Assembly: GCA_038087875.1 (NCBI GenBank)
Contig: CM075987.1
Location: forward strand, 23,066,001 to 23,130,000
Reading direction: 5' to 3'
From: Malacoraja senta
Lineage: Eukaryota
Length of the DNA stretch: 64,000 bases
The position numbers and the translations under genes were made by a program. The notes under the pieces are model-generated. The model saw nothing but the letters and a program-made list of their open reading frames with translations. It did not search any database and was not told the DNA's origin. This document shows, one piece after another, positions 1 to 64,000 of the stretch; the first letter of the stretch is position 1; each line of letters opens with the position of its first letter.

Positions 1-487
1 AGAATGTGTCGCACTCATCTAGAACAACGCAAAACTCGAACCAGTCGGAGTTGCGAAATAGCAAACCCCGTCTGGGGAAACCCAAACGACTGGGGAAGCG
101 AAATGCAGCGACATTTCACGTAATGGGTCACAGTCACGGCAAGAAACAGTTTTAAATGAAGCAATCATAGATAGTTTAATCAACCTTTGCTTTGAAAAGA
201 TAGTAATAGGTATTTTTAAACAAAAAAATCTTTCTCTTTGCCATTTAGTCAAATCCTGAAGTTTATCTCGGAAATCTTTCACCAAACCAGCCAAAAATTG
301 TCTGAAATCACCTGCCAACATCCCACTGTCTGCAAAGGAATTTTATGACTACATCTTAAATAATTAAGAGAAGAGCCACTGTACAGTGTTATACTTCCAC
401 CTCAGCATCCTGACCACACTGTCCTGAACTGCTAGTCTCCACTCTATCCTCATCATCTGATTGATCATTAGCTTTGTCGTGAAAGGG

Positions 488-3400
488 TTAGGGTCTTTTC
501 CCCTCAGCTGCCTCTCCTGTTCTTCTCTCCCTGTCATTTCCCTCTTCATTCTGACTTTCCAACGAGACCTGGCTCAGTGGCCGCCACTGACAGGCTTGGA
601 AAGTCTCATCACCTTCTTTACCTGTGGGTTGACTGCTGGCCTTCACTTTAGAACTGCCCTCTGCCCTCACTAATGGTTTCCCTGACTCGGTACCACGTAT
701 GCTCTGGTCTACACTGCCGGTTTCCTGGCGGGTTGAGGGCGTGGAATGTACAGCGATTGGGACACGGGCGTTTGGTCCTGTGCTTTCGCATGAACGTGGC
801 GTCACAAAGGCGGAACGTTCAAACCTCGCGTCTTGCTTCGCCCTCGGCTCCTTCCTCGTCCCACTCTGATAGTTATGGTCATTCTGCTCCTGCCATGTAA
901 CGCAGGGCAGGCCCCTCGACTCGCTGGAATGGGCGATTGGACTGACCGATGACATCGGAGATGGGGAGGGTCTGCCTAGATATGTACCCTGGTCTGGTTT
1001 AGTTTTACTACCGCTTGTCCAACCTAGGTGCGAATGTGTCGCATGTGGCCTCTGCTCTGTACTACAGCCTGCATGTGACTGGCTTTCTATGGAATATCTA
1101 GCCTCACTGCTTGTAACATTAACCTTGTCTTTTGGCACTGTGTCACTGAGGAGGTCGGTCAAGAAAACACTCCATGATTTCAATTTGTTCTTCGTTTTCT
1201 CCGAAGACCTCACTTGAACAGCTTTTGCTTGAAGCTGCCCCACGCCCGGCTCTCTTGAATCAATATATTGCACACACTGTCCCTGAACCAACAGTTGAAT
1301 TGTTTTCAAATCAGGAGTTGCCCGTTTCTCCTGCAAGTTCTGGGTGATGTCACTTCCCAAGGGCTCATTAATCTCTCTGTCCAGCAGGACATCACCGTGC
1401 AAGTCAAAGCGGCTGTTACACCTCTCTTCCCTTTGACAACCCGCGCCATCAACTAGCAAATTCCCCTGATCGACCCCGGTTGTGGTTTCAGTTTGGATCG
1501 CAGTTGATGTTCCTCCTGCAACCTGTCCGTGTTCAGTCTGGTGCTCTGCACTGTGAACGGCACGAAGGTCCTGAACCAAATCCCGCCCGTCAATGCTGCC
1601 CTTGTCTTCAGCAGCACCACTCCCTGTCCCTCCACACGGATGGTCTGCTGCCACCTCCTCTTCCTCGCGACGTGGTCCATTCGCACAAGTCCCCTCAGTT
1701 TGTCGAGAGACCGAAAGCATTTTGCCACCAAGGTCTGGCACTCCCGCCGATCTGCCTTCTTCACCCTGCCCTGGAAAATCCTGCACTTCTTCCTTGGCTT
1801 TCAAGCTCTCTTCCGCTGCTCGGGCCTTTTCCGCCAGGAATCTCAGAATTTCCTGCTCGATCCCATCATCGCTGTCCCCGGAACTGCTGTCGCTTGTTGT
1901 AATGTTTTTTGGATTCTGCCCTATAGCCAGGGTGGATGGAGCAGCAGATAAGGAGACCACCGTGGACCTTCCCATTCCTGCCACCTTGCCGTGTCCATCA
2001 CCTTCCGACGTCTCCCCTCTTCTTTTGTTATTCTTACTTTTAACGTCCAAGTAGCTTCCACAAACTGCTCGGCTAGTTTTTGACAGGCAGCTCTTCAGGG
2101 GAGCATGGCTCAATGCAAAGCCTTCACCGGCGGCCTTGGGAGTTTGATCACCGAGACCACTGCTTTGCTCAGAGAACGTAAGCACCTCTGCTCCCGTAAA
2201 CCGGACTCGCTTCCTGCTCTGGTTCTTGGAGTCCCTTAATCTCTTGCCCAGTCTTTTCCTGGTTTTCAAGAGATCCTTGGTCGCAGTATCCAGATCCTCA
2301 TCGCTGTCCAACGAGCTACTTTTATCATCTGTCTGCCAAGCGTCATGAACGGGCTTGTTGTGACAGGACTGTTCGCTGGCAGCCCAGGTGATGGGCGATA
2401 ACTTGTCTGGATTACTGGTGACTGTTTTGCCGTCGTCCTGGGTGTTATATCCATCAAAAGCATCTCGTTCCAGCAAATCACCTTCAGGTTTATCCTTGAA
2501 GATGACAATGCCAGAGTTAGTCTTGGAAACAGGTGCCTCAGTGACCTTTTGCTGTCTTTCTCCCAGCTCTTCAGTTTCCAGTTTGTGATCAATGCTGACG
2601 TCATTCCCCAAGCTTTCTTTCTGCAATAACTGCACACGAGATGAAGACGAAGGAGAGAGCAAAGATGGAGGGTTGTTGAGACTATTTTCCTGCATCAGTT
2701 CTGCGGGCAAGTCTCTGCTTGGTTCGTTCACCGTTCCCACTCCATTTGATTTCTGCTTGCTGACGTTCACTTTCAGAGCCAAGTAACTTTGAATTTCTTT
2801 TTCAATGCTGTCACTGCTGTCCACAGAACTGTCTTCACTGTCGGAAAAGATGATTTGGTGCGAGCCGGCGGCTGTGCATTCACTGGGTGTCGTCCAGCAG
2901 TCCGCACGCTCTTCCCTTCCCAGTGGAGTCCGACCCGTGGTGCCATCCGCACCCGTCCGAGCGTTGACCACACCCTGCTGTCGGAACAATTCTGACGGGG
3001 TCTCCGTCCGATTTACACTTATCCCGGAATCCGCGAGTTTTCTTTCGCTTTGCTTTGCAAAGTCATCGCTCAACTGGTCGTTGGGGACAGTCTGCGAAAA
3101 GTTGAGGGAATGAGGCGTCTTTGACTCCTGAGACTTGGGCGCACACTGCTTCCGCCTCTTGCTCGGTGGTGTTGCCCGCGCTGCTTCCCTCCCCTCGCCG
3201 GCATCCAACGAAAGATCTGAACTCTTGGAGCAAGGGGAGTTACGAGGCAATACTCCGAGGGCAATGGGCACATCCCGGGCTTTCTTCTGTTCCAACTGAT
3301 AAAGTTGGATGGCTTCTTCTATGCCGTCATCACTACTGGAATCAGATAGCTCAGCCCCTGTGGTTATGGAGATAGGCTTTGCGACAGAGAGCTCAGTCTG

Positions 3401-4459
3401 CACCTTCCTCTGGATGATACTACTTTTGGAGAGATCCTTAAAGCTGGGCAATGCTGCTGGTTTCTTCTCATGGGCCAGCTTTTTAAGGCCCTTGAGATTC
3501 CTTTCATTGCTTTTCCCTGTTTTGCAGATGCTGCCAGCATCACCCAGGTGGGTGGATTTGATGCCAGTAACTTGAGGGCTGGCATTTGCTACCAAGGCTT
3601 TGACGACACGTGTTTGGCTCCCTGTCCCCGGCTTAACGTACCCCTTCTTGCTCTTCTGTCCCACCCACTTCACCAAATTATCCTTCAGTACTGGCCCTCC
3701 CTCTGACGCCACCTTGCTGCTGCGATCGCTGGATTCTTTATCCCGCTTGTCCTGCAAGAACTTTTCAATCTCCGCCTGAATGCTCTGTTCAAACGAGTCG
3801 TTGCTGCTGATGCTGGAGGGAGAGGAGCACCTGGAGTCTGCAGCTTCTGTTAGGTGAGCAGACAGAGGGTCAACGCTGACAAGGTCGGTGGGGACCACCT
3901 CTCCTCCGAGCGAGGTACCATCACTGGCATTTGGAGCACAGTCTTCCATAGCTGGATGCATCCCAGGGGGAACTAGCACGTCATGTGTGACGTTGGTTAT
4001 CGAGCAGCTCTCTTCTGTCTTCTTCTTCAAGTACTCCTGTATGGCCTCTTCTATACCTCGGTCTACAGACTCATCGCTGTCTGTGTCCAGGACGCAGTGG
4101 CTCAGGTTGGATTCCTCTGTGCCAAGCGTGAAGGTTGGATACCCGGTCTTCAGCTCCTCCACGGCCGCCCCTTTTAAAACATTGATGGCGCCGTTGTCCA
4201 GCACGCCCTCGTTCCGCCATTTTGAGACGAGATTTGTTTGAGCGGTACTGCTGGGGTCATTGTTCCTGGCACGAGACGAGTCATGGGGTTGCAGGTTTTC
4301 CACAATCATTTGTACATTTACGTTGATAGCACTTCCAACAGGAGAGAACTTCTCCCCCGGCGGGGAGAAAACCACGGGGAGGCTATAGCTCTGGGATGCT
4401 CCAAAGGGCTTCCAATCTGTCTGTACTGCAGAGACAGGTGCCAGGTTCATTAAAAACAT
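488..4459 (-). CDS. PPP1R26: Protein phosphatase 1 regulatory subunit 26 (KIAA0649), single large coding exon, about 1323 aa
   Basis: The 1356-codon ORF has its first ATG at 4459, giving MFLMNLAPVSAVQTDWKPFG...NVQMIVENLQ, which I recognise as the PPP1R26 N-terminus. It has repeated DS-rich IEEAIQEYL-type motifs and an RVxF motif (KRVRF, 2198-2212). A splice-acceptor-like TTGTTTTGCAG ends at 4517, just upstream of the ATG. Confidence 0.9.
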   Translation of the reverse strand: MFLMNLAPVSAVQTDWKPFGASQSYSLPVVFSPPGEKFSPVGSAINVNVQMIVENLQPHDSSRARNNDPSSTAQTNLVSKWRNEGVLDNGAINVLKGAAVEELKTGYPTFTLGTEESNLSHCVLDTDSDESVDRGIEEAIQEYLKKKTEESCSITNVTHDVLVPPGMHPAMEDCAPNASDGTSLGGEVVPTDLVSVDPLSAHLTEAADSRCSSPSSISSNDSFEQSIQAEIEKFLQDKRDKESSDRSSKVASEGGPVLKDNLVKWVGQKSKKGYVKPGTGSQTRVVKALVANASPQVTGIKSTHLGDAGSICKTGKSNERNLKGLKKLAHEKKPAALPSFKDLSKSSIIQRKVQTELSVAKPISITTGAELSDSSSDDGIEEAIQLYQLEQKKARDVPIALGVLPRNSPCSKSSDLSLDAGEGREAARATPPSKRRKQCAPKSQESKTPHSLNFSQTVPNDQLSDDFAKQSERKLADSGISVNRTETPSELFRQQGVVNARTGADGTTGRTPLGREERADCWTTPSECTAAGSHQIIFSDSEDSSVDSSDSIEKEIQSYLALKVNVSKQKSNGVGTVNEPSRDLPAELMQENSLNNPPSLLSPSSSSRVQLLQKESLGNDVSIDHKLETEELGERQQKVTEAPVSKTNSGIVIFKDKPEGDLLERDAFDGYNTQDDGKTVTSNPDKLSPITWAASEQSCHNKPVHDAWQTDDKSSSLDSDEDLDTATKDLLKTRKRLGKRLRDSKNQSRKRVRFTGAEVLTFSEQSSGLGDQTPKAAGEGFALSHAPLKSCLSKTSRAVCGSYLDVKSKNNKRRGETSEGDGHGKVAGMGRSTVVSLSAAPSTLAIGQNPKNITTSDSSSGDSDDGIEQEILRFLAEKARAAEESLKAKEEVQDFPGQGEEGRSAGVPDLGGKMLSVSRQTEGTCANGPRREEEEVAADHPCGGTGSGAAEDKGSIDGRDLVQDLRAVHSAEHQTEHGQVAGGTSTAIQTETTTGVDQGNLLVDGAGCQREERCNSRFDLHGDVLLDREINEPLGSDITQNLQEKRATPDLKTIQLLVQGQCVQYIDSREPGVGQLQAKAVQVRSSEKTKNKLKSWSVFLTDLLSDTVPKDKVNVTSSEARYSIESQSHAGCSTEQRPHATHSHLGWTSGSKTKPDQGTYLGRPSPSPMSSVSPIAHSSESRGLPCVTWQEQNDHNYQSGTRKEPRAKQDARFERSAFVTPRSCESTGPNARVPIAVHSTPSTRQETGSVDQSIRGTESGKPLVRAEGSSKVKASSQPTGKEGDETFQACQWRPLSQVSLESQNEEGNDRERRTGEAAEGKRP

Positions 4460-4686
4460 TATAGCAGGAAAGTGGCAGACTGGACATGTACCCCGTAGTG
4501 CTCTTCTCCTCACATCCTGCAAAACAATGCAGACCAAAAATAAGCAACACGGCTGCAAATATAAACCAATTTAGCTTAACACTTATTTGCACTGATGCTT
4601 TGTAAGAGTCGGGCAATTTAGGTAAGCTTACTTATCTTCTGCTTGGTCATTTAGGAAAGTAAACAAAAGCAAAAACAAAAGACTAA

Positions 4687-4970
4687 GGGTGACACGGTGG
4701 CATAGCGGTAGAGTTGTTGCCTTACAGCGCCAGAGACCCGGGTTTGATCCTGACTACGGGTGCTGTCTGTACGGAGTTCGTACGTTCTCCCCGTGACCTG
4801 CGTGGGTTTTCTCTGAGATCTTCGGTTTCCTCCCACACTGCAAAGACGTGCAGGTTTGTAGGTTAAATGGCTTGGTGTAAATGTAAAATGTTAATGTGCG
4901 GGGATCACGGGTCGGCGAGGACTCGGTCGGCCGAAGGGCCTGATTCCGCGCTGCATCTCTAAACTAAACT
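4687..4970 (+). mobile_element. tRNA-derived SINE (HE1/V-SINE-like)
   Basis: A-box GGTGGCATAGCGG, B-box-like GGTTTGATCC, core CTCCCCGTGACCTGCGTGGGTTTTCTC...GGTTTCCTCCCACA and CTAAA tail. About ten related copies occur in the window. Confidence 0.85.
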
Positions 4971-5749
4971 TGGTTCACTTTTACTGATGTTGGTGAGGGG
5001 TAAATGTTGGTCAGGACAACAGTGATAACTCTCCTACTCTTCTTCAAATAAAAGCCTGCAGGATCATGAGAGGAATAGATTGGGTCGATGCACAGTGTCT
5101 CTTGCGCAGAGTAGGTGAATCAAGGACCAGAGGATATAGGTATAAGGTGAAGGGGAAAAGATTTAATAGGAATTTGAGGGGTAACATTTTCATACAAAGG
5201 GTGGTGGGTGCATGAATCCATGCACATTTGGTGAACAGGCCATCTGATTTCTTAAACCCATGCACATTTAAAATGTATTACAAATGAGTTCAAATTCATC
5301 TTTGAGAAATGATATTTGGAGGCTCATAAAAAGAGGACATGCGGTTCACCCTCTCTAGCCAATTATGAAGCAATGGGCACTGATAGTCTGGCCGGATTAC
5401 AGGAGGAAGTGGGTTAAAAGGTATCTCCATCTTTGATTTGAGGCTACATTAGGATGTTGCTTCTTCATGTTAAAGGATAGTAACTGAGTTGCAGCTTGTT
5501 ATTGTTGCCCCTTGGCCAGTGCCTGGGTGATCTGGGTATGGTAGGGATATTGATGACAAGCAGTCAATTATACCAGGTACACCAGGCCATAAAGTGCAAG
5601 GGAAAGAACATATTACAACCTTAATAAATACAAGATCCATGGTATTTTGGTCAGACTTTAGCTCCAGGTTGGCAGTGCCCCAAAACTGCAGCGAGGGTCA
5701 GCACCACCTCATCCACCCCTGGTGACCCTCCAACCATCTGATTCTCTCT

Positions 5750-6420
5750 TGCAACCGGTTCCCTCGCCGGGCCCCGGTCACACGGAGCCTCCCGTTGCCG
5801 CCCTGCTCCCAGCTGCGGCCGGCAGTCGTTAAACCCGACCCCGCAGGCCCAGGCCACACCCTGGACTGCAAGGCGAGTGTAGGGTAGGGTAGGGGAGCAG
5901 AGGCTGGGGCTGGAGGAGAAAGTCCCCTCTCCTTGCTTCCCCCTCAACCGGTGCAATTGTCACAACGTTTTATTCCCTGCAAATCCAGCATGGGGGAAGG
6001 GGGTGCAAAGATAGGAGGAAGGCCGGGTGCAGCTAGGCCCGAAGCCTCGGGTGTGGAGCCGGTCGTCCGTCCGGCCAGCCAGCAGCTCGAGTCCGGCCGC
6101 CGCCGCCGCCGCCGCCAGTCCCGGATCCCCGGGGTTTGATTGACAGGCGGCGGCGGCGGCGGCGGCGCGGCCCGGATCCCCGGGGTCTGATTGACAGCCG
6201 CCAGGTCCCCGGGAAGCAGTGCGTGCGGGCGCCCCCTCACTAACCTGCTCGCACGCCGCTCCCTCGGCTACAGCGACAACAGCGCACTCGCACCGGCTGT
6301 GCACCAGGCAAAGTTCACAGGCACAGGCGAGGAGGCGGAGGGAGCAACAGGAAATAAATAAATAAATATTTTCCACCCACCCCAAACTGCTGCAAGAACA
6401 CCAGCGGGCGGAGAGGGGAG
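5750..6420. promoter_or_regulatory. GC/CpG-rich island upstream of the PPP1R26 coding exon
   Basis: Dense CpG, (GCC)n and (GGC)n runs, and two TGATTGACAG motifs. Function is unverified and it could be TE-internal sequence. Confidence 0.4.
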
Positions 6421-6554
6421 CGCAAAGTTATTATTGACATAAAGGTGTTTGCCGCAAGTTGGAACCGTCTTTGCAAACAAAAAAAAATATGGACAGTTCG
6501 TGAACACTGCTTTTTCGCAGCTTTTGCAAAAGCAAAGCACCCTTCCCTCAAAAT

Positions 6555-6916
6555 AGTTGCACGGGATTTGTGCCACAGGGTTTACATGTACATCTTCCAG
6601 TTGCACGGGATTTGTGCCACAGGGTTTACATGTACATCTTCCAGTTGCACGGGATTTGTGCCACAGGGTTTACATGTACATCTTCCAGTTGCACGGGATT
6701 TGTGCCACAGGGTTTACATGTACATCTTCCAGTTGCACGGGATTTGTGCCACAGGGTTTACATGTACATCTTCCAGTTGCACGGGATTTGTGCCACAGGG
6801 TTTACATGTACATCTTCCAGTTGCACGGGATTTGTGCCACAGGGTTTACATGTACACCTTCCAGTTGCACGGGATTTGTGCCACAGGGTTTTACATGTAC
6901 ACCTTCCAGTTGCACG
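6555..6916. repeat. 44-bp minisatellite, 8 full copies plus a partial copy
   Basis: Unit AGTTGCACGGGATTTGTGCCACAGGGTTTACATGTACATCTTCC repeated head to tail, nearly identical, with no spacers. Confidence 0.97.
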
Positions 6917-7309
6917 TCGAGATTCCGACACTCAGTTCGCACAGGAGTGATAGATAAGGTGACTGACTGTCTGTGAGCTCGGATGTGGGCAACTGTCAAG
7001 AATCACGAGTGTTTAATTATATGCAGGGGGACCAGAACAAAACTTTTTTTTTTAATTTGCTGCAGCTTTAGAGGCACGTTAAATAAATATACAAAAATAA
7101 TTATACCAGGTAAACAAATGGTGCGAGCCAAAGCAAGCAGTACCACCTTAGTAATATAAGGTCCATGATATGTTGTTGCTGAGGGAGGGTTGTGATTGTG
7201 TCTACTGTCTAGGGTGGTTCTAGAGTCTGAAGGGAAGAAGCTGTACTGGAACCTGGCAGTCACAGGTCGCGTGCTCCTGCAGCTTATTCTCGGTGATAGC
7301 AGCAAGATG

Positions 7310-8353
7310 TAGCAAATTTTACAACATTTTGAGATTTTAAAAATCAAGTCTGTAATTCATCCCATCAGATAAAGCATAAAAAGACGTTTAATTTGACACC
7401 TAATTCACTTTCATATCTTCAGTATTAAAAAAGTTATGGCCATTTTCATACTCGGAAATTAGCATCTTGTTCCCTATTGCTTTTCCATTGACTTAACACA
7501 AAAGCTGTGATCGAGGACAGTCAAAAGCCCATAACTTTCTTAAAAATTAAGAGAACTGAAAGAAATTTTCAGTTATTATAGATTGAAGCATTCTGAAACA
7601 AATATGAAACAATCTTACTTAGATGACATGAAATTAAAGCATATAATAGTTAGTTACCTAATTGTAGCTAATTACAACATTCAATTACTAGATCTAAACA
7701 TCTATCAATTTCTTAAGAATAGATTAACATTTTTAAATAGCCTAAGTGTCCAAATAACATTCACACAAGAATTCACAATATAACATAATTTTTTTATCTC
7801 ATTGTCATGGATTTACAGGCCAAATGGAAGAAATTGAATGTTTAATACCTGTAAATTAATGGGAATTTATATCATCTTGCGAATGGGGATTTCTGGAACG
7901 CGATCATTTGGAACGTTCATTTGCGGTGAATTTAACCCCGTATCGGCATGAAAAATACTGCCGTTAGTTCGGGGGAAATAATCACCGTGTCGCATGTAAA
8001 AATGTGAATTAAAGGCCTCTTAAGGAGAACGTTTATACATAAAAATAAAGCACTTTCGTTTACCTGTCCCGTGTGTGAAATCCGTCCCCGTTGTTGGCGT
8101 TGACGGGTTCAGAAGATGATTTTAAAATGATTCCAACGCTGAACTTGTCGGGAGATTTTTAAAACTAAATACTCAAAACGCCCCTCGGAACGATTCTTCC
8201 GCAAACGCTTGTACTCCAACAAAATATAATTCAGGGACAAGGGAGGAGAAACCCGCGTTTTAACCCCGCCCCCCCCTTAAAGGCGCTAAAATCGCGCACA
8301 CGGCCAGTGGCAGAATTACAGCGCGACTGAAGGCAAGTATTGTAACATACCTA
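7310..8353. mobile_element. Putative non-autonomous DNA transposon (TAG...CTA ends)
   Basis: Imperfect terminal inverted repeats (TAGCAAATTTTACAAC and TTGTAACATACCTA) flanked by the direct repeat CAAGATG at 7303-7309 and 8354-8360. Confidence 0.6.
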
Positions 8354-8918
8354 CAAGATGTGCTCATTTACTTTATTGTCACGTGTACCGAGGTACAGTG
8401 GCAGGGCTGGCAACATTGGGTGAGAGTTGAGAGTGAGAAATTGCGAGGGAGTATAGCGACCGAGGGGGGTAGGGTGTGGGAGGGGGTCCCCCCCTCCACG
8501 GTAGGGAGCTTTTGCATTTTTCAGCTTGAAATTGTGCAATCTGGTGCATACTGTAGCGAGTCTTTTAAGTTGCACTTGAATGCAACATTTATGCTTCAAA
8601 TTGGATTAGGTATGAATAAGGTTAGGCTAAATTACATTCCTAATTACATTCCACAGTAGAGCCAGGCTCTGATCAACAGGTGCAGCACATGAATGACCTT
8701 AGTATATTCATGTATGGAAATCAGATTATAATTCATGCTGTTATGCATATATATAGTGAAACAAAAACATAGAAAATAAGGCAAGAGGAGTCAGACTTCC
8801 ATCACTGTTCTGCACAAATAAATCAATCAACGTTACCCTTAGAAACAAGATGAAAATAATGCCACATATTCAACCGTATATGGTTCAATGAAATTAAGAT
8901 ATATATGTAAAATATATA

Positions 8919-9172
8919 TATGGAAACAGGCCCTTCGGCCCACCAAGAGTACACCGACCAGCAATCTATCATACACCAGTTAGTTGTATCCTACACACCA
9001 TGGACAATTTACAGAAGCCAATTAACCTACAAACCTGCACTTCTTTCGGATGTGGGAGAAACCGGAATATCCAGAGAAAACCCATGTCATAAGGAGAATA
9101 TACAAATACTGTACAGACAGCACCTGTAGTCAGGGTCAAATCTGGGTCTGTGCACGGTCCACTGTGCCACCC
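8919..9172 (-). mobile_element. HE1/V-SINE-like SINE, degenerate
   Basis: Reverse complement of the SINE core, with the GGAAACAGGCCCTTCGGCCC tail segment. Confidence 0.7.
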
Positions 9173-9267
9173 CTTTAAATTGTTTTTTCTGTAATATATT
9201 TATTATGGTGTCACGTCAATAAAGATGAACACATGATTCTGATTTCTGCCCTTAGTTGGATAGCACA

Positions 9268-10170
9268 CATAGAAAATAGGTGCAGGAGTAGGCCATTCGG
9301 CCCTTCGAGCCTGCACCGCCATTCAATGTGATCATGGCTGATCATCCAACTCAGTATCCTGTACCTGCCTTCTCTCCATACCCCCTGATCCCTTTAGGCA
9401 CAAGGGCCACATCTAACTCCCTCTAAAATATAGCCAATGAACTGGCCTCAACTACCTTCTGTGGCAGAGAATTCCACAGAATCACCACTCTCTGTGTGAA
9501 AAATGTTTTTCTCATCTCGGTCCTAAAAGACTTCCCCCTTATCCTTAAACTGTGACCCCTTGTTCTGGACTTCCCCAACATCGGGAACAATCTTCCTGCA
9601 TCTAGCCTGTCCAACCCCTTAAGAATTTTGTAAGTTTCTATAAGATCCCCCACAATCTTCTAAATTCTAGCGAGTACAAGCCGAGTTTATCCAGTCTTTC
9701 TTCATATGAAAGTCCTACCATCCCAGGAATCAGTCTGGTGAACCTTCTCTGTACTCCCTCTATGGCAAGAATGTCTTTCCTCAGATTAGGAGACCAAAAC
9801 TGTACACAATACTCCAGGTGTGGTCTCACCAAGGCCCTGTACAACTGCAGTAGAACCTCCCTGCTCCTATACTCAAATCCTTTTGCTATGAATGCTAACA
9901 TACCATTCGCTTTCTTCACTGCCTGCTGCACCTGCATGCCTACTTTCAATGACTGGTGTCATTTATCCACATTATACTGCATCTGCCATGCATTTGCCCA
10001 CTCACCCAACCTATCCAAATCACCTTGCAGCCTCCTAGCATCCTCCTCACAGCTAACACTGCCCCCCAGCTTTGTGTCATCTGCAAACCTGGAGATGTTG
10101 CATTCAATTCCCTCATCCAAATCATTAATATATATTGTAAATAGCTGGGGTCCCAGCACTGAGCCTTGCG
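9268..10170 (-). mobile_element. CR1-clade LINE, 5'-truncated RT and 3' end
   Basis: Peptides PQGSVLGPQLFTIYINDL...FADDTKL, LYRALVRPHLEYCVQFWSP and TRGHSLRI...FFTQRVV, followed by a CR1-type 3' UTR. Confidence 0.92.
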
Positions 10171-10287
10171 GTATTTGCGACATCTCCAGTCTTGGAGTTG
10201 AGTTATAGAAGTTGGAACATTATGTACAGCCTCCAGCCTTGCGACATCTCCAGTCATTGTGTTTTATGGCTGGTTTTCAACCTCTTC

Positions 10288-10417
10288 AGTCTGAAGGTCT
10301 CGACCCGAAACATCACCCATTCTTTCTCTCCAGAGATGCTGCCTGTCCCGCTGAGTTACTCCAGCTTTTAGTGTCTATTTTCAGTTTAAACCACCATCTG
10401 CAGTCCCTTCTTACACT
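10288..10417 (+). mobile_element. Penelope pLTR remnant
   Basis: Degenerate CTGAAG...GACCCGAAAC core followed by AGATGCTGCCTGTCCCGCTGAGTTACTCCAGC, a motif repeated many times in the window. Confidence 0.65.
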
Positions 10418-10924
10418 CTTTGTTAAGTGAAGCAGGTCCTATTCTCATAATATTATTCATCTCAACGAAGTCTCTTCTTCACCTCCGTTGCTGCAGAGAA
10501 TTCAATCCCAGTTATCAAATCTTTCTTCAAAGTGAAACAAAAATTCCAGCCCTGCCAATATGTTCATAAATCGCCCCTGGATCCTCTCCAGAGCAATTGC
10601 ACCCTTTCTACAGTGTGTCATAGTCTTAATGGAAACAGGCCCTTCATCCCAACTTGTCCATGCAGATCAAGATGCCCCATCTAAACTAGTCCCATTTATC
10701 TGCATTTGGCCCATATCCCTTTAAACCTTGTGTGTGCCAGTGTGTGTGTAAGGGTGTGTGTTAGGTTGTGTGTGAGAGTGTGTGTCAGTGAAGTGGCGAC
10801 AACACCCGGAGTGAGCGGAGACTTGGCGATGTCCGGGGAGTATTTCCCTCTCTCCCCCCCTCCCCGGGAATGCGGGCCGGCCCAGGTGCTCTGTGTCCAG
10901 CTGGGGTCCGGGAGTGGTGAGGGA

Positions 10925-11163
10925 CAGTGACCCGGGGGTCTGGGGGAGGTGAGGGTCGGTGACCCGGGGGTCTGGGGGAGGTGAGGGTCGGTGACCCGGG
11001 GGTCTGGGGGAGGTGAGGGTCACTGACCCGGGGGTCTGGGGGAGGTGAGGGTCGGTGACCCGGGGGTCTGGGGGAGGTGAGGGTCACTGACCCGGGGGTC
11101 TGGGGGAGGTGAGGGTCGGTGACCCGGGGGTCTGGGGGAGGTGAGGGTCACTGACCCGGGGGT
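10925..11163. repeat. 32-bp G-rich minisatellite, about 7 copies
   Basis: Unit GACCCGGGGGTCTGGGGGAGGTGAGGGTC(GGT/ACT). Confidence 0.95.
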
Positions 11164-11400
11164 CGGGCATCGGAGCGGAGCCTTAGCCCGAGATTCGTCC
11201 CCGCGGCTCCAGAGGCGGCACCGACGCCCCCACTCATCCGGTCCGCTCCTGGCTCCGGGCCGGGTTTAAAGCTCCATGCGGTGTGGACAGAGCGGCCGCC
11301 GGACACACAGAGAGCCGCCGGAGGTGAGGGTGGGAGGTGTGAGCGGTGTCTCAGGGGGGGTCGGTGCTGGGACCACCGCCGTGTCTCACCTATCACACCA
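11156..11400 (-). promoter_or_regulatory. CpG-rich candidate promoter and non-coding first exon of PPP1R26
   Basis: Unique CpG-dense stretch ending on the minus strand in a donor-like CCGG|GTCAGT. Assignment to PPP1R26 is inferred from position and strand only. Confidence 0.35.
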
Positions 11401-12453
11401 TCTGCACGGGAATGTGAATGCGGGTGAGGCAGCATCTATAGAGCGGTGGACAAAAATGCTGGAGAAATGCTTGAGTTTGAAGAAGGGTCAAACTCAGACA
11501 CAGATGCTGCCTCACCCGCTGAGATTCTCCAGCATCTTTGTCTACATTGCCATTTTAAATAGTGTGCGATGGGCTTAAGCCAATTAAATTGCTCCTTCTT
11601 TACGGGGAACCCGCCGACAGAAAACTATTCTCATTGGTGAGTGTGGAGGAGTGTGACTTTATTTATTTATTCATATATTTTTTAAAATATTTTTTTGAGC
11701 GTGACAACTTCTGTCATCAGCGTGAGAGCGTGAGAATTTCCTCAAATGCGTTAGTCTCACGCTCAATGTGTGAGAGTTGGCAGCCCTGCAGTGGAAAGCT
11801 TTTTGTTGCCTGCTGTCCAGTCAGCGAAAAGAGTATACATGATTACAATTGAGCCGACCATAGTGTACAGAAACGGGTTGAAGGGAGTAACGTTTGGTGC
11901 AAGGTAAAGTCCATTAAAGTGTGATTGAAGATAGCCCGACTGTCTCCAATGAGGTAGATGGTAGCTCAGCACTGTTCTCTAGTTGGTGGTAGAATGGTTC
12001 AGTTGCTTGCTAACAGCTGGGAAGACACTGTCTCTGAATCTGGAGGTGCGTGTTTCCACACAGACCTCTTGCCTGATGGGAGTGGGAAGAAACAGATAAA
12101 TAGGTGCAGGAGTAGGCCATTCGGCCTTTCGAGCCAGCACTGCCATTCAATATGATCATGGCTGATCATCTACAATCAGTACCCTGTTCCTGCTTTTTCC
12201 CCATATCCCTTGATTCCTGTAGCCCTAAGAGCCAAATCTAACTCTCCCTTGAGGAGGGAGTTACCGGGGTGAGCCTTGTCCTTGATAACGCTGGAGGCCT
12301 TGCCGTCTTGGATGGAGCTGTTCCCAAACCATGTGATGTTTGGGAACGTCACCCATTCCTTCTCTACAGGGATGCTGCCTGTCCCGCTGAGTTATTTCAG
12401 CATTTTGTGTCTATCTTCGATTTAAACCAGCATCTGCAGTTCCTTCCTACACA

Positions 12454-12930
12454 TAGAATAGAATAGAATGCCTTTTATTGTCATTCAAACAGCTTGGTTT
12501 GAACGAAATTGCATTTTCTACAGTCTTAACAATTACACAAAAAAAACAAGACACACACTTAACACAATTTACACAAACATCCATCACAGTGAATCTCCAA
12601 CACCTCTTCACTGTGATGGAAGGCAAAAGTCTTATCTCTTCCCTTTGTTCTTCTCCCGCGGTCCAGCAGTCCAACTGCAACGTTGAGGCGAACTGGGGCT
12701 CCCGATGTTAAAAGCCCCCGGCGAGCGATGGTAAGTCCCGTGGCCGTTAAGCCGCGCCGGGCGACGTTAGGCCCCGCTCCGAGTCATTTCACCCTGCAAT
12801 TCCGGCGGGAGAAGCTGCCGTTGCGGGAGCTCCAAAAAGCGGGTCTCCCACCAGGGACCCGCGAGCTCCCGATGTTACCGTCCACATGGCCTGTGGCCGG
12901 AGCCTCCGAAGCTACCAAGTCGGGTCACAT
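12454..12930 (-). mobile_element. Non-coding retroposon fragment with microsatellite tail
   Basis: 3' end ...GACAATAAAA followed by (TTCTA)n on the minus strand. Shares sequence blocks with 40150-40505 and 48465-49366. Confidence 0.55.
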
Positions 12931-12982
12931 CAATGAACAACAGCCTAATGTACGTGATCTTATTTTCCTAGTCCTGTCGTAG

Positions 12983-13823
12983 GGGGCGCCATCGAGTATA
13001 GCTGCCCCGCCAGCAGCTGTTAGTCCTTTCACCCTTTTAAAAAACATTTAGTGAGTTAAAAGTGTTTGTTTTGGAGGTCTTGTAGTCTTTTTATGTGGGG
13101 GGTGGAAAGGGGAAAACTATTTTTCTCAGTCCCTACCTGGTCGGAGATGCGGCTTTTCTCCGAGCCGTGTTCTCGCCCCTTCCTCGCGGCCTACCAACAG
13201 TCTGGAGCGGCGTCTCCTGCCGGGACCGGCTAGGACTTCAGCTTCGGCGGCGGCACAGCGCTGAGGCACCATCGTGGAGCGGGCGATGCCTTACCCTGGT
13301 CGCCGTGCGGTAAGCTCCGGAGTGCTGAGACCGCCGACACCAACATCGCGGAGCTGCGGTCTGTGAAGCTTCCAGCTGCGGGCGGCGCTGAGCTTTAAAC
13401 ACCGCGGAGCCTGGGATCTCTCGCCGAGATCGCCAGTGTCGGAGCTCCGACCAGCGCGGCTCGTGGACTTCGGGAGCCGCGGTCTCCGGGGAGGAGGCGG
13501 CCGCTCCAGACACTCCGAGCCGCTGAGAGTGTTCACCCGACGCCAGAGCTTCATCATCCGGTGAGAGGGCCTGAAGCATCGGGCTGCCGTAGCGGCGACT
13601 GCGGAGGCCTCAATAGGCCCCGACTATGGGTGAACAGGGGACAGGACTGGACTTTTGATGCCTTCCCCCACAGTGGGAACCATTGTGGGGGGATGTTTTT
13701 ATGTTTACTGTTAAATTCTTTAATGTTGTGTCTTATCTTTATTAGTGTGCTGCATTGGCAAGTCAAATTTCACAACACCAATTGGTGTATGTGACAATAA
13801 ATGTCCTTTGTCCTTTGTCCTTT
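12983..13823 (+). mobile_element. GC-rich non-coding retroposon with (TGTCCTT)n tail
   Basis: Ends in GTGACAATAAA(TGTCCTT)3. The 3' region resembles the reverse complement of the elements at 12454 and 48465. Confidence 0.5.
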
Positions 13824-14404
13824 GTAGAGGCCCAGTTTGGGAGTGGCGAGCCAGCGAGATCGCATCCCCATTGATCGGTAGTGTCTTAGATACTCTGGTG
13901 ATTTTGTACTATGGTGGTGGGTGTGTGACCACTGTTTGGTTTACTAAGTATTATTTTGTATCGTAATTGAATAATTTATTTTTGATTTAAATATAATACA
14001 AAAAAAACTGGGGCTGTGTTTTCCAGGAGCGCTGGGCACCGCTGGGGATGGAATGTATCCTTAACAAGGAGTGTGAAATACTTATTTAATATTCAGAAAG
14101 TAAGAATATTTGTTTTCCTTTGTATTATGGTGGCGGGTTTGTTCGCATTGTTTTACATTGCACATATCATTTTTGTAAATAATCGATTATAATTATTTTT
14201 GGTAAATAACAAAAAAACTGGTGCTGCGTTCTTCTGTCGATGTGCGGGAAGAAGGAACAGAGCCAGATTTGTCTGATATCACCAAAGTGAGATTGAGACG
14301 ATGACCCCCCCCCCCCAGTCCTTGACACTCCCACGAGTGGAAACATCCTCTCCACATCCACTCCATCCAAGCCTTTCACTATTCTGTATGTTTCATCACT
14401 TCCT

Positions 14405-15480
14405 GGGCATCTCTCAAGGTGTTTGATCCACTGGTGCTGCAGAACACATGCTGGTGGTAGTTTGGAAGTGACTTCACCAAACTGGCCTCGCTGAAGTCCG
14501 CGGCTACGATGGTGAAGGCGTCGTGGTGTGTTTACCGTTTGTTGACCAGGGCATGCAGCTCCCCCAGTTCCAGCCGAACGTCTGCCTGGGGTGGCAAGTA
14601 GACCGTGGTCAGGATGATGGAGGTGAATTATCTCAGCAGGTTGATGGGGAGGCACTCCAGCGCCAGGTGTTGCGGGGGGGGGGGGGGGGGGGGGGGAGCA
14701 GGATTTGGAGACAACTGCTGCTTTTAAAAAAACATTATTTATTTTTTAACCAAAAACAATTGATTCAATTATTTACAATATGTACAATACGAAATAATTC
14801 AAAACAAAACCCACCACCATCATACAAGTCAAACAAATATTCTTCAATATCAAATATACTATTAAACAACTATTTCCCCATCCTTATTAAGGATGAATTC
14901 CACCAACCCCCCCCCCCGGTGCCCAGTGGTCCCGGAAATCCCCCAGGGTGCCCATGGACAGCGTGCAGTCCCTTTCTAAAACCACACGGGCGCGGACTTA
15001 AACCCCGGAAAAGGGGCACGCAGCCGGCTCGGGCAGAGCCCTCCACCGCCTGGCGTCGTGACTCGGGGATGGCCAGCTTGGCCAGGCCCAGGAGCAACCC
15101 AAACAGGACATCTTCAGCCCTGCCCTATCCCCAACGCACAGGGTGTCCAAAGATGAGGACGGTGGGTGTGAAATATAGCCAGAAGGAGCAGCCCCTTTAG
15201 GACACCACTGCTACTTGTGAGCACCATGAAGAGTTTACCATGAGGCAGACAGACGGCTCTGCAACATCCTTTCCCCGATGCCAGCATCTGCTCCATGAGA
15301 TGGACGGAGAAACCTTTGGGCTGGAGAGCTGAGTCTGGGGAGCCTGGGTTGAGCCATGTCTTTGTGAAACAGGGCACACAGCATTCCCTCATCTCCCTTT
15401 ACCCTTAAATCCTCAATCTTATTTCCCAGGGACTGCGCCGTGGTCAAGAGAATGGCCAGGAGTGGCGGGGGTCGTAGTCT
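14405..15480 (-). mobile_element. Nested degenerate LINE fragments (Rex1-like endonuclease interrupted by a Tx1-like 3' end)
   Basis: Peptides LLTTAQSLGNKIEDLR and CCVPCFTKTWL (APE domain start) at about 15200-15480, and LLLGLAKLAI...SRRQAVEG with a T-rich tail at about 14720-15195. Confidence 0.55.
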
Positions 15481-15699
15481 GGAGAACTTTGTTCTCATTT
15501 GCAGGCTGCCCCAGTGAGCACGTTTCTGGACAGAGAAGAGGGTTCCCTGGTCTTCCAGGCACAGTCCTCACTGTTTGCTGCTGGAACTCCACTGCTGCAG
15601 GGTGCTAGTACATTCAAGGGCATTGGAGGGCGGTGGTAGTTTGCAGGGACAGTTGAGAGGCCAACGGGAAGACCCAGAGCCACTCGCGGTGCCCCTGTC

Positions 15700-16748
15700 C
15701 CTGTCCCTATTGCAGAGAATCGTGGACGCAGCCCAGACCATCACACAAACCAACCTCCCTTCCATTGACTCCATTTATACCTCAGGCTGCCTCCTGCCTC
15801 GGCAAGGCCAGCAGCATAATCAAGGAGGGGTCGCATCCCGGCCACTCCCTCTTCTCCCCTCTCCCATCAGACAAAAGGTATAGAAGTGTGAAAACGCACA
15901 CCTTCAGATTCAGGGACGGTTTCTTCCCAGTTGTTATCAGGCAACTGAATAATTCTACCACAACCGTGTCGGTATGTCAAGGAGGACTCTCTCGAACTTC
16001 TACAGGTGCACAGTAGAGAGCATGCTGACCGGTTGCATCGTGGCTTGGTTCGGCAACTTGAGCGCCCAGGAGCGGAAAAGACTGCAAAAAGTTGTAAGCA
16101 CTGCCCAGTCCATCATCGGCTCTGACCTCCCTTCCATCGGGGGGATCTATCTCAGCCGCTGCCTCAAAAAGGCTGGCAGCATCATCAAGGACCCACACCA
16201 TCCTGGCCACACACTCATCTCCATGCTGCCTTCAGGTAGAAGGTACAGGAGCCTGAAATCTGCAACATCCAGGTTCAGGAATAGCTGCTCCCCCACAGCC
16301 ATCAGGCTATTAAACTCAACTCAAACAAAACTCTGATCATTAATAGCCCATTGCACTTTATCTGTTTATTTATGTGTGTATATATATATTCATTGGTATA
16401 TGGTCACACTGATCAGTTCAGTTCTGTATTTATTTATGCCTACTATATTCTGTTGTGCTGAAGCAAAGCAAGAATTTCATTGTCCTATCTGGGACGCATA
16501 ACAAGAAACTCTCTTGAATCTTGAACCAGAGAGCAGTGCTGAACTACTATCTACCTCTTTGATGACCCTCAGGCTACCCTTGCTCGGACTTTACTGGCTT
16601 TACCTTGCACTAAACGTTATTCCCTCATCATGTATCTACACACTGTAAATGGCTCGATTATAATCATGTATTGACTTTCCGCTGACTGGTTAGCACGCAA
16701 CAAAAGCTTTTCACTGTACTTCAGTACACGTGACAATAAACTAAACTG
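15700..16748 (+). mobile_element. Two nested Rex1/Babar-type LINE 3' ends
   Basis: ORF 15974-16336 reads FYRCTVESMLTGCIVAWFGN...IIKDPHHPGHTL...LPSGRRYRS...RFRNS, typical of the Rex1 C-terminus. A second copy at 15700-15965 resumes after 16525 and ends in GTGACAATAAACTAAACT. Confidence 0.85.
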
Positions 16749-16816
16749 ATGCAGTGACTGCGGGAGAGGTGTGGACTGGGCTCGTGCATCGCTCAGTACC
16801 GCAGGTCCACTCTGGC

Positions 16817-17370
16817 TAGGGTTGCCAACTGTCCCGTATTAGCCGGGACATCCCGTATATTGGGCTAAATGCACAGTGGCCAAGAGAATGCCCAGTGTTG
16901 TAATCCGTAGGCTTGCGGGCTCCAGCCCTTGTCCTGTATTTGACTGCTACTACTCGGATCGAGGGGACTGTCAGGTCAGAGTGCCGCGTCCGGCCCCGCT
17001 TCACCCGTCCCGACGTAGTGCAGTCCATGGAGTGCAGCTGCAGCACCTCGCCCGTGGCCCCGTCGGTCGGCAGCCCGGCCAGCTGTCCGACCTTCGGACC
17101 TTGGCTTACCGCCGACACCACCACCTCTCCTTCTCATGGCCGATCATCGATTCATGAGTTGGATGGGGTGCCGGACCTTGCATGCGATGTCACGTGGGCC
17201 AAACCTCTTCAGCTGGCCCGCCGGCTGGGCTTTGTGTGCAGTCCAGCACCCGGGCCAACTCATCATTCACCCAGCCACGACCGAGTTGGTCATCGAATTG
17301 CCGTGGGGAATTTGTCCCCTATTTTGACCTTTTGTCCCTTATTTGGGGAGTGAGATAGTTGGCAACCCTA
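16817..17370. mobile_element. Non-autonomous hAT-type DNA transposon
   Basis: 14-bp TIR TAGGGTTGCCAACT...AGTTGGCAACCCTA and 8-bp TSD ACTCTGGC/ACTTTGGC (one mismatch). Confidence 0.88.
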
Positions 17371-17735
17371 ACTTTGGCCGACCTACCCCATCCTGACCCA
17401 CGTCATCCCAAACCACCCCACCCCACCCACCCAGCCCCGCCCTTCGGTGTAAAGCAGCATCTGCATACACATGTGTATAGGCACACTCACACATGCGTGT
17501 AGTCTGTGCAACCGATCCTGGTTTCCAGTGGATTTGATGTCCTTGCTGTTGCATCAGGACCTTGTTCTGTCAATTTCAAGTGACAGCTGATGTGTAACGG
17601 CCCCCCCTCACATCAGGCAGCCGCCCCTCCTCTGTACCAGGGTCGGGGGTCTCCATTGTCAACTCATTCATGGTCCGTGCCAGCAGTGGTGCTTGGCTCT
17701 CAGAGCTCAGCAAACTCAGATGCCTTGACCCTGAT

Positions 17736-17956
17736 TAGTTTAGTTCAGAGATACAACGTGGAAACAGGCCCTTCGGCCCACTGAGTCTGTGCCGACCAAC
17801 GATCACTCGTACACTAGTTCTATCCCACACACTAGGGACAATTTTACAGAAGCCAATGAGCCTACGAACCTACAAGTCTTTGGAATGTGGGAGAAAACCG
17901 GAGCACCCGGAGAAAACCCACGCGGTCACAGGGAAAAGGTACGGTCAGCACCCTAG
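17736..17956 (-). mobile_element. HE1/V-SINE-like SINE, 3' part, split by the provirus (5' part at 27848-27919)
   Basis: Joining ...CAGCACCCTAG to TCAGGATCAAACCCGGGTC... restores the SINE sequence seen intact at 52531-52825. Confidence 0.9.
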
Positions 17957-18903
17957 TGTAGGGGTTTTGGTTCCCTTTACTCCACTTCGGGCCCAACTGC
18001 CCGAAAAAGGGGTTCCCCTAGGTTCTAGACCTCGGAATTATGGTGGGATATGATAAAAGGTTGACTTGACCAGAGCGTGCTGATGAGAGAAAACAGAAAC
18101 CAAGACGGACTCAAAGCAAGTCTAAAATTTACAGGCTTTATTAAACAATGAGAAATCGAATCTCACCAACACTACATAATACGTGACTAAACTTATGCTT
18201 TAAACTAAGACTATGGAAAGAAAATTATCGGGCAAGTCGTAAAACTTACTTTACACAATTTTACAAATACACCCCCTTTCCCCTTCTTCTCTCAACCTCT
18301 ATCCTATTTTCGGGAACTTCACCAGGTCGTCTGGGGTACTTACAGCTAGATCGATGCAGGGTCAGGAGTCGTCCAACAGAGCAGGAAAGAGAGCGAGTTC
18401 TGGCTTGACTCCTGCTTTTTATACCTGAGTTTCTCCCTTGAAACCCCCCAGGTGGTCCTCTGGACAAAAGGGTCTTTCGATGATTCCCAGTTTCGATCTG
18501 GCATGAACAATAGGCTTCCGATGATAAGGGGTTTGCTGATGTCATGATGCCTCAGCCTGATCGTTATCCCATCACCTAGATGGGCTCCCATTGTCCCAAT
18601 GGATGGGTCATCCACGATGGTGATTGTGCTTGCTGCTGGCCTGTATACCACCGTCTGCTGAGGCTCGGTACCTTCCTTTGTGTTTCCAAGATAATCTCGT
18701 TATCTCCGTCTCAGCCTTTCCTGCTCACACCATTCGCATAGTGGTGTAATGCCCAGGCCCACAGACAGGTTCGAAACTGGTTCTTCCTTTGTGGATTGTT
18801 TTTTTTTTCCTTTTGCAGCCAGCATGTCTTTTTAAAATGTCCAGGTCCTTATCCCCGAGTTTCTTCCATAATCTTGGGGAGGATTTGCCCCCAATAACTT
18901 ACA
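17957..18903 (-). repeat. 3' LTR
   Basis: TGTA...TACA termini. Minus-strand TATAAAAA at 18416-18423 and AATAAA at 18137-18142. Short purine run TAGGGG just upstream. Confidence 0.95.
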
Positions 18904-19282
18904 TGCCCCTACGATACGTCCAGGCTTGCACGGACCGTATCGATTGACAAAGTTAGTGGGCAACTCCTCCAGTCTCCAGAGTTGTAAACACCCCTGTCGA
19001 GATTGTGAAATTATGTACCCCGAAAGACCCCTTAATTGCTAAACTAGACCCTCGAGGCACATTAACTTACACTATACATCTTTTACTTTAAATCAATCCC
19101 ACAAACCATACAGTACCATCACGACCATTCCCTGAAAATGCAGGGAACACAACATATGTACGAAAACCATTGCAAGAGTACAGACATTTTACAGTGACGA
19201 GGTGTCGTTACAGCTGCGTCGGGCGGCTCGATTTACCAGCTGTTGTAATTTGGCCATCCTCCTCCGCCTATTAAATTTGCAA

Positions 19283-20451
19283 TTAATAACATAGCAAATA
19301 CACCACAATTATCATCTGGCAGATGATCAGAATATGGGACACGATGCGGACACATGCTGGAACTACGATCCAGGACTCCAGGTCCCACAAACTTGGAGAC
19401 TTGATTTCTTCGATCTCCCTGGCGATATCCAGTGTCTTTTGTTCCAGGGAGAAGAAGTGTTTGTGCGACAACTCGACCGCCGCCAGCAACTCTTTTAATT
19501 TTTCCTTCACTGGGGGAATATCATACCTGAAATGGGCCACATAGTTAGATAAGTCAGTTACATTTTCTCGTACCGAGAGGTGAACCGAAGAAGGTTCCAG
19601 GATGGGTAATATTCGCTGCTGTGCCACATGGACTTCTGCCCTGGGTTTAAAACAGAAGCTGCTGTGTGGTATCAGGCACCACAGCTGTGATCCGTGCTGA
19701 TACCGCTGGGCACTTGTGGTGACACAGTACGTCCCACTGCCTATATACGCCACCTGTGGAGGGACATGGTCTGCCGCCATCGCCTCCATGGTACAGTTTA
19801 TAGGCTGTGCCCCAACAGTCCTGAACCCACAGTGAGGCCTAGCCTTGGCGCCCATGTGCTCCCCGGCTCCGACAACCCAAAAGGTCAATGCCTGTCACAG
19901 CTTGCTCCCTCACTATGACATAAGGCGGGACCTTCCCGTAGCGAATATGCACCCCCCCACGAACAATCCCACGTTCTCCACTCGGTACAGAGGAGCTGGT
20001 CGTGCCAAGGTTCCCATCACCGGGATTCTTATGACCACTCCCATTATGGTGTGATTGGACTTTCCGCAATCCACCGGAACCGGGTAGGCCTCGGAGGCCA
20101 CACGAAGCTGACAAGGACTCAAAGTGCTGTTATAAGGGTGTAGCGCTGCTAGGTGCTGGTTGCTTATCCAGGAGGGGACCCGACCTTGCCTCGGGTCTTC
20201 CAGGTTGCTCCTCCCCTCCCCCAACAACCACGCACCATACAGCCCACACACCTCATTCTGTGCAGCCTGATCGGACGCATTCCGGTCCCCTTTAATCAAA
20301 GCGTTTATCGTTTTTGCATGTGTCTCCAATTGTGCTAAGATTTCTTTTAGATGTAGAGTCATTGCCACCTCTTCGTGCAGCCCCGAACCTACCACCACAT
20401 TTTCCTCCCCTAGAACCTCATTGCCATCATCAATACGGCGGGGCTACCCAT
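19283..20451 (-). pseudogene. env: env, F-like class I fusion glycoprotein, frameshifted and apparently missing its N-terminal part
   Basis: Heptad-like segment (LHLKEILAQLETHAKTINALIK), GVVIRIP...LYRVENVG, PYVIVREQAVTGIDLLGC, a Cys-rich block, a second heptad (VKEKLKELLAAVELS...LDIAREIEEI) and a TM segment (IVSHILIICQMIIVVYLLC), spread across three frames. Confidence 0.75.
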
Positions 20452-21092
20452 CTGGAAAACAAAGCAAAACACCTCCTTGCCTCCACATCGCCGTCCCCCT
20501 CCCTGCACTCCATCACACCCATGGAAGAGTGGCCATCCGGCCGACGGTAGCGGCTACCGTACTAATAATGGCATTCGGGGTTTTGTCTTTGTCTGTTGTG
20601 GTCTACTTTTCCACAGCCCATCCCTTTGATGCAGCCGACGTTCCCGTACTGTCCGTCCCTGTACTCCCCTGTATCTATACAAAACCCTATATCTTATTAC
20701 CAAACGCTAACTACATCTACTCACACACAAACCAATGCTATATACAACGCCACCCATCTCCGGGTGGCCAACTCATAACTGGTCCCCGTCACGCTGGGGC
20801 CACCCCTCTGGTGGGCCCACCCGTGCAGGACAGTACTCCTCCTGTCGAGAGGCCTGACTGCCCCTCACCTCCCTTTGCACTACGGGGTTTCGAGATACCC
20901 CCATGTTCCCTGCGGAGACTGGGCTCCCTCCAGCCGCACTCCGTAGTGCCCCGTTTCGGCCACTCTCCTTCCCGGCCCTCCTGTGGCCGGCCCTAGCCCT
21001 AGGTTTAATTAGGGATGGGGACCACCTTACTGGGGGTTTAGTGACCCTGTTACTCCTACATCTGACCGGGGGTTCCCACACCAGAGGTGATA

Positions 21093-21292
21093 NNNNNNNN
21101 NNNNNNNNNNNNNNNNNNNNNNNNNNNNNNNNNNNNNNNNNNNNNNNNNNNNNNNNNNNNNNNNNNNNNNNNNNNNNNNNNNNNNNNNNNNNNNNNNNNN
21201 NNNNNNNNNNNNNNNNNNNNNNNNNNNNNNNNNNNNNNNNNNNNNNNNNNNNNNNNNNNNNNNNNNNNNNNNNNNNNNNNNNNNNNNNNNNN
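21093..21292. other. Assembly gap (200 N)
   Basis: Run of N. Confidence 1.
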
Positions 21293-21384
21293 TGTATTTT
21301 TGTTATTCTATGCCTTGTAAGGTGTCCTTGGGTTTTAGAAAGGCGCCAGTAAATAAAATGATTATTATTATTATTATTATTATT
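21293..21384 (+). mobile_element. LINE 3' end (L2-like) with (ATT)n tail inserted in the integrase C-terminus
   Basis: GTAAGGTGTCCTTGGGTTTTAGAAAGGCGCC...AATAAAATG(ATT)n directly abuts the IN codons QLPRRVK. Confidence 0.7.
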
Positions 21385-22398
21385 TGACTCTACGGGGAAG
21401 CTGAATGGCATACACCATGGGACTGGCCTTGTCCACTATGTTGTATGGGCCAGCATACAAGGGTTCGAACACCCCTACCCTAGCATATCTCCTGACCATT
21501 ACCTGGTCCCCCACTGCCCACTCGCAATGCCTGCGAGGCTCCAGCAGTAGCTTGTTTCTTTGGTGCTGGGCCCCCATGTTTCTGGCTGCCTGCCAGTGAA
21601 CCTGCCTAACTTGTTCAAATAGCTTCTTGGCAAACTTGTCCCGGTTCACTTCCCTGAGCTGTCCCTCCGTTAAGGCTGGGACCATAACGTGCATGGGCGT
21701 TCTCATGACCCGGCCCGTCATAAACTCATGGGGAGAGTACCCCGTACTCCTGGACTGGCTGGCCCGAATCCCCATTAGGACCAAGGGGTAAAACCTCCAC
21801 CCACCGGTTGGGTGAGTCCCCTGTTTCCTTCCTTAATCCTTTCCTTTATTGTCCGGTTCAACCGCTCCACCGGACCTGAGGACTGGGGGTTGTAGGCCAC
21901 ATGCCACTTGGCCTTGATGCCCAGTATTCTAAGGGTGGACTGCATGACCTGTCCCGTGAAATGGCTCCCCTGATCTGATTCTACGAACTGTGGGAGTCCC
22001 CACCTGGTGAACACCTCCCTAACCAGGATTTTTGCCGTACCCATAGCTGCTCTGCAAGGGACGGCCTCTACCCATTTTGAGAACACATCCACAAGGACTA
22101 AGCAGTACTTGTAACCCCCTTGAGCGGTTGGAAGGGGTCCGATGTAGTCGATTTGAATCGACTGCCATGGCCCCTCCACCCTCCTGATGTGTCCCATAGA
22201 AACCTTCCTTTTCTGGGGGTCTGGGTTGTTTGCTGCGCAAACCAGACAGCTTGCACAAAAGTCGTGAACGTCTTCCCTGAGCTCTGGCCACCATCCTGCC
22301 ATCTCTACTCGCTGCCATGTGGTCTCTGGCCCGGGGTGACCTGCCCCTGGACCCTCATGGGCTAGTTTTAAAAATTCCCTTCTGTACAGGGAAGGCAC
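21380..22398 (-). pseudogene. pol: pol: integrase
   Basis: HHCC (HEGPGAGH...CLVC), D-D-E (IQIDYIGP, ESDQGSHF, VERLNRTIK) and GPY motif (YAGPYNIV), with one frameshift. An RSNRVTKPPVR tail continues beyond the gap at about 20950-21090. Confidence 0.92.
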
Positions 22399-22644
22399 TA
22401 CCTACTTATCTCCCTTGAATAACATGCCTTCCTTTACTGACATGTCTTTACCCCCATACGGTCCCTCTATTTTCTCCTGCCTGCAAATGGCTGCTGAGGC
22501 AGCCTTTAAAATGGGGTCTTGTGCCTGGACCGTGGTCAGGTCCGGGGCCAAAACCACTCCCGCACGCCCCTTTTCTCGAGGCTGCTCCCTGGCTGCAGCT
22601 ACCTGTCCTTCCTCATAGGGGTCCCATGCTTTCCCACTCCTGGC

Positions 22645-23577
22645 TCATTCCCTGGCCAAGCGATCCGCCCTCTGATTTCCCTCGCCTCGTGGCTCCGTTT
22701 TGGAATGGGCCTTCACCTTATGGATATATCTATCCCCGCCCTTCCCTACGGCTGCTACAATCCTCTCTAATAGGGGTTTAGTGGTCAGGGGCTTCCCGTC
22801 CGATGAGGTGTACCCTCGGCGGGACCAGATGGCCAGATATTCCGTGCAGGAATTGCATGTGAACATGCTGTCCGAACATATGGTGTATGGAGGGGGGAAA
22901 CGCTCGGGATGGGTCACCACGTACATTACCGCCGCCAGCTCGGCCTGCTGGGCGCTTAACGTATGTGGGAGTTTAAGGGCTAGGGCTATCTCCGCCTCAG
23001 GGTCCCAGATCCCACAGCCCGTGAGCCGTATGCCCTCGGACACGATACTGGACCCGTCCACGTATATTTCCCTACCCGTGGGATGTAACCCTGCTCTAAG
23101 CCCAAAGTCCACCTCCCATACCCCTTCCACCGAGCAATGGTGTGGCTCCCCTGGGTACACCAAATTGGCTGCGAGCTTGGGCTCACATATCCTCTCAACC
23201 CGTAAGGCCGTTTGGGAAAGGAGAAGGGTCCAGCGAGTGATCCTCGCACTGCTAACGGTCCCATCCTTAATCCGACCGTCCAGCAGCATCTGGGTCGGGG
23301 TATGGTGGGTCAGGAGGGTTATGGGGGACATTCCTATGAAGACCTGTACCCTCTTCATTGCCCAGTATGTGGCTAGCATGTGCCGCTCACAGTTTGAATA
23401 GGACCTTTCTACCTCTGTGAGGACTCTGGAGGAATACACCACTGGCCTTAACTTGCCGTGCCGTTCCTGGAGGAGCACTGCGCTCAGGCCATCGCTGCCT
23501 GCGGCTACCTCCAGGAAAAATTCCTCCCTGTAGTCAATGGCTCCCAGAGCTGGGGCCTTTTGCAGGTCCCGCTTCAA
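22645..23577 (-). pseudogene. pol: pol: tether (degenerate RNase H) plus retroviral-type RNase H
   Basis: FFLEVAAGSDGLSAVLLQ...PVVYSSRVL...YSNCER lacks the catalytic D. It is followed by IYVDGSS...SAQQAEL...ICSDS...HKVKAH...GNQRADRLA. Confidence 0.9.
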
Positions 23578-23602
23578 ATGGACGAATGCCGACTCGCACT
23601 GC

Positions 23603-24574
23603 TCATCCCACTCCCACTCTACCCTTTTGCGTAGCAGCCGGTGCAGAGGTGCTGCAGTCGCGGCATAGTCCTCTATAAAGTCTCGGCAGTAGCCCGTGAC
23701 TCCCAGAAATGATCTTACCCCTCCCCACGTCCGTTGGGACTGGGAGTTCCTGCACTGCCTGCCTTCTTGCTGTATCGATACCCCTTTCTCCGGCCCTAAG
23801 GGTCAGTCCCAAAAACTTTACCTCTTGTAACCCTATCTGTGCCTTCTTGGGATTTACTTTTAAACCGCTCTTACAGAGCAGCTCCAGCAGTTTGTTTACT
23901 AGGGGCCCATGTTCCTCACTGGTGTCCGTGAATAGCAAAATATCGTCCACATACTGGACGATCTTGTGGGGCTCACTGAATTCCTTTAAACATTCCGCCA
24001 TACATTGGTGGAAAATGCTGGGGCTATTGTGGAACCCTTGGGGAAGACAGTTCCACGTGTACTGCTGCCCCTTGAATGTGAAAGCAAATTTGTACTGGTC
24101 TTCCTTCCTGACCGGGATAGACCAGAAACCGTTTGAGATGTCTAGCACCGTAAATACAGATGCAGACGCCGGAATTTCCCCTAATAGGTCTGCTACGGCT
24201 GCCACAGTTGGAGCGCAAGCCGGAATATTCTTATTCAGGACCCTATAATCTACCGTGGCCCTCCAGGAATTGTCTGGCTTCCGTACGGGCCAGAGCGGTG
24301 AGTTCACGTGGTTGGCTATGGGCCTCAAAACGCCTTGCTTAACCAGTGAACTCAGGGCGACTTCTAAGTCAGCCTCTGCTTCTCGGGGAAAACTATACTG
24401 TTTCTGCGGTCGGGACATGGGATCCCCGTCTATCCTGACCTCTGTTCCTGTGACCCTTCCATAGTCGTGCTTGTGAGTAGCGAATGCGGCCAAATTTCGC
24501 TTAACCTGGCCTCGATACTCTGTCGGGGTCTGCCTCACTAGGGCCTCTACATCGTACCACTCTCTGGGCTTCAC
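23603..24574 (-). pseudogene. pol: pol: reverse transcriptase
   Basis: NSPLWPVRKPDNSWRATVDYRVLN, LDISNGFWSIP, LPQGFHNSP, QYVDDILL and VKFLG. Confidence 0.95.
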
Positions 24575-24599
24575 GACACACAGAGCCCCTCTCTGGTGC

Positions 24600-24975
24600 C
24601 CCCTCGATGACCATTACCTCCTTCTCTCTCTCAGCCCCTTCTCCTGCTATGCCCCACAAACAGTGGTTCCTCAGGTCCACCAGGACCTGGTGGGCCACTA
24701 TAAAGTCGGCGCCTAGTATCCCCTTTCCCTCCTGCTCCCAACTCATCAAGACGCATTTCCACTGCGCCTGGAGTGCTCCTAATGGAATGGACAAGGGAAC
24801 AGAGAAAAACCCCGACTTCTCGTTTCCTGTAAAACCGACAAGACTATAGGGCGCCCCACTAGATAGAGGGGATGTACGGGGATTGTCCGTGTGGACAATG
24901 GTACTGGAAGCACCTGTGTCCAGCAGGTAACTCCCGACCACATCCTGGACCTCCATCTTGACCCAGGGTCTCCCA
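24600..24975 (-). pseudogene. pro: pol: aspartic protease
   Basis: LLDTGASSTIV and GILGADF motifs. Confidence 0.9.
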
Positions 24976-25011
24976 CATGGGCCATATGAATGTGGGCTGT
25001 TTTGCTGGCAG

Positions 25012-26898
25012 TCATAAAGGTGCCGGGGTTGCGGATACGGGCGCGCCCTGGCCTGTTGCCATGGCTACCTGTCCGGACCCTCCCACTTTGGACTGCAAAT
25101 AGGCCAATAGATCTCTTACATCTATTGTTCCCGGCACGGCCGCTCCCTCCTCCGGGGCTGGGTCGGCTGTTACCGGGGTCCTATCCCCCACTGTTCTACT
25201 TGGGTTTCTGCACTCCCTCTTGTAGTGCCCGGGCTTCCCACACCCGTAGCTCACCGGCCTCATCTCGGAAGAGATCCGGCTGCCTTCCTGTTTCCACTCC
25301 CTCCTTTTGGGGGGTGCCGGTACTATTTCGTGCACCTTGCCCTTAAAGGGCTTCTCCTCACTTCTCTCCCCGTTGTGATACGCAAGGGTGAGCTTCCTTA
25401 TTACCTCCGCCTCGTTAAGGTTTGGGTCCGCTGGGTCGAGCCAGTGCTCGGCCTTTGCCCTAACTCGCGGGAGGCAATTCGCCACCAGAGTCTTCAGCCA
25501 GTGAGCTGTTCTCTCATCTAAATTCCGCCTATCTAAAGGCGTCCCACACTCTCCCTCATACACTGCCCACAGCCTGTCTGCGAACATGTCCGGGGACTCA
25601 GCTACCTGCTGCTTCGTCTCCCCCACCCTGGCGAAAGGACTACCCTGATTCAACCCCATGGCCTCCAGAACCACCGTTTGTGCCGCTACCCATGTTTCAG
25701 GTCTTCCCCCTTCCCTGGAGGTCACCGCCTTGCATAGGTAGGAATCCAGGGTCATCAGTAGTAGCTTTACCCGTTCTACCTCATCGCAATCGTTTATGTC
25801 GGCTGCCTGCTGCACCTCCATAAAATGCAATGACGGGTCTCCTGCCTTGGTTAACCTGGGAACATGAGTCACCATCCCCCTCAGCACGTGTGCCCCATGG
25901 GGAATGATGATATCACTCTCTATGGGCCCCCTATCTGCCTGCCCCACCGGGGCACCATATTTTCTTTGCCGTACCGGGCACATCTGCCCTACCAAGGGCT
26001 GTTGCCCCTTTACCCCCTGCTCTCACACCATGATCGGTAACCCCACCACCTCGTGGTGTGCTACACATGGTGCAGACGCCGCTAACTAAGGGGGCTCTCC
26101 TGCCCCTCCTTGGGCCTGTCCCTCCCCGGACAACCCGAACCCCACCTGCCGACCCGGACCTATTCCCGGCGGCTCAGGAGGCGGTCTATTCCCCTTTGCC
26201 TCTGGGGAATCATCTGCTGAGGGAAGCCCTCTGCACCTGGGGGACACCCCTGGTCCAACAAGGTGAACCCGTCCCCTAGTTTTGGACAGAGTCTCCTCCA
26301 GCTGCGCTATCCTTGCCTGGCAAGGCCCGTGATCTCAATCCCCTAGCTCGCTACGGGCCACCCTGTATGCTGCTTGTATAGCTTGGAACTTTCCCTCCAG
26401 CTACCTGTACTTCTGTGTACTCTGAGCCAGGAGTTCCTGGGCGTTCCGTTCCCTCTCCTTTGCCTCTACCGCCTGGCATTGGAGGAATTCCTGGGCATTT
26501 CTGTGGGACTCCCTAGCCTGCAAGATACACTGCCTGGCTTCACTGAGTTCCTCATATAGCCCTTCCCCTTCTCTAGCGCTTTCCTCAGCGCTGGCCCTAG
26601 CTTTTCTCAGTTGCTCTTCCAGACTATCTACCTGTCTCTCCATTTTGGCTACCTGCTGTGATAGGCACACTAGCCAAACTGCCTTTTCCTGCCCTTTATT
26701 ATAATCTTTGCTTTCCATCCATTCTGCTGCAGCTGCTGCAGACTGCTGTGCTGTCAAAAGTGCTACCACCCATTGTTTGGTGAGATTGATCTTTTTAAAC
26801 AGATAAGAGGAGATTCTCTCCTCCATCTTGCTACGTTCTCTCACCCCCTCTGGCAAGTCACATATCCCAAACCACCGAGGTCCTGCCATGGTCGCCAT
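25012..26898 (-). pseudogene. gag: gag with N-terminal coiled coil, capsid-like region and degenerate zinc knuckle
   Basis: ATG at 26898 (MATMAGPRWF), an E/Q/A/R-rich heptad region that continues through in-frame stops, ORF 25012-25995, and a knuckle SYGCGKPGHYKREC with the first Cys lost. Confidence 0.82.
26880..26897 (-). promoter_or_regulatory. Primer-binding site (tRNA-Ser-like)
   Basis: TGGCGACCATGGCAGGAC begins 3 nt after the 5' LTR end. The TGGCG...GCAGGA pattern resembles the complement of tRNA-Ser 3' ends; tRNA identity is not verified. Confidence 0.7.
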
Positions 26899-26900
26899 TC

Positions 26901-27847
26901 TGTAGGGGTTTTGGTTCCCTTTACTCCACTTCGGGCCCAACTGCCCGAAAAAGGGGTTCCCCTAGGTTCTAGACCTCGGAATTATGGTGGGATATGATAA
27001 AAGGTTGACTTGACCAGAGCGTGCTGATGAGAGAAAACAGAAACCAAGACGGACTCAAAGCAAGTCTAAAATTTACAGGCTTTATTAAACAATGAGAAAT
27101 CGAATCTCACCAACACTACATAATACGTGACTAAACTTATGCTTTAAACTAAGACTATGGAAAGAAAATTATCGGGCACGTCGTAAAACTTACTTTACAC
27201 AATTTAACAAATACACCCCCTTTCCCCTTCTTCTCTCAACCTCTATCCTATTTTGGGGAACTTCACCAGGTCGTCTGGGGTACTTACAGCTAGATCGATG
27301 CATGGTCAGGAGTCGTCCAACAGAGCAGAAAAGAGAGCGAGTTCTGGCTTGACTCCTGCTTTTTATACCTGAGTTTCTCCCTTGAAACCCCCCAGGTGGT
27401 CCTCTGGACAAAAGGGTCTTTTGATGATTCCCAGTTTAGATCTGGCATGAACAATAGGCTTCCGATGATAAGGGGTTTGCTGATGTCATGATGCCTCAGC
27501 CTGATCGTTATCCCATCGCCTAGATGGGCTCCCATTGTCCAGATGGAGGGTCATCCATGATGGTGATTGTGCTTGCTGCTGGCCTGTATACCACCGTCTG
27601 CTGAGGCTCGGTACCTTCCTTTGTGTTTCCAAGATAATCTCGTTGTCTCCGTCTCAGCCTTTCCTGCTCACACCATTCGCATAGTGGTGTAATGCCCAGG
27701 CCCACAGACAGGTTCGAAACTGGTTCTTCCTTTGTGGATTGTTTTTTTTTTTCCTTTTGCAGCCAGCATGTCTTTTTAAAATGTCCAGGTCCTTATCCCC
27801 GAGTTTCTTCCATAATCTTGGGGAGGATTTGCCCCCAATAACTTACC
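26901..27847 (-). repeat. 5' LTR
   Basis: Copy of 17957-18903 with about 15 differences counted by eye. TATA-like element at 27360-27367. Confidence 0.95.
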
Positions 27848-28455
27848 CTAGTCAGGATCAAACCCGGGTCTTTGGCGCTGTAAGGTAGGAACTCTACCGC
27901 TGCACCACCATGCCGCCCCACATACACTGACCCTGATATTCACACTGAGTGAGATGTGTCCAGGCCCATGTCGTGGACGCTTCTGTCAGTGTCATCTTTA
28001 AAAGAGAATTGGATTAAAACAAATGTGGGGAATCTAGTCAATCGCTCTGGTGCGGAACTGGTACAGAATTGATGAACGAAATGGATTCCTAGTGTGTTGC
28101 AAACAGTTATTCTTCTCCATCGGGGGAGTTAAACAAAGGTGCTGAAGAAGCATTTCACATACAAATGTGGAGAATGTTACAAAGATGGGGCACACAGATA
28201 TAAGGTAATTGAGAACAAAACGTGGCTAGACGGGCCGAATGGCCTCCTGACTTATGTCGCTCATTAGGCCTACATTATAATTCTGAGCCACTGTTGTTAA
28301 AGTCAGAGCATCTGCCCAGCGACCAAATTAACCACAATTCAAATCTATCTAACCTTCAATCCCCTTGCACGTTCATTCCCAGAGAGAGAGAGAGAGAGAG
28401 GAGATTCGAGGTTTCAACACTAGGTGGCAGCAGACACGTTCTTTTCAGATCTGCC

Positions 28456-29266
28456 CCACACACACACACACTGACCCTCACTGGGGTACAGGTCCCACAC
28501 ACACACACTGACCCTCACTGGGGTCTGGGTCCCACACACACACACTGACCCTCACTGGGGTCTGGGTCCCACACACACACACACACACACTGACCCTCAC
28601 TTGGGTCTGGGTCCCACACACACACACACTGACCCTCACTGGGGTACAGGTCCCACACACACTGACCCTCACTGGGGTACAGGTCCCACACACACACACA
28701 CTGACCCTCACTGGGGTACAGGTCCCACACACACACACTGACCCTCACTGGGGTCTGCGCCCCACACACACACACACACACACTGACCCTCACTGGGGTC
28801 TGGGTCCCCCACACACACACACTGACCCTCACTGGGGTACAGGTCCCACACACACACACTGACCCTCACTGGGGTACAGGTCCCACACACACACACTGAC
28901 CCTCACTGGGGTCTGGGTCCCACACACACACACACACACACACTGACCCTCACTGGGGTCTGGGTCCCACACACACACACACACACACTGACCCTCACTG
29001 GGGTACAGGTCCCACACACACACACACACACACACACTGACCCTCACTGGGGTCTGGGTCCCACACACACACTGACCCTCACTGGGGTACAGGTCCCACA
29101 CACACATACACTGACCCTCACTGGGGTACAGGTCCCACACACACACTCACACACACTGACCCTCACTGGGGTACAGGTCCCACACACACACTCACACAGA
29201 CACACACACTGGGGTCTGGGCCCCACACACACTGACCCTCACTGGGGTCCGGGTCCCACACACACA
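28456..29266. repeat. Minisatellite with variable (CA)n spacer
   Basis: About 20 units of CTGACCCTCACTGGGGT(ACA/CTG)GGTCC(CA)n. Confidence 0.95.
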
Positions 29267-29504
29267 TTGTTCCTCACAGGCCATGTCTTCACCCTAAGAT
29301 GCAGAATTCCCAGCTGAAGCCTCTCAGCTCTCTCTCTGCTGGGGCCCAATACCTCCTGTGGCCACCTCACATCTCATTGGAGACCACAGCTGTGAGGAAC
29401 CAAGAGTGTTTCACTGTGTGCGAGCTGCTAAATTCCAGCAGTGAGCAGCCATTGTTGCACATCTGGGCTGGATTACATTGCTGGGACACATCTGGGCAAG
29501 GGGG

Positions 29505-30370
29505 CATAATCTGACTTCAGTGGTGGGACAGATTTTAGAGTCCATTATTAAGGATAAGCTTTCGGGGTACTTGGAAACACACGATAAAACAGGCCAAAGT
29601 CAGCATGGTTTTGTGAAGGGGAGATCTTGTCCGACGAATCTGTTGGGATTATTTGAAGGAGTAAATAGCAGGACCCGGTGTGGGGTAACCGCTGTGGGGG
29701 AGGGGAGGGGGGGGGGGTTTGGGGGGGAGAACAAAAGGAGGAGCCATCGTGCTTTGTAACTTTGTCAGTGCCTTAGGTGGCCACTATTTGTATACAATGG
29801 GAATGCAAACAAATTTCACTCTGCCTTGTCACATATAACAATAAAGTATTTAATTCTGTTCCATACCATACGATACGATAGAACATTATTTATCCCAGGA
29901 GGGAAATTGATAGAACCGGATAGACAAAGGAGGGTCGGTGGAGTTTTCAGAAGGCCATTGATAAGTTGCCACACATGAGGCTGCTAAAGGACATAGGAGC
30001 CCATGTAGAATTCATTGTGGAGGCCAAGTCTGACTCCACTCCCCCCCCCCCCCCCCACCCCTTCTTCCCAAAGAATGAAGAATGAATCTTTGCACATCCC
30101 CAATCCTGGACTTTCCACACTTTTATTTCATGTTTCAGGTACCTTGCGGTGTTTTATGACGGTTGGCAGACTAACCTCCCTCCTGGGATAATATATCGCA
30201 TCGTAGCTTCAGTCATTGGGTATTTTTAAAACGGAGATTGATAGGTTCTTGAATAGGAAGGGCGTCAAGGGAGAATGGCGTTGAGAGGGATAAATAGATC
30301 AGCCATGATTGAATGGCGGAGTAGACTGGAAGGGCTGAATGGCCTAATTCTGATGCTATTCCTATGGTCT
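29505..30370 (+). mobile_element. Fragmented CR1 LINE with inserted short repeats
   Basis: LTSVVGQILESIIKD...SQHGFVKGRSCPTNLL and a CR1 3' UTR (AGATCAGCCATGATTGAATGGCGGAG). Confidence 0.75.
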
Positions 30371-30702
30371 CATGGTACACATCTGGACCAGCAAGCGATG
30401 GAGCAGTGCTGCCATCCTCTGGCCAGTGGTGGGGATACAAGTCCCCTGAGGGAGGGAGGGAGAGGTGGGGCTGGGGGGTGGGCAAGACATCACACTGGCC
30501 GTGGGGGAAAGAGAAATTACTTACAGAAGCAAATTGTTCAACTATTTGGGATAAATTAAGTTGCACCGTGCAGGGCCAGAAGGCATCCATGTTCCACGTT
30601 CTCCTAAGATGCCGACTGACCCGCTGAGTTGCTCCAGCACTCTGCATCCCATTGAAGGATCAGTCACTCACTGACAGGATAACACTTGAGTCAGTGTTGT
30701 GG

Positions 30703-31050
30703 GGTCAGGGTTACAGTGAGGGGTCACAGTGTCAAGGGTCAGGGTCACAGTGATGGGGATCGCAGTGTCAAGGGTCAGGGTCGCAGTGATGGGGTCACAG
30801 TGTCAAGGGTCAGGGTCACAGTGATGGGGATCACAGTATCAAGGGTCAGGGTCACAGTGATGGGGATCACAGTGTCAAGGGTCAGGGTCACAGTGATGGG
30901 GATCACAGTGTCAAGGGTCAGGGTCACAGTGATGGGGATCACAGTATCAAGGGTCAGGGTGGCAGTGAAGGGGTCACAGTGTCAAGGGTCAGGGTCACAG
31001 TGATGGGGATCACAGTATCATGGGTCAGGGTGGCAGTGAAGGGGTCACAC
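30703..31050. repeat. About 36-bp minisatellite (resumes at 31428-31510)
   Basis: Unit GTCAAGGGTCAGGGTCACAGTGATGGGGATCACAGT. Confidence 0.93.
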
Positions 31051-31427
31051 CAAAGATCCACTCGACGAAAAAGACGTAGTACGGTCACGGGCAGATTCAT
31101 GGGTAATTTTCGGCCCCATTTCCGTAACCGGCTTCCGTCTCCGCACCAAAGATCCCGTAGCGGAGCAAAGATAACTAGTGCAGAGACGGAAGCCGGTTAC
31201 GGAAACATCCTCGTAAAAATAAAAGTTCTTTGATAAAAATCTTCTCCTCATTTTCAGAATTTTAATTTATTAACACAAACTGTTGATTGCACTGCAGGTC
31301 GGGTCGGGTCGGGTCGGGTTATCGAAATGGATGAAAAAAAGGCTCACGTTCCGCTCCGTTGCGTACTACACGTCAGCCCATTGCATTTAGAAGGAGTGGT
31401 CTATCTTGCTCCGCTATAGGATCTTTG
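31051..31427. mobile_element. MITE with CAAAGATCC termini and 8-bp TSD (copy 1)
   Basis: TSD GGTCACAC on both sides, left TIR internally deleted, and highly similar to 58508-58906. Confidence 0.9.
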
Positions 31428-32254
31428 GGTCACACTGTCAAGGGGTTGTGTCACGCTGTCAAGGGTCAGGGTCACAGTGAGGGGGCGGGGGGTCACACTG
31501 TCGATGGTGTCAGTCGCTCAGTAAGATGGCGACGTTATTGAGGAATCAGTCGCAACATGAAAGGGTCAGTAAGATGGAGGCACCATCGAAGGGTCAGTCA
31601 GATGGGGACAGGCTGCCGTGGTCCTGGGGTGGGTGTGTGAGTCCTACCTGTGCCACAGTGTTGTAGTCCGGGGTCAGCTGGTGTCACTGGGTTTGGGCAG
31701 CGGGTGTAGAGTGGCTGACTTGTGGTGCGAGCCCTGAGTCAGATGGCGATGGTGCCAGTTCCCTGGGCACTGCCCTGGCAGCAACTCCATGCCATCTGCA
31801 GCTCACACATTGCCCAACATCCAGGCCCAGCTAAAAATAAATAAGGTATTTTTATATGCAGATCAGTTTGCAGCAATAAAACAAATTCTCGGGAGACGAA
31901 AGATTGTGCTAATTTCATAATTAAAGTCCAAATTAGTCTCTTTTATGTCAGAGAGATGGATTAACTTGGAAATCATTTTTTTTTAAATCATGCAGACACT
32001 TTGCATTGTGAGACTTCACAAATACCAAGTCCCTGAGTGACACTCGGGGGGGAACAGCGCGCGTTTTATGAAGCTGAATAAATTTAGTTCCTATTTAAAA
32101 ATAAATGCATTCATTGAGATTTTATGAAACAACGGAAGGGAAAAGCGTGACAGAGTTGTGGGCCGCGGGTGTGTGAACAAGAGAGTTGCAGGTAGACACA
32201 AAATACTGGAGTAACTCAGCGAGACAGGCAGCATCTCTGGAGAGAAGGAATGGG

Positions 32255-32808
32255 TAAAAGAGAGCTGCAGTTGCATATGACGTTGGCGAGGCCGCATTTA
32301 GAGTATTGTGTTCATTTCTGGGCACCGTGTTATAGGAAAGATGTTGTCAAGCTGGAAAGGGTACAGAGAAGATTTACAAGGATGTTGCCAGGACTAGAGG
32401 GTCTGAGCTATAGGGAGAGGTGGAGCAGGCTAGGACTCTATTCCTTAGAGCGCAGGAAGATGAGGGGTGATCTTGCAGAGGTGCATAAAATCATGAGAGG
32501 AATAGATTGGGTATACGCACAGAGTCTCTTGCCCAGACTAGGTGAATCGAGGACCAGAGGACATTCTGTAGGTTTAAAGTGAAGGAGAGAAGATTTAATA
32601 GGAAACTGAGGGGTAACTTTTTCACACAAAGGGTGGTGGGTGTATGGAACAAGCTGCCAGAGCAGGTAGTTGAGGCAGGGACTACCCCAACATTGAAGAA
32701 ACAGTTAGACACATACATGGAGAAGGCAGGTTTGGAGGAATATGGGCCAAACGCAGGCAGGTGGGACTAGTGTAACTGGGACATGTTGGCTGGTGTGGGC
32801 AAGTTGTG
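32255..32808 (+). mobile_element. CR1 LINE 3' fragment
   Basis: LARPHLEYCVHFWAPCYRKDVVKLERVQRRFTRMLPG...TRGH and FFTQRVVGVWNKLP. Confidence 0.9.
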
Positions 32809-32994
32809 CCTCATCCTCCTGCTCTCCAAGGAATAGAGTCCCAGCCTACTCCACCTCTCCCTATAGCTCAGACCCTCTAGTCCTGGCAACATCCTTGTAA
32901 ATCTTCTGTCCATTCCCTCCACAGATGCTGCCTGACCTGCTGAGTTCCTCCAGCACTTTGTGTTTTACTCCACAAGCCGTAGTAATCACTTTCG

Positions 32995-35934
32995 TGATAT
33001 AAATTTTTATTAGAAGCAAACATATTACAGTGTAGAGTAACATATTATAATAGAATAGAAGAAAAAAACTTTTCATATACATCAATCACTCATACATTAT
33101 TACATTTGTCAATTGTCAGTTAATTCTGCTTCTAGTGGGTTTTTTATATAGATAGAAAAAGAAAAATAGAGAGAAAGAAGAGAAAGAAAGAAGAATTTCA
33201 ATATCAAAAAAGAAAAAAAGGTGGAATGAATAACTTATAATACGTCATAGGAGATAAGTTCGAAGGTTATGAAATATAATTACATCTAATCCTGAGTTCA
33301 AGCTACAGTCGGGCTTTCGCGCTGGGCCACTCTATCCCTTCAAATAGGCAATGAATGGAGCCCATATTTTAACAAAAAGTTCTTGCTTGTCCATTAAGAC
33401 GAGTCTAATTCTTTCTAGATGTAGGGTCTCCGACATTTCCACAATCCACATTTTAATTGTGGGGGTTGTAGGGCCTTTCCAGAATTGTAATATTAATTTT
33501 TTCCCTGTTATTATACTGTAGTCAAGGAAGTTTCTTTGGCTTGTTGTGAGTGTTAAACTTTGTTCTGATATCCCAAGTATTATTAATTTTGAGTCTGGAG
33601 CTAGTTTGGTATTAACAACTTCAGAGATTATTTGAAAAATATCAGTCCAGTAATTTTTAATTTTTATACAATTTGCAAAGGTATGTGTTAAATTGGCCTC
33701 TAGGTGCAGGCATTTATCACATATAGGAAAAATATGTGGGAAAATTCTATTTAGTTTTATTTTGGAATAATGTAATCTGTGTAAGACTTTAAATTGTATT
33801 AAAGCATGTCTGGCATTTAACGAACATTAATGTATATGTTGTAAACTTTCGTCCCAAATATCTTTCGTAATAGGATAACCTAACTCATTTTCCCATTTAT
33901 GTCTATATAGTTCCATCGGTGGTTCCTCATTATTTAAGAGAATGTTATAAATATAAGCTATTAATTTCTCAGTGTTAGGATGCTTATTCAAACATTCAAG
34001 AATTTCTGGTTCCCTAGTCCTATAAACTTGTGTATTGGATTTAACATAATCTCTAATTTGTAAATATCTGAAAAAGTTATTTGAGTGTAGTCCATGATTC
34101 TGTTGTAACTCTTGAAATGACAGAAAGATGCCTTCCCTATAAAGATGTCCAATCCTTTTAATTCCATGATTTTTCCATTGTATAAAACCTCTATCCAATA
34201 TGGATGGCTTGAATAGAGGATTATTTACAATGGGAAGACATAGTGGTATATTATTCAGTTTTAAAGCCTTTTTTAATTGTTTCCAAATTCGTATTCCACT
34301 ATGTATTATAGGGTTTTCCTTATAGGTTTTTTTATGCAATTTTGTGGTAGCAAATATAATCGAACCTATTTCAAAAGGTAAACAGTCTTCCTTTTCCATC
34401 CTTAACTATTCTGGTTGTTGGTCCATTTCTTCCAGCCAGAAATTCATGTTTTTAATATGGACTGCCCAAAAATAAAATAAGAAATTTGGCAAAGCCAAAC
34501 CTCCGTTGCTCTTTGACTTACATAAATGTTTTTTACTTATTCTATGATTCTTATAATCCCAAATAAAGCTTGTAACAATGGAGTCGACTTTTTTGAAAAA
34601 GTTTTTTGGAATATATATCGGAATTAATTGAAATAAATATAGTAGTTGCGGTAAGAAAATCATTTTTATAGCATTAATTCTACCAAGCAGTGAAATAGGA
34701 AGTGTTTTCCAGTACTGAATATGTTTGCGTAATTTATTAAGTAAGGATGGAAAATTTTGTTTAAATAAAGAGGTATATGTCTTAGTTACATAGATTCCTA
34801 AATATTTAAGTTTATCTTTAACTATTTTAAAAGGGGATTGTTGTATTGTATTTAAGTTGAATTTTGTTATTGGCATAATTTCACTTTTATTCCAATTAAT
34901 CCTATATCCTGAGAACTGACCAAATTGTGTTATTAGATTTAATAGATTTGGAATACTAGTTTCTAACTTTGTAATATATATTAATACATCATCTGCATAT
35001 AAGGAAATTTTATTCCTTGTATCTCTAGTGTTGTACCCGTGTATTCCTGGATGGTTTCTAACGCTTTCTGCTAATGGTTCAATTGCAAGAGCAAATAATA
35101 GTGGGGATAGTGAACATCCTTGTCTACAACCTCGAGAAAGATTAAATTTGGCTGATAACATTTGATTTGTTAATATTCTAGCTGTTGGATTAGAGTATAA
35201 CAATTTAACCCATGTGCAGAACTTCTCTCCCAATTGAAATTTTTTCATTACCGAAAATAAATATGTCCATTCTACCTGGTCAAATGCCTTTTCAGCATCT
35301 AACGAAATAATTGCTAGATCTGCATTTGGAATTCTATTTGTATATATAATATTGAATAGTCTTTTCAAATTATAAAATGAGTAACGTTTTGGAATAAAAC
35401 CTGTTTGGTCCGGGTGTATTAATTTATTAATCACTAAGCTCAATCTATGAGATAGGATTTTGGTTAATATTTTCTGATCAGTATTTAAGAGAGCTATTGC
35501 TCTATATGAACCTGGGTCTTCAGGATCCTTATCCGGTTTCGGTATAAGTATGATTGTAGATTCATTTAGAGTTTCTGGAAGTTTCTGTTGAGTATATCTT
35601 GTTTGTAAAGTCTCTGTAGACGTGGAGAAATCAGATCGTAAATTTTTTAATAAAATTCAGAGCTTAGACCATCAGGACCTGTGGCCTTTCCATTTTTTTA
35701 AAGATCTAATTGACTCCTCGATGTCTTTTACCGTAATTTCTACATCTAGTGATTCTCTCTCTTTCTGATCTAGACCTGTAAGATTACATTTCTGTAGAAA
35801 TGTTTCCATTCCTACTGGTTGTTCTATTGTTTTAGATGAATACAATTTTTGATAATATTGTAAAAATCTATCATTAATATCTTTAGGTAGTGTTAATGTT
35901 TCTCCCTTATCTGATCTAATTTTGTAAATTAGAT
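32995..35934 (-). mobile_element. L1-clade LINE, 5'-truncated, disrupted ORF2
   Basis: IHPDQTGFIP, SLDAEKAFDQVEW, GCRQGCSLSPLLFALAIEPLA and LYADDVL. Same family type as 44052-47840. Flanked by a 73-bp direct repeat. Confidence 0.93.
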
Positions 35935-36255
35935 CAGACGCTGCCTGAGCTGCTGAGTTCCTCCAGCACTTTGTGTTTGACTCCACAAGCCGTAGTAATC
36001 ACTTTCGGTCCTTCACGCCAGGCCTTTGCGGTTCATGTACCAAGTCCAGTCATATTTATCGTCACAAGCTCAGGGACAGTGAGGTAGAGCCACAATGAAA
36101 ACCTTGCTTCCAGCAGCATCACGGACACACAGACAACACACACATGTACCTAAAGAAACATCCATTACATGTAACATTTCCAAAAACAAATAAGCTTTTT
36201 TCCAATCCCTTTGCACTTCCATATTTTGTAGCCTCGTTCTATTTTAATAATACCT

Positions 36256-36474
36256 AAAGGTCCTGTCCTGGTGATTTTTTCGGCGACTGCCGGCATCATT
36301 AACTGACGTATCAGGTTACTGAAAGATTTGCGGCGTGTCGACGCGCGGTGTTTTATTCAAGTGTCGCAACATTTGTTTTGTCGCCGCTGGATTTTGAAAT
36401 GTTCAAAATCTTTTGGCGACACTTATATGACGCCGGCAGTCGCTGAATAAAATCGCCAAGTGGGACAGGCCCTT
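36256..36474. mobile_element. PIF/Harbinger-like MITE
   Basis: Termini AGGTCCTGTCC...AAGTGGGACAGGCCCT in a TAA/TTA context, with internal inverted symmetry. Confidence 0.6.
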
Positions 36475-36480
36475 TAATCA

Positions 36481-37036
36481 GTCTGAAGAAGGGTCCCGAT
36501 CCGAAACATCGTCTGTTCATGTCTTCCAGAGATGCTGCCTGACCTGCTGAGTTACTCCAGCAGATGGGCACAAAGTGCTGGAGTAACTCATCGGTCAGGC
36601 AGCATCTCTGGAGAAAAGGAGTAGGTGACGTTTCAGGTCGAGGCTCTTCCTCAGACTGAGAGTTAGGGGAGAGGGATACTACTAGCGGTATGAAAAGGTA
36701 CAAAGAACAAACGGATGAAAGGTATGAAAAGAACAAATCAAAGCCAGCACCGATTATCAATGCAAGGTGGAGCCCACAATGGTCCATTGTTGACCGTGGG
36801 AAAGGGGACAGGAACAGAGAAACTAGCAGGACAACTAGCGTGGGGGAGGAACGGAGAGAGAGGGGATGCAAGGGTTACTTGAAATGAGAGAAATCAATGT
36901 TCATACCACTGGGGTGTACGCTGCCCAAACAAAATATGAGGTGCTGTTCCTCCATTTTGCGTTTGGCCTCACTCTGACAGTGGAGGAGGCCCAGGACAGA
37001 AAGGTCAGTGTGGGAATGGGAAGGGGAATTAAAGTG
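36481..37036 (-). mobile_element. Penelope-like element 3' end: GIY-YIG C-terminus plus head-to-head pLTR pieces
   Basis: 36875-37036 minus translates to HFNSPSHSHTDLSVLGLLHCQSEAKRKMEEQHLIFCLGSVHPSGMNIDFSHFK*. Hammerhead-like cores lie at 36483 (+) and about 36627-36655 (-). Confidence 0.82.
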
Positions 37037-37384
37037 TTACTCCTGCAATTAGTTTTGTTCAGGATTCCAGCATCTGCGGTTTCTTGTACCTGAATAACAC
37101 CTTGGTATTTTTATACTAATTCTTCCTTCCAAGTTGGATAACTGCATATTCCCACCTCTAAATAATACTTGTGCCTCTAAATACTACTTTGTTATTTTTT
37201 TCATTAATTCTTCCTTCCAAATAGGAGTACCGCTTTGTACTTCATCTGCCATTTCCGTGCCCACTCACTTCATCCATCTGTATCCCTCAACTCTTCACCA
37301 CTTGCTAATTCTGACTCTGTGAGTCTGAAGCTCTTCCCTCTGCCATGGGGGTCGCGGGCAATGTCAGCAATTATGGACACCGTA

Positions 37385-37890
37385 TCTGAGGAAGGATGTG
37401 CTGGCTCTGGAGAGGGTCCAGAGAAGGTCTTACAAGAAAGATTCCAGGAATGAGTAGGTTAACCTATGGTGAACGTTTGTCGGCACTGGGCCTGTACTCG
37501 CTGGAGTTTAGCAGAATGAGGGGGGGACCTCATTGAAACGTACAGAATAGTGAAAGGCTTGGAAAGAGTGGATGTGGAGAGGATGTTTCCATTAGTGGGA
37601 GAGTCTAGGACTAGGGGGGTCATAGCCTCAGAATTAAAGGACGTTCTTTTAGGAAGAAGATGAGGACAAATTTATTTAGTCAGAGGGTGGTGAATCTGTG
37701 GAATGCTTTGCCACAGAAGGCTGTATTTTTAAAGCAGAGACAGATAGATTCTTGATTAGTACGGGTGTCAGAGGTTATGGGGAGAAGGCAGGAGAATGGG
37801 GTTAGGAAGGAGAGATAGATCAGCCATGATTGAATGGCGGAGTAGACTTGATGGGCCGAATGGCCTAATTCTACCCCTATCCCTTATGAC
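37385..37890 (+). mobile_element. CR1 LINE 3' fragment
   Basis: Degenerate CR1 C-terminal coding sequence and 3' UTR, matching other copies in the window. Confidence 0.8.
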
Positions 37891-38095
37891 CGTACGCCCT
37901 TATGACCAATGACAGGAGGTTAGGGCAAGGGTCACTGGTCAGAGGAAGAAATTTTGCGCTTCAGTGAGGATGGCCACAGATGTCAGAGGGGAGGAGAGTG
38001 AAAAGGTTGGAAGTGTATAGGAATGGAAATGATGGAGGTCTGACCCCATGCACTTTAAATGAAAATAAGATGGGGAGACTATTCGATCTTTTAGT

Positions 38096-38405
38096 TTGAA
38101 TTTAGTTTAGAGATACAGCGCGGAAACAGGCCCTTCGGCCCACTGAGTCCGCGCTGACCACCGATCCCGGTACTTTAACACTACCCTACACACACTAGGG
38201 ACAATTTTACATTTTATACCAAGCCAATTATCCTACAAACCTGTAGTTCTTTGGAGTGTGGGAGGAAACCGAAAGGTCTCAGAGAAAACCCACGCAGGTC
38301 AAAGTACAAACTCCCTACAGATAAGCACCCGTGGTCAGGATCGAACCCGGCGCTGTCTCTGGCGCTGTGAGGCAGCAACCCCTCCACTGTGCCTCCGTGC
38401 CACCC
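38096..38405 (-). mobile_element. HE1/V-SINE-like SINE
   Basis: TTTAG tail, SINE core and tRNA head in reverse orientation. Confidence 0.82.
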
Positions 38406-38871
38406 AAAGGTCCTATTTGGGATTGGGGGGACAGAGATGCGCAGAAGATGTCAGGCAAAGATGACAACATGGTTGAGCAGTCGTTTGTGATCTTTGGAGC
38501 AGGAATTTGCAGGGATGTCATTCCCAGTCTTCAGACGTCCTTGGGCTGTCACAGTGGAGCAGCTGGTAGAGCAACTACCTCGCAGCGCCAGAGACCCAGG
38601 TTCGATCCTGACCTCGGGTGTTGTCTATGTGGAGTTTCTTTGTCGATGCCCTCTCTTTGACCGCGTGGATTTCCTCTAGCGTAGACTCTACAGTAAGTTT
38701 TGCAAAGGAAATGGATGTGCGGAGATGAGTGTCAGGATAGCAGGGACAAGACTGAGATGCACGACTAAGCTGCAAAGAACCAGTGGCAACGTGACCAGCA
38801 CAATTGCCTGTCCCTGTGTTATAGTGAGGCTGTTCCCAGGGTTTGAGAATGGATTGATCAGGCACACACTG

Positions 38872-39285
38872 AAGGGCCTGTCCCACTTGGCCGTCATTTG
38901 CGCCTCATTTACACGTCATATGTAAAACAGGTCGACGCAGCGTTACCAGCGACGTCGCGTGCAAATCATGCGTCATCATGCCGTCTGGTGCGCGTGATGT
39001 CATTAGAATACCCTGCGGCGCGCGGCGATGCATGGTTACGCACGGTGACGTAACCACACGTCACCACGTGAGACGTCAGGACGCCAGCGTGTGATGCCAA
39101 TGCGTCAGCACGAAATCCTGCATGCACGAAATCCTGGAGCGCCACGCGATACCGCGCGCGACTCCACACTCCTCCACGCCTCTACATGCGCCCGTCCGGC
39201 GCTACCCACCCGCTACCCGTGCGTCACAACGCGACGACCACATTTTTGGAGGTCGCGTAAATGACGGGCAAGTGGGACAGGCCCA
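38872..39285. mobile_element. PIF/Harbinger-like MITE, CpG-rich
   Basis: TIR GGGCCTGTCCCACTTGGCCGTCATTT...AAATGACGGGCAAGTGGGACAGGCCC. Confidence 0.78.
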
Positions 39286-41709
39286 TAAACCTCTGCCAGG
39301 GGTGGTGGTGGAGGCAGTTATACAAAAGTGGCGTTTAGGAGGCTTCAGATAGGTGCATAGATATTGCAGGGAATGGAGGGATATGGATCACGTGCGGGCA
39401 GAGGAAATTAGTTTAACCTGGCACCAAGTTTATCTCGGCATGGACAGTGTGGGCTGAAGGGCCTGTTCCTGTGCTGTCCTGTTCTTGAGTCCATCAGTCA
39501 GGTTCAGCATGAGTTGGATTGTCGGAGTGAATGATGGCGACACACTGTGCCTGATCTGCGATCTGTTCCCAACACTCTCAACAAACTCCCACAGTTTTGA
39601 GGATGATCCTTGAAATATAATTTCAAAAATCATGAAAGAATTGTTGACTGCCAAGTCAGGCAGTTGGAGGGGTGGGACTCAATGACATCGCATGCGTTTA
39701 GCAACAGGGTGCAGCATTAGAAGCATTAACTCCCCACGATATTCCACACACTCAGTCACATCCCCACACCTATAGAGTCAGACAGCATGGCATCAGGCCC
39801 TTCAGCCCAGTGTGTGGGAAGGAACTGCAGATGCTGGTTTAAACCAAAGACAGACCCAAAATGCTGGAGTAACTCAGCGGGACAGGCAGTGCCTCTGGGG
39901 CGAAGGAATAGGTGACGTTTTGTGGTCGAGGCCCTTCGTCAGACTTCAAACATCACCCCTTCTTTCTCTCCAGAGATTCTGCCTGTCCTGCTGTGTTACT
40001 CCAGCATTTTGTGTCTATCGTCCCTTCAGCCCAGCATGTCCGTGCTGGCCCATATGTCCCATCTACACTAATCCCACCTGGTCACATTTGGTTCATGCCC
40101 CCTTAAACCTTTCCTATCCGTGTTCCTGTCCAAATATTTTAAAAATCTTGGATCTTGGATCTTCTCTTGGAATCTTTATTGTCATTCAGACCTTTCAGTC
40201 TGAACGAAATTTCGTTGCCTTGCAGTCATACATATAATAAATAACAAAACACACAATAAACACAAATTTAACATCCACCACAGTGAGTTCATCAGACACC
40301 TCCTCACTGTGATGGAAGGCAAAAGTCTTAAGTATTTGTCTCTTCCCTTCTCGTTCTCCCTCTGCGCTGAGGCGATCCAGGCTTCTGAAGTTGTGACCCT
40401 CACCGGGTGATGGTAAGTAAGTCCCGCGGCTCAACCGTGCTCCGCGAACGGGCCGGTTCAATCTCCGCGGCCCGGGGTGATCGAAGCTGCCGCCCTCCAG
40501 TCCAGCAAAATTATATCATATTACCTGCCTGAACGACCTCCTCCGGCAGCTCGTGCCCACCACCATTCGTCTGAAAAACCTGCCCCTCAGGTTCCTATTA
40601 AATCTTTTCCTTCTCACCTTCACCCTACATCCTCTGGTTCTTGATTACTCTACTCTGGGTAAAAGACTCCACGATGGTACATTGCTTTGCTATCCAGCGG
40701 AAAGGTCAAAGATCACAATGAGAGCCGCCACCAAGATTCAGAGTTCGGAGGTGATGATTGTAAGATGGTTCGGAAGTCGGTTGAGACCGGAGTTTGCGAA
40801 GACAAAATAAAAGCCTCAACCATTCCAGATCTTTGCTTGGGTCTCTGTTGAAGGACTATGAACAATTCAGGACACTGTAGGGTATGAAGGAGGGGGTGAA
40901 GTCGTGGGAGATAAATCTTCTTCTGTACGTGTCCATCTTGTTACAAATGTTGACATTGCTGTCATCAAAGGACGCGAGCTTCCGGCGACAATCAGTGGAA
41001 GCCATCACTTGTCGCAATAGGTGATGGTGGTGGCAGAATTAGCACGGGATACTTCCAGTTTCCAGCCCCGCGACATGGACGCCTCTGCTATGGGGCCAAT
41101 GGAGATAAGTGAGAAGAGGTTTCACAAGAGGATATCAAAGTGGACTTTCCCATCCCATGTTCCAAGCCCATTGTCTGCATTTAATTGTGGGTCTGATTCC
41201 GGAGTCCATGAGTTCACGTCCCAGTCCAGATATATCTCAGCTCCATATCTATGCTGCCACTTCCAACCACATTACCGAGGGAGTCCTGCACTGTCAGAGG
41301 AGCTGTCTATTGCCACTATGGAGCAGCTGGTGGAGCTGTGGCCTCTCGGTGCCAGTGAACTAGGTTGAATCCTGCGTGTAGTTTGCAGTTCACCCTGTGC
41401 CTGTACGGGTGTCCTCTGGGTGCTCCGGTTTCCTTCCACATCCTGCCTCTCCAATGGCGCTTTCAGCTCAGTAATTTCACTCAGTAATTGAGGCCCCTGC
41501 TGGCCACAGAGACCACGCAAGGATGTCACAAGTGCGATCGAATGTTTAAACTAGTCGCTGCCCCTCAGCCCCCAACACCAGAATTCCAAGCGGGGTCGAT
41601 GGTGAATTGCACTCTCTGCTGCTTCATTCAGTGGGGGAAGTTTCCTGATTTGCTGAGGGACAGGTCCCAAGACTCACAGGCCCCACGTCCACAGGCCTCC
41701 GTCTCAACA

Positions 41710-42016
41710 GCACGGTGGCGCAGCGGTAGAGTTGCTGCCTCGCAGCGCCAGAGACCCGGGTTCGATCCTGACCACGGGTGCTGCCTGTACGGAGTTTGCA
41801 CGTTCTCCCTGTGACCTGCGTGGGTTTTCTCTGGGATCTCCGGTTTCCTCCCACATTCCAAAGACATGCAGGCTTGTAGGTTAATTGGCTTCTGCAAATT
41901 GCCCCTGGTGCATAGGATGTAAAACTTGGATAACATAGTACTGGTGATCACTGGTGAGCACGAACCTAATGGACCAAGGGGTCTGTTTCCACGCTCAATC
42001 TCTAAGCTAAACTAAA
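41710..42016 (+). mobile_element. HE1/V-SINE-like SINE
   Basis: GCACGGTGGCGCAGCGG A-box, GGTTCGATCC B-box, core and CTAAA tail. Confidence 0.88.
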
Positions 42017-43280
42017 TTCAGGCCTCATAGGCCTCACAGGCCCAACCAGCCCCTCTTTCCCTCCCCTTGCATTAACACAGTCCTGCTGGGGGCTGGTAAA
42101 GAGATCAGGACATGTAGAAGCCTCGCCTTTTAATCAAAGATCAGAAGGAAGGGAAGGCTTCTAAGTGCCGATGGTTTTTGCTAATGAGGCTAAATTAGGT
42201 TTACGGTTGATACTGAGCAAACCTCTGCACTCCCAGTCCATTTGTCGGTTTATTTTCCAGCGAGTCTGCAGCTTTGTCATCCCTCTGGAGAGCACAGATT
42301 GAAGATAATTGGCTGAGGTAGCAGAGGGGAGCTGGGAATATTGTTTGCCAGGAGATGTGATGTGGTATTTACTGCCCGAGAGACCACAGATTCAGTAATA
42401 ACGCTCGGAAGTTTATAAAAGGCACTTTTAAAGGCCCGAGGAACAGGAAGAGGGTGGAAGTGAGTCAAAGGGCTCTTTCCATGTAGCGGGGGTTAAAGCA
42501 GCAAAGATATTGACCACCCCCACCCCTCCCCACCCACCAGTAGAGAGAGAGAGAGACTGAGCAATGAAGCAATGTACTGTGAGTGCTCACACTGACTGAT
42601 CAGGTTCTGGGAACAGGGACACATTCGGAGACGGACGTCAAGTGCTGCTGGAAGGTCATCGACTTGGTGACAGATCTCTTTGGTCGGCCTGAGTGAGATG
42701 ATGTCCATCGGGGAATGTTGCCGACTGGCCCGCTCCAGACTGCAGGAGTACGTACTGAGGGACTGCTTAGCACGCAACGAAAGCTTTTCACTGTACCTTG
42801 GTACACGTGACAATAAACTAAACTGAACTAAACTCACTGAAGCTCCCCCAAGGCTCTGTGGGGGATGGCCAAACAGTCTAGGGTTCATCCGCTGTTGGAC
42901 ATTGGGGGGGGAGGTGGGGGGCGGTGCGGTGGGTGGGGGCACCCCTCAAACAAGGGAAGGGATATCACCCCAGGGAGGCCACATGCATGCTGGGTATAGT
43001 TATGTTTTTTGGAGCAATACAAAATGTAAGGCCAACGAAGGTATGTATAGCCGTGGAGGATGTCAGAGGAACTTTGCACAGCTCTTATTTTGTACATCGT
43101 TTTTATCCTGAATAAATTTTATTTTGAATAATAAAGATTGATTAGCATCTGCGGCCAGTTTGAGATGGCATGGGCAACGGCAGGAAGAGGGAGGCCACGG
43201 TCTGCGGCAACTGGCCTGACTGATCTTCCGTCCCCTTCACCGTCAGCTCTGATGACCTGAAGATGCTGGGATGTGGATCA

Positions 43281-43570
43281 GGGGGCAGCAAGGTGGAGCA
43301 GCGGTAGAGTTGCTGCCTTACAGCGCCAGAGAGACCCGGGTTCGATCCTGACTATGTGGATGCTGTCTGTACAGAGTTTGTACTTTCTCCCCATGACCCG
43401 TGTGGGTTTTCTCCGGGAGCTCGGTTTCCTCCCACACTCCAAAGATGTACATGTTTGTAGTTTAATTGTAAGGCTTCGGTCAAATTGTAAACTGTCCCTA
43501 GTGTATAGGATAGTGCCAGTGTACAGGGTTGGCATGGCCTCTGTGTGATGGCGGGTACTGTATCTCTAAA
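43281..43570 (+). mobile_element. HE1/V-SINE-like SINE
   Basis: A-box, B-box and core as in the other copies. Confidence 0.82.
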
Positions 43571-43589
43571 GTCTATCATCTCTAAAGAC

Positions 43590-44039
43590 ATTGCCACACC
43601 ACCTGTCCTTTGTGGAAAGGTTCTTCCAGACCACCACCTTTGACCACAAGTCCATGGGGCAGTGGTCAGCGTGGAACACCTGTAGACACTGTAGGACAAG
43701 GACACCATGGGTCCTCTGACATGGCTCCCTGAGTGGACTGCCCGGCTTGTCTGACGAAATGCCTCATCGCCAGAACTCACCAACAAGCACCAGGACCTAG
43801 CTTGGCTGGAGTTAAGAGGGGCCCTCCCAGTCAGATCCTTCCTGCACCGTTGGAACCTCACTGCCAGTGCACACTGCCCTTGGGACGGCTGCTACGGAGA
43901 GGAGATGGTTGCCAGCCTCTTTACAGAGTGTGGATTTGTGCAGAGTATCTGGGGAAGGATGCAAGGGTCCTCGAACAGCTCCAGAACAGAGGACTCTCTG
44001 ATTTACAGGCTGTTCGCAGGGACACGCTGAGATGGCTTT
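43590..44039 (+). mobile_element. Old Tx1-like LINE remnant, host of the L1 insertion (continues at 47853-48000)
   Basis: Encodes NASSPELTNKHQDLAWL...ALPVRSFLH-like sequence. A related 3' end lies at about 42680-43135. Confidence 0.5.
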
Positions 44040-44051
44040 AAGACCATCAAC

Positions 44052-47000
44052 AACTATGGTAAATATTTACGCTCCGAATTTTGATAACCCTCAATTCTTT
44101 GAGAACATTATAGATATAATACTGGAGTTTAATTATCAAAATGTCATAATAGGAGGGGATTTCAACTGTGTTTTAGATCCATACTTAGACAAATCAGCAA
44201 AACAAAGAAGGAGTAATACAAAATCTAAGACTAGTGAATTTCTAAATACATATATAAAAAATACTAACATAACAGATGTATGGAGATCTGCTAACCCAGC
44301 AGGAAGGGAATACTCGTTTTACTCTTCGGTACATAAAACATGCTCAAGAATTGATTATTTTTTAGTGGATAGGAAATTAATGCCATATATAATTAACCCA
44401 ACTTACCATATTAGTAGTATTTCTGATCACTCTCCATTGACTTTTTTAGTAAAATTTGAAGGAATGCCGGGAAAGAATTTTTTTTGGAGGTTTAACACAT
44501 ATATATTAAATTACTTACAGGGTTATCAATATTTGAAACAACAAATGATATCATTTTTTTAGATAAATGATACACCAGGTACCTCACCTTCTTTAATATG
44601 GGAAACTTTTAAAGCATTTATTAGAGGAATTATAATTTCATATGAAATTTTTCAAAATAAGAAGAATAAGACAGAACAGATGCTGTTAGAACAAGAAATA
44701 AGACAGTTAGAGTTAGATAATGCTAAAGATCCCACTATAGATAAACATAATAAGATAATACTACTGAAATTTAAACTTAACCGAATTCTCTCGGCAAGAG
44801 TAATAAGATTATTCCAAATTACAAAACAGGAACATTTTGAGTTTGGTGACAAACCACATAAGCTGTTGGCGCGTCAATTGAAAAAACAGGAAAAGGAAAA
44901 TACTATAAATAAAATTAAATCCGAGAATGGTGAATTACTAACACTACCTAAAGATATTAATAAAAGATTTGTTCAATTTTATCAAAATTTATATACATCA
45001 AAAACCAAAACAGAAGATAGTAAAATTACAAACTTTTTAGATAAATGTAATCTACCAAAACTTGACCTTTTGGAACAAGAAGAACTAGGAGCGCAAATTA
45101 CAATCGAAGAAATAGGTGAAACAATAAAATCGCTGAAAAATGGTAAGACACTGGGACCAGATGGTTTTAGTAATGAATTTCATAAAAAGTTTCATGAGAT
45201 AACGACCCCCTATCTATTTAATTTATATACTTACGTTTTTAAAGAAAATAAATTACCTGAAACATTAGCAGAATCAACTATTACGCTAATTCCAAAGAAA
45301 GATAAAGATCTAGAGGAACCGGGCTCATATAGAGCTATATCACTTTTAAATACCGACCAGAAAATTCTAGCAAAGACTTTAGCTAGAAGACTAAGCAAAT
45401 ATATTAGTAAATTGATAAACCCTGATCAAACGAGGTTTATACCCAAAAGATATTCATTTAATAATTTGAGACGCCTGTTTAATATAATGTACTCACATAA
45501 AACGGAGGAAAAAGACTTAGCAATTATTTCTTTGGACACAGAGAAAGCATTTGATCAGGTAGAATGGCAGTATTTATACATAGTATTACAAAAATTTAAT
45601 ATGGGAGAGAATTTTATTGCATGGGTGAAATTATTATATGATAAACCGATGGCAAGAATATTAACTAACAGCATGTTATCTCAAAAATTTCAATTATCAA
45701 GGGGTAATAGGCAGGGATGTGCTTTATCACCCCTGCTATTTGCCCTTATGATAGAACCTCTGGCTGAAAGTATAAGAAGCCATCCGAATATTCAGGGTTA
45801 TAATACTAGGGACTCAAATAATAAAATTTCATTATATGCAGACGATATTTTGTTATATATAACAAATTCACAAACGAGCATACCAAATTTATTAAATTTA
45901 ATAGAGGAATTTGGGTCCTTTTCTGGATATAGAATAAACTGGAACAAAAGTGAAATTATGACGTTAAAACCTCAAGAATCCACACACTTATTGAAATTCC
46001 CCTTTAAAATAGCAACAGAAAAATTCAAATATTTGGGTATTCAGATTACTAGAAAACATAAAGCTTTATTCAATGCCAATTTTATACCCTTAATAAATAA
46101 ACTTAATATAATGATAAAATTTTGGAAAACACTCCCTTTATCATTAATAGGCAGAATAAATGCTATTAAAATGAGCTTCCTACCACAGTTATTATACCTA
46201 TCTCAATCTATACCAGTATATGTACCAAAATATTTTTTTTCTAAACTGAACGCTAATATTACTAATTTAGTTTGGGATTACAAATCACATAGAATTAAAA
46301 AAGAACACTTATGTAAACCAAAAGATGTCGGGGGACTTTCACTCCCTAATTTTCTGTATTACTATTGGGCAATACATATTAAGAATATAATTTACTGGTT
46401 GGATAGTTCAACTCAACAGACAGAATGGATAAAAATGGAGAAAGAGGATTGTTATCCTTGTAATATAGGAACAATCCTCTTCTCCCCGAAAAAAATGAAC
46501 AATACAATATATAAGAAAAACCCAATTATACAGGATACAATAAGAATATGGAAACAAATAAAATTATCCTTAAAATTAAGAAACCTATCATTGTTAACAC
46601 CGATAGCGAATAATCCTTTATTTAAACCATCTATGATGGATAAAATATATAATCAATGGGAAAGTTTAGGAATTAAAAGGATCGGGGATATGTATGAAAT
46701 GGGAGATTTATTATCATTTCAACAATTACAATTAAAATTTAAACTGAAAAACACTCATTATTTTAAATATTTTCAGATTTGTAATTTTTTGAAGTCATAC
46801 ATACAGGGATATCAAAAAATAACTCCTGATTTACTAGAAGAAGTAATGAATATAAAAGCTGATACACAAAAATTAATATCATATTTATATAATAGTATCT
46901 TAAATATAGATTTACCTGTGACCGAGGTAATTAGAGAAGAGTGGGAACGGGAATTATTGGTAAAAATTACGAAGGCTACATGGGAAAAGTATTTGACATA

Positions 47001-47840
47001 CATTCACAAGTGTTCGATTAACGCAAGACATAATCTAATCCAATTTAAAATTTTACATAGATTATATTACTCAAAAACAAGATTAAATAAATTTTATCCA
47101 AATATATCGCCCATTTGCGATAAATGTTTAACCCAAGATGCAACTATAACACACTCTTTTGTTTCTTGTATAAAACTTCATGGATTTTGGAGTGATATTT
47201 TCGAAATATTTACAAAATTATTTAAGACAAAAATGGAACCCAATAATGAATTGATTATATTTGGGGTAATGGAAGACGGGAACAAATTGAGCTCATCTCA
47301 AAAGTCAATGTTTAATTATGGTTTAATAATAGCAAAAAAATTAATATTTAAATTTTGAAAAAATACACCAATACCAACGCTCAAAATGTGGATTGCAAGT
47401 ATGTTGGATACCGCACATCTTGAGGAAATGCGATTCCTCCTAATAGATAAATTTGACCAATTCATAACGAGTTGGTCTCCATTTGTCGTCTTTTTGGAAA
47501 CATATGGTGCAAAACAGGTGTAAAAGCTAATCCGTGACTGCGGATGGTCAAGATTATAAATGATCTCCTTCTATTTTCTTTTCTTCTCTTCTCTTCTTTT
47601 ATTCTCTTTCTTCTATTTTCTATGTCTCAACTTTCTTTTTTCATTCTTTATTTTTCTTTTTCACACACTATATATCTCACATTTATCTATTTTTCATTAT
47701 CTAACTTTTTTCTTTTTCTTCTTTATTTCAAATTTTTTTTAAAATAAGAAGCTGTACATAAAAGGTATTATGAAAATATGATTGTATACAATGGTACTTA
47801 ATTCTAATAAAATAAAAATAAAAAATTAAAAATTAAAAAA
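44052..47840 (+). mobile_element. L1-clade LINE, 5'-truncated within the endonuclease, near-intact ORF2
   Basis: NIYAPN, GGDFN, SRIDY, SDH (APE domain), RQGCALSPLLF and YADD (RT), and a Cys-rich C-terminus. One frame runs to 47523 with two nonsense codons (44560 and 47356). A-rich tail and 12-bp TSD AAGACCATCAAC at 44040-44051 and 47841-47852. Confidence 0.96.
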
Positions 47841-48000
47841 AAGACCATCAACCACGGGAGTACTTGCTGAGCGACTCGCTGAAGCTTGGTGAAGCCAACA
47901 TCAAGGCTCCGTGGGGGAGGACCACATTCTAGGGTCCTTCAGCTGCTGGACATTGAGAGACGGAGTCTGGTGGGACGTCCCCTTGAACAGGGGAAGGCAG

Positions 48001-48405
48001 TCATGAGGTATTGAGGTCAAGAAATGGTAGGGAAGTGTCGGAAATGGTCCAGGTGTATTTGAGTGCGGGATGGAAGTTAATGGTGAAGCGGATGAAGTCA
48101 GTCAGTTGTGTATGGGTGCAAGAGGTAGCACCAATGCAATCGTCGATGTAGCGGAGGTAGAGGTCGGGGATGGGGCCCTGGTACGTCTCGAACAAGGAAT
48201 GTTCGACGTACCCTACAAAGAGGCAGGCGTAGCTGGGGCCCATGCGTGTGCCCATAGCTACGCCTTGTATTTGGAGGAAATGGGAGGAGTCAAACAAAAA
48301 GTTATTAAGGGTCTGAAGAAAGGTTTCGGCCCGAAACGTTGCCTATTTCCTTCGCTCCATAGATGCTGCTGCACCCGCTGAGTTTCTCCAGCATTTTTGT
48401 CTACA
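48001..48405 (-). mobile_element. Penelope-like RT fragment with inverted pLTR
   Basis: QIQGVAMGTRMGPSYACLF...LRYIDD...FHPALKYT...LPFLD, joined to an opposite-strand pLTR piece beginning at 48311. Confidence 0.88.
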
Positions 48406-48464
48406 AGGGAAGGCATATCACTCCAGGAGGCAACACCATTGAGGATGACACTAACAAATGTATA

Positions 48465-49366
48465 GATAGATAGATAGATAGATATGCCTTTATTGTCATT
48501 CAGACCGAAGTCTGGACGAAATTGCAGCAGTCATACATATAATACAATAAAAACAACAATAAACACATATTAACATCCACCACAGTGAGTCCACCCAGCA
48601 TCTCCTCACTATGATGGAGGCAAAAGTCTTAGGTCTGCAGTCTCTTCCCTCCTCTTCTCTCTCTGCGCTGAGGCGATACCCCCCGGGCGATGTTATAAAT
48701 CAGTCCCGCGGCTCAAACACCGCGGCCCGGGGTGGTCGAAGCTGCCGCCAACCAGTCCGAACCCCGGACTCAGGCCACCACCGCCAGAACACCGTTCCAG
48801 CCACCCTCACGTGAGTACCGTGCCGTCTTCAGCCTCGGGCTGGGCCGCCCCGACATGGGCGCCGAACCTCCCCCGAGCCGGGCCGCCCCGAGTTGGGCGT
48901 CGCTTCTCCCCCCGGCCGGGCCGCCCCGACATGGGCACCGAACCTCCCTCGGGCTGCGAGCGCCGCACCTCCCCGAGCTCGGCCACTCCAACGGGAGCCT
49001 CGTTCCACCCTCTCACGAGAGCGCTGTCCACAACCTCTCACGGGAGCACTGTTCCAGCCCTGAGCCGGACCACCCTCACGGGAGTGAGCTCAGGGCGAGT
49101 CCTGACAGGCTCTGCCTCCGGAGCCTCAAGGTCATCAGCTCCATTAGGCCTCAGCGCAGACGGAGGCAGAGAAGGGGAATACGACAAAAAAGTCGCATTC
49201 CCCCGCGGGGAGAGACTGCAAACCCCGTTTCAACCCCCCACCCCCCCCCAAAACACAAACTAAGAACCAAAAACTAGACTAACCAAAACAAAATAAACAA
49301 CACAAAAAACACAAACAAACGGGACTGCCGGTGAGCCGCTGCAGCCAAGGCCTCGCCGCCACTCCG
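48465..49366 (-). mobile_element. GC-rich non-coding retroposon with (TCTA)n tail
   Basis: GACAATAAA plus a microsatellite tail, internal direct repeats of GGGCCGCCCCGACATGGGC(G/A)CCGAACCTCCC, and similarity to 40150-40505 and 12454-12930. Confidence 0.6.
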
Positions 49367-51663
49367 GATAGACACTGAGAAGGTATGGAGACGTTTTGCA
49401 TGGTTTTTATTTTGCATATTGTTTATTACGAATACAATTTATTTTTGAGGGAAAAAAAATCACGGCTCTTTTGAAGGTGAGGAGGCAGAGATTTAAGAGT
49501 TTGCTCAGGGGCAACTTTTTAGCCTAGACGGTAGTCCGTATCTGGAATGAGTTGACAGAAGAAGCTAAAAGAGCAGATACAATTATTACTTTAAAAATAC
49601 ATTAGACCGTCTTTTGTATAGGAAGAGTTTACAGCTCTGTGGGTCAAATGTAGGCAAATGGGACGAGCCAAGTTGGCATGGCGAGATAGGCTGGCAGATT
49701 TGTTTCCATGCGGTACAGTTAGAACATAGAACAGTACAGCACAGGAACAGGCCCTTCGGCCCACAACGTCTGTGCCAAGACAGACTTAAATGCCTGCACT
49801 TAATCCGTATCTCTCCATTCTCTGCATATCTATGTGCCAATCCAAAAGCTTCTTAAAAACCCAAAAGCTTCTTAAAAATGCTGCCAGCCCCGCTGAGTTA
49901 CTCCAGCATTTTGTGCCTATCATATCTATCTCCACCACCACCCCTGGCAGCCCATTCCAGACACCCTCCCTGCTAGCAAACTAGCCCCACTCATCTCCTT
50001 TAAACTTTGCCCCTCTCATCTTATAGCTGTCCCCTCTGGTGCCTGATATTTCCACCCTGGGAAAAAGGTTTTTGACTGTCCACCCCTATCTATGCCTCTC
50101 ATAATTTGTATATACTTCTCTCAAGTCTCCTCTTAACCTCCAGCGATCCAGGGGAAACAATCCAAGTCTGTCCAACCTCTCCTTGTAGCTAATTTTTAAA
50201 AAAAAATTATTTCAAAATGCACTTTATTCGTGAAATAAATATAACCAATACATGATCCTTACAAGACTCCATCCAACATTCTCGGAGGCTATACATACAT
50301 TCAATACTGACGCAGGAGGAGCCCGGCCAGGACTCACCCCACAGAGCCCAGTCCCTCCACGCACTACAGTCTCCCAACCCCTGCAGAGTAGTTATTAAGA
50401 TGGCTGATCCGTGGGGCGGTTGATGCTGGGACGCAAGTCGGGGCCTGATCAACCCCGGCTGGGTCGCCTGGGCGAGGGTGTCTGATGTTGTGAGAGCCGA
50501 AACACCCGGTGACCCCAAGGTCACATCACGGAGGATGCGTCCCAGCGCATCTAGAAGATGCATATTATTTTTCACACACAAATTACACAAATTTATCCCC
50601 CACCCTTGCCACTCACGTGCCTCCCCCCCCCCCCCCTCCCGGCGTGGAATCCCTTCACTTATTTTTGAGGGGAGTCTCCACCACTCCCTGCCCCCCCCCC
50701 ATGTCCAGCAGCGGAAGGACCCTAGCCTGTGGTCCTCCCCCACAGAGCCTTGGCGTTGGCTGCACCGAGCTACAGTGCCCTCTAACCCAAACAGCTGGGT
50801 GTTGTGGTGCAAATGTCTCTTTCTGCTGTCTGCCTCTCAGACTCTATAACACACCCACCTCAGTGAATGGGTTTCAGGAGCGGCCGTGTAATTGTGATTG
50901 ATGGCACACTCTTCTCCCTCATTGTATTTAATATTCCCAGAATGAAGTTATAATCGTGGAATCTAATTACTGTTGTAGGCCCGGCCACGCTGGAGTCCGA
51001 CTGCAGCACACCATTAAAGAAGATTAGTCAGAAATAGAATCTGCTCTAACTGCCTGGGGCACATGGAAGCTGGATGAATGATTAATAACAAACACATAAA
51101 TTATGAAGCTGCATTTCACGCTCTGTAACCTTTGGTAAAGATTTATATCGCTGGTAATGGTTAGAGGCAGCTGTTGGCGGATTTCCCGCTCCTGGTCTCT
51201 GCATTATTGCCTTCATTCCTGCCGTACTTCAAACTGCTTAATCCTTCTGGACTCATCAGCAAGCTTCCGTGTAACACACCTTCCCATGTAATTTTAATCG
51301 ACGCTTTCCGGCCTCTCTGTAATAAAGGGAGTCAGTTGAGAGAAGTGAAACTGTTTCTGTGCCTCTTGGCTTTGTGCACGGACTGTGGTTATTGTACAGA
51401 GTGAAATGTCCCTCGAAACCACCCTGCGATACACTGCCAGGACAGGGCGGCAGGGTGGTGCAGCTGTTGGTAGAGCCGCTGCTTCAGTGCGCCAGAGACC
51501 TAGGTTCGATCCTGACCTCGGGTGCTGCCAGTGTGGAGTTTGCACACATTTTCCCTGTGACCACATGAGGTTTCCTATAGCTTACTCTGTTTTCTCCCAC
51601 ATCCTAAAGATGTGCAGGTTTGCAGGTTAATCAGCCCCTATAAAGTTGCCCCTAATGTGTAAA

Positions 51664-51993
51664 GGCCCTGTCCCACGGTACGAGTTCATTCAAGAGCTCT
51701 CCCGAGTTAAAAAAAAATAATCAAACTCGTGGTAAGCACGGAGAATGAACGTAGCGGGTACGTCGGAGCCCGGGGACGTCTCTTAGCGGCTCGTAACGCT
51801 AACGGCAGGTACTCGGGAAGACTCGTTAACGGCAGGTAAGCACGGGAAGACTCATGAAGATTTTTCAACATGTTGGAAAATGTCCACGAGAGCCCCGAGT
51901 ACCGACGAGCGGCCATTACCGTAAATCTCCGAGTTCGAATCAGGGCAAACTCGGGAGAGCTCTTGGAATTAACTCGTACCGTTGGACAGGGCC
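51664..51993. mobile_element. PIF/Harbinger-like MITE inserted in a SINE (51446-52214)
   Basis: TIR of about 45 bp: GGCCCTGTCCCACGGTACGAGTTCATTCAAGAGCTCTCCCGAGTT and AACTCGGGAGAGCTCTTGGAATTAACTCGTACCGTTGGACAGGGCC. Confidence 0.85.
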
Positions 51994-52530
51994 AAGAGGA
52001 GTGGATGCCAAAGTGGGATAACGCAGATAGTGCTGGAGTAACACAGCGGGTCAGGCAGCATCTCTGGAGAAAAAGGATGGGTGACGTTTCGGTTCGACCA
52101 GCATCTGCAGTTCCTTCCTACACGTACAGATCTAATGCGAACGGGTGATGAATGGCTGGCGTGGACGTGCAGGGCCGAAGGGCCATTTCCCACCTTGCAT
52201 CTTAACTGAACTAAAAGACGGGTTCAGCATGGATTAGTAACAGAATAGAGCTTCCTTCACATGCTGTCGCATCACACACTCCCAGCAACGGTCTGGGTCA
52301 AATATACAGCAGAGCTCCTTCTACACTGTCCCATCACACTCCCCGAACACAGGAGGGAAGCCCTGAAGAAGGAATGGATTTGTTACCAGGTTACCAGGTG
52401 AAATCCCCCTGCAGACTGTGCCACTAATCTCCCACCAGTCTGGTACAGGGTGGGTGAGCAACTGAGCCATGTGGATGCCTTGAATATGTAGGACGTTCCT
52501 TTCAAAACGATGCTGAGCACATCAGCAGGG

Positions 52531-52825
52531 TTTAGTTTAGAGATACAGAGTGGAAAGAGGCCCTTTGCCCCACCAGCAACGACCAGCGATCCCCGCACGC
52601 TATCACTATCCCATACACACACTAGGGACAATTTACAATTATACCAAGCCAATTAACCTACAAACCTGTACGTCTTTGGAGTGTGGGAGGAAAGCGGAGT
52701 CCCCAGTGAAAACACACGCAGGTCATGGGGAGAACGTACAAACTCTTAACAGACAGCACCTGTAGTCAGGATCGAACCTGGGTCTCTGGCGCTGTGAGGC
52801 AGTAACTCTACCGCTGCGCCACCAC
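52531..52825 (-). mobile_element. HE1/V-SINE-like SINE
   Basis: Complete reverse-oriented copy. Confidence 0.88.
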
Positions 52826-52884
52826 GAGACCAAACACCCCGCCCCACAGGCTGGGGGTGTCAGAGTCAACACTTTACTAGAATG

Positions 52885-53468
52885 CTGCCTGGATCAGAGG
52901 GTATTAGCTGTAAGGACAGCTTGGACAAACTTATGTGTAGGAAGGAACTGCAGATGCTGGTTTATACTGAAGTTAGACACAAAATGCTGGAGTAACTCAG
53001 CGGGACAGGCAGCATCTCTGGAGAAAAAGGATGGGTGACGTTTCGGGTTGGGATCCTTCTTCAGCCAAACTTAGCTTGTTTTCTCTGGGACGTTGAAGGT
53101 TGAGGGGCGACCTGATAGATTCGAAGTATATAAAATGATGGGAAGCATAGATGGGGCAGACAATCAGAACCTCTTTCCCAGGGTGGAAATGTCAAAGGCT
53201 AGAGGGCATAGCTTTAAGGCACGAGGGGCAACAGTTACAGGAGATGCGTGTGGCATGCTTCTTTGCACGGCAGGTGGTATGGGCGTGGAATGCACTGCCA
53301 GAGTGATTGTGGAGGCAGAACCGATAGTGGTGTTTGAAAGTGATTCAGATAGGAACATGGAGATGCAGGGAAGGGAGGGATATGGATCATGTGCAGGCAG
53401 ATGGGATTAGTTTAGTGTGGCACAGACTGTAGGCCGAGGGCCTTGTTCCAGTGTTGTACTGTTCTATG
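52885..53468 (+). mobile_element. CR1 fragment interrupted by a Penelope pLTR (52935-53065)
   Basis: CR1 peptide NLFPRVEMSKARGHSFK. The pLTR is bracketed by CAAACTTA on both sides. Confidence 0.7.
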
Positions 53469-54112
53469 TCCTGTGTCCTGTGATGGATAGGAATATTTGT
53501 TGGTGACATGTGACAGTGATGGTACGCGGGGGTGAGGAGGAAGGATGGTGGAGCAACACTCTCCATATGCTTCCCCTTCCCTCAGCACCTCTCGACTTCC
53601 TCATCCCCGCTCGCTCTCCCCGTTTGCCTTTCAGTATTCCACTTTCTTTGTTACTCTGAGAGGAGTTTGATTAATACTGAAGCCGAGGATCAAACGGAAC
53701 ATCGTCTGAGTGTTCCCTGCAGGCAGAGCCACTTAGAGCGCGGCTGAAACCCTTTCATTCCGAGCGAGAGAACTGTCTCTCCTTCTATCTGCTCCCTCCG
53801 AATCCGTCAGCTCCCATCTCACTTCAACGTACACTGCATCGTTCCGTCAGTTCTAAGTACATCAACACCTTGCACAAGCTTTCGCATTTAAGGAAGGATA
53901 TTTGATGTAACAGAACCTGTCCTCTCAGCTCCAAACCTTTACCGATGGATCAATTTCCCTTCGATTCACTTCACTTTTAAAGAAATGAAATAAAGAATCT
54001 GCGTTTATCGGCGTCTCGTGGAACCCCAAAATGATTCAGGGCCAATTCACTGAGTCCGAAGTGATGTAAGAACTCGGTACACAATTTGAGCAGAACTAGC
54101 CCCCTAGAAAAT

Positions 54113-54420
54113 GGGTGGTACAGTGGCACAGCCGCTAGATCCACAGCCGCACAGGGCCGGAGACCCGGGTTCAATCCTGACCTCGGGTGCTGTCTGTGTG
54201 GAGTTTGCACCTTCTCCCTATGACCTCCATTGGTTTTCTCTGGGTGCTCCAGTTACCTCCCACACTGCGGGTTTGCGGGTTAATTGGCCTCTGTAAATCG
54301 CCTCTAGTGTGTAACTGTAAGTGATGTGAAAGCAGGATAACATAAAACTTGTGTGGAGGATTGATCAATGGTCGGCATAGACTAGATGGGCTGAAGGGCC
54401 TGTTTCCAAGCCGTATCTTT
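54113..54420 (+). mobile_element. HE1/V-SINE-like SINE
   Basis: A-box, B-box, core and GGGCTGAAGGGCCTGTTTCC tail segment. Confidence 0.8.
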
Positions 54421-55269
54421 GAATCAATCAATTCAATGATATAAGGAAATGATCTGTTGTGGGGAGTTGGCTGTGACAAGAAAATCTGCAGAACATTCCC
54501 TGGTCTCCACCAATTCCAGGGAATTTTATCCTCCCCTGAATTGGCTGGCACGCTCTTAATTAGTACTTCAGCAAAAGGACGTAAACCAGGGCAAGACTTG
54601 TGCCATAAATGGTGGAACCCTGGAGAGCGTTGCAGAATGGGGAGGTGTGGGATTACAGGTGCAGGCTTCACTGGATGTGGCGAGTCAAGTAGTCAATGTG
54701 GTGAAGAGTTTGGCACACTTGGAACAATATCAAATACCAAAGGGCCTGTATCCATGCTGTATCTTTCAATCAATCAATCAATTCAATCATGATGGTTCCT
54801 CCTCTGAGCCTGCACCCCATTCAGTTAGATCATGGCTGAGCGACCATTTCCCATGTTGGTTCTGTAAGGGCTAATCACTTGACCCCACACAAGACTGTCA
54901 TCCTTAATTTAGAAATTTTCAATACATCAGCAGTCTCAACAGTGTTTGGAGGAGGGAGCACGGAGGTTCGTTCAACCTTGCGTGGAGAAGAACACAACAC
55001 AGCTTTAATTGTGCCCCAGTCTTCCCCAACAGATGAGGTGGCTTCCTTTCATCCCCCTCATACATTGAACACTGCGATCAGGTCTTCAGCATCAAAGATC
55101 TTCAGCACCTTCAGAAATGAAAACTTCATCGTCTCCTGCACCTGAGGAAATGACAAGTCTGCTTTCTGTCCCCAGAGTCAGAACTAAACATGGAGAAGCA
55201 GTGTTTAGTTTTTATGCACCACATATATGGAACAAACTTCCAGAAAAATGCAGGTCCGCTCCAACTCTG

Positions 55270-55548
55270 TTCTATTAAATTGGAGCTGAAGACTTTGCTG
55301 GTTGACGCTGGTTTTAATTACTTTTTACTTTTAATTAAATTAAATAACTATTCATTTCTAACACTGCACTGTAATTTTTATTCTTGTATTTTATACTTGT
55401 CTTATTCTATTTTAGCTTGTTTTTATTTTCTATTCTTTTTAATGACTGTTTTTCATTGCTTTTAATTGCATTTTAATGCTTTGTGTAAAGCACTTTGAAT
55501 TGTCTTGTTGCTGAAATGTGCTATATAAATAAACTTGCTTGCTTGCTT
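55270..55548 (+). mobile_element. L2-like LINE 3' end
   Basis: TGTAAAGCACTTTG...TGTGCTATATAAATAAA(CTTG)n. Confidence 0.6.
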
Positions 55549-55729
55549 TGAAAACAAGCCATTGCAAGGCAGAGGAACTGGGTAAGCCCAATAAAGATTT
55601 CATGAAGTTGATATGAGAGGTTATGATTGTCCAAGAAAATCAAACACAATGATGTTCTTCTGTGTAGAATAAGGAAATGGAAGTCTTTAAACTGATTGTA
55701 CGAGCAGACATGGACATATTATTTGCGAC

Positions 55730-56012
55730 AGAACCAGAGGACATAGGTTTAAGGTGAGGGGGGGGTACAGATTTAATAGGAATCTGAGGTGTAACTTTTT
55801 CCACACAAAGAGTGGTGGGTGTATGGAACGAGCTGTCAGAGGTAGTTGAGGCAGGGACAATTGCAACGTTTAAGAAACATTTAGACAGATACATGACAGA
55901 CAGGTTTGGAGGGATATGGGCCAAACGCAGACAGGTGGGACTAGTGTAGATGGGACATGTTGGTCGGTGTGGGAAAGTTGGGCCGAAGGGCCTGTTTCCA
56001 TGCTGTATCACT
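55730..56012 (+). mobile_element. CR1 LINE 3' fragment
   Basis: Matches the 3' half of the 32255-32808 copy. Confidence 0.8.
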
Positions 56013-56195
56013 CTGTGACCCTGCAGGCACTATGGATATGAGAGTGTCATTAGACAACAGACACAAGGATTTTTTTGTGAGCGATGTAGAGAGGGACAAA
56101 TATGTGAGAAGGTGAGTGAGGAATGTGAGGATTTGAGAAAGAAAGGTGGAGAGAAGAATATGATTTGAAAGAGGGAATGAGAGCTTGACTCTAAG

Positions 56196-56198
<3 letters not shown>

Positions 56199-56265
<67 letters not shown>

Positions 56266-56330
56266 GAGAGGGAGAGGGAGAGGGAGAGGGAGAGGCAGAG
56301 AGACGGAGAGACGGAGAGAAGGAGAGAAGG
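56199..56330. repeat. (GA)n microsatellite and purine tract
   Basis: Direct observation. Confidence 0.97.
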
Positions 56331-57061
56331 AAAAAAACATGAAATTGAGGAAGAGAGGTTGAGGGAGATAGGATTAAGATAGTGTGAGAGTGAATGAGTA
56401 AAAAAAGATTTCAAAAGAGAAAGCACATCAAATCTCAAGAGAGAAACACTGTAGCAGCTAGAGGCTCTTAAAACATATCATCACCTTGAAAGGGTTGTTA
56501 CTCTTTGATGTTTGGCTTATTTTAGAACAGGAAAATATATTTTAGTTTTAATCTTTGTTGCGTTCCTTTGCTTGATGTGAATAATTTCAGGCAGTAGAAT
56601 ATATCTGTGATTTAACATGCTATTAACTTAAAACAATTCTTAAGAGAGGTTTATAGAAGCTGGCATGTATGATGCATTAATTAGTTCGGCTTTTGATGCA
56701 TTATTGATAAGTTTTATGCTCCTTTAATATTGGTGAGCTGCGGGGAACTTTGAGTTATTTGGTGATTTAATTATTCTGGTTGAGAATAACTAAAGCAAAT
56801 ACAGGCAGCAAATGTCAAATCGCCAGCAGCAGGAACCTCTTGCTGCTACCAGCGGGAAGAAGGTGCAGGAGCCTGAGAACCGTGACCTCCAGGTTCAAGA
56901 ACGGCTACCTCAGCCTGTTAGCCATCAGGTTCCTGAAGCACACTGCACAACCCAAACAACAACCCTACTTCAGCAGTGATCCACAAAGGACCCTGCTCCA
57001 TGCCCTTGGTTTTTGCACTCTCCTGGTCACACTTACTTACAATCAACACGAATAATTTAGT

Positions 57062-57612
57062 CATAGTCACACAGTGTGGAAACAGGCCCTTCAGCCCAAC
57101 TTGCCCACACCGACCAACATGTCCCATCTACATTGGTCCCACCTGCCTACCTTTGACCCATATCCCTCTAAACCGAATACCTGCCTCAAACTGTGTACCT
57201 GCCTCAAACCTGTCCTATCCATGTACCTGTCTAAATGTCACCTTGCAATAGTCCTTGCCTCAACAACTCGTCCAGCATGTCATTCCTTACACCTGCCACC
57301 CCTTTTGTAGGGATCTGTTGAGAAGGGATCCCACTCATAGAGTCTTATAGTGTGGAAACAGGCCCTTCGGCCCAACTTGCCCACACTGGCAAACATGTCC
57401 CACCTGCCCGTGTTTGGCCCATATCCCTCTCCACCTGTCCTATCCACGTACCTGTCTAAATGTTACCTTGCGATCGCACCTGCCTCAATTGCTTCCTCTG
57501 GCAGCTTGTCCCGTACACCCACCACCCTTTATGTGAAAAAGCTACCCCTCAGGTTCCTATTAAATCTTCCCCCCCCCCTCACCTTAAACCTATGTCCTCT
57601 GGTTCTCGATTC
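57062..57612 (-). mobile_element. Two tandem CR1 3' fragments
   Basis: Two reverse-oriented copies starting with GTGGAAACAGGCCCTTC. Confidence 0.75.
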
Positions 57613-58507
57613 CATCTTTATTGCACATTTACGTTGTGTTCTGCCTGATGCGCCCGTGAAGCTGCAGCAGGTAAGAATTTTGTTGTTCTGATTCACATTT
57701 GGTGCATTTGACAAATAAACACACGTGACCCTTGACAAAAATACAAAGTACACGAGTACCGCAGGGGGGCAGGCAACACCTGTGAAGGACGAGGGTGGGC
57801 GATGTTTCAGGGTTGGGACCCTTCTTCAGAACTGATTGACCCTTGGCTTGAGGAGGAATTTATTTCGCCAGAGGGTGGTGAATCTATGGAAATTACTGCC
57901 ACAGATGGCTGTGGAAGCCAAAACATTGAGTATTTCTAAAGTGGAGATTGATAGGTTCTTGATTAGGAAGGGTGTCAAAGGTTACAGGGAGAAGGTGGGA
58001 GAATGAGATTGAGAGGGAAAAATAGATCAGCCATGATTGAATGGCAGAGTAGACTCAATGGGCTGAATGGCCTAATTCTATTGCCATGTCTCATGATCAT
58101 ATGGCCTTACAACTCTTGACTCATTGAAGTCCCTGTCTATCCTGCACTTTCTCACGTTGAAATTTCCCCAGGTGGCAAATACAATCCCACAATGCAGACA
58201 GATGAGTCCCGCAGCAAACCATCTCAGCTGCGGGACTCATCTGTAAGTCCTCCCATGGCACTCCTCCAGAAACTAAACCAGACAAAATTAAACACCAAGG
58301 TATCCAAAAAGATGACCGTGTTCAGAGGTAGGCGTTGAGGAGATTTTAAATGAAAGAAGGACAGAAACTGCAAAGATGGTACCTGATACGTTACAGGCTC
58401 ATACTTTCACCTTAGTTTTGACCAACAGTCCTGGTGTAATTCTGTGGTAGCACTGTCAGAGGGGCAGTACTGAGGGAGTGCCGCACTGTCAGAGGGGCAG
58501 TACTGAG

Positions 58508-58906
58508 CAAAGATCCTATAGCGGAGCAAGATAGTCCACTCGTCGAAAAAGACGTAATACGGTCATGGGCAGATTCATGGGTAATTTTCGGCCCCATTTC
58601 CGTAACCGGCTTCCGTCTCCGCACCAAAGATCCCGTAGCGGAGCAAAGATACCAGCGCGGAGACGGAAGCCGGTTACGGAAACATCCTCGTAAAAATAAA
58701 AGTTATTTGGGAAAAATCTTCTCCTCATTTTCAGAATTATAATTTATTAACACAAACTGTTCCCCCGCAACGTTGATTACACTGCGGGTCGTGTCGGGTT
58801 ACTGAAATGGATGAAGAAAAGGCTCACGTTCCACTCCGTTGCGTACTACATGTCAGCCCATTGCATTTAGAAGGAGTGGTCTATCTTGCTTGCTATAGGA
58901 TCTTTG
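58508..58906. mobile_element. MITE with CAAAGATCC termini and 8-bp TSD (copy 2, complete)
   Basis: TIR of about 34 bp (CAAAGATCCTATAGCGGAGCAAGATAG...CTATCTTGCTTGCTATAGGATCTTTG) and TSD GTACTGAG at 58500-58507 and 58907-58914. Confidence 0.93.
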
Positions 58907-59996
58907 GTACTGAGGGAGTGCCCCACTGTCAGAGGGGCAGTACTGAGGGAGTCCTCTGTGTAATATGGGAGTTTCTACATCGTCATAGGGTAAGTGCCAA
59001 GGTAGTGCTACACTGCTTTGGAGGCAGTGACATGGGAGTGCTTCACTTTCCACAGTGTTAAACTCATCAGGTCGACATCCCACATGCCTGATCTGCTGTA
59101 GATCAGGACAGGTCAGTATGGTCATCAAACAATAACAGAGAATAAATGCCATAGGTTTGGGTCATTATTGCATTTTTGGCGGCTTGTTTGGTGCAAATTA
59201 GCTGCAGCATCCTATAATTGCGAAAATGCTCTGGAATTATTTCGAGACGGTCGAGCATTTGGGATGTCCTCAGTGCTGCTCAAATGCTAATTATTTTTCT
59301 TCCTTTGCAAAATGCAGCGTGGCATTTAGTCGGAATGAAGGTGTTTTTGCTCCAAGCAAATGTTCCCTGATTAGCATGCAGTGCAAAGCATATGGTAGCC
59401 CCTTGACTGCATCCTGTACATGCAGACAGAATGCGCAGCAGGAAGCAATGTTTTACAAAGGATTACAGCGCGAGGTGGATTGTGTCATATCTGAGGGTTG
59501 TGTGAAATGATATTCCTCAAAAATAGATTGATATTCCTGATCTCTGCCACTCTCTCACTCACTCCCTCTCTCTGTCTATTTTCTCTCTCTCTGTTGGTGC
59601 CTATTACTTCCTAACTTGTTCTGTGTAAGAGTCTCTCCACCTCTTTTCAGGCATCTCGCCAGGTATCTAAAGCAAGCAGTAGGCTCTTTGCATGTGTGGA
59701 TTCAACAGTCTCGATCCACTGGTGGTTTATCACTAGGCTGGAAGCAGGAAAAAAGGCAGGGTGACTTTTTTATTTTTTATTAACCTTAATTTTATCTTTG
59801 TAATATCATTGCTGAGGTGACCCGTTGTCTTGTCAAACACATTTCATTGTACCGTTGACCCTGTGTTAAACCTACATATGACAAATAAAACTGAACTGAA
59901 CTGACTGAACTGAAGAGCTGCGTTAACATGGTGAATCCCATCATTAGCACCGCCTATCATTGAGCGGTGACTATTGCAAAATGGGAAATGCCTTTG

Positions 59997-60625
59997 AGTA
60001 GGAAAGAACTGCAGATGCTGGTATATACCGAAGATAGACACAAAGTGCTGGAGTAACTCAGTGGGTCAGGCAAAAAGGAAGGGTGGCATTTTGGGTCGGG
60101 ACCCTTCTTCAGACCCTTGAAGATGGGTTCCGACTTGCAACGTCACCCATCCTTTTTCTCCAGACATGCTGCCTGACCCGCTGAGTTACTCCAGCTTTCT
60201 GAGTCTACTGTCGGAGGGAGATATTGCACAGTAGGGATAGGTTGGTCAATGGTCATCTGTCCTGTGGATCCTGTCTACTGCATAAGGACCTTCCTCACAG
60301 GGGCTTCAACGAGGGAATCAAAAACTCATGCATAAGCAAGCATCATCTGAAAACGAAATGTGTAGGAAGGAACTGCAGATGCTGCTTTACACCAACGATG
60401 TATCGAAGATTACAGGTAAAAATGAACCATTTTACATTTCCTTCTCATCACCGTCTGCTTTGATCTGTCATTTTCACACCTTACCCTTCCATATCTCTAG
60501 ACTCCCTCTCCCCTGACTTTCTGTCTGAAGAAGGCTCTCAACCCGAAACTTCACCAATTCTTTCTCCCCAGAGATGCAGCCTGTCCTGCTGAGTTACTCC
60601 AGCATTTTGTGACTACCATCTGCAG
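59997..60625. mobile_element. Cluster of inverted Penelope pLTR fragments
   Basis: Several AGGAACTGCAGATGCTG and CTGAGTTACTCCAGC blocks in both orientations, with degenerate CTGAAGA...GAAAC cores. Confidence 0.7.
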
Positions 60626-63329
60626 ACTGCAGGTTGGTTGTTGAAGATGGGGTGATCTCGGATCTGGATCTTGGAGGGGCCTTGAGACATCAAAGGAAAA
60701 GTCGATGGTCAAAACTACGAATCTAGCACAAAACTCATCTTCTACTGAGGAGCGGTGGTCTGGAGCGGAGGCGATGTTGGCTGAAGTGTTTCCAACTTCG
60801 CCGGTTGATTAGATTCACACCGGAGGGAAGCCCGTTAGTGGTGAGGTACAGCAATGGAGTGAGAAAGGTTTGAAAATGTTGGGGCAATGACGCGGCCTTG
60901 CTCACTGAGATTGGCTCTGCTGTGGACACACCGACCAAGATGCTCCATATGAACTAGCTGCTAGACCCATTTGCTGTGTTTTGCCCATATCCCTCTAAAC
61001 CTTTCATATCCATGTAACTAACCAATGCCTTATAAAGTTATGTCAAGATCTCAATGCTCACATTTGGTGACCCAGTATTCATCACCACGCTACCTGTTTT
61101 ACCTCCTGAGGCAACCTATTCATGTGTACACCAAGGTCCTTCTGTTCCTTAATACTCCCTAGGGCTCTACAATGCGTGGTGTATGTTCTACCCTTATTAG
61201 ACCTCCAAAACATATTACCTTGATTAAATTCCACCTGCCATTGTCCTGCCTAAAGCTATGCCCTTTCTGGTATTTGACATTGGTCTTGTAAGTGTTCCTT
61301 CCAGCGGCCGTTTGACTGTCCCTTTGTCTTTAAAATGTTCACCGCCTTTCTTGGCTCTCAGTGGGATAAGGCACAGGTGCCTTTGGCATTGCTAAAGAAC
61401 CCATGCATGTCCTGGCCATCTTAAGAACCCATGCATATCCTGGCTACCATGGAGCTGCCCCTCCCCCCCCCTCCCCACTCCCCAGCCCCTGAGTTGTCCA
61501 TCCATGATCACAAGATCTCTACTTTTAGCTGTAGAGTTGTTTCTATTCCTTTAAGGAACAATGGAGCTGCCAATATGCAGTCAATTGGATCCCAGTCTGT
61601 CATTTTCATCAAACCAGTTGTGGTTCTTTTCGTTAGTGCTGCAGAGGGTCTCTTATGTTGCTGAAAATGTTGGTGGAATTCAGGGCAGTGCAGTTGTCTG
61701 AAGCTTCTGCCGACTGGGACTCACCAGGCTGACCGTGAAGAGCTGTCTAAAGATCAGTTATTTTTCTGCAGTCCTTGAGAGTGTCTTCATTATCTGCCTG
61801 CAATGCTGGTGATTCTGAACTCACTGTGAATTGAGAGCCGATGGCAGTCTGGCTGGGACTTATCAGAAAACCGACGAGACCGAATGGAGTTTTTGCAAAA
61901 TGATGAAAGGGTTCGACAGGCTCAGCATAATAAGATGCATGGCACTTGTATTTCCAGCTCCTGGGTTAAACCCAGGAGACGAGGGTCAGGCTCCTTGCAA
62001 TGAAGAAGGTTGAGACATGTTTTGATCGAGGTGTGGAAAATCGTGACTAGTTCAAACAAGAAATATGGAACAAAATGATTCCCATTAGCAAACGAGCAAC
62101 ACGAATTTTGAGCAAAAAATACAAAGGGAAGATTCCTTAAAGGAGAAAAAACAGTCCCGATTTTGGAATTCACGATCTTCTGTGATGGTGTAAACAAAAT
62201 CAGTCAGTGGTTTCACCAAATAGGAAGGAGAGGATAACTTACAAAAAGGGAAAGATAACTGGTAGAGGTCGATGCAGATTTGATAGATGGATTGCCTAAT
62301 CTTTGAATGGTAATGATCCCGTGGGGAGTCTAGAATCAGGGACCATTAATATCAGGTACCCAATGGGTAAGTTCAGAGGAGGAACCCTCCAGACAGAGTG
62401 GAGGGAGTAGGGAATATTTGGCCTGCCGCCCAGACTGAATGAGACAGATTCAAGGGGAAGCATTAAAGGGGAACAAGTGAGCACATGAAAGAGAGGGGAC
62501 CCTTCAGACGGATCCATTTCCTCCACAGATGCAGCCTGACCCACTGATTTCCCTCCCCCAGTGTGTTTTGACTCAAATCTAAACTCCTCCACCAACACTT
62601 CCCCGCTCACTGTACATGGTGATCCAGAAATAGATGACATATGTCAGAGCTCGCTCGTTAGTGGGAAGTGTGTGTGTGTGTTGGAGTGGGGTGACGGCTT
62701 GACGGGAATGATGTGATGTTTCTGAACGAGGGATGTGATGCTGCCGATGCCGGAACTGACAGACACGGAGCATCTCCAACTCTGTCGCTGATTCCTGCCA
62801 CCACTTCACATTGGGGGCGACCCCGCTTTAAGCGGGGAACAGTTTCCCCACAGTTTAACACAGACTTTGCACTCCTGGGAGTAAAACACAGAGTGTTGGA
62901 GTTACTCAGCATCTGTGGTGGGAATGGACAGACGACATTTCGGGTCGGCACCCTTCTTACAGACAGGGTAACGTCCTCTGTCTATTCCCTCCCCAGATGC
63001 TGTCTGATCCGCTAAGTTCCTCTAGTACTCTGTGTTTTGCTCAAGATTTCAGCATCTGCAATTCTTTGTGCCTAGGTTCCTGAGAGATTTGGCTTAGCAG
63101 TAACAGTAAGTCTTTAGCTTATATCCAGTGCTGTCCTTTCAGTTCTGGCCCAGGAGACTAGATGAGTGGGGATTGGGCTATTGGTCCAGTCAGGTGAGTT
63201 TGAGGATGGAGCAGAATGGACCAAATGCTTCTGAGTGTATATTGGCCATCGCCTAGCTGAATGGGCCATTGTAATAGTGTCCTGGCTCACAGCGGGGAGT
63301 CAGCACCGCCAGGGGCAAAATGCTGGAGT

Positions 63330-63358
63330 CTGAAGAATGGGTCTCGACCCGAAACGTC
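63330..63358 (+). ncRNA. Minimal hammerhead ribozyme core in a Penelope pLTR (63328-63460)
   Basis: CTGAAGA-AT-GGGTC-TC-GACCC-GAAA-CGTC gives CUGANGA, stem II, GAAA and a GUC triplet. Confidence 0.6.
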
Positions 63359-64000
63359 ACCCATTACTTCTCTCCAGAGATGCGGCCTGTCCCGCCGAGC
63401 AAATCCAGCAATTTGTGTCTACCTTTGTGTAAACCAGCATCTGCAGTTCCTTCCTACACATTGTGAGGGGCAAGATGTCGAGGCTTTTCATTGTGTCTCT
63501 CTACACGTAATGATGACAAAATAAAGTCCAATTCAATAACTACAGGAAATTTAATGGGACTATGGCCAGATATCCCACTGCCTCCCTCTCTCACTCACAC
63601 ACGCACTGAGAGCTGTAGGAGTGAGTCGATGTCCCCCCCCACCCCCTCTCCCCCTCCCCCCGTCCTTTAGCCTGTGGATATTTACCATAAATGTGCTCCA
63701 AAACCAAGCGAGAAACACAACCAATGCTGGAAATCTGCAATGCAGAAGCATTCAGCAAGTCAGGCCACCTCTGTGGCAAGATGAAGAGTTCAGAGGATAG
63801 TCTTTGAATCTATTTGTTGCTCCACGAATGCTGATGAGAAAAACCCAGTATTTGCTTATATTTCAGTTATGGCTTATTTGTTTTACCTTTGAGATGCTCA
63901 TCCTTTGAGCAGGTTTACCTTTGAAACATTGTACCTGCGAGCTGGTTTATCTTTGAAAGTTTGTACCTGTGAGCTGGTTTACCTTTGAGACCAAGTACTT

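What the first reader, a model, noticed from the sequence alone, without database searches (positions are those of the whole stretch)
19283..20420. Env resembles a paramyxo/pneumovirus F protein rather than retroviral SU-TM
The reconstructed order is heptad, then VVIRIP...LYRVENVG, PYVIV...GIDLLGC, multiple Cys, a second heptad, and the TM segment. About 250 residues separate the two heptads, as in F1 subunits. I see no CX6CC or immunosuppressive motif typical of gamma-type TM. This points to a glycoprotein lineage shared between retroelements and negative-strand RNA viruses.
Basis: inference. Interest (0 to 1): 0.8.

Follow-up and report, generated by a model that had tools for sequence, protein, structure and literature searches.

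The report
Dead retroviral env with F-protein fold
This stretch is the broken tail end of an envelope gene from an endogenous retrovirus whose intact sister copies fold like the fusion (F) protein of paramyxoviruses, a link already published for foamy viruses and lokiretroviruses, so it is a new example and not a new principle.

Summary
On the minus strand, 20418-19283 carries, in three reading frames, the C-terminal half of an env gene. The order is distal heptad A, a Cys-rich beta core, heptad B and a membrane anchor. It lies in an LTR provirus (27846-17957) of a family with at least 150 copies. The window copy is dead. About 1.07 kb of env is deleted, with the junction at 20418. That removes the N-terminal domain, the furin site, the fusion peptide and the start of heptad A. 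Frame breaks follow near 19966, 19860 and 19289.

Sister copies keep an open 798-codon env. An AlphaFold model of one matches only paramyxo-/pneumovirus F and foamy-virus Env in a search of 48,161 PDB representatives (Z 11.3-8.1; next rows are single helices at Z 5.5 or less). The family profile hits foamy-virus Env by sequence (E 2.3e-5). Pfam Fusion_gly, Foamy_virus_ENV and the CX6CC motif are not found.

RT and integrase are nearest foamy virus among solved structures. By my hand count RT is nearest snakehead retrovirus, and Gag also looks snakehead-like.

This is a new member of a known kind.

The parts
26901..27846 (-). 5' LTR (946 nt) of the provirus
   Evidence: Local alignment with the 3' LTR gives 12 mismatches and two 1-nt gaps in 945 aligned bases. 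CTAG(G) flanks both ends.
26401..26961 (-). 186-codon open frame with a coiled-coil character, starting at the LTR edge. Probably the N-terminal part of Gag.
   Evidence: ORF. Pfam gives only a weak coiled-coil-type hit (Laminin_II, E 0.0041). SnRV Gag is described as having a coiled-coil N-terminal region plus one zinc finger (PMC2717909). The assignment is inferred.
25012..26022 (-). gag (capsid to nucleocapsid) with one CCHC-type knuckle, damaged in this copy
   Evidence: ORF. zf-CCHC partial hit, E 0.0046. The sister copy L017 has the knuckle with a different residue changed.
24501..25064 (-). aspartic protease
   Evidence: Pfam gag-asp_proteas E 8.9e-4 and RVP E 0.022, both below the curated cut-offs.
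23603..24613 (-). reverse transcriptase
   Evidence: Pfam RVT_1 E 1.8e-36. Best solved relatives are foamy-virus PR-RT 7kse at E 3.2e-48 (168 bits), then MLV/XMRV-type RT at 127 bits, Ty3 at 101 and HIV at 71.
22645..23802 (-). tether (degenerate RNase H) plus RNase H
   Evidence: Pfam RT_RNaseH_2 E 4.5e-23, RT_RNaseH E 8.4e-21 and RNase_H E 2.2e-18.
21380..22401 (-). integrase, in two frames (22401-21775 and 21832-21380)
   Evidence: Pfam Integrase_H2C2 E 7.7e-17 and rve E 6.5e-14. The best solved relative is prototype foamy virus integrase 3l2q at E 3.2e-25 (92 bits), then Ty3 at 62 and HIV at 45.
21093..21292 (.). assembly gap of 200 N between pol and env
20419..20487 (-). remnant of the 5' end of env (first ~24 codons, with MGSPAV at 20451-20434), in a frame different from the next piece
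   Evidence: blastn against the open copy L013 (nt 867-936, 95.7% identity).
20418..20418 (-). junction of the internal env deletion (about 1.07 kb; equivalent of ORF residues ~25-381). It removes the N-terminal domain, the F2-like segment, the furin site RQRR, the fusion peptide and the start of heptad A.
   Evidence: The same junction is contiguous in 9 of 11 other loci examined. Undeleted sequence continues at 20418 in contigs of runs X1, X2 and X8.
20191..20418 (-). distal part of heptad repeat A (central helix)
   Evidence: Model helix 384-445 (ORF 397-458), mapped onto the window by the alignment. Motif coordinates.
19612..20190 (-). Cys-rich beta core corresponding to F domains III, I and II. 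It is read in three pieces because of two frame breaks near 19966 and 19860.
   Evidence: Strands at model residues 478-646 with pLDDT 71-94. This region aligns to F and foamy-virus Env chains and carries the profile match to foamy-virus Env.
19409..19504 (-). heptad repeat B
   Evidence: Model helix 682-713; motifs at 19507-19406.
19283..19363 (-). membrane anchor, cut short by a frame break near 19289 and a stop at 19285-19283. The remains of the cytoplasmic tail run out of frame to about 19201.
   Evidence: Hydropathy peak at ORF 742-770.
17957..18902 (-). 3' LTR

Best explanation
The finding is the 3' half of a dead env gene in an endogenous retrovirus that lies on the minus strand from 27846 to 17957. 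The layout is LTR, gag with a coiled-coil N-terminus and one zinc knuckle, protease, RT, tether/RNase H, integrase, env, LTR.

The family's intact env encodes a class I fusion glycoprotein of the F type (subclass Ib in the terms of Fernandez et al. 2024). Its order is:
- signal peptide
- an N-terminal domain of about 230 residues that varies between subfamilies (presumed receptor-binding module)
- an F2-like strand-and-helix segment
- a furin site RQRR followed directly by a hydrophobic, Gly-rich fusion peptide
- a long heptad A
- a Cys-rich three-domain beta core
- heptad B
- a membrane anchor and a short tail

Inferred mechanism, by analogy with F and foamy-virus Env. The precursor trimerises and is cut by furin. 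On triggering, heptad A extends into a central coiled coil that throws the fusion peptide into the target membrane. Heptad B then zips back along it to form a six-helix bundle, pulling the membranes together.

What is shown and what is inferred:
- Shown: the order of the elements, the predicted fold, and the sequence-profile link to foamy-virus Env.
- Inferred: cleavage, trimer formation, receptor binding and fusion.

The window copy cannot make this protein. It lacks everything upstream of mid-heptad A and has further frame breaks. Its exact deletion junction recurs in other loci, so this env-less form multiplied as a retrotransposon or with help in trans.

The element is most probably a relative of snakehead retrovirus (clade 'Huo' of Xu et al. 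2018), on the foamy side of the retrovirus tree. It is not a lokiretrovirus and not a spumavirus in the strict sense. This assignment is the least secure part.
For: Provirus anatomy:
- LTRs are 98.7% alike, with CTAG(G) flanks on both sides.
- The pol domains are identified by Pfam.

Family:
- 150 scored matches in the same genome. Four lie in open frames of 798 codons, and I translated three of them.

Anatomy of the open env:
- RQRR at 341-344, followed by GVVNDGFTAFNTGTSIINS.
- 26 Cys and no CX6CC.
- Hydropathy peak at 742-770.

Fold (model of 785 aa: mean pLDDT 64, but 71-94 over residues 430-650 and 83-92 over 241-300):
- Foldseek against PDB: every listed row is a paramyxo-/pneumovirus F. 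The best is 1ztm_C at E 4.5e-10.
- VIA second look: all top 50 entries are F. 8tvg_A scores Z 12.6 with 328 residues aligned at rmsd 6.8, and 8dmj_A scores Z 11.7 with 289 aligned at rmsd 5.0.
- Foldseek-free search of 48,161 chains: ranks 1-16 are 14 F proteins plus foamy-virus Env. 8rm1_D scores Z 8.4 with 279 aligned; 8rm0_A scores Z 8.1 with 272 aligned. From rank 17 there are only single long helices at Z<=5.5.
- The alignments start at model residue 246, before the cleavage site. So both the F2-like and the F1-like parts are matched.

Sequence:
- A profile of 42 family members hits foamy-virus Env at E 2.3e-5, 4.9e-4 and 2.3e-3. The match runs over the VVIRIP...LYRVENVG...Cys-rich core, with the Cys columns aligned.

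Viral predicted structures (BFVD): 52 hits at E<=1e-3, including
- arli-, lispi- and chu-like glycoproteins
- Env of the epsilonretroviruses WEHV-1 (3.5e-10) and WDSV (1.4e-9)
- baculovirus F
- paramyxovirus F0
- feline foamy virus gp130 (3.1e-4)

Lineage:
- RT and IN are nearest foamy virus among solved structures.
- The RT motif LDISNGFW occurs only in SnRV (3 of 3 places) in the RT alignments printed in the supplement of PMC7947760.
- My hand count over 219 RT-core positions of that alignment gives SnRV 45%, SFV 37% and Loki-Lca 37%.
- SnRV Gag is described with a coiled-coil N-terminus and one zinc finger (PMC2717909), as here.
Against: - No Pfam family supports the fold. PF00523 and PF03408 are absent and from the 25 families listed. 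The one weak hit is Baculo_F, E 1.1e-3 and below its cut-off, on one chimeric relative (P0038).
- Sequence identity to F chains is only 7-15%. Several superpositions have large rmsd (up to 30 A), because the long helices sit differently.
- Z values of 8-12 are above, but not far above, the range the tool calls common for unrelated models.
- The model is a monomer built from a 42-row alignment. Its first 240 residues are unreliable.
- The fold evidence comes from a sister copy, not from the window's broken sequence.
- The profile search also gave a weak hit (E 0.0093) to a HERV-K chain over the helical C-terminal part.
- The lineage claim rests on bit scores against solved structures and on a hand count by eye. 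No tree was built.
- No named SnRV, foamy or epsilon Pol came back from two database searches.
- SnRV Env did not appear among the 23 of 50 env relatives whose names I saw, nor in the 50 BFVD rows.
- SnRV Env is reported to have a 136-residue tail (PMC12193657). Here the tail is about 30 residues.
Confidence: 0.8

Rival explanations
1. The element is a foamy-like endogenous retrovirus (FLERV) of the shark/frog clade (CmiFLERV/XtrFLERV of Aiewsakun and Katzourakis 2017). Its env is simply a very divergent foamy-virus Env.
For: - RT, IN and Env all have foamy virus as their best solved relative.
- The env family was seen in 16 shark or skate proteins, 4 frog proteins and 1 coelacanth protein, among the 23 of 50 relatives whose names I saw.
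- That is the odd host pairing reported for CmiFLERV and XtrFLERV, for which no env could be detected in 2017 (PMC5512871).
- Endogenous foamy viruses of cartilaginous fish have been reported (Wang, Chen and Cui 2023). I saw that paper only as a reference-list entry; it is not held.
Against: - Gag has a zinc knuckle and a coiled-coil N-terminus like SnRV. PMC2717909 notes that spumaviruses lack the zinc finger.
- My hand count puts RT nearer SnRV (45%) than SFV (37%).
- The env lacks the foamy hallmark of a receptor-binding domain inserted between the HRC helix and the furin site. In this model the site follows the HRC-like helix within about 20 residues, and the extra domain is N-terminal.
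- Pfam Foamy_virus_ENV does not match.
Confidence: 0.25
2. The element is a lokiretrovirus, the lineage whose Env was published as similar to PF00523. This window would extend that lineage to cartilaginous fishes.
For: - Lokiretrovirus Env is F-like, and some lokiretroviruses have an 'smc-gag-pol' layout, that is, an extra coiled-coil-like gene in front of gag (PMC7947760).
- The core motif of the printed loki Env consensus proteins resembles this family's by eye (SIPMV..IF..KIHNVG against RIPVM..LYRVENVG).
- The nearest Pol relatives carry the 'NYNRIN-like' label, and loki IN is said to be close to CGIN1. That CGIN1 and NYNRIN are the same gene is my recollection.
Against: - The printed loki Env proteins are compact, with a short F2 and no long N-terminal domain, and are clearly another family.
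- The Loki-Rca protease/Pol differs from the frog Pol (P0069) that is 49% identical to this element. 0 of 4 P0069 motifs occur in the supplement.
- RT hand count: Loki-Lca 37% against SnRV 45%.
- The 2020 screen tabulates Orectolobiformes (Chondrichthyes) as 3 genomes screened with 0 lokiretroviruses, and lists Callorhinchus and Rhincodon without the mark used for positive species.
- No PF00523 match was found here.
Confidence: 0.07
3. The F-likeness is not homology. It is a generic class I helical hairpin plus an unrelated beta domain that the predictor and the aligners force onto F.
For: - There is no Pfam support, and identity to F is 7-15%.
- Mean pLDDT is 64, and many superpositions have high rmsd.
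- The tool warns that Z 7-8 is common for unrelated models.
Against: - In the Foldseek-independent search the top 16 of 48,161 representatives all belong to one structural kind (F and foamy-virus Env). There is then a gap to Z 5.5.
- The alignments cover 270-367 residues of the beta core, including a segment upstream of the cleavage site. They are not just the helices.
- The matched core is the high-confidence part of the model.
- An independent sequence-only profile search hits foamy-virus Env in the same core.
Confidence: 0.05
4. The env was captured recently from a paramyxo-like or other negative-strand RNA virus by this one retroviral family.
For: The best Foldseek matches in BFVD are glycoproteins of arli-, lispi- and chu-like viruses and a fish filo-like virus (E 3.9e-13 to 3.1e-11).
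Against: - Identities are 12-16%, so nothing suggests a recent donor.
- The family is already diverse (16-34% identity between shark, frog and coelacanth members).
- Other retroviral Envs (foamy, WDSV, WEHV) are found by the same searches. That fits long residence in retroviruses better.
Confidence: 0.03

Closest known systems
Foamy virus Env gp130 (PDB 8RM0 and 8RM1; 8OZH is a related entry titled 'Envelope glycoprotein')
   Same: - It is the only family with a significant sequence-profile match (E 2.3e-5, about 160 residues of the beta core).
- It shares the predicted fold (Z 8.4 and 8.1, 279 and 272 residues aligned).
- It is a retroviral Env with a furin-cleaved class I fusogen of the F type (PMC11468914).
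   Different: - In foamy virus a 327-residue receptor-binding domain is inserted between the HRC helix and the furin site. There is also a leader peptide with a second furin-like site.
- Here the furin site follows the HRC-like helix within about 20 residues, the extra domain is N-terminal, and only one R-X-[KR]-R lies in the ectodomain.
- Pfam Foamy_virus_ENV does not match.
Paramyxovirus and pneumovirus fusion protein F (Pfam PF00523; for example hPIV3 1ZTM, NDV 3MAW, Langya 8TVG, RSV 3RKI)
   Same: - These are the best structural matches, with the three-domain core, heptads A and B, and furin site plus fusion peptide in the same order.
- About 240 residues lie between the heptads.
   Different: - PF00523 does not match, and identity is 7-15%.
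- This protein has an extra N-terminal domain of about 230 residues.
- It is encoded by an LTR retroelement, not by a negative-strand RNA genome.
Lokiretrovirus Env (Wang and Han 2020, PMC7947760)
   Same: It is a retroviral Env published as similar to PF00523 (E 2.2e-7 for Loki-Str). It has a furin site, fusion peptide, coiled coil and TM, and by eye a similar core motif.
   Different: - It is a compact protein without the long N-terminal domain.
- It belongs to a different pol lineage.
- The tabulated shark order (Orectolobiformes, 3 genomes) had none in that study.
Snakehead retrovirus (SnRV) and related ERVs (clade 'Huo', Xu et al. 2018, PMC6001957; CmiERV lineage I in elephant shark, Han 2015, PMC4422223)
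   Same: - It is the nearest RT by my hand count (45% over 219 positions), and the motif LDISNGFW is shared only with SnRV.
- Its Gag has a coiled-coil N-terminus and one zinc finger.
- The clade is reported in all vertebrate lineages, and SnRV-like ERVs are reported in a chimaera.
   Different: - SnRV is a complex exogenous virus with accessory ORFs and a 136-residue Env tail.
- Here I saw no accessory ORF between pol and env, and the tail is short.
- Whether SnRV Env has the F fold could not be tested here.
Epsilonretrovirus Env (WDSV, WEHV-1), predicted structures in BFVD
   Same: They match the model at Foldseek E 1.4e-9 and 3.5e-10. This suggests the same F-type core in another fish retrovirus group.
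   Different: - These are much longer proteins (1159 and 1317 aa), with 10% identity.
- They are predicted structures only.
- The pol lineage differs (MLV-type IN C-terminus in epsilon-like relatives).
Baculovirus F (Ld130) and errantivirus/Ty3-gypsy F-type Env (PF12259)
   Same: They have the same structural kind, and this is another case of a retroelement carrying an F-type fusogen (PMC12583693; Chary and Hayashi preprint). BFVD hits reach E 1.0e-9.
   Different: - Their hosts are invertebrates and their pol is Ty3/gypsy.
- Only one weak sub-threshold Pfam hit links them to this family.
- That preprint reports no vertebrate elements homologous to the invertebrate ones.

Membership tests
Paramyxo-/pneumovirus F (Pfam PF00523 Fusion_gly) | Match to the Pfam model at or above its gathering score | tested here: not met
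   No PF00523 hit at E<=10 on two 798-aa open copies. None at E<=0.1 on 19 relatives. Not among the 25 of 78 families listed for the 42 members. The genome-wide scan was silent, but so were its controls.
Paramyxo-/pneumovirus F (Pfam PF00523 Fusion_gly) | Three-domain (I, II, III) ectodomain built from both cleavage products, flanked by heptads A and B | tested here: met
   Tested on a predicted model of a sister copy. Z 12.6-8.2 to F chains, with 275-367 residues aligned from model residue 246 to 650-716. Foldseek E down to 4.5e-10.
Paramyxo-/pneumovirus F (Pfam PF00523 Fusion_gly) | Furin-type site immediately followed by a hydrophobic fusion peptide | tested here: met
   RQRR at 341-344 followed by GVVNDGFTAFNTGTSIINS in the open copies. 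This part is deleted from the window copy. Cleavage itself was not tested.
Paramyxo-/pneumovirus F (Pfam PF00523 Fusion_gly) | Encoded in a negative-strand RNA virus genome, usually beside a separate attachment protein | tested here: not met
   The gene lies between integrase and the 3' LTR of a provirus.
Foamy virus Env (Pfam PF03408; gp130) | Match to the Pfam model | tested here: not met
   No hit, and not among the families listed. The genome scan was silent, with silent controls.
Foamy virus Env (Pfam PF03408; gp130) | Detectable sequence homology to foamy-virus Env | tested here: met
   The family profile matches three foamy-virus Env sequences at E 2.3e-5, 4.9e-4 and 2.3e-3, over profile positions 195-353.
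Foamy virus Env (Pfam PF03408; gp130) | Receptor-binding domain inserted between the HRC helix and the SU/TM furin site, with a leader peptide cut at a second furin-like site | tested here: not met
   The HRC-like helix (model 285-307) is followed by the furin site at model 328-331 with no inserted domain. The extra domain is N-terminal. Only one R-X-[KR]-R lies in the ectodomain (compared).
Gamma-type retroviral TM | CX6CC motif and an immunosuppressive-domain-type short ectodomain | tested here: not met
   No CX6CC in the 798-aa protein. No gamma-type TM appears among the rows. There is only a weak profile hit (E 0.0093) to a HERV-K chain over the C-terminal helices.
Lokiretroviruses | RT/Pol groups with the published Loki sequences | tested here: inconclusive
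   Hand count only: Loki-Lca 37%, SnRV 45% and SFV 37% over 219 positions. The Loki-Rca protease/Pol is unlike the frog relative of this element (0 of 4 motifs found). No tree was built.
SnRV-related retroviruses (clade Huo) | RT nearest SnRV, and Gag with a coiled-coil N-terminus and a single zinc finger | tested here: inconclusive
   Motif and hand count. Coiled-coil ORF and CCHC knuckle, compared with the description in PMC2717909. No SnRV sequence was available to any alignment tool.
Spumaretrovirinae in the strict sense | Gag without a Cys-His knuckle | tested here: not met
   A CCHC-type knuckle is present, damaged at different residues in the window copy and in L017. PMC2717909 states that spumaviruses lack the zinc finger.

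The most novel reading that the evidence does not exclude
The F-type (subclass Ib) fusogen may be the ancestral envelope of retroviruses, not an oddity of foamy viruses and lokiretroviruses. With this SnRV-like family, and with the structural matches to WDSV and WEHV Env, four or five deep retroviral lineages of fishes and amphibians would carry it. The short gamma-, beta- and lentivirus-type TM would then be a later replacement or reduction.

This family puts a swappable domain in front of a minimal F core instead of inside it. It would therefore be one of the 'gain/loss of domain' intermediates that Fernandez et al. (2024) said were lacking.
Probability: 0.2. Interest if true: 0.7.

Novelty: new member of a known kind. 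Interest (0 to 1): 0.4.

Why it matters
It adds an independent vertebrate retroviral lineage, with many copies and some open env frames, to the short list of retroviruses whose envelope is of the paramyxovirus F type. It also shows a third way of attaching an extra domain to that core: at the N-terminus. Foamy virus has it inserted and lokiretroviruses have none.

For paleovirology it explains why env 'could not be detected' in shark and frog elements by sequence searches. The gene is there, but only profiles and structure prediction find it.

It does not change the principle, which has been in print since 2020 and 2024. The window copy itself is a dead, env-deleted derivative.

Tried and rejected
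- **Pfam on the window pieces.** The three pieces gave only noise (DUF4279, DUF6083, Unpaired).
- **Single-sequence search of solved structures.** The open env gave one chance hit at E 0.7.
- **Genome-wide scans.** Scans of the own genome with PF03408 and PF00523 found nothing, but the control genomes were silent too. This says nothing either way.
- **N-terminal domain.** Folded alone it gave mean pLDDT 40, so no fold can be named. Weak Ig-type Pfam hits (Ig_3 in 2 of 42 members, best E 0.0085; V-set E 0.045 on P0031) stay unconfirmed.
- **Named Pol references.** Two searches for Pol relatives returned no named exogenous retrovirus, so no labelled tree could be built. The last name look-up did not help.
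- **RNA evidence.** No RNA holder is listed for the stretch. The laid runs are contigs of uncertain kind and say nothing on expression.
- **Absences from lists.** gB, gp64, HA and coronavirus S2 are not among the 50 rows. That is an absence from a list, not proof. Torovirus and coronavirus spikes and two herpesvirus proteins do appear in BFVD at weaker E.
- **Earlier findings of this scan.** Three look-ups returned nothing.
- **Literature.** Six searches and a seventh turned up no paper describing an F-type Env in an SnRV-like or shark ERV.
- **Papers I could not read.** Wang, Chen and Cui 2023 (J Virol) is not held. Any of these may bear on priority. Supplements of the bioRxiv preprints were not opened.
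Full report
**What is at the coordinates.**
The window is eukaryotic DNA. Its genome is 1.94 Gb in 6182 contigs. The minus strand between 27846 and 17957 holds an LTR provirus.
- Two 946-nt LTRs differ by 12 mismatches and two 1-nt gaps in 945 aligned bases. Both are flanked by CTAG(G).
- Between them lie a 186-codon coiled-coil-like frame that starts at the LTR edge, gag with one CCHC-type knuckle, protease, RT, tether plus RNase H, and integrase.
- A 200-N assembly gap follows, and then the env remnant that is the finding.
The outer pieces share one frame and the middle piece (PYVIV...GIDLLGC) uses another.

**The window copy is a deleted, broken env.**
- The 203-aa C-terminal piece finds 150 scored matches in the same genome. 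Four of them lie in open frames of 798 codons.
- I fetched five loci and translated three with the full open frame, L013-L015. A fourth, L017, carries a different deletion that fuses pol to the env tail.
- Aligned to L013, the window copy lacks about 1.07 kb of env. The junction is at 20418, and the length lost is not a multiple of three by the alignment bounds.
- The lost part holds the whole N-terminal domain, the F2-like segment, the furin site, the fusion peptide and the first third of heptad A.
- Further length differences near 19966, 19860 and 19289 break the frame, and the last one ends it inside the membrane anchor.
- Over the 1216 aligned bases the two copies are 96.1% identical.
- The same junction is contiguous in 9 of the 11 other loci taken from the best matches (L002-L009 and L011). 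It is not in L010, and L012 matches only partly. L013-L016 are undeleted. So the env-deleted form has multiplied.
- Contigs of three other public runs carry undeleted sequence that reads on at exactly 20418.

**Anatomy of the open env.**
- A hydrophobic N-terminus.
- About 230 residues that differ between subfamilies.
- RQRR at 341-344, followed by a Gly/Thr/Phe-rich hydrophobic stretch.
- 26 Cys and no CX6CC.
- A hydrophobic peak at 742-770, then a tail of about 30 residues.

**Sequence searches.**
- Pfam finds nothing relevant on the pieces, on two open copies, on 19 relatives or on the 42 aligned family members. The exception is a sub-threshold Baculo_F hit on one chimeric gene model.
- A full scan of 1.84 billion representatives found 50 relatives (36 at E<=1e-10).
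- I saw names for 23 of them: 16 from sharks or a skate, 4 from frogs, 1 from coelacanth, and 2 unnamed.
- A profile of 42 of these sequences, searched against all PDB sequences, hits three foamy-virus Env sequences first (E 2.3e-5, 4.9e-4, 2.3e-3). The match runs across the VVIRIP...LYRVENVG...Cys-rich core.
- A weak hit to a HERV-K chain follows (E 0.0093, helical C-terminus). After that comes noise.

**Structure.**
- AlphaFold2 on the 785-aa open protein with that alignment gave mean pLDDT 64. Confidence is 83-92 over residues 241-300 and 71-94 over 430-650. It is low over the first 240 residues and around the cleavage site.
- Foldseek against the PDB lists only paramyxo- and pneumovirus F proteins. 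The best is E 4.5e-10, with 229 hits at E<=1e-3.
- A second alignment of those hits gives Z 12.6 to 8.2 for the top 50 entries, all of them F.
- A search that does not use Foldseek, over 48,161 representatives, puts 14 F proteins and the two foamy-virus Env structures at ranks 1-16 (Z 11.3 to 5.6). It then drops to single long helices at Z<=5.5.
- The alignments begin at model residue 246, upstream of the cleavage site, so the F2-like and F1-like parts both fit.
- Against predicted viral structures there are 52 hits at E<=1e-3:
  - the best are glycoproteins of arli-, lispi- and chu-like viruses and a fish filo-like virus;
  - the list also holds Env of the epsilonretroviruses WEHV-1 and WDSV, baculovirus F, paramyxovirus F0, two herpesvirus proteins of aquatic animals, and feline foamy virus gp130.

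**How this differs from foamy-virus Env.**
In foamy virus the receptor-binding domain (residues 217-543) is inserted between the HRC helix and the furin site, and a leader peptide is cut at a second site (PMC11468914, passages). Here the HRC-like helix (model 285-307) runs almost directly into the furin site (model 328-331). The extra domain is N-terminal. Folded alone, that domain gave no usable model.

**Which retrovirus is it?**
- Among solved structures, RT is nearest foamy-virus PR-RT (168 bits, against 127 for MLV-type, 101 for Ty3 and 71 for HIV-2). Integrase is nearest PFV integrase (92 bits, against 62 for Ty3).
- The closest Pol proteins outside sharks come from frogs and coelacanth, at 48-51% identity.
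- The supplement of the lokiretrovirus paper prints RT alignments and consensus proteins, which I read only:
  - the RT motif LDISNGFW occurs there only in snakehead retrovirus (3 of 3 places);
  - my hand count over 219 core positions gives SnRV 45%, SFV 37% and Loki-Lca 37% (these figures may be off by a few positions);
  - the Loki-Rca protease/Pol is unlike the frog relative of this element (0 of 4 motifs found);
  - the printed loki Env proteins are compact and form another family, although the core motif looks related.
- SnRV Gag is described with a coiled-coil N-terminus and one zinc finger (PMC2717909), which matches this element.
- SnRV-related retroviruses ('clade Huo') are reported from all vertebrate lineages (PMC6001957), and SnRV-like ERVs from a chimaera (PMC4422223).
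- The alternative is membership of the shark/frog foamy-like clade, for which no env was found in 2017 (PMC5512871). It stays open because I could not build a labelled tree.

**What is known already.**
- Lokiretrovirus Env was reported as similar to PF00523 in 2020 (PMC7947760; abstract, section 5 and discussion passages).
- Foamy-virus Env was shown by cryo-EM to share the F core in 2024 (PMC11468914).
- F-type Env in Ty3/gypsy elements across invertebrates is described in a preprint (outline and passages).
- RSV-F-like fusogens across viral realms are described in Viro3D (PMC12583693).
- My searches found no paper on an F-type Env in an SnRV-like or shark ERV. The one paper on cartilaginous-fish foamy-like ERVs is not held, and the paper cap stopped further reading.

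**Verdict.**
The thing is a dead copy of a real F-type retroviral env. It counts as a new member of a known kind, with a modest twist in where the extra domain sits. The rate needed to date the insertion is unknown. The 1.3% LTR divergence would mean roughly 3 million years at a mammal-like rate, or about 29 million years at the slow shark rate assumed by Han 2015.

Noticed in passing
window 20418; loci L002-L009 and L011: The exact env deletion junction of the window copy recurs in 9 of 11 other loci taken from the best genome matches. So an env-less derivative of this retrovirus has amplified.
   Followed up: partly
L017:1183-3783: Another copy has a different internal deletion. It fuses the RNase H tether region of pol in frame to the Cys-rich part of env, giving an 866-codon open frame.
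   Followed up: no
model of L013 env compared with BFVD: Predicted structures of the Env polyproteins of the epsilonretroviruses WEHV-1 (E 3.5e-10) and WDSV (E 1.4e-9) match the F-type model. The F-type core may be common in fish retroviruses. I found no paper saying so, but my reading was capped.
   Followed up: partly
proteins P0002, P0003, P0010, P0038: Public gene models fuse pieces of this env to host-looking parts: cadherin-related (P0002), Niban-like (P0003) and an F-box protein (P0038). P0010 shows repeated C2H2-type zinc-finger motifs in alignment A2, which probably account for the zinc-finger Pfam hits that one of the 42 members gave. These are likely annotation chimeras, but exaptation was not excluded.
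   Followed up: no
L013:903-1670 and alignment A2: The N-terminal ~230 residues of Env differ completely between subfamilies (close shark or skate relatives, other shark lineages, frogs). Conservation starts at a CP...GP..GL...Y..V motif just before the F2-like strands. There are weak Ig-type Pfam hits in a few members, and no confident fold.
   Followed up: partly
window 25012-26022 and L017:196-1113: The single Gag zinc knuckle is damaged at a different residue in each of the two copies I read. The first Cys is changed in the window copy, and the His is changed in L017.
   Followed up: no
L013:3-662: In the open sister copy the pol frame runs on for about 200 codons beyond the integrase SH3-like end, as a Pro/Glu/Arg-rich tail. 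I saw no separate accessory ORF between pol and env.
   Followed up: no
window 28459-29320: Just outside the 5' LTR is a block of direct repeats with 33-82 nt start-to-start spacing (mostly 37-39 nt; 9 copies of a 167-nt reference unit). On the plus strand it reads as THTHTLTLTGVQVPH-like repeats.
   Followed up: no
window 34001-36000 and 44001-48000: Two AT-rich islands (GC 0.29-0.31) stand out against a background of about 0.50.
   Followed up: no
window 19000-21050, run X5: One public run of another coded organism holds this env at summed contig depths of 4,000-38,000, which suggests a very high copy number there.
   Followed up: no
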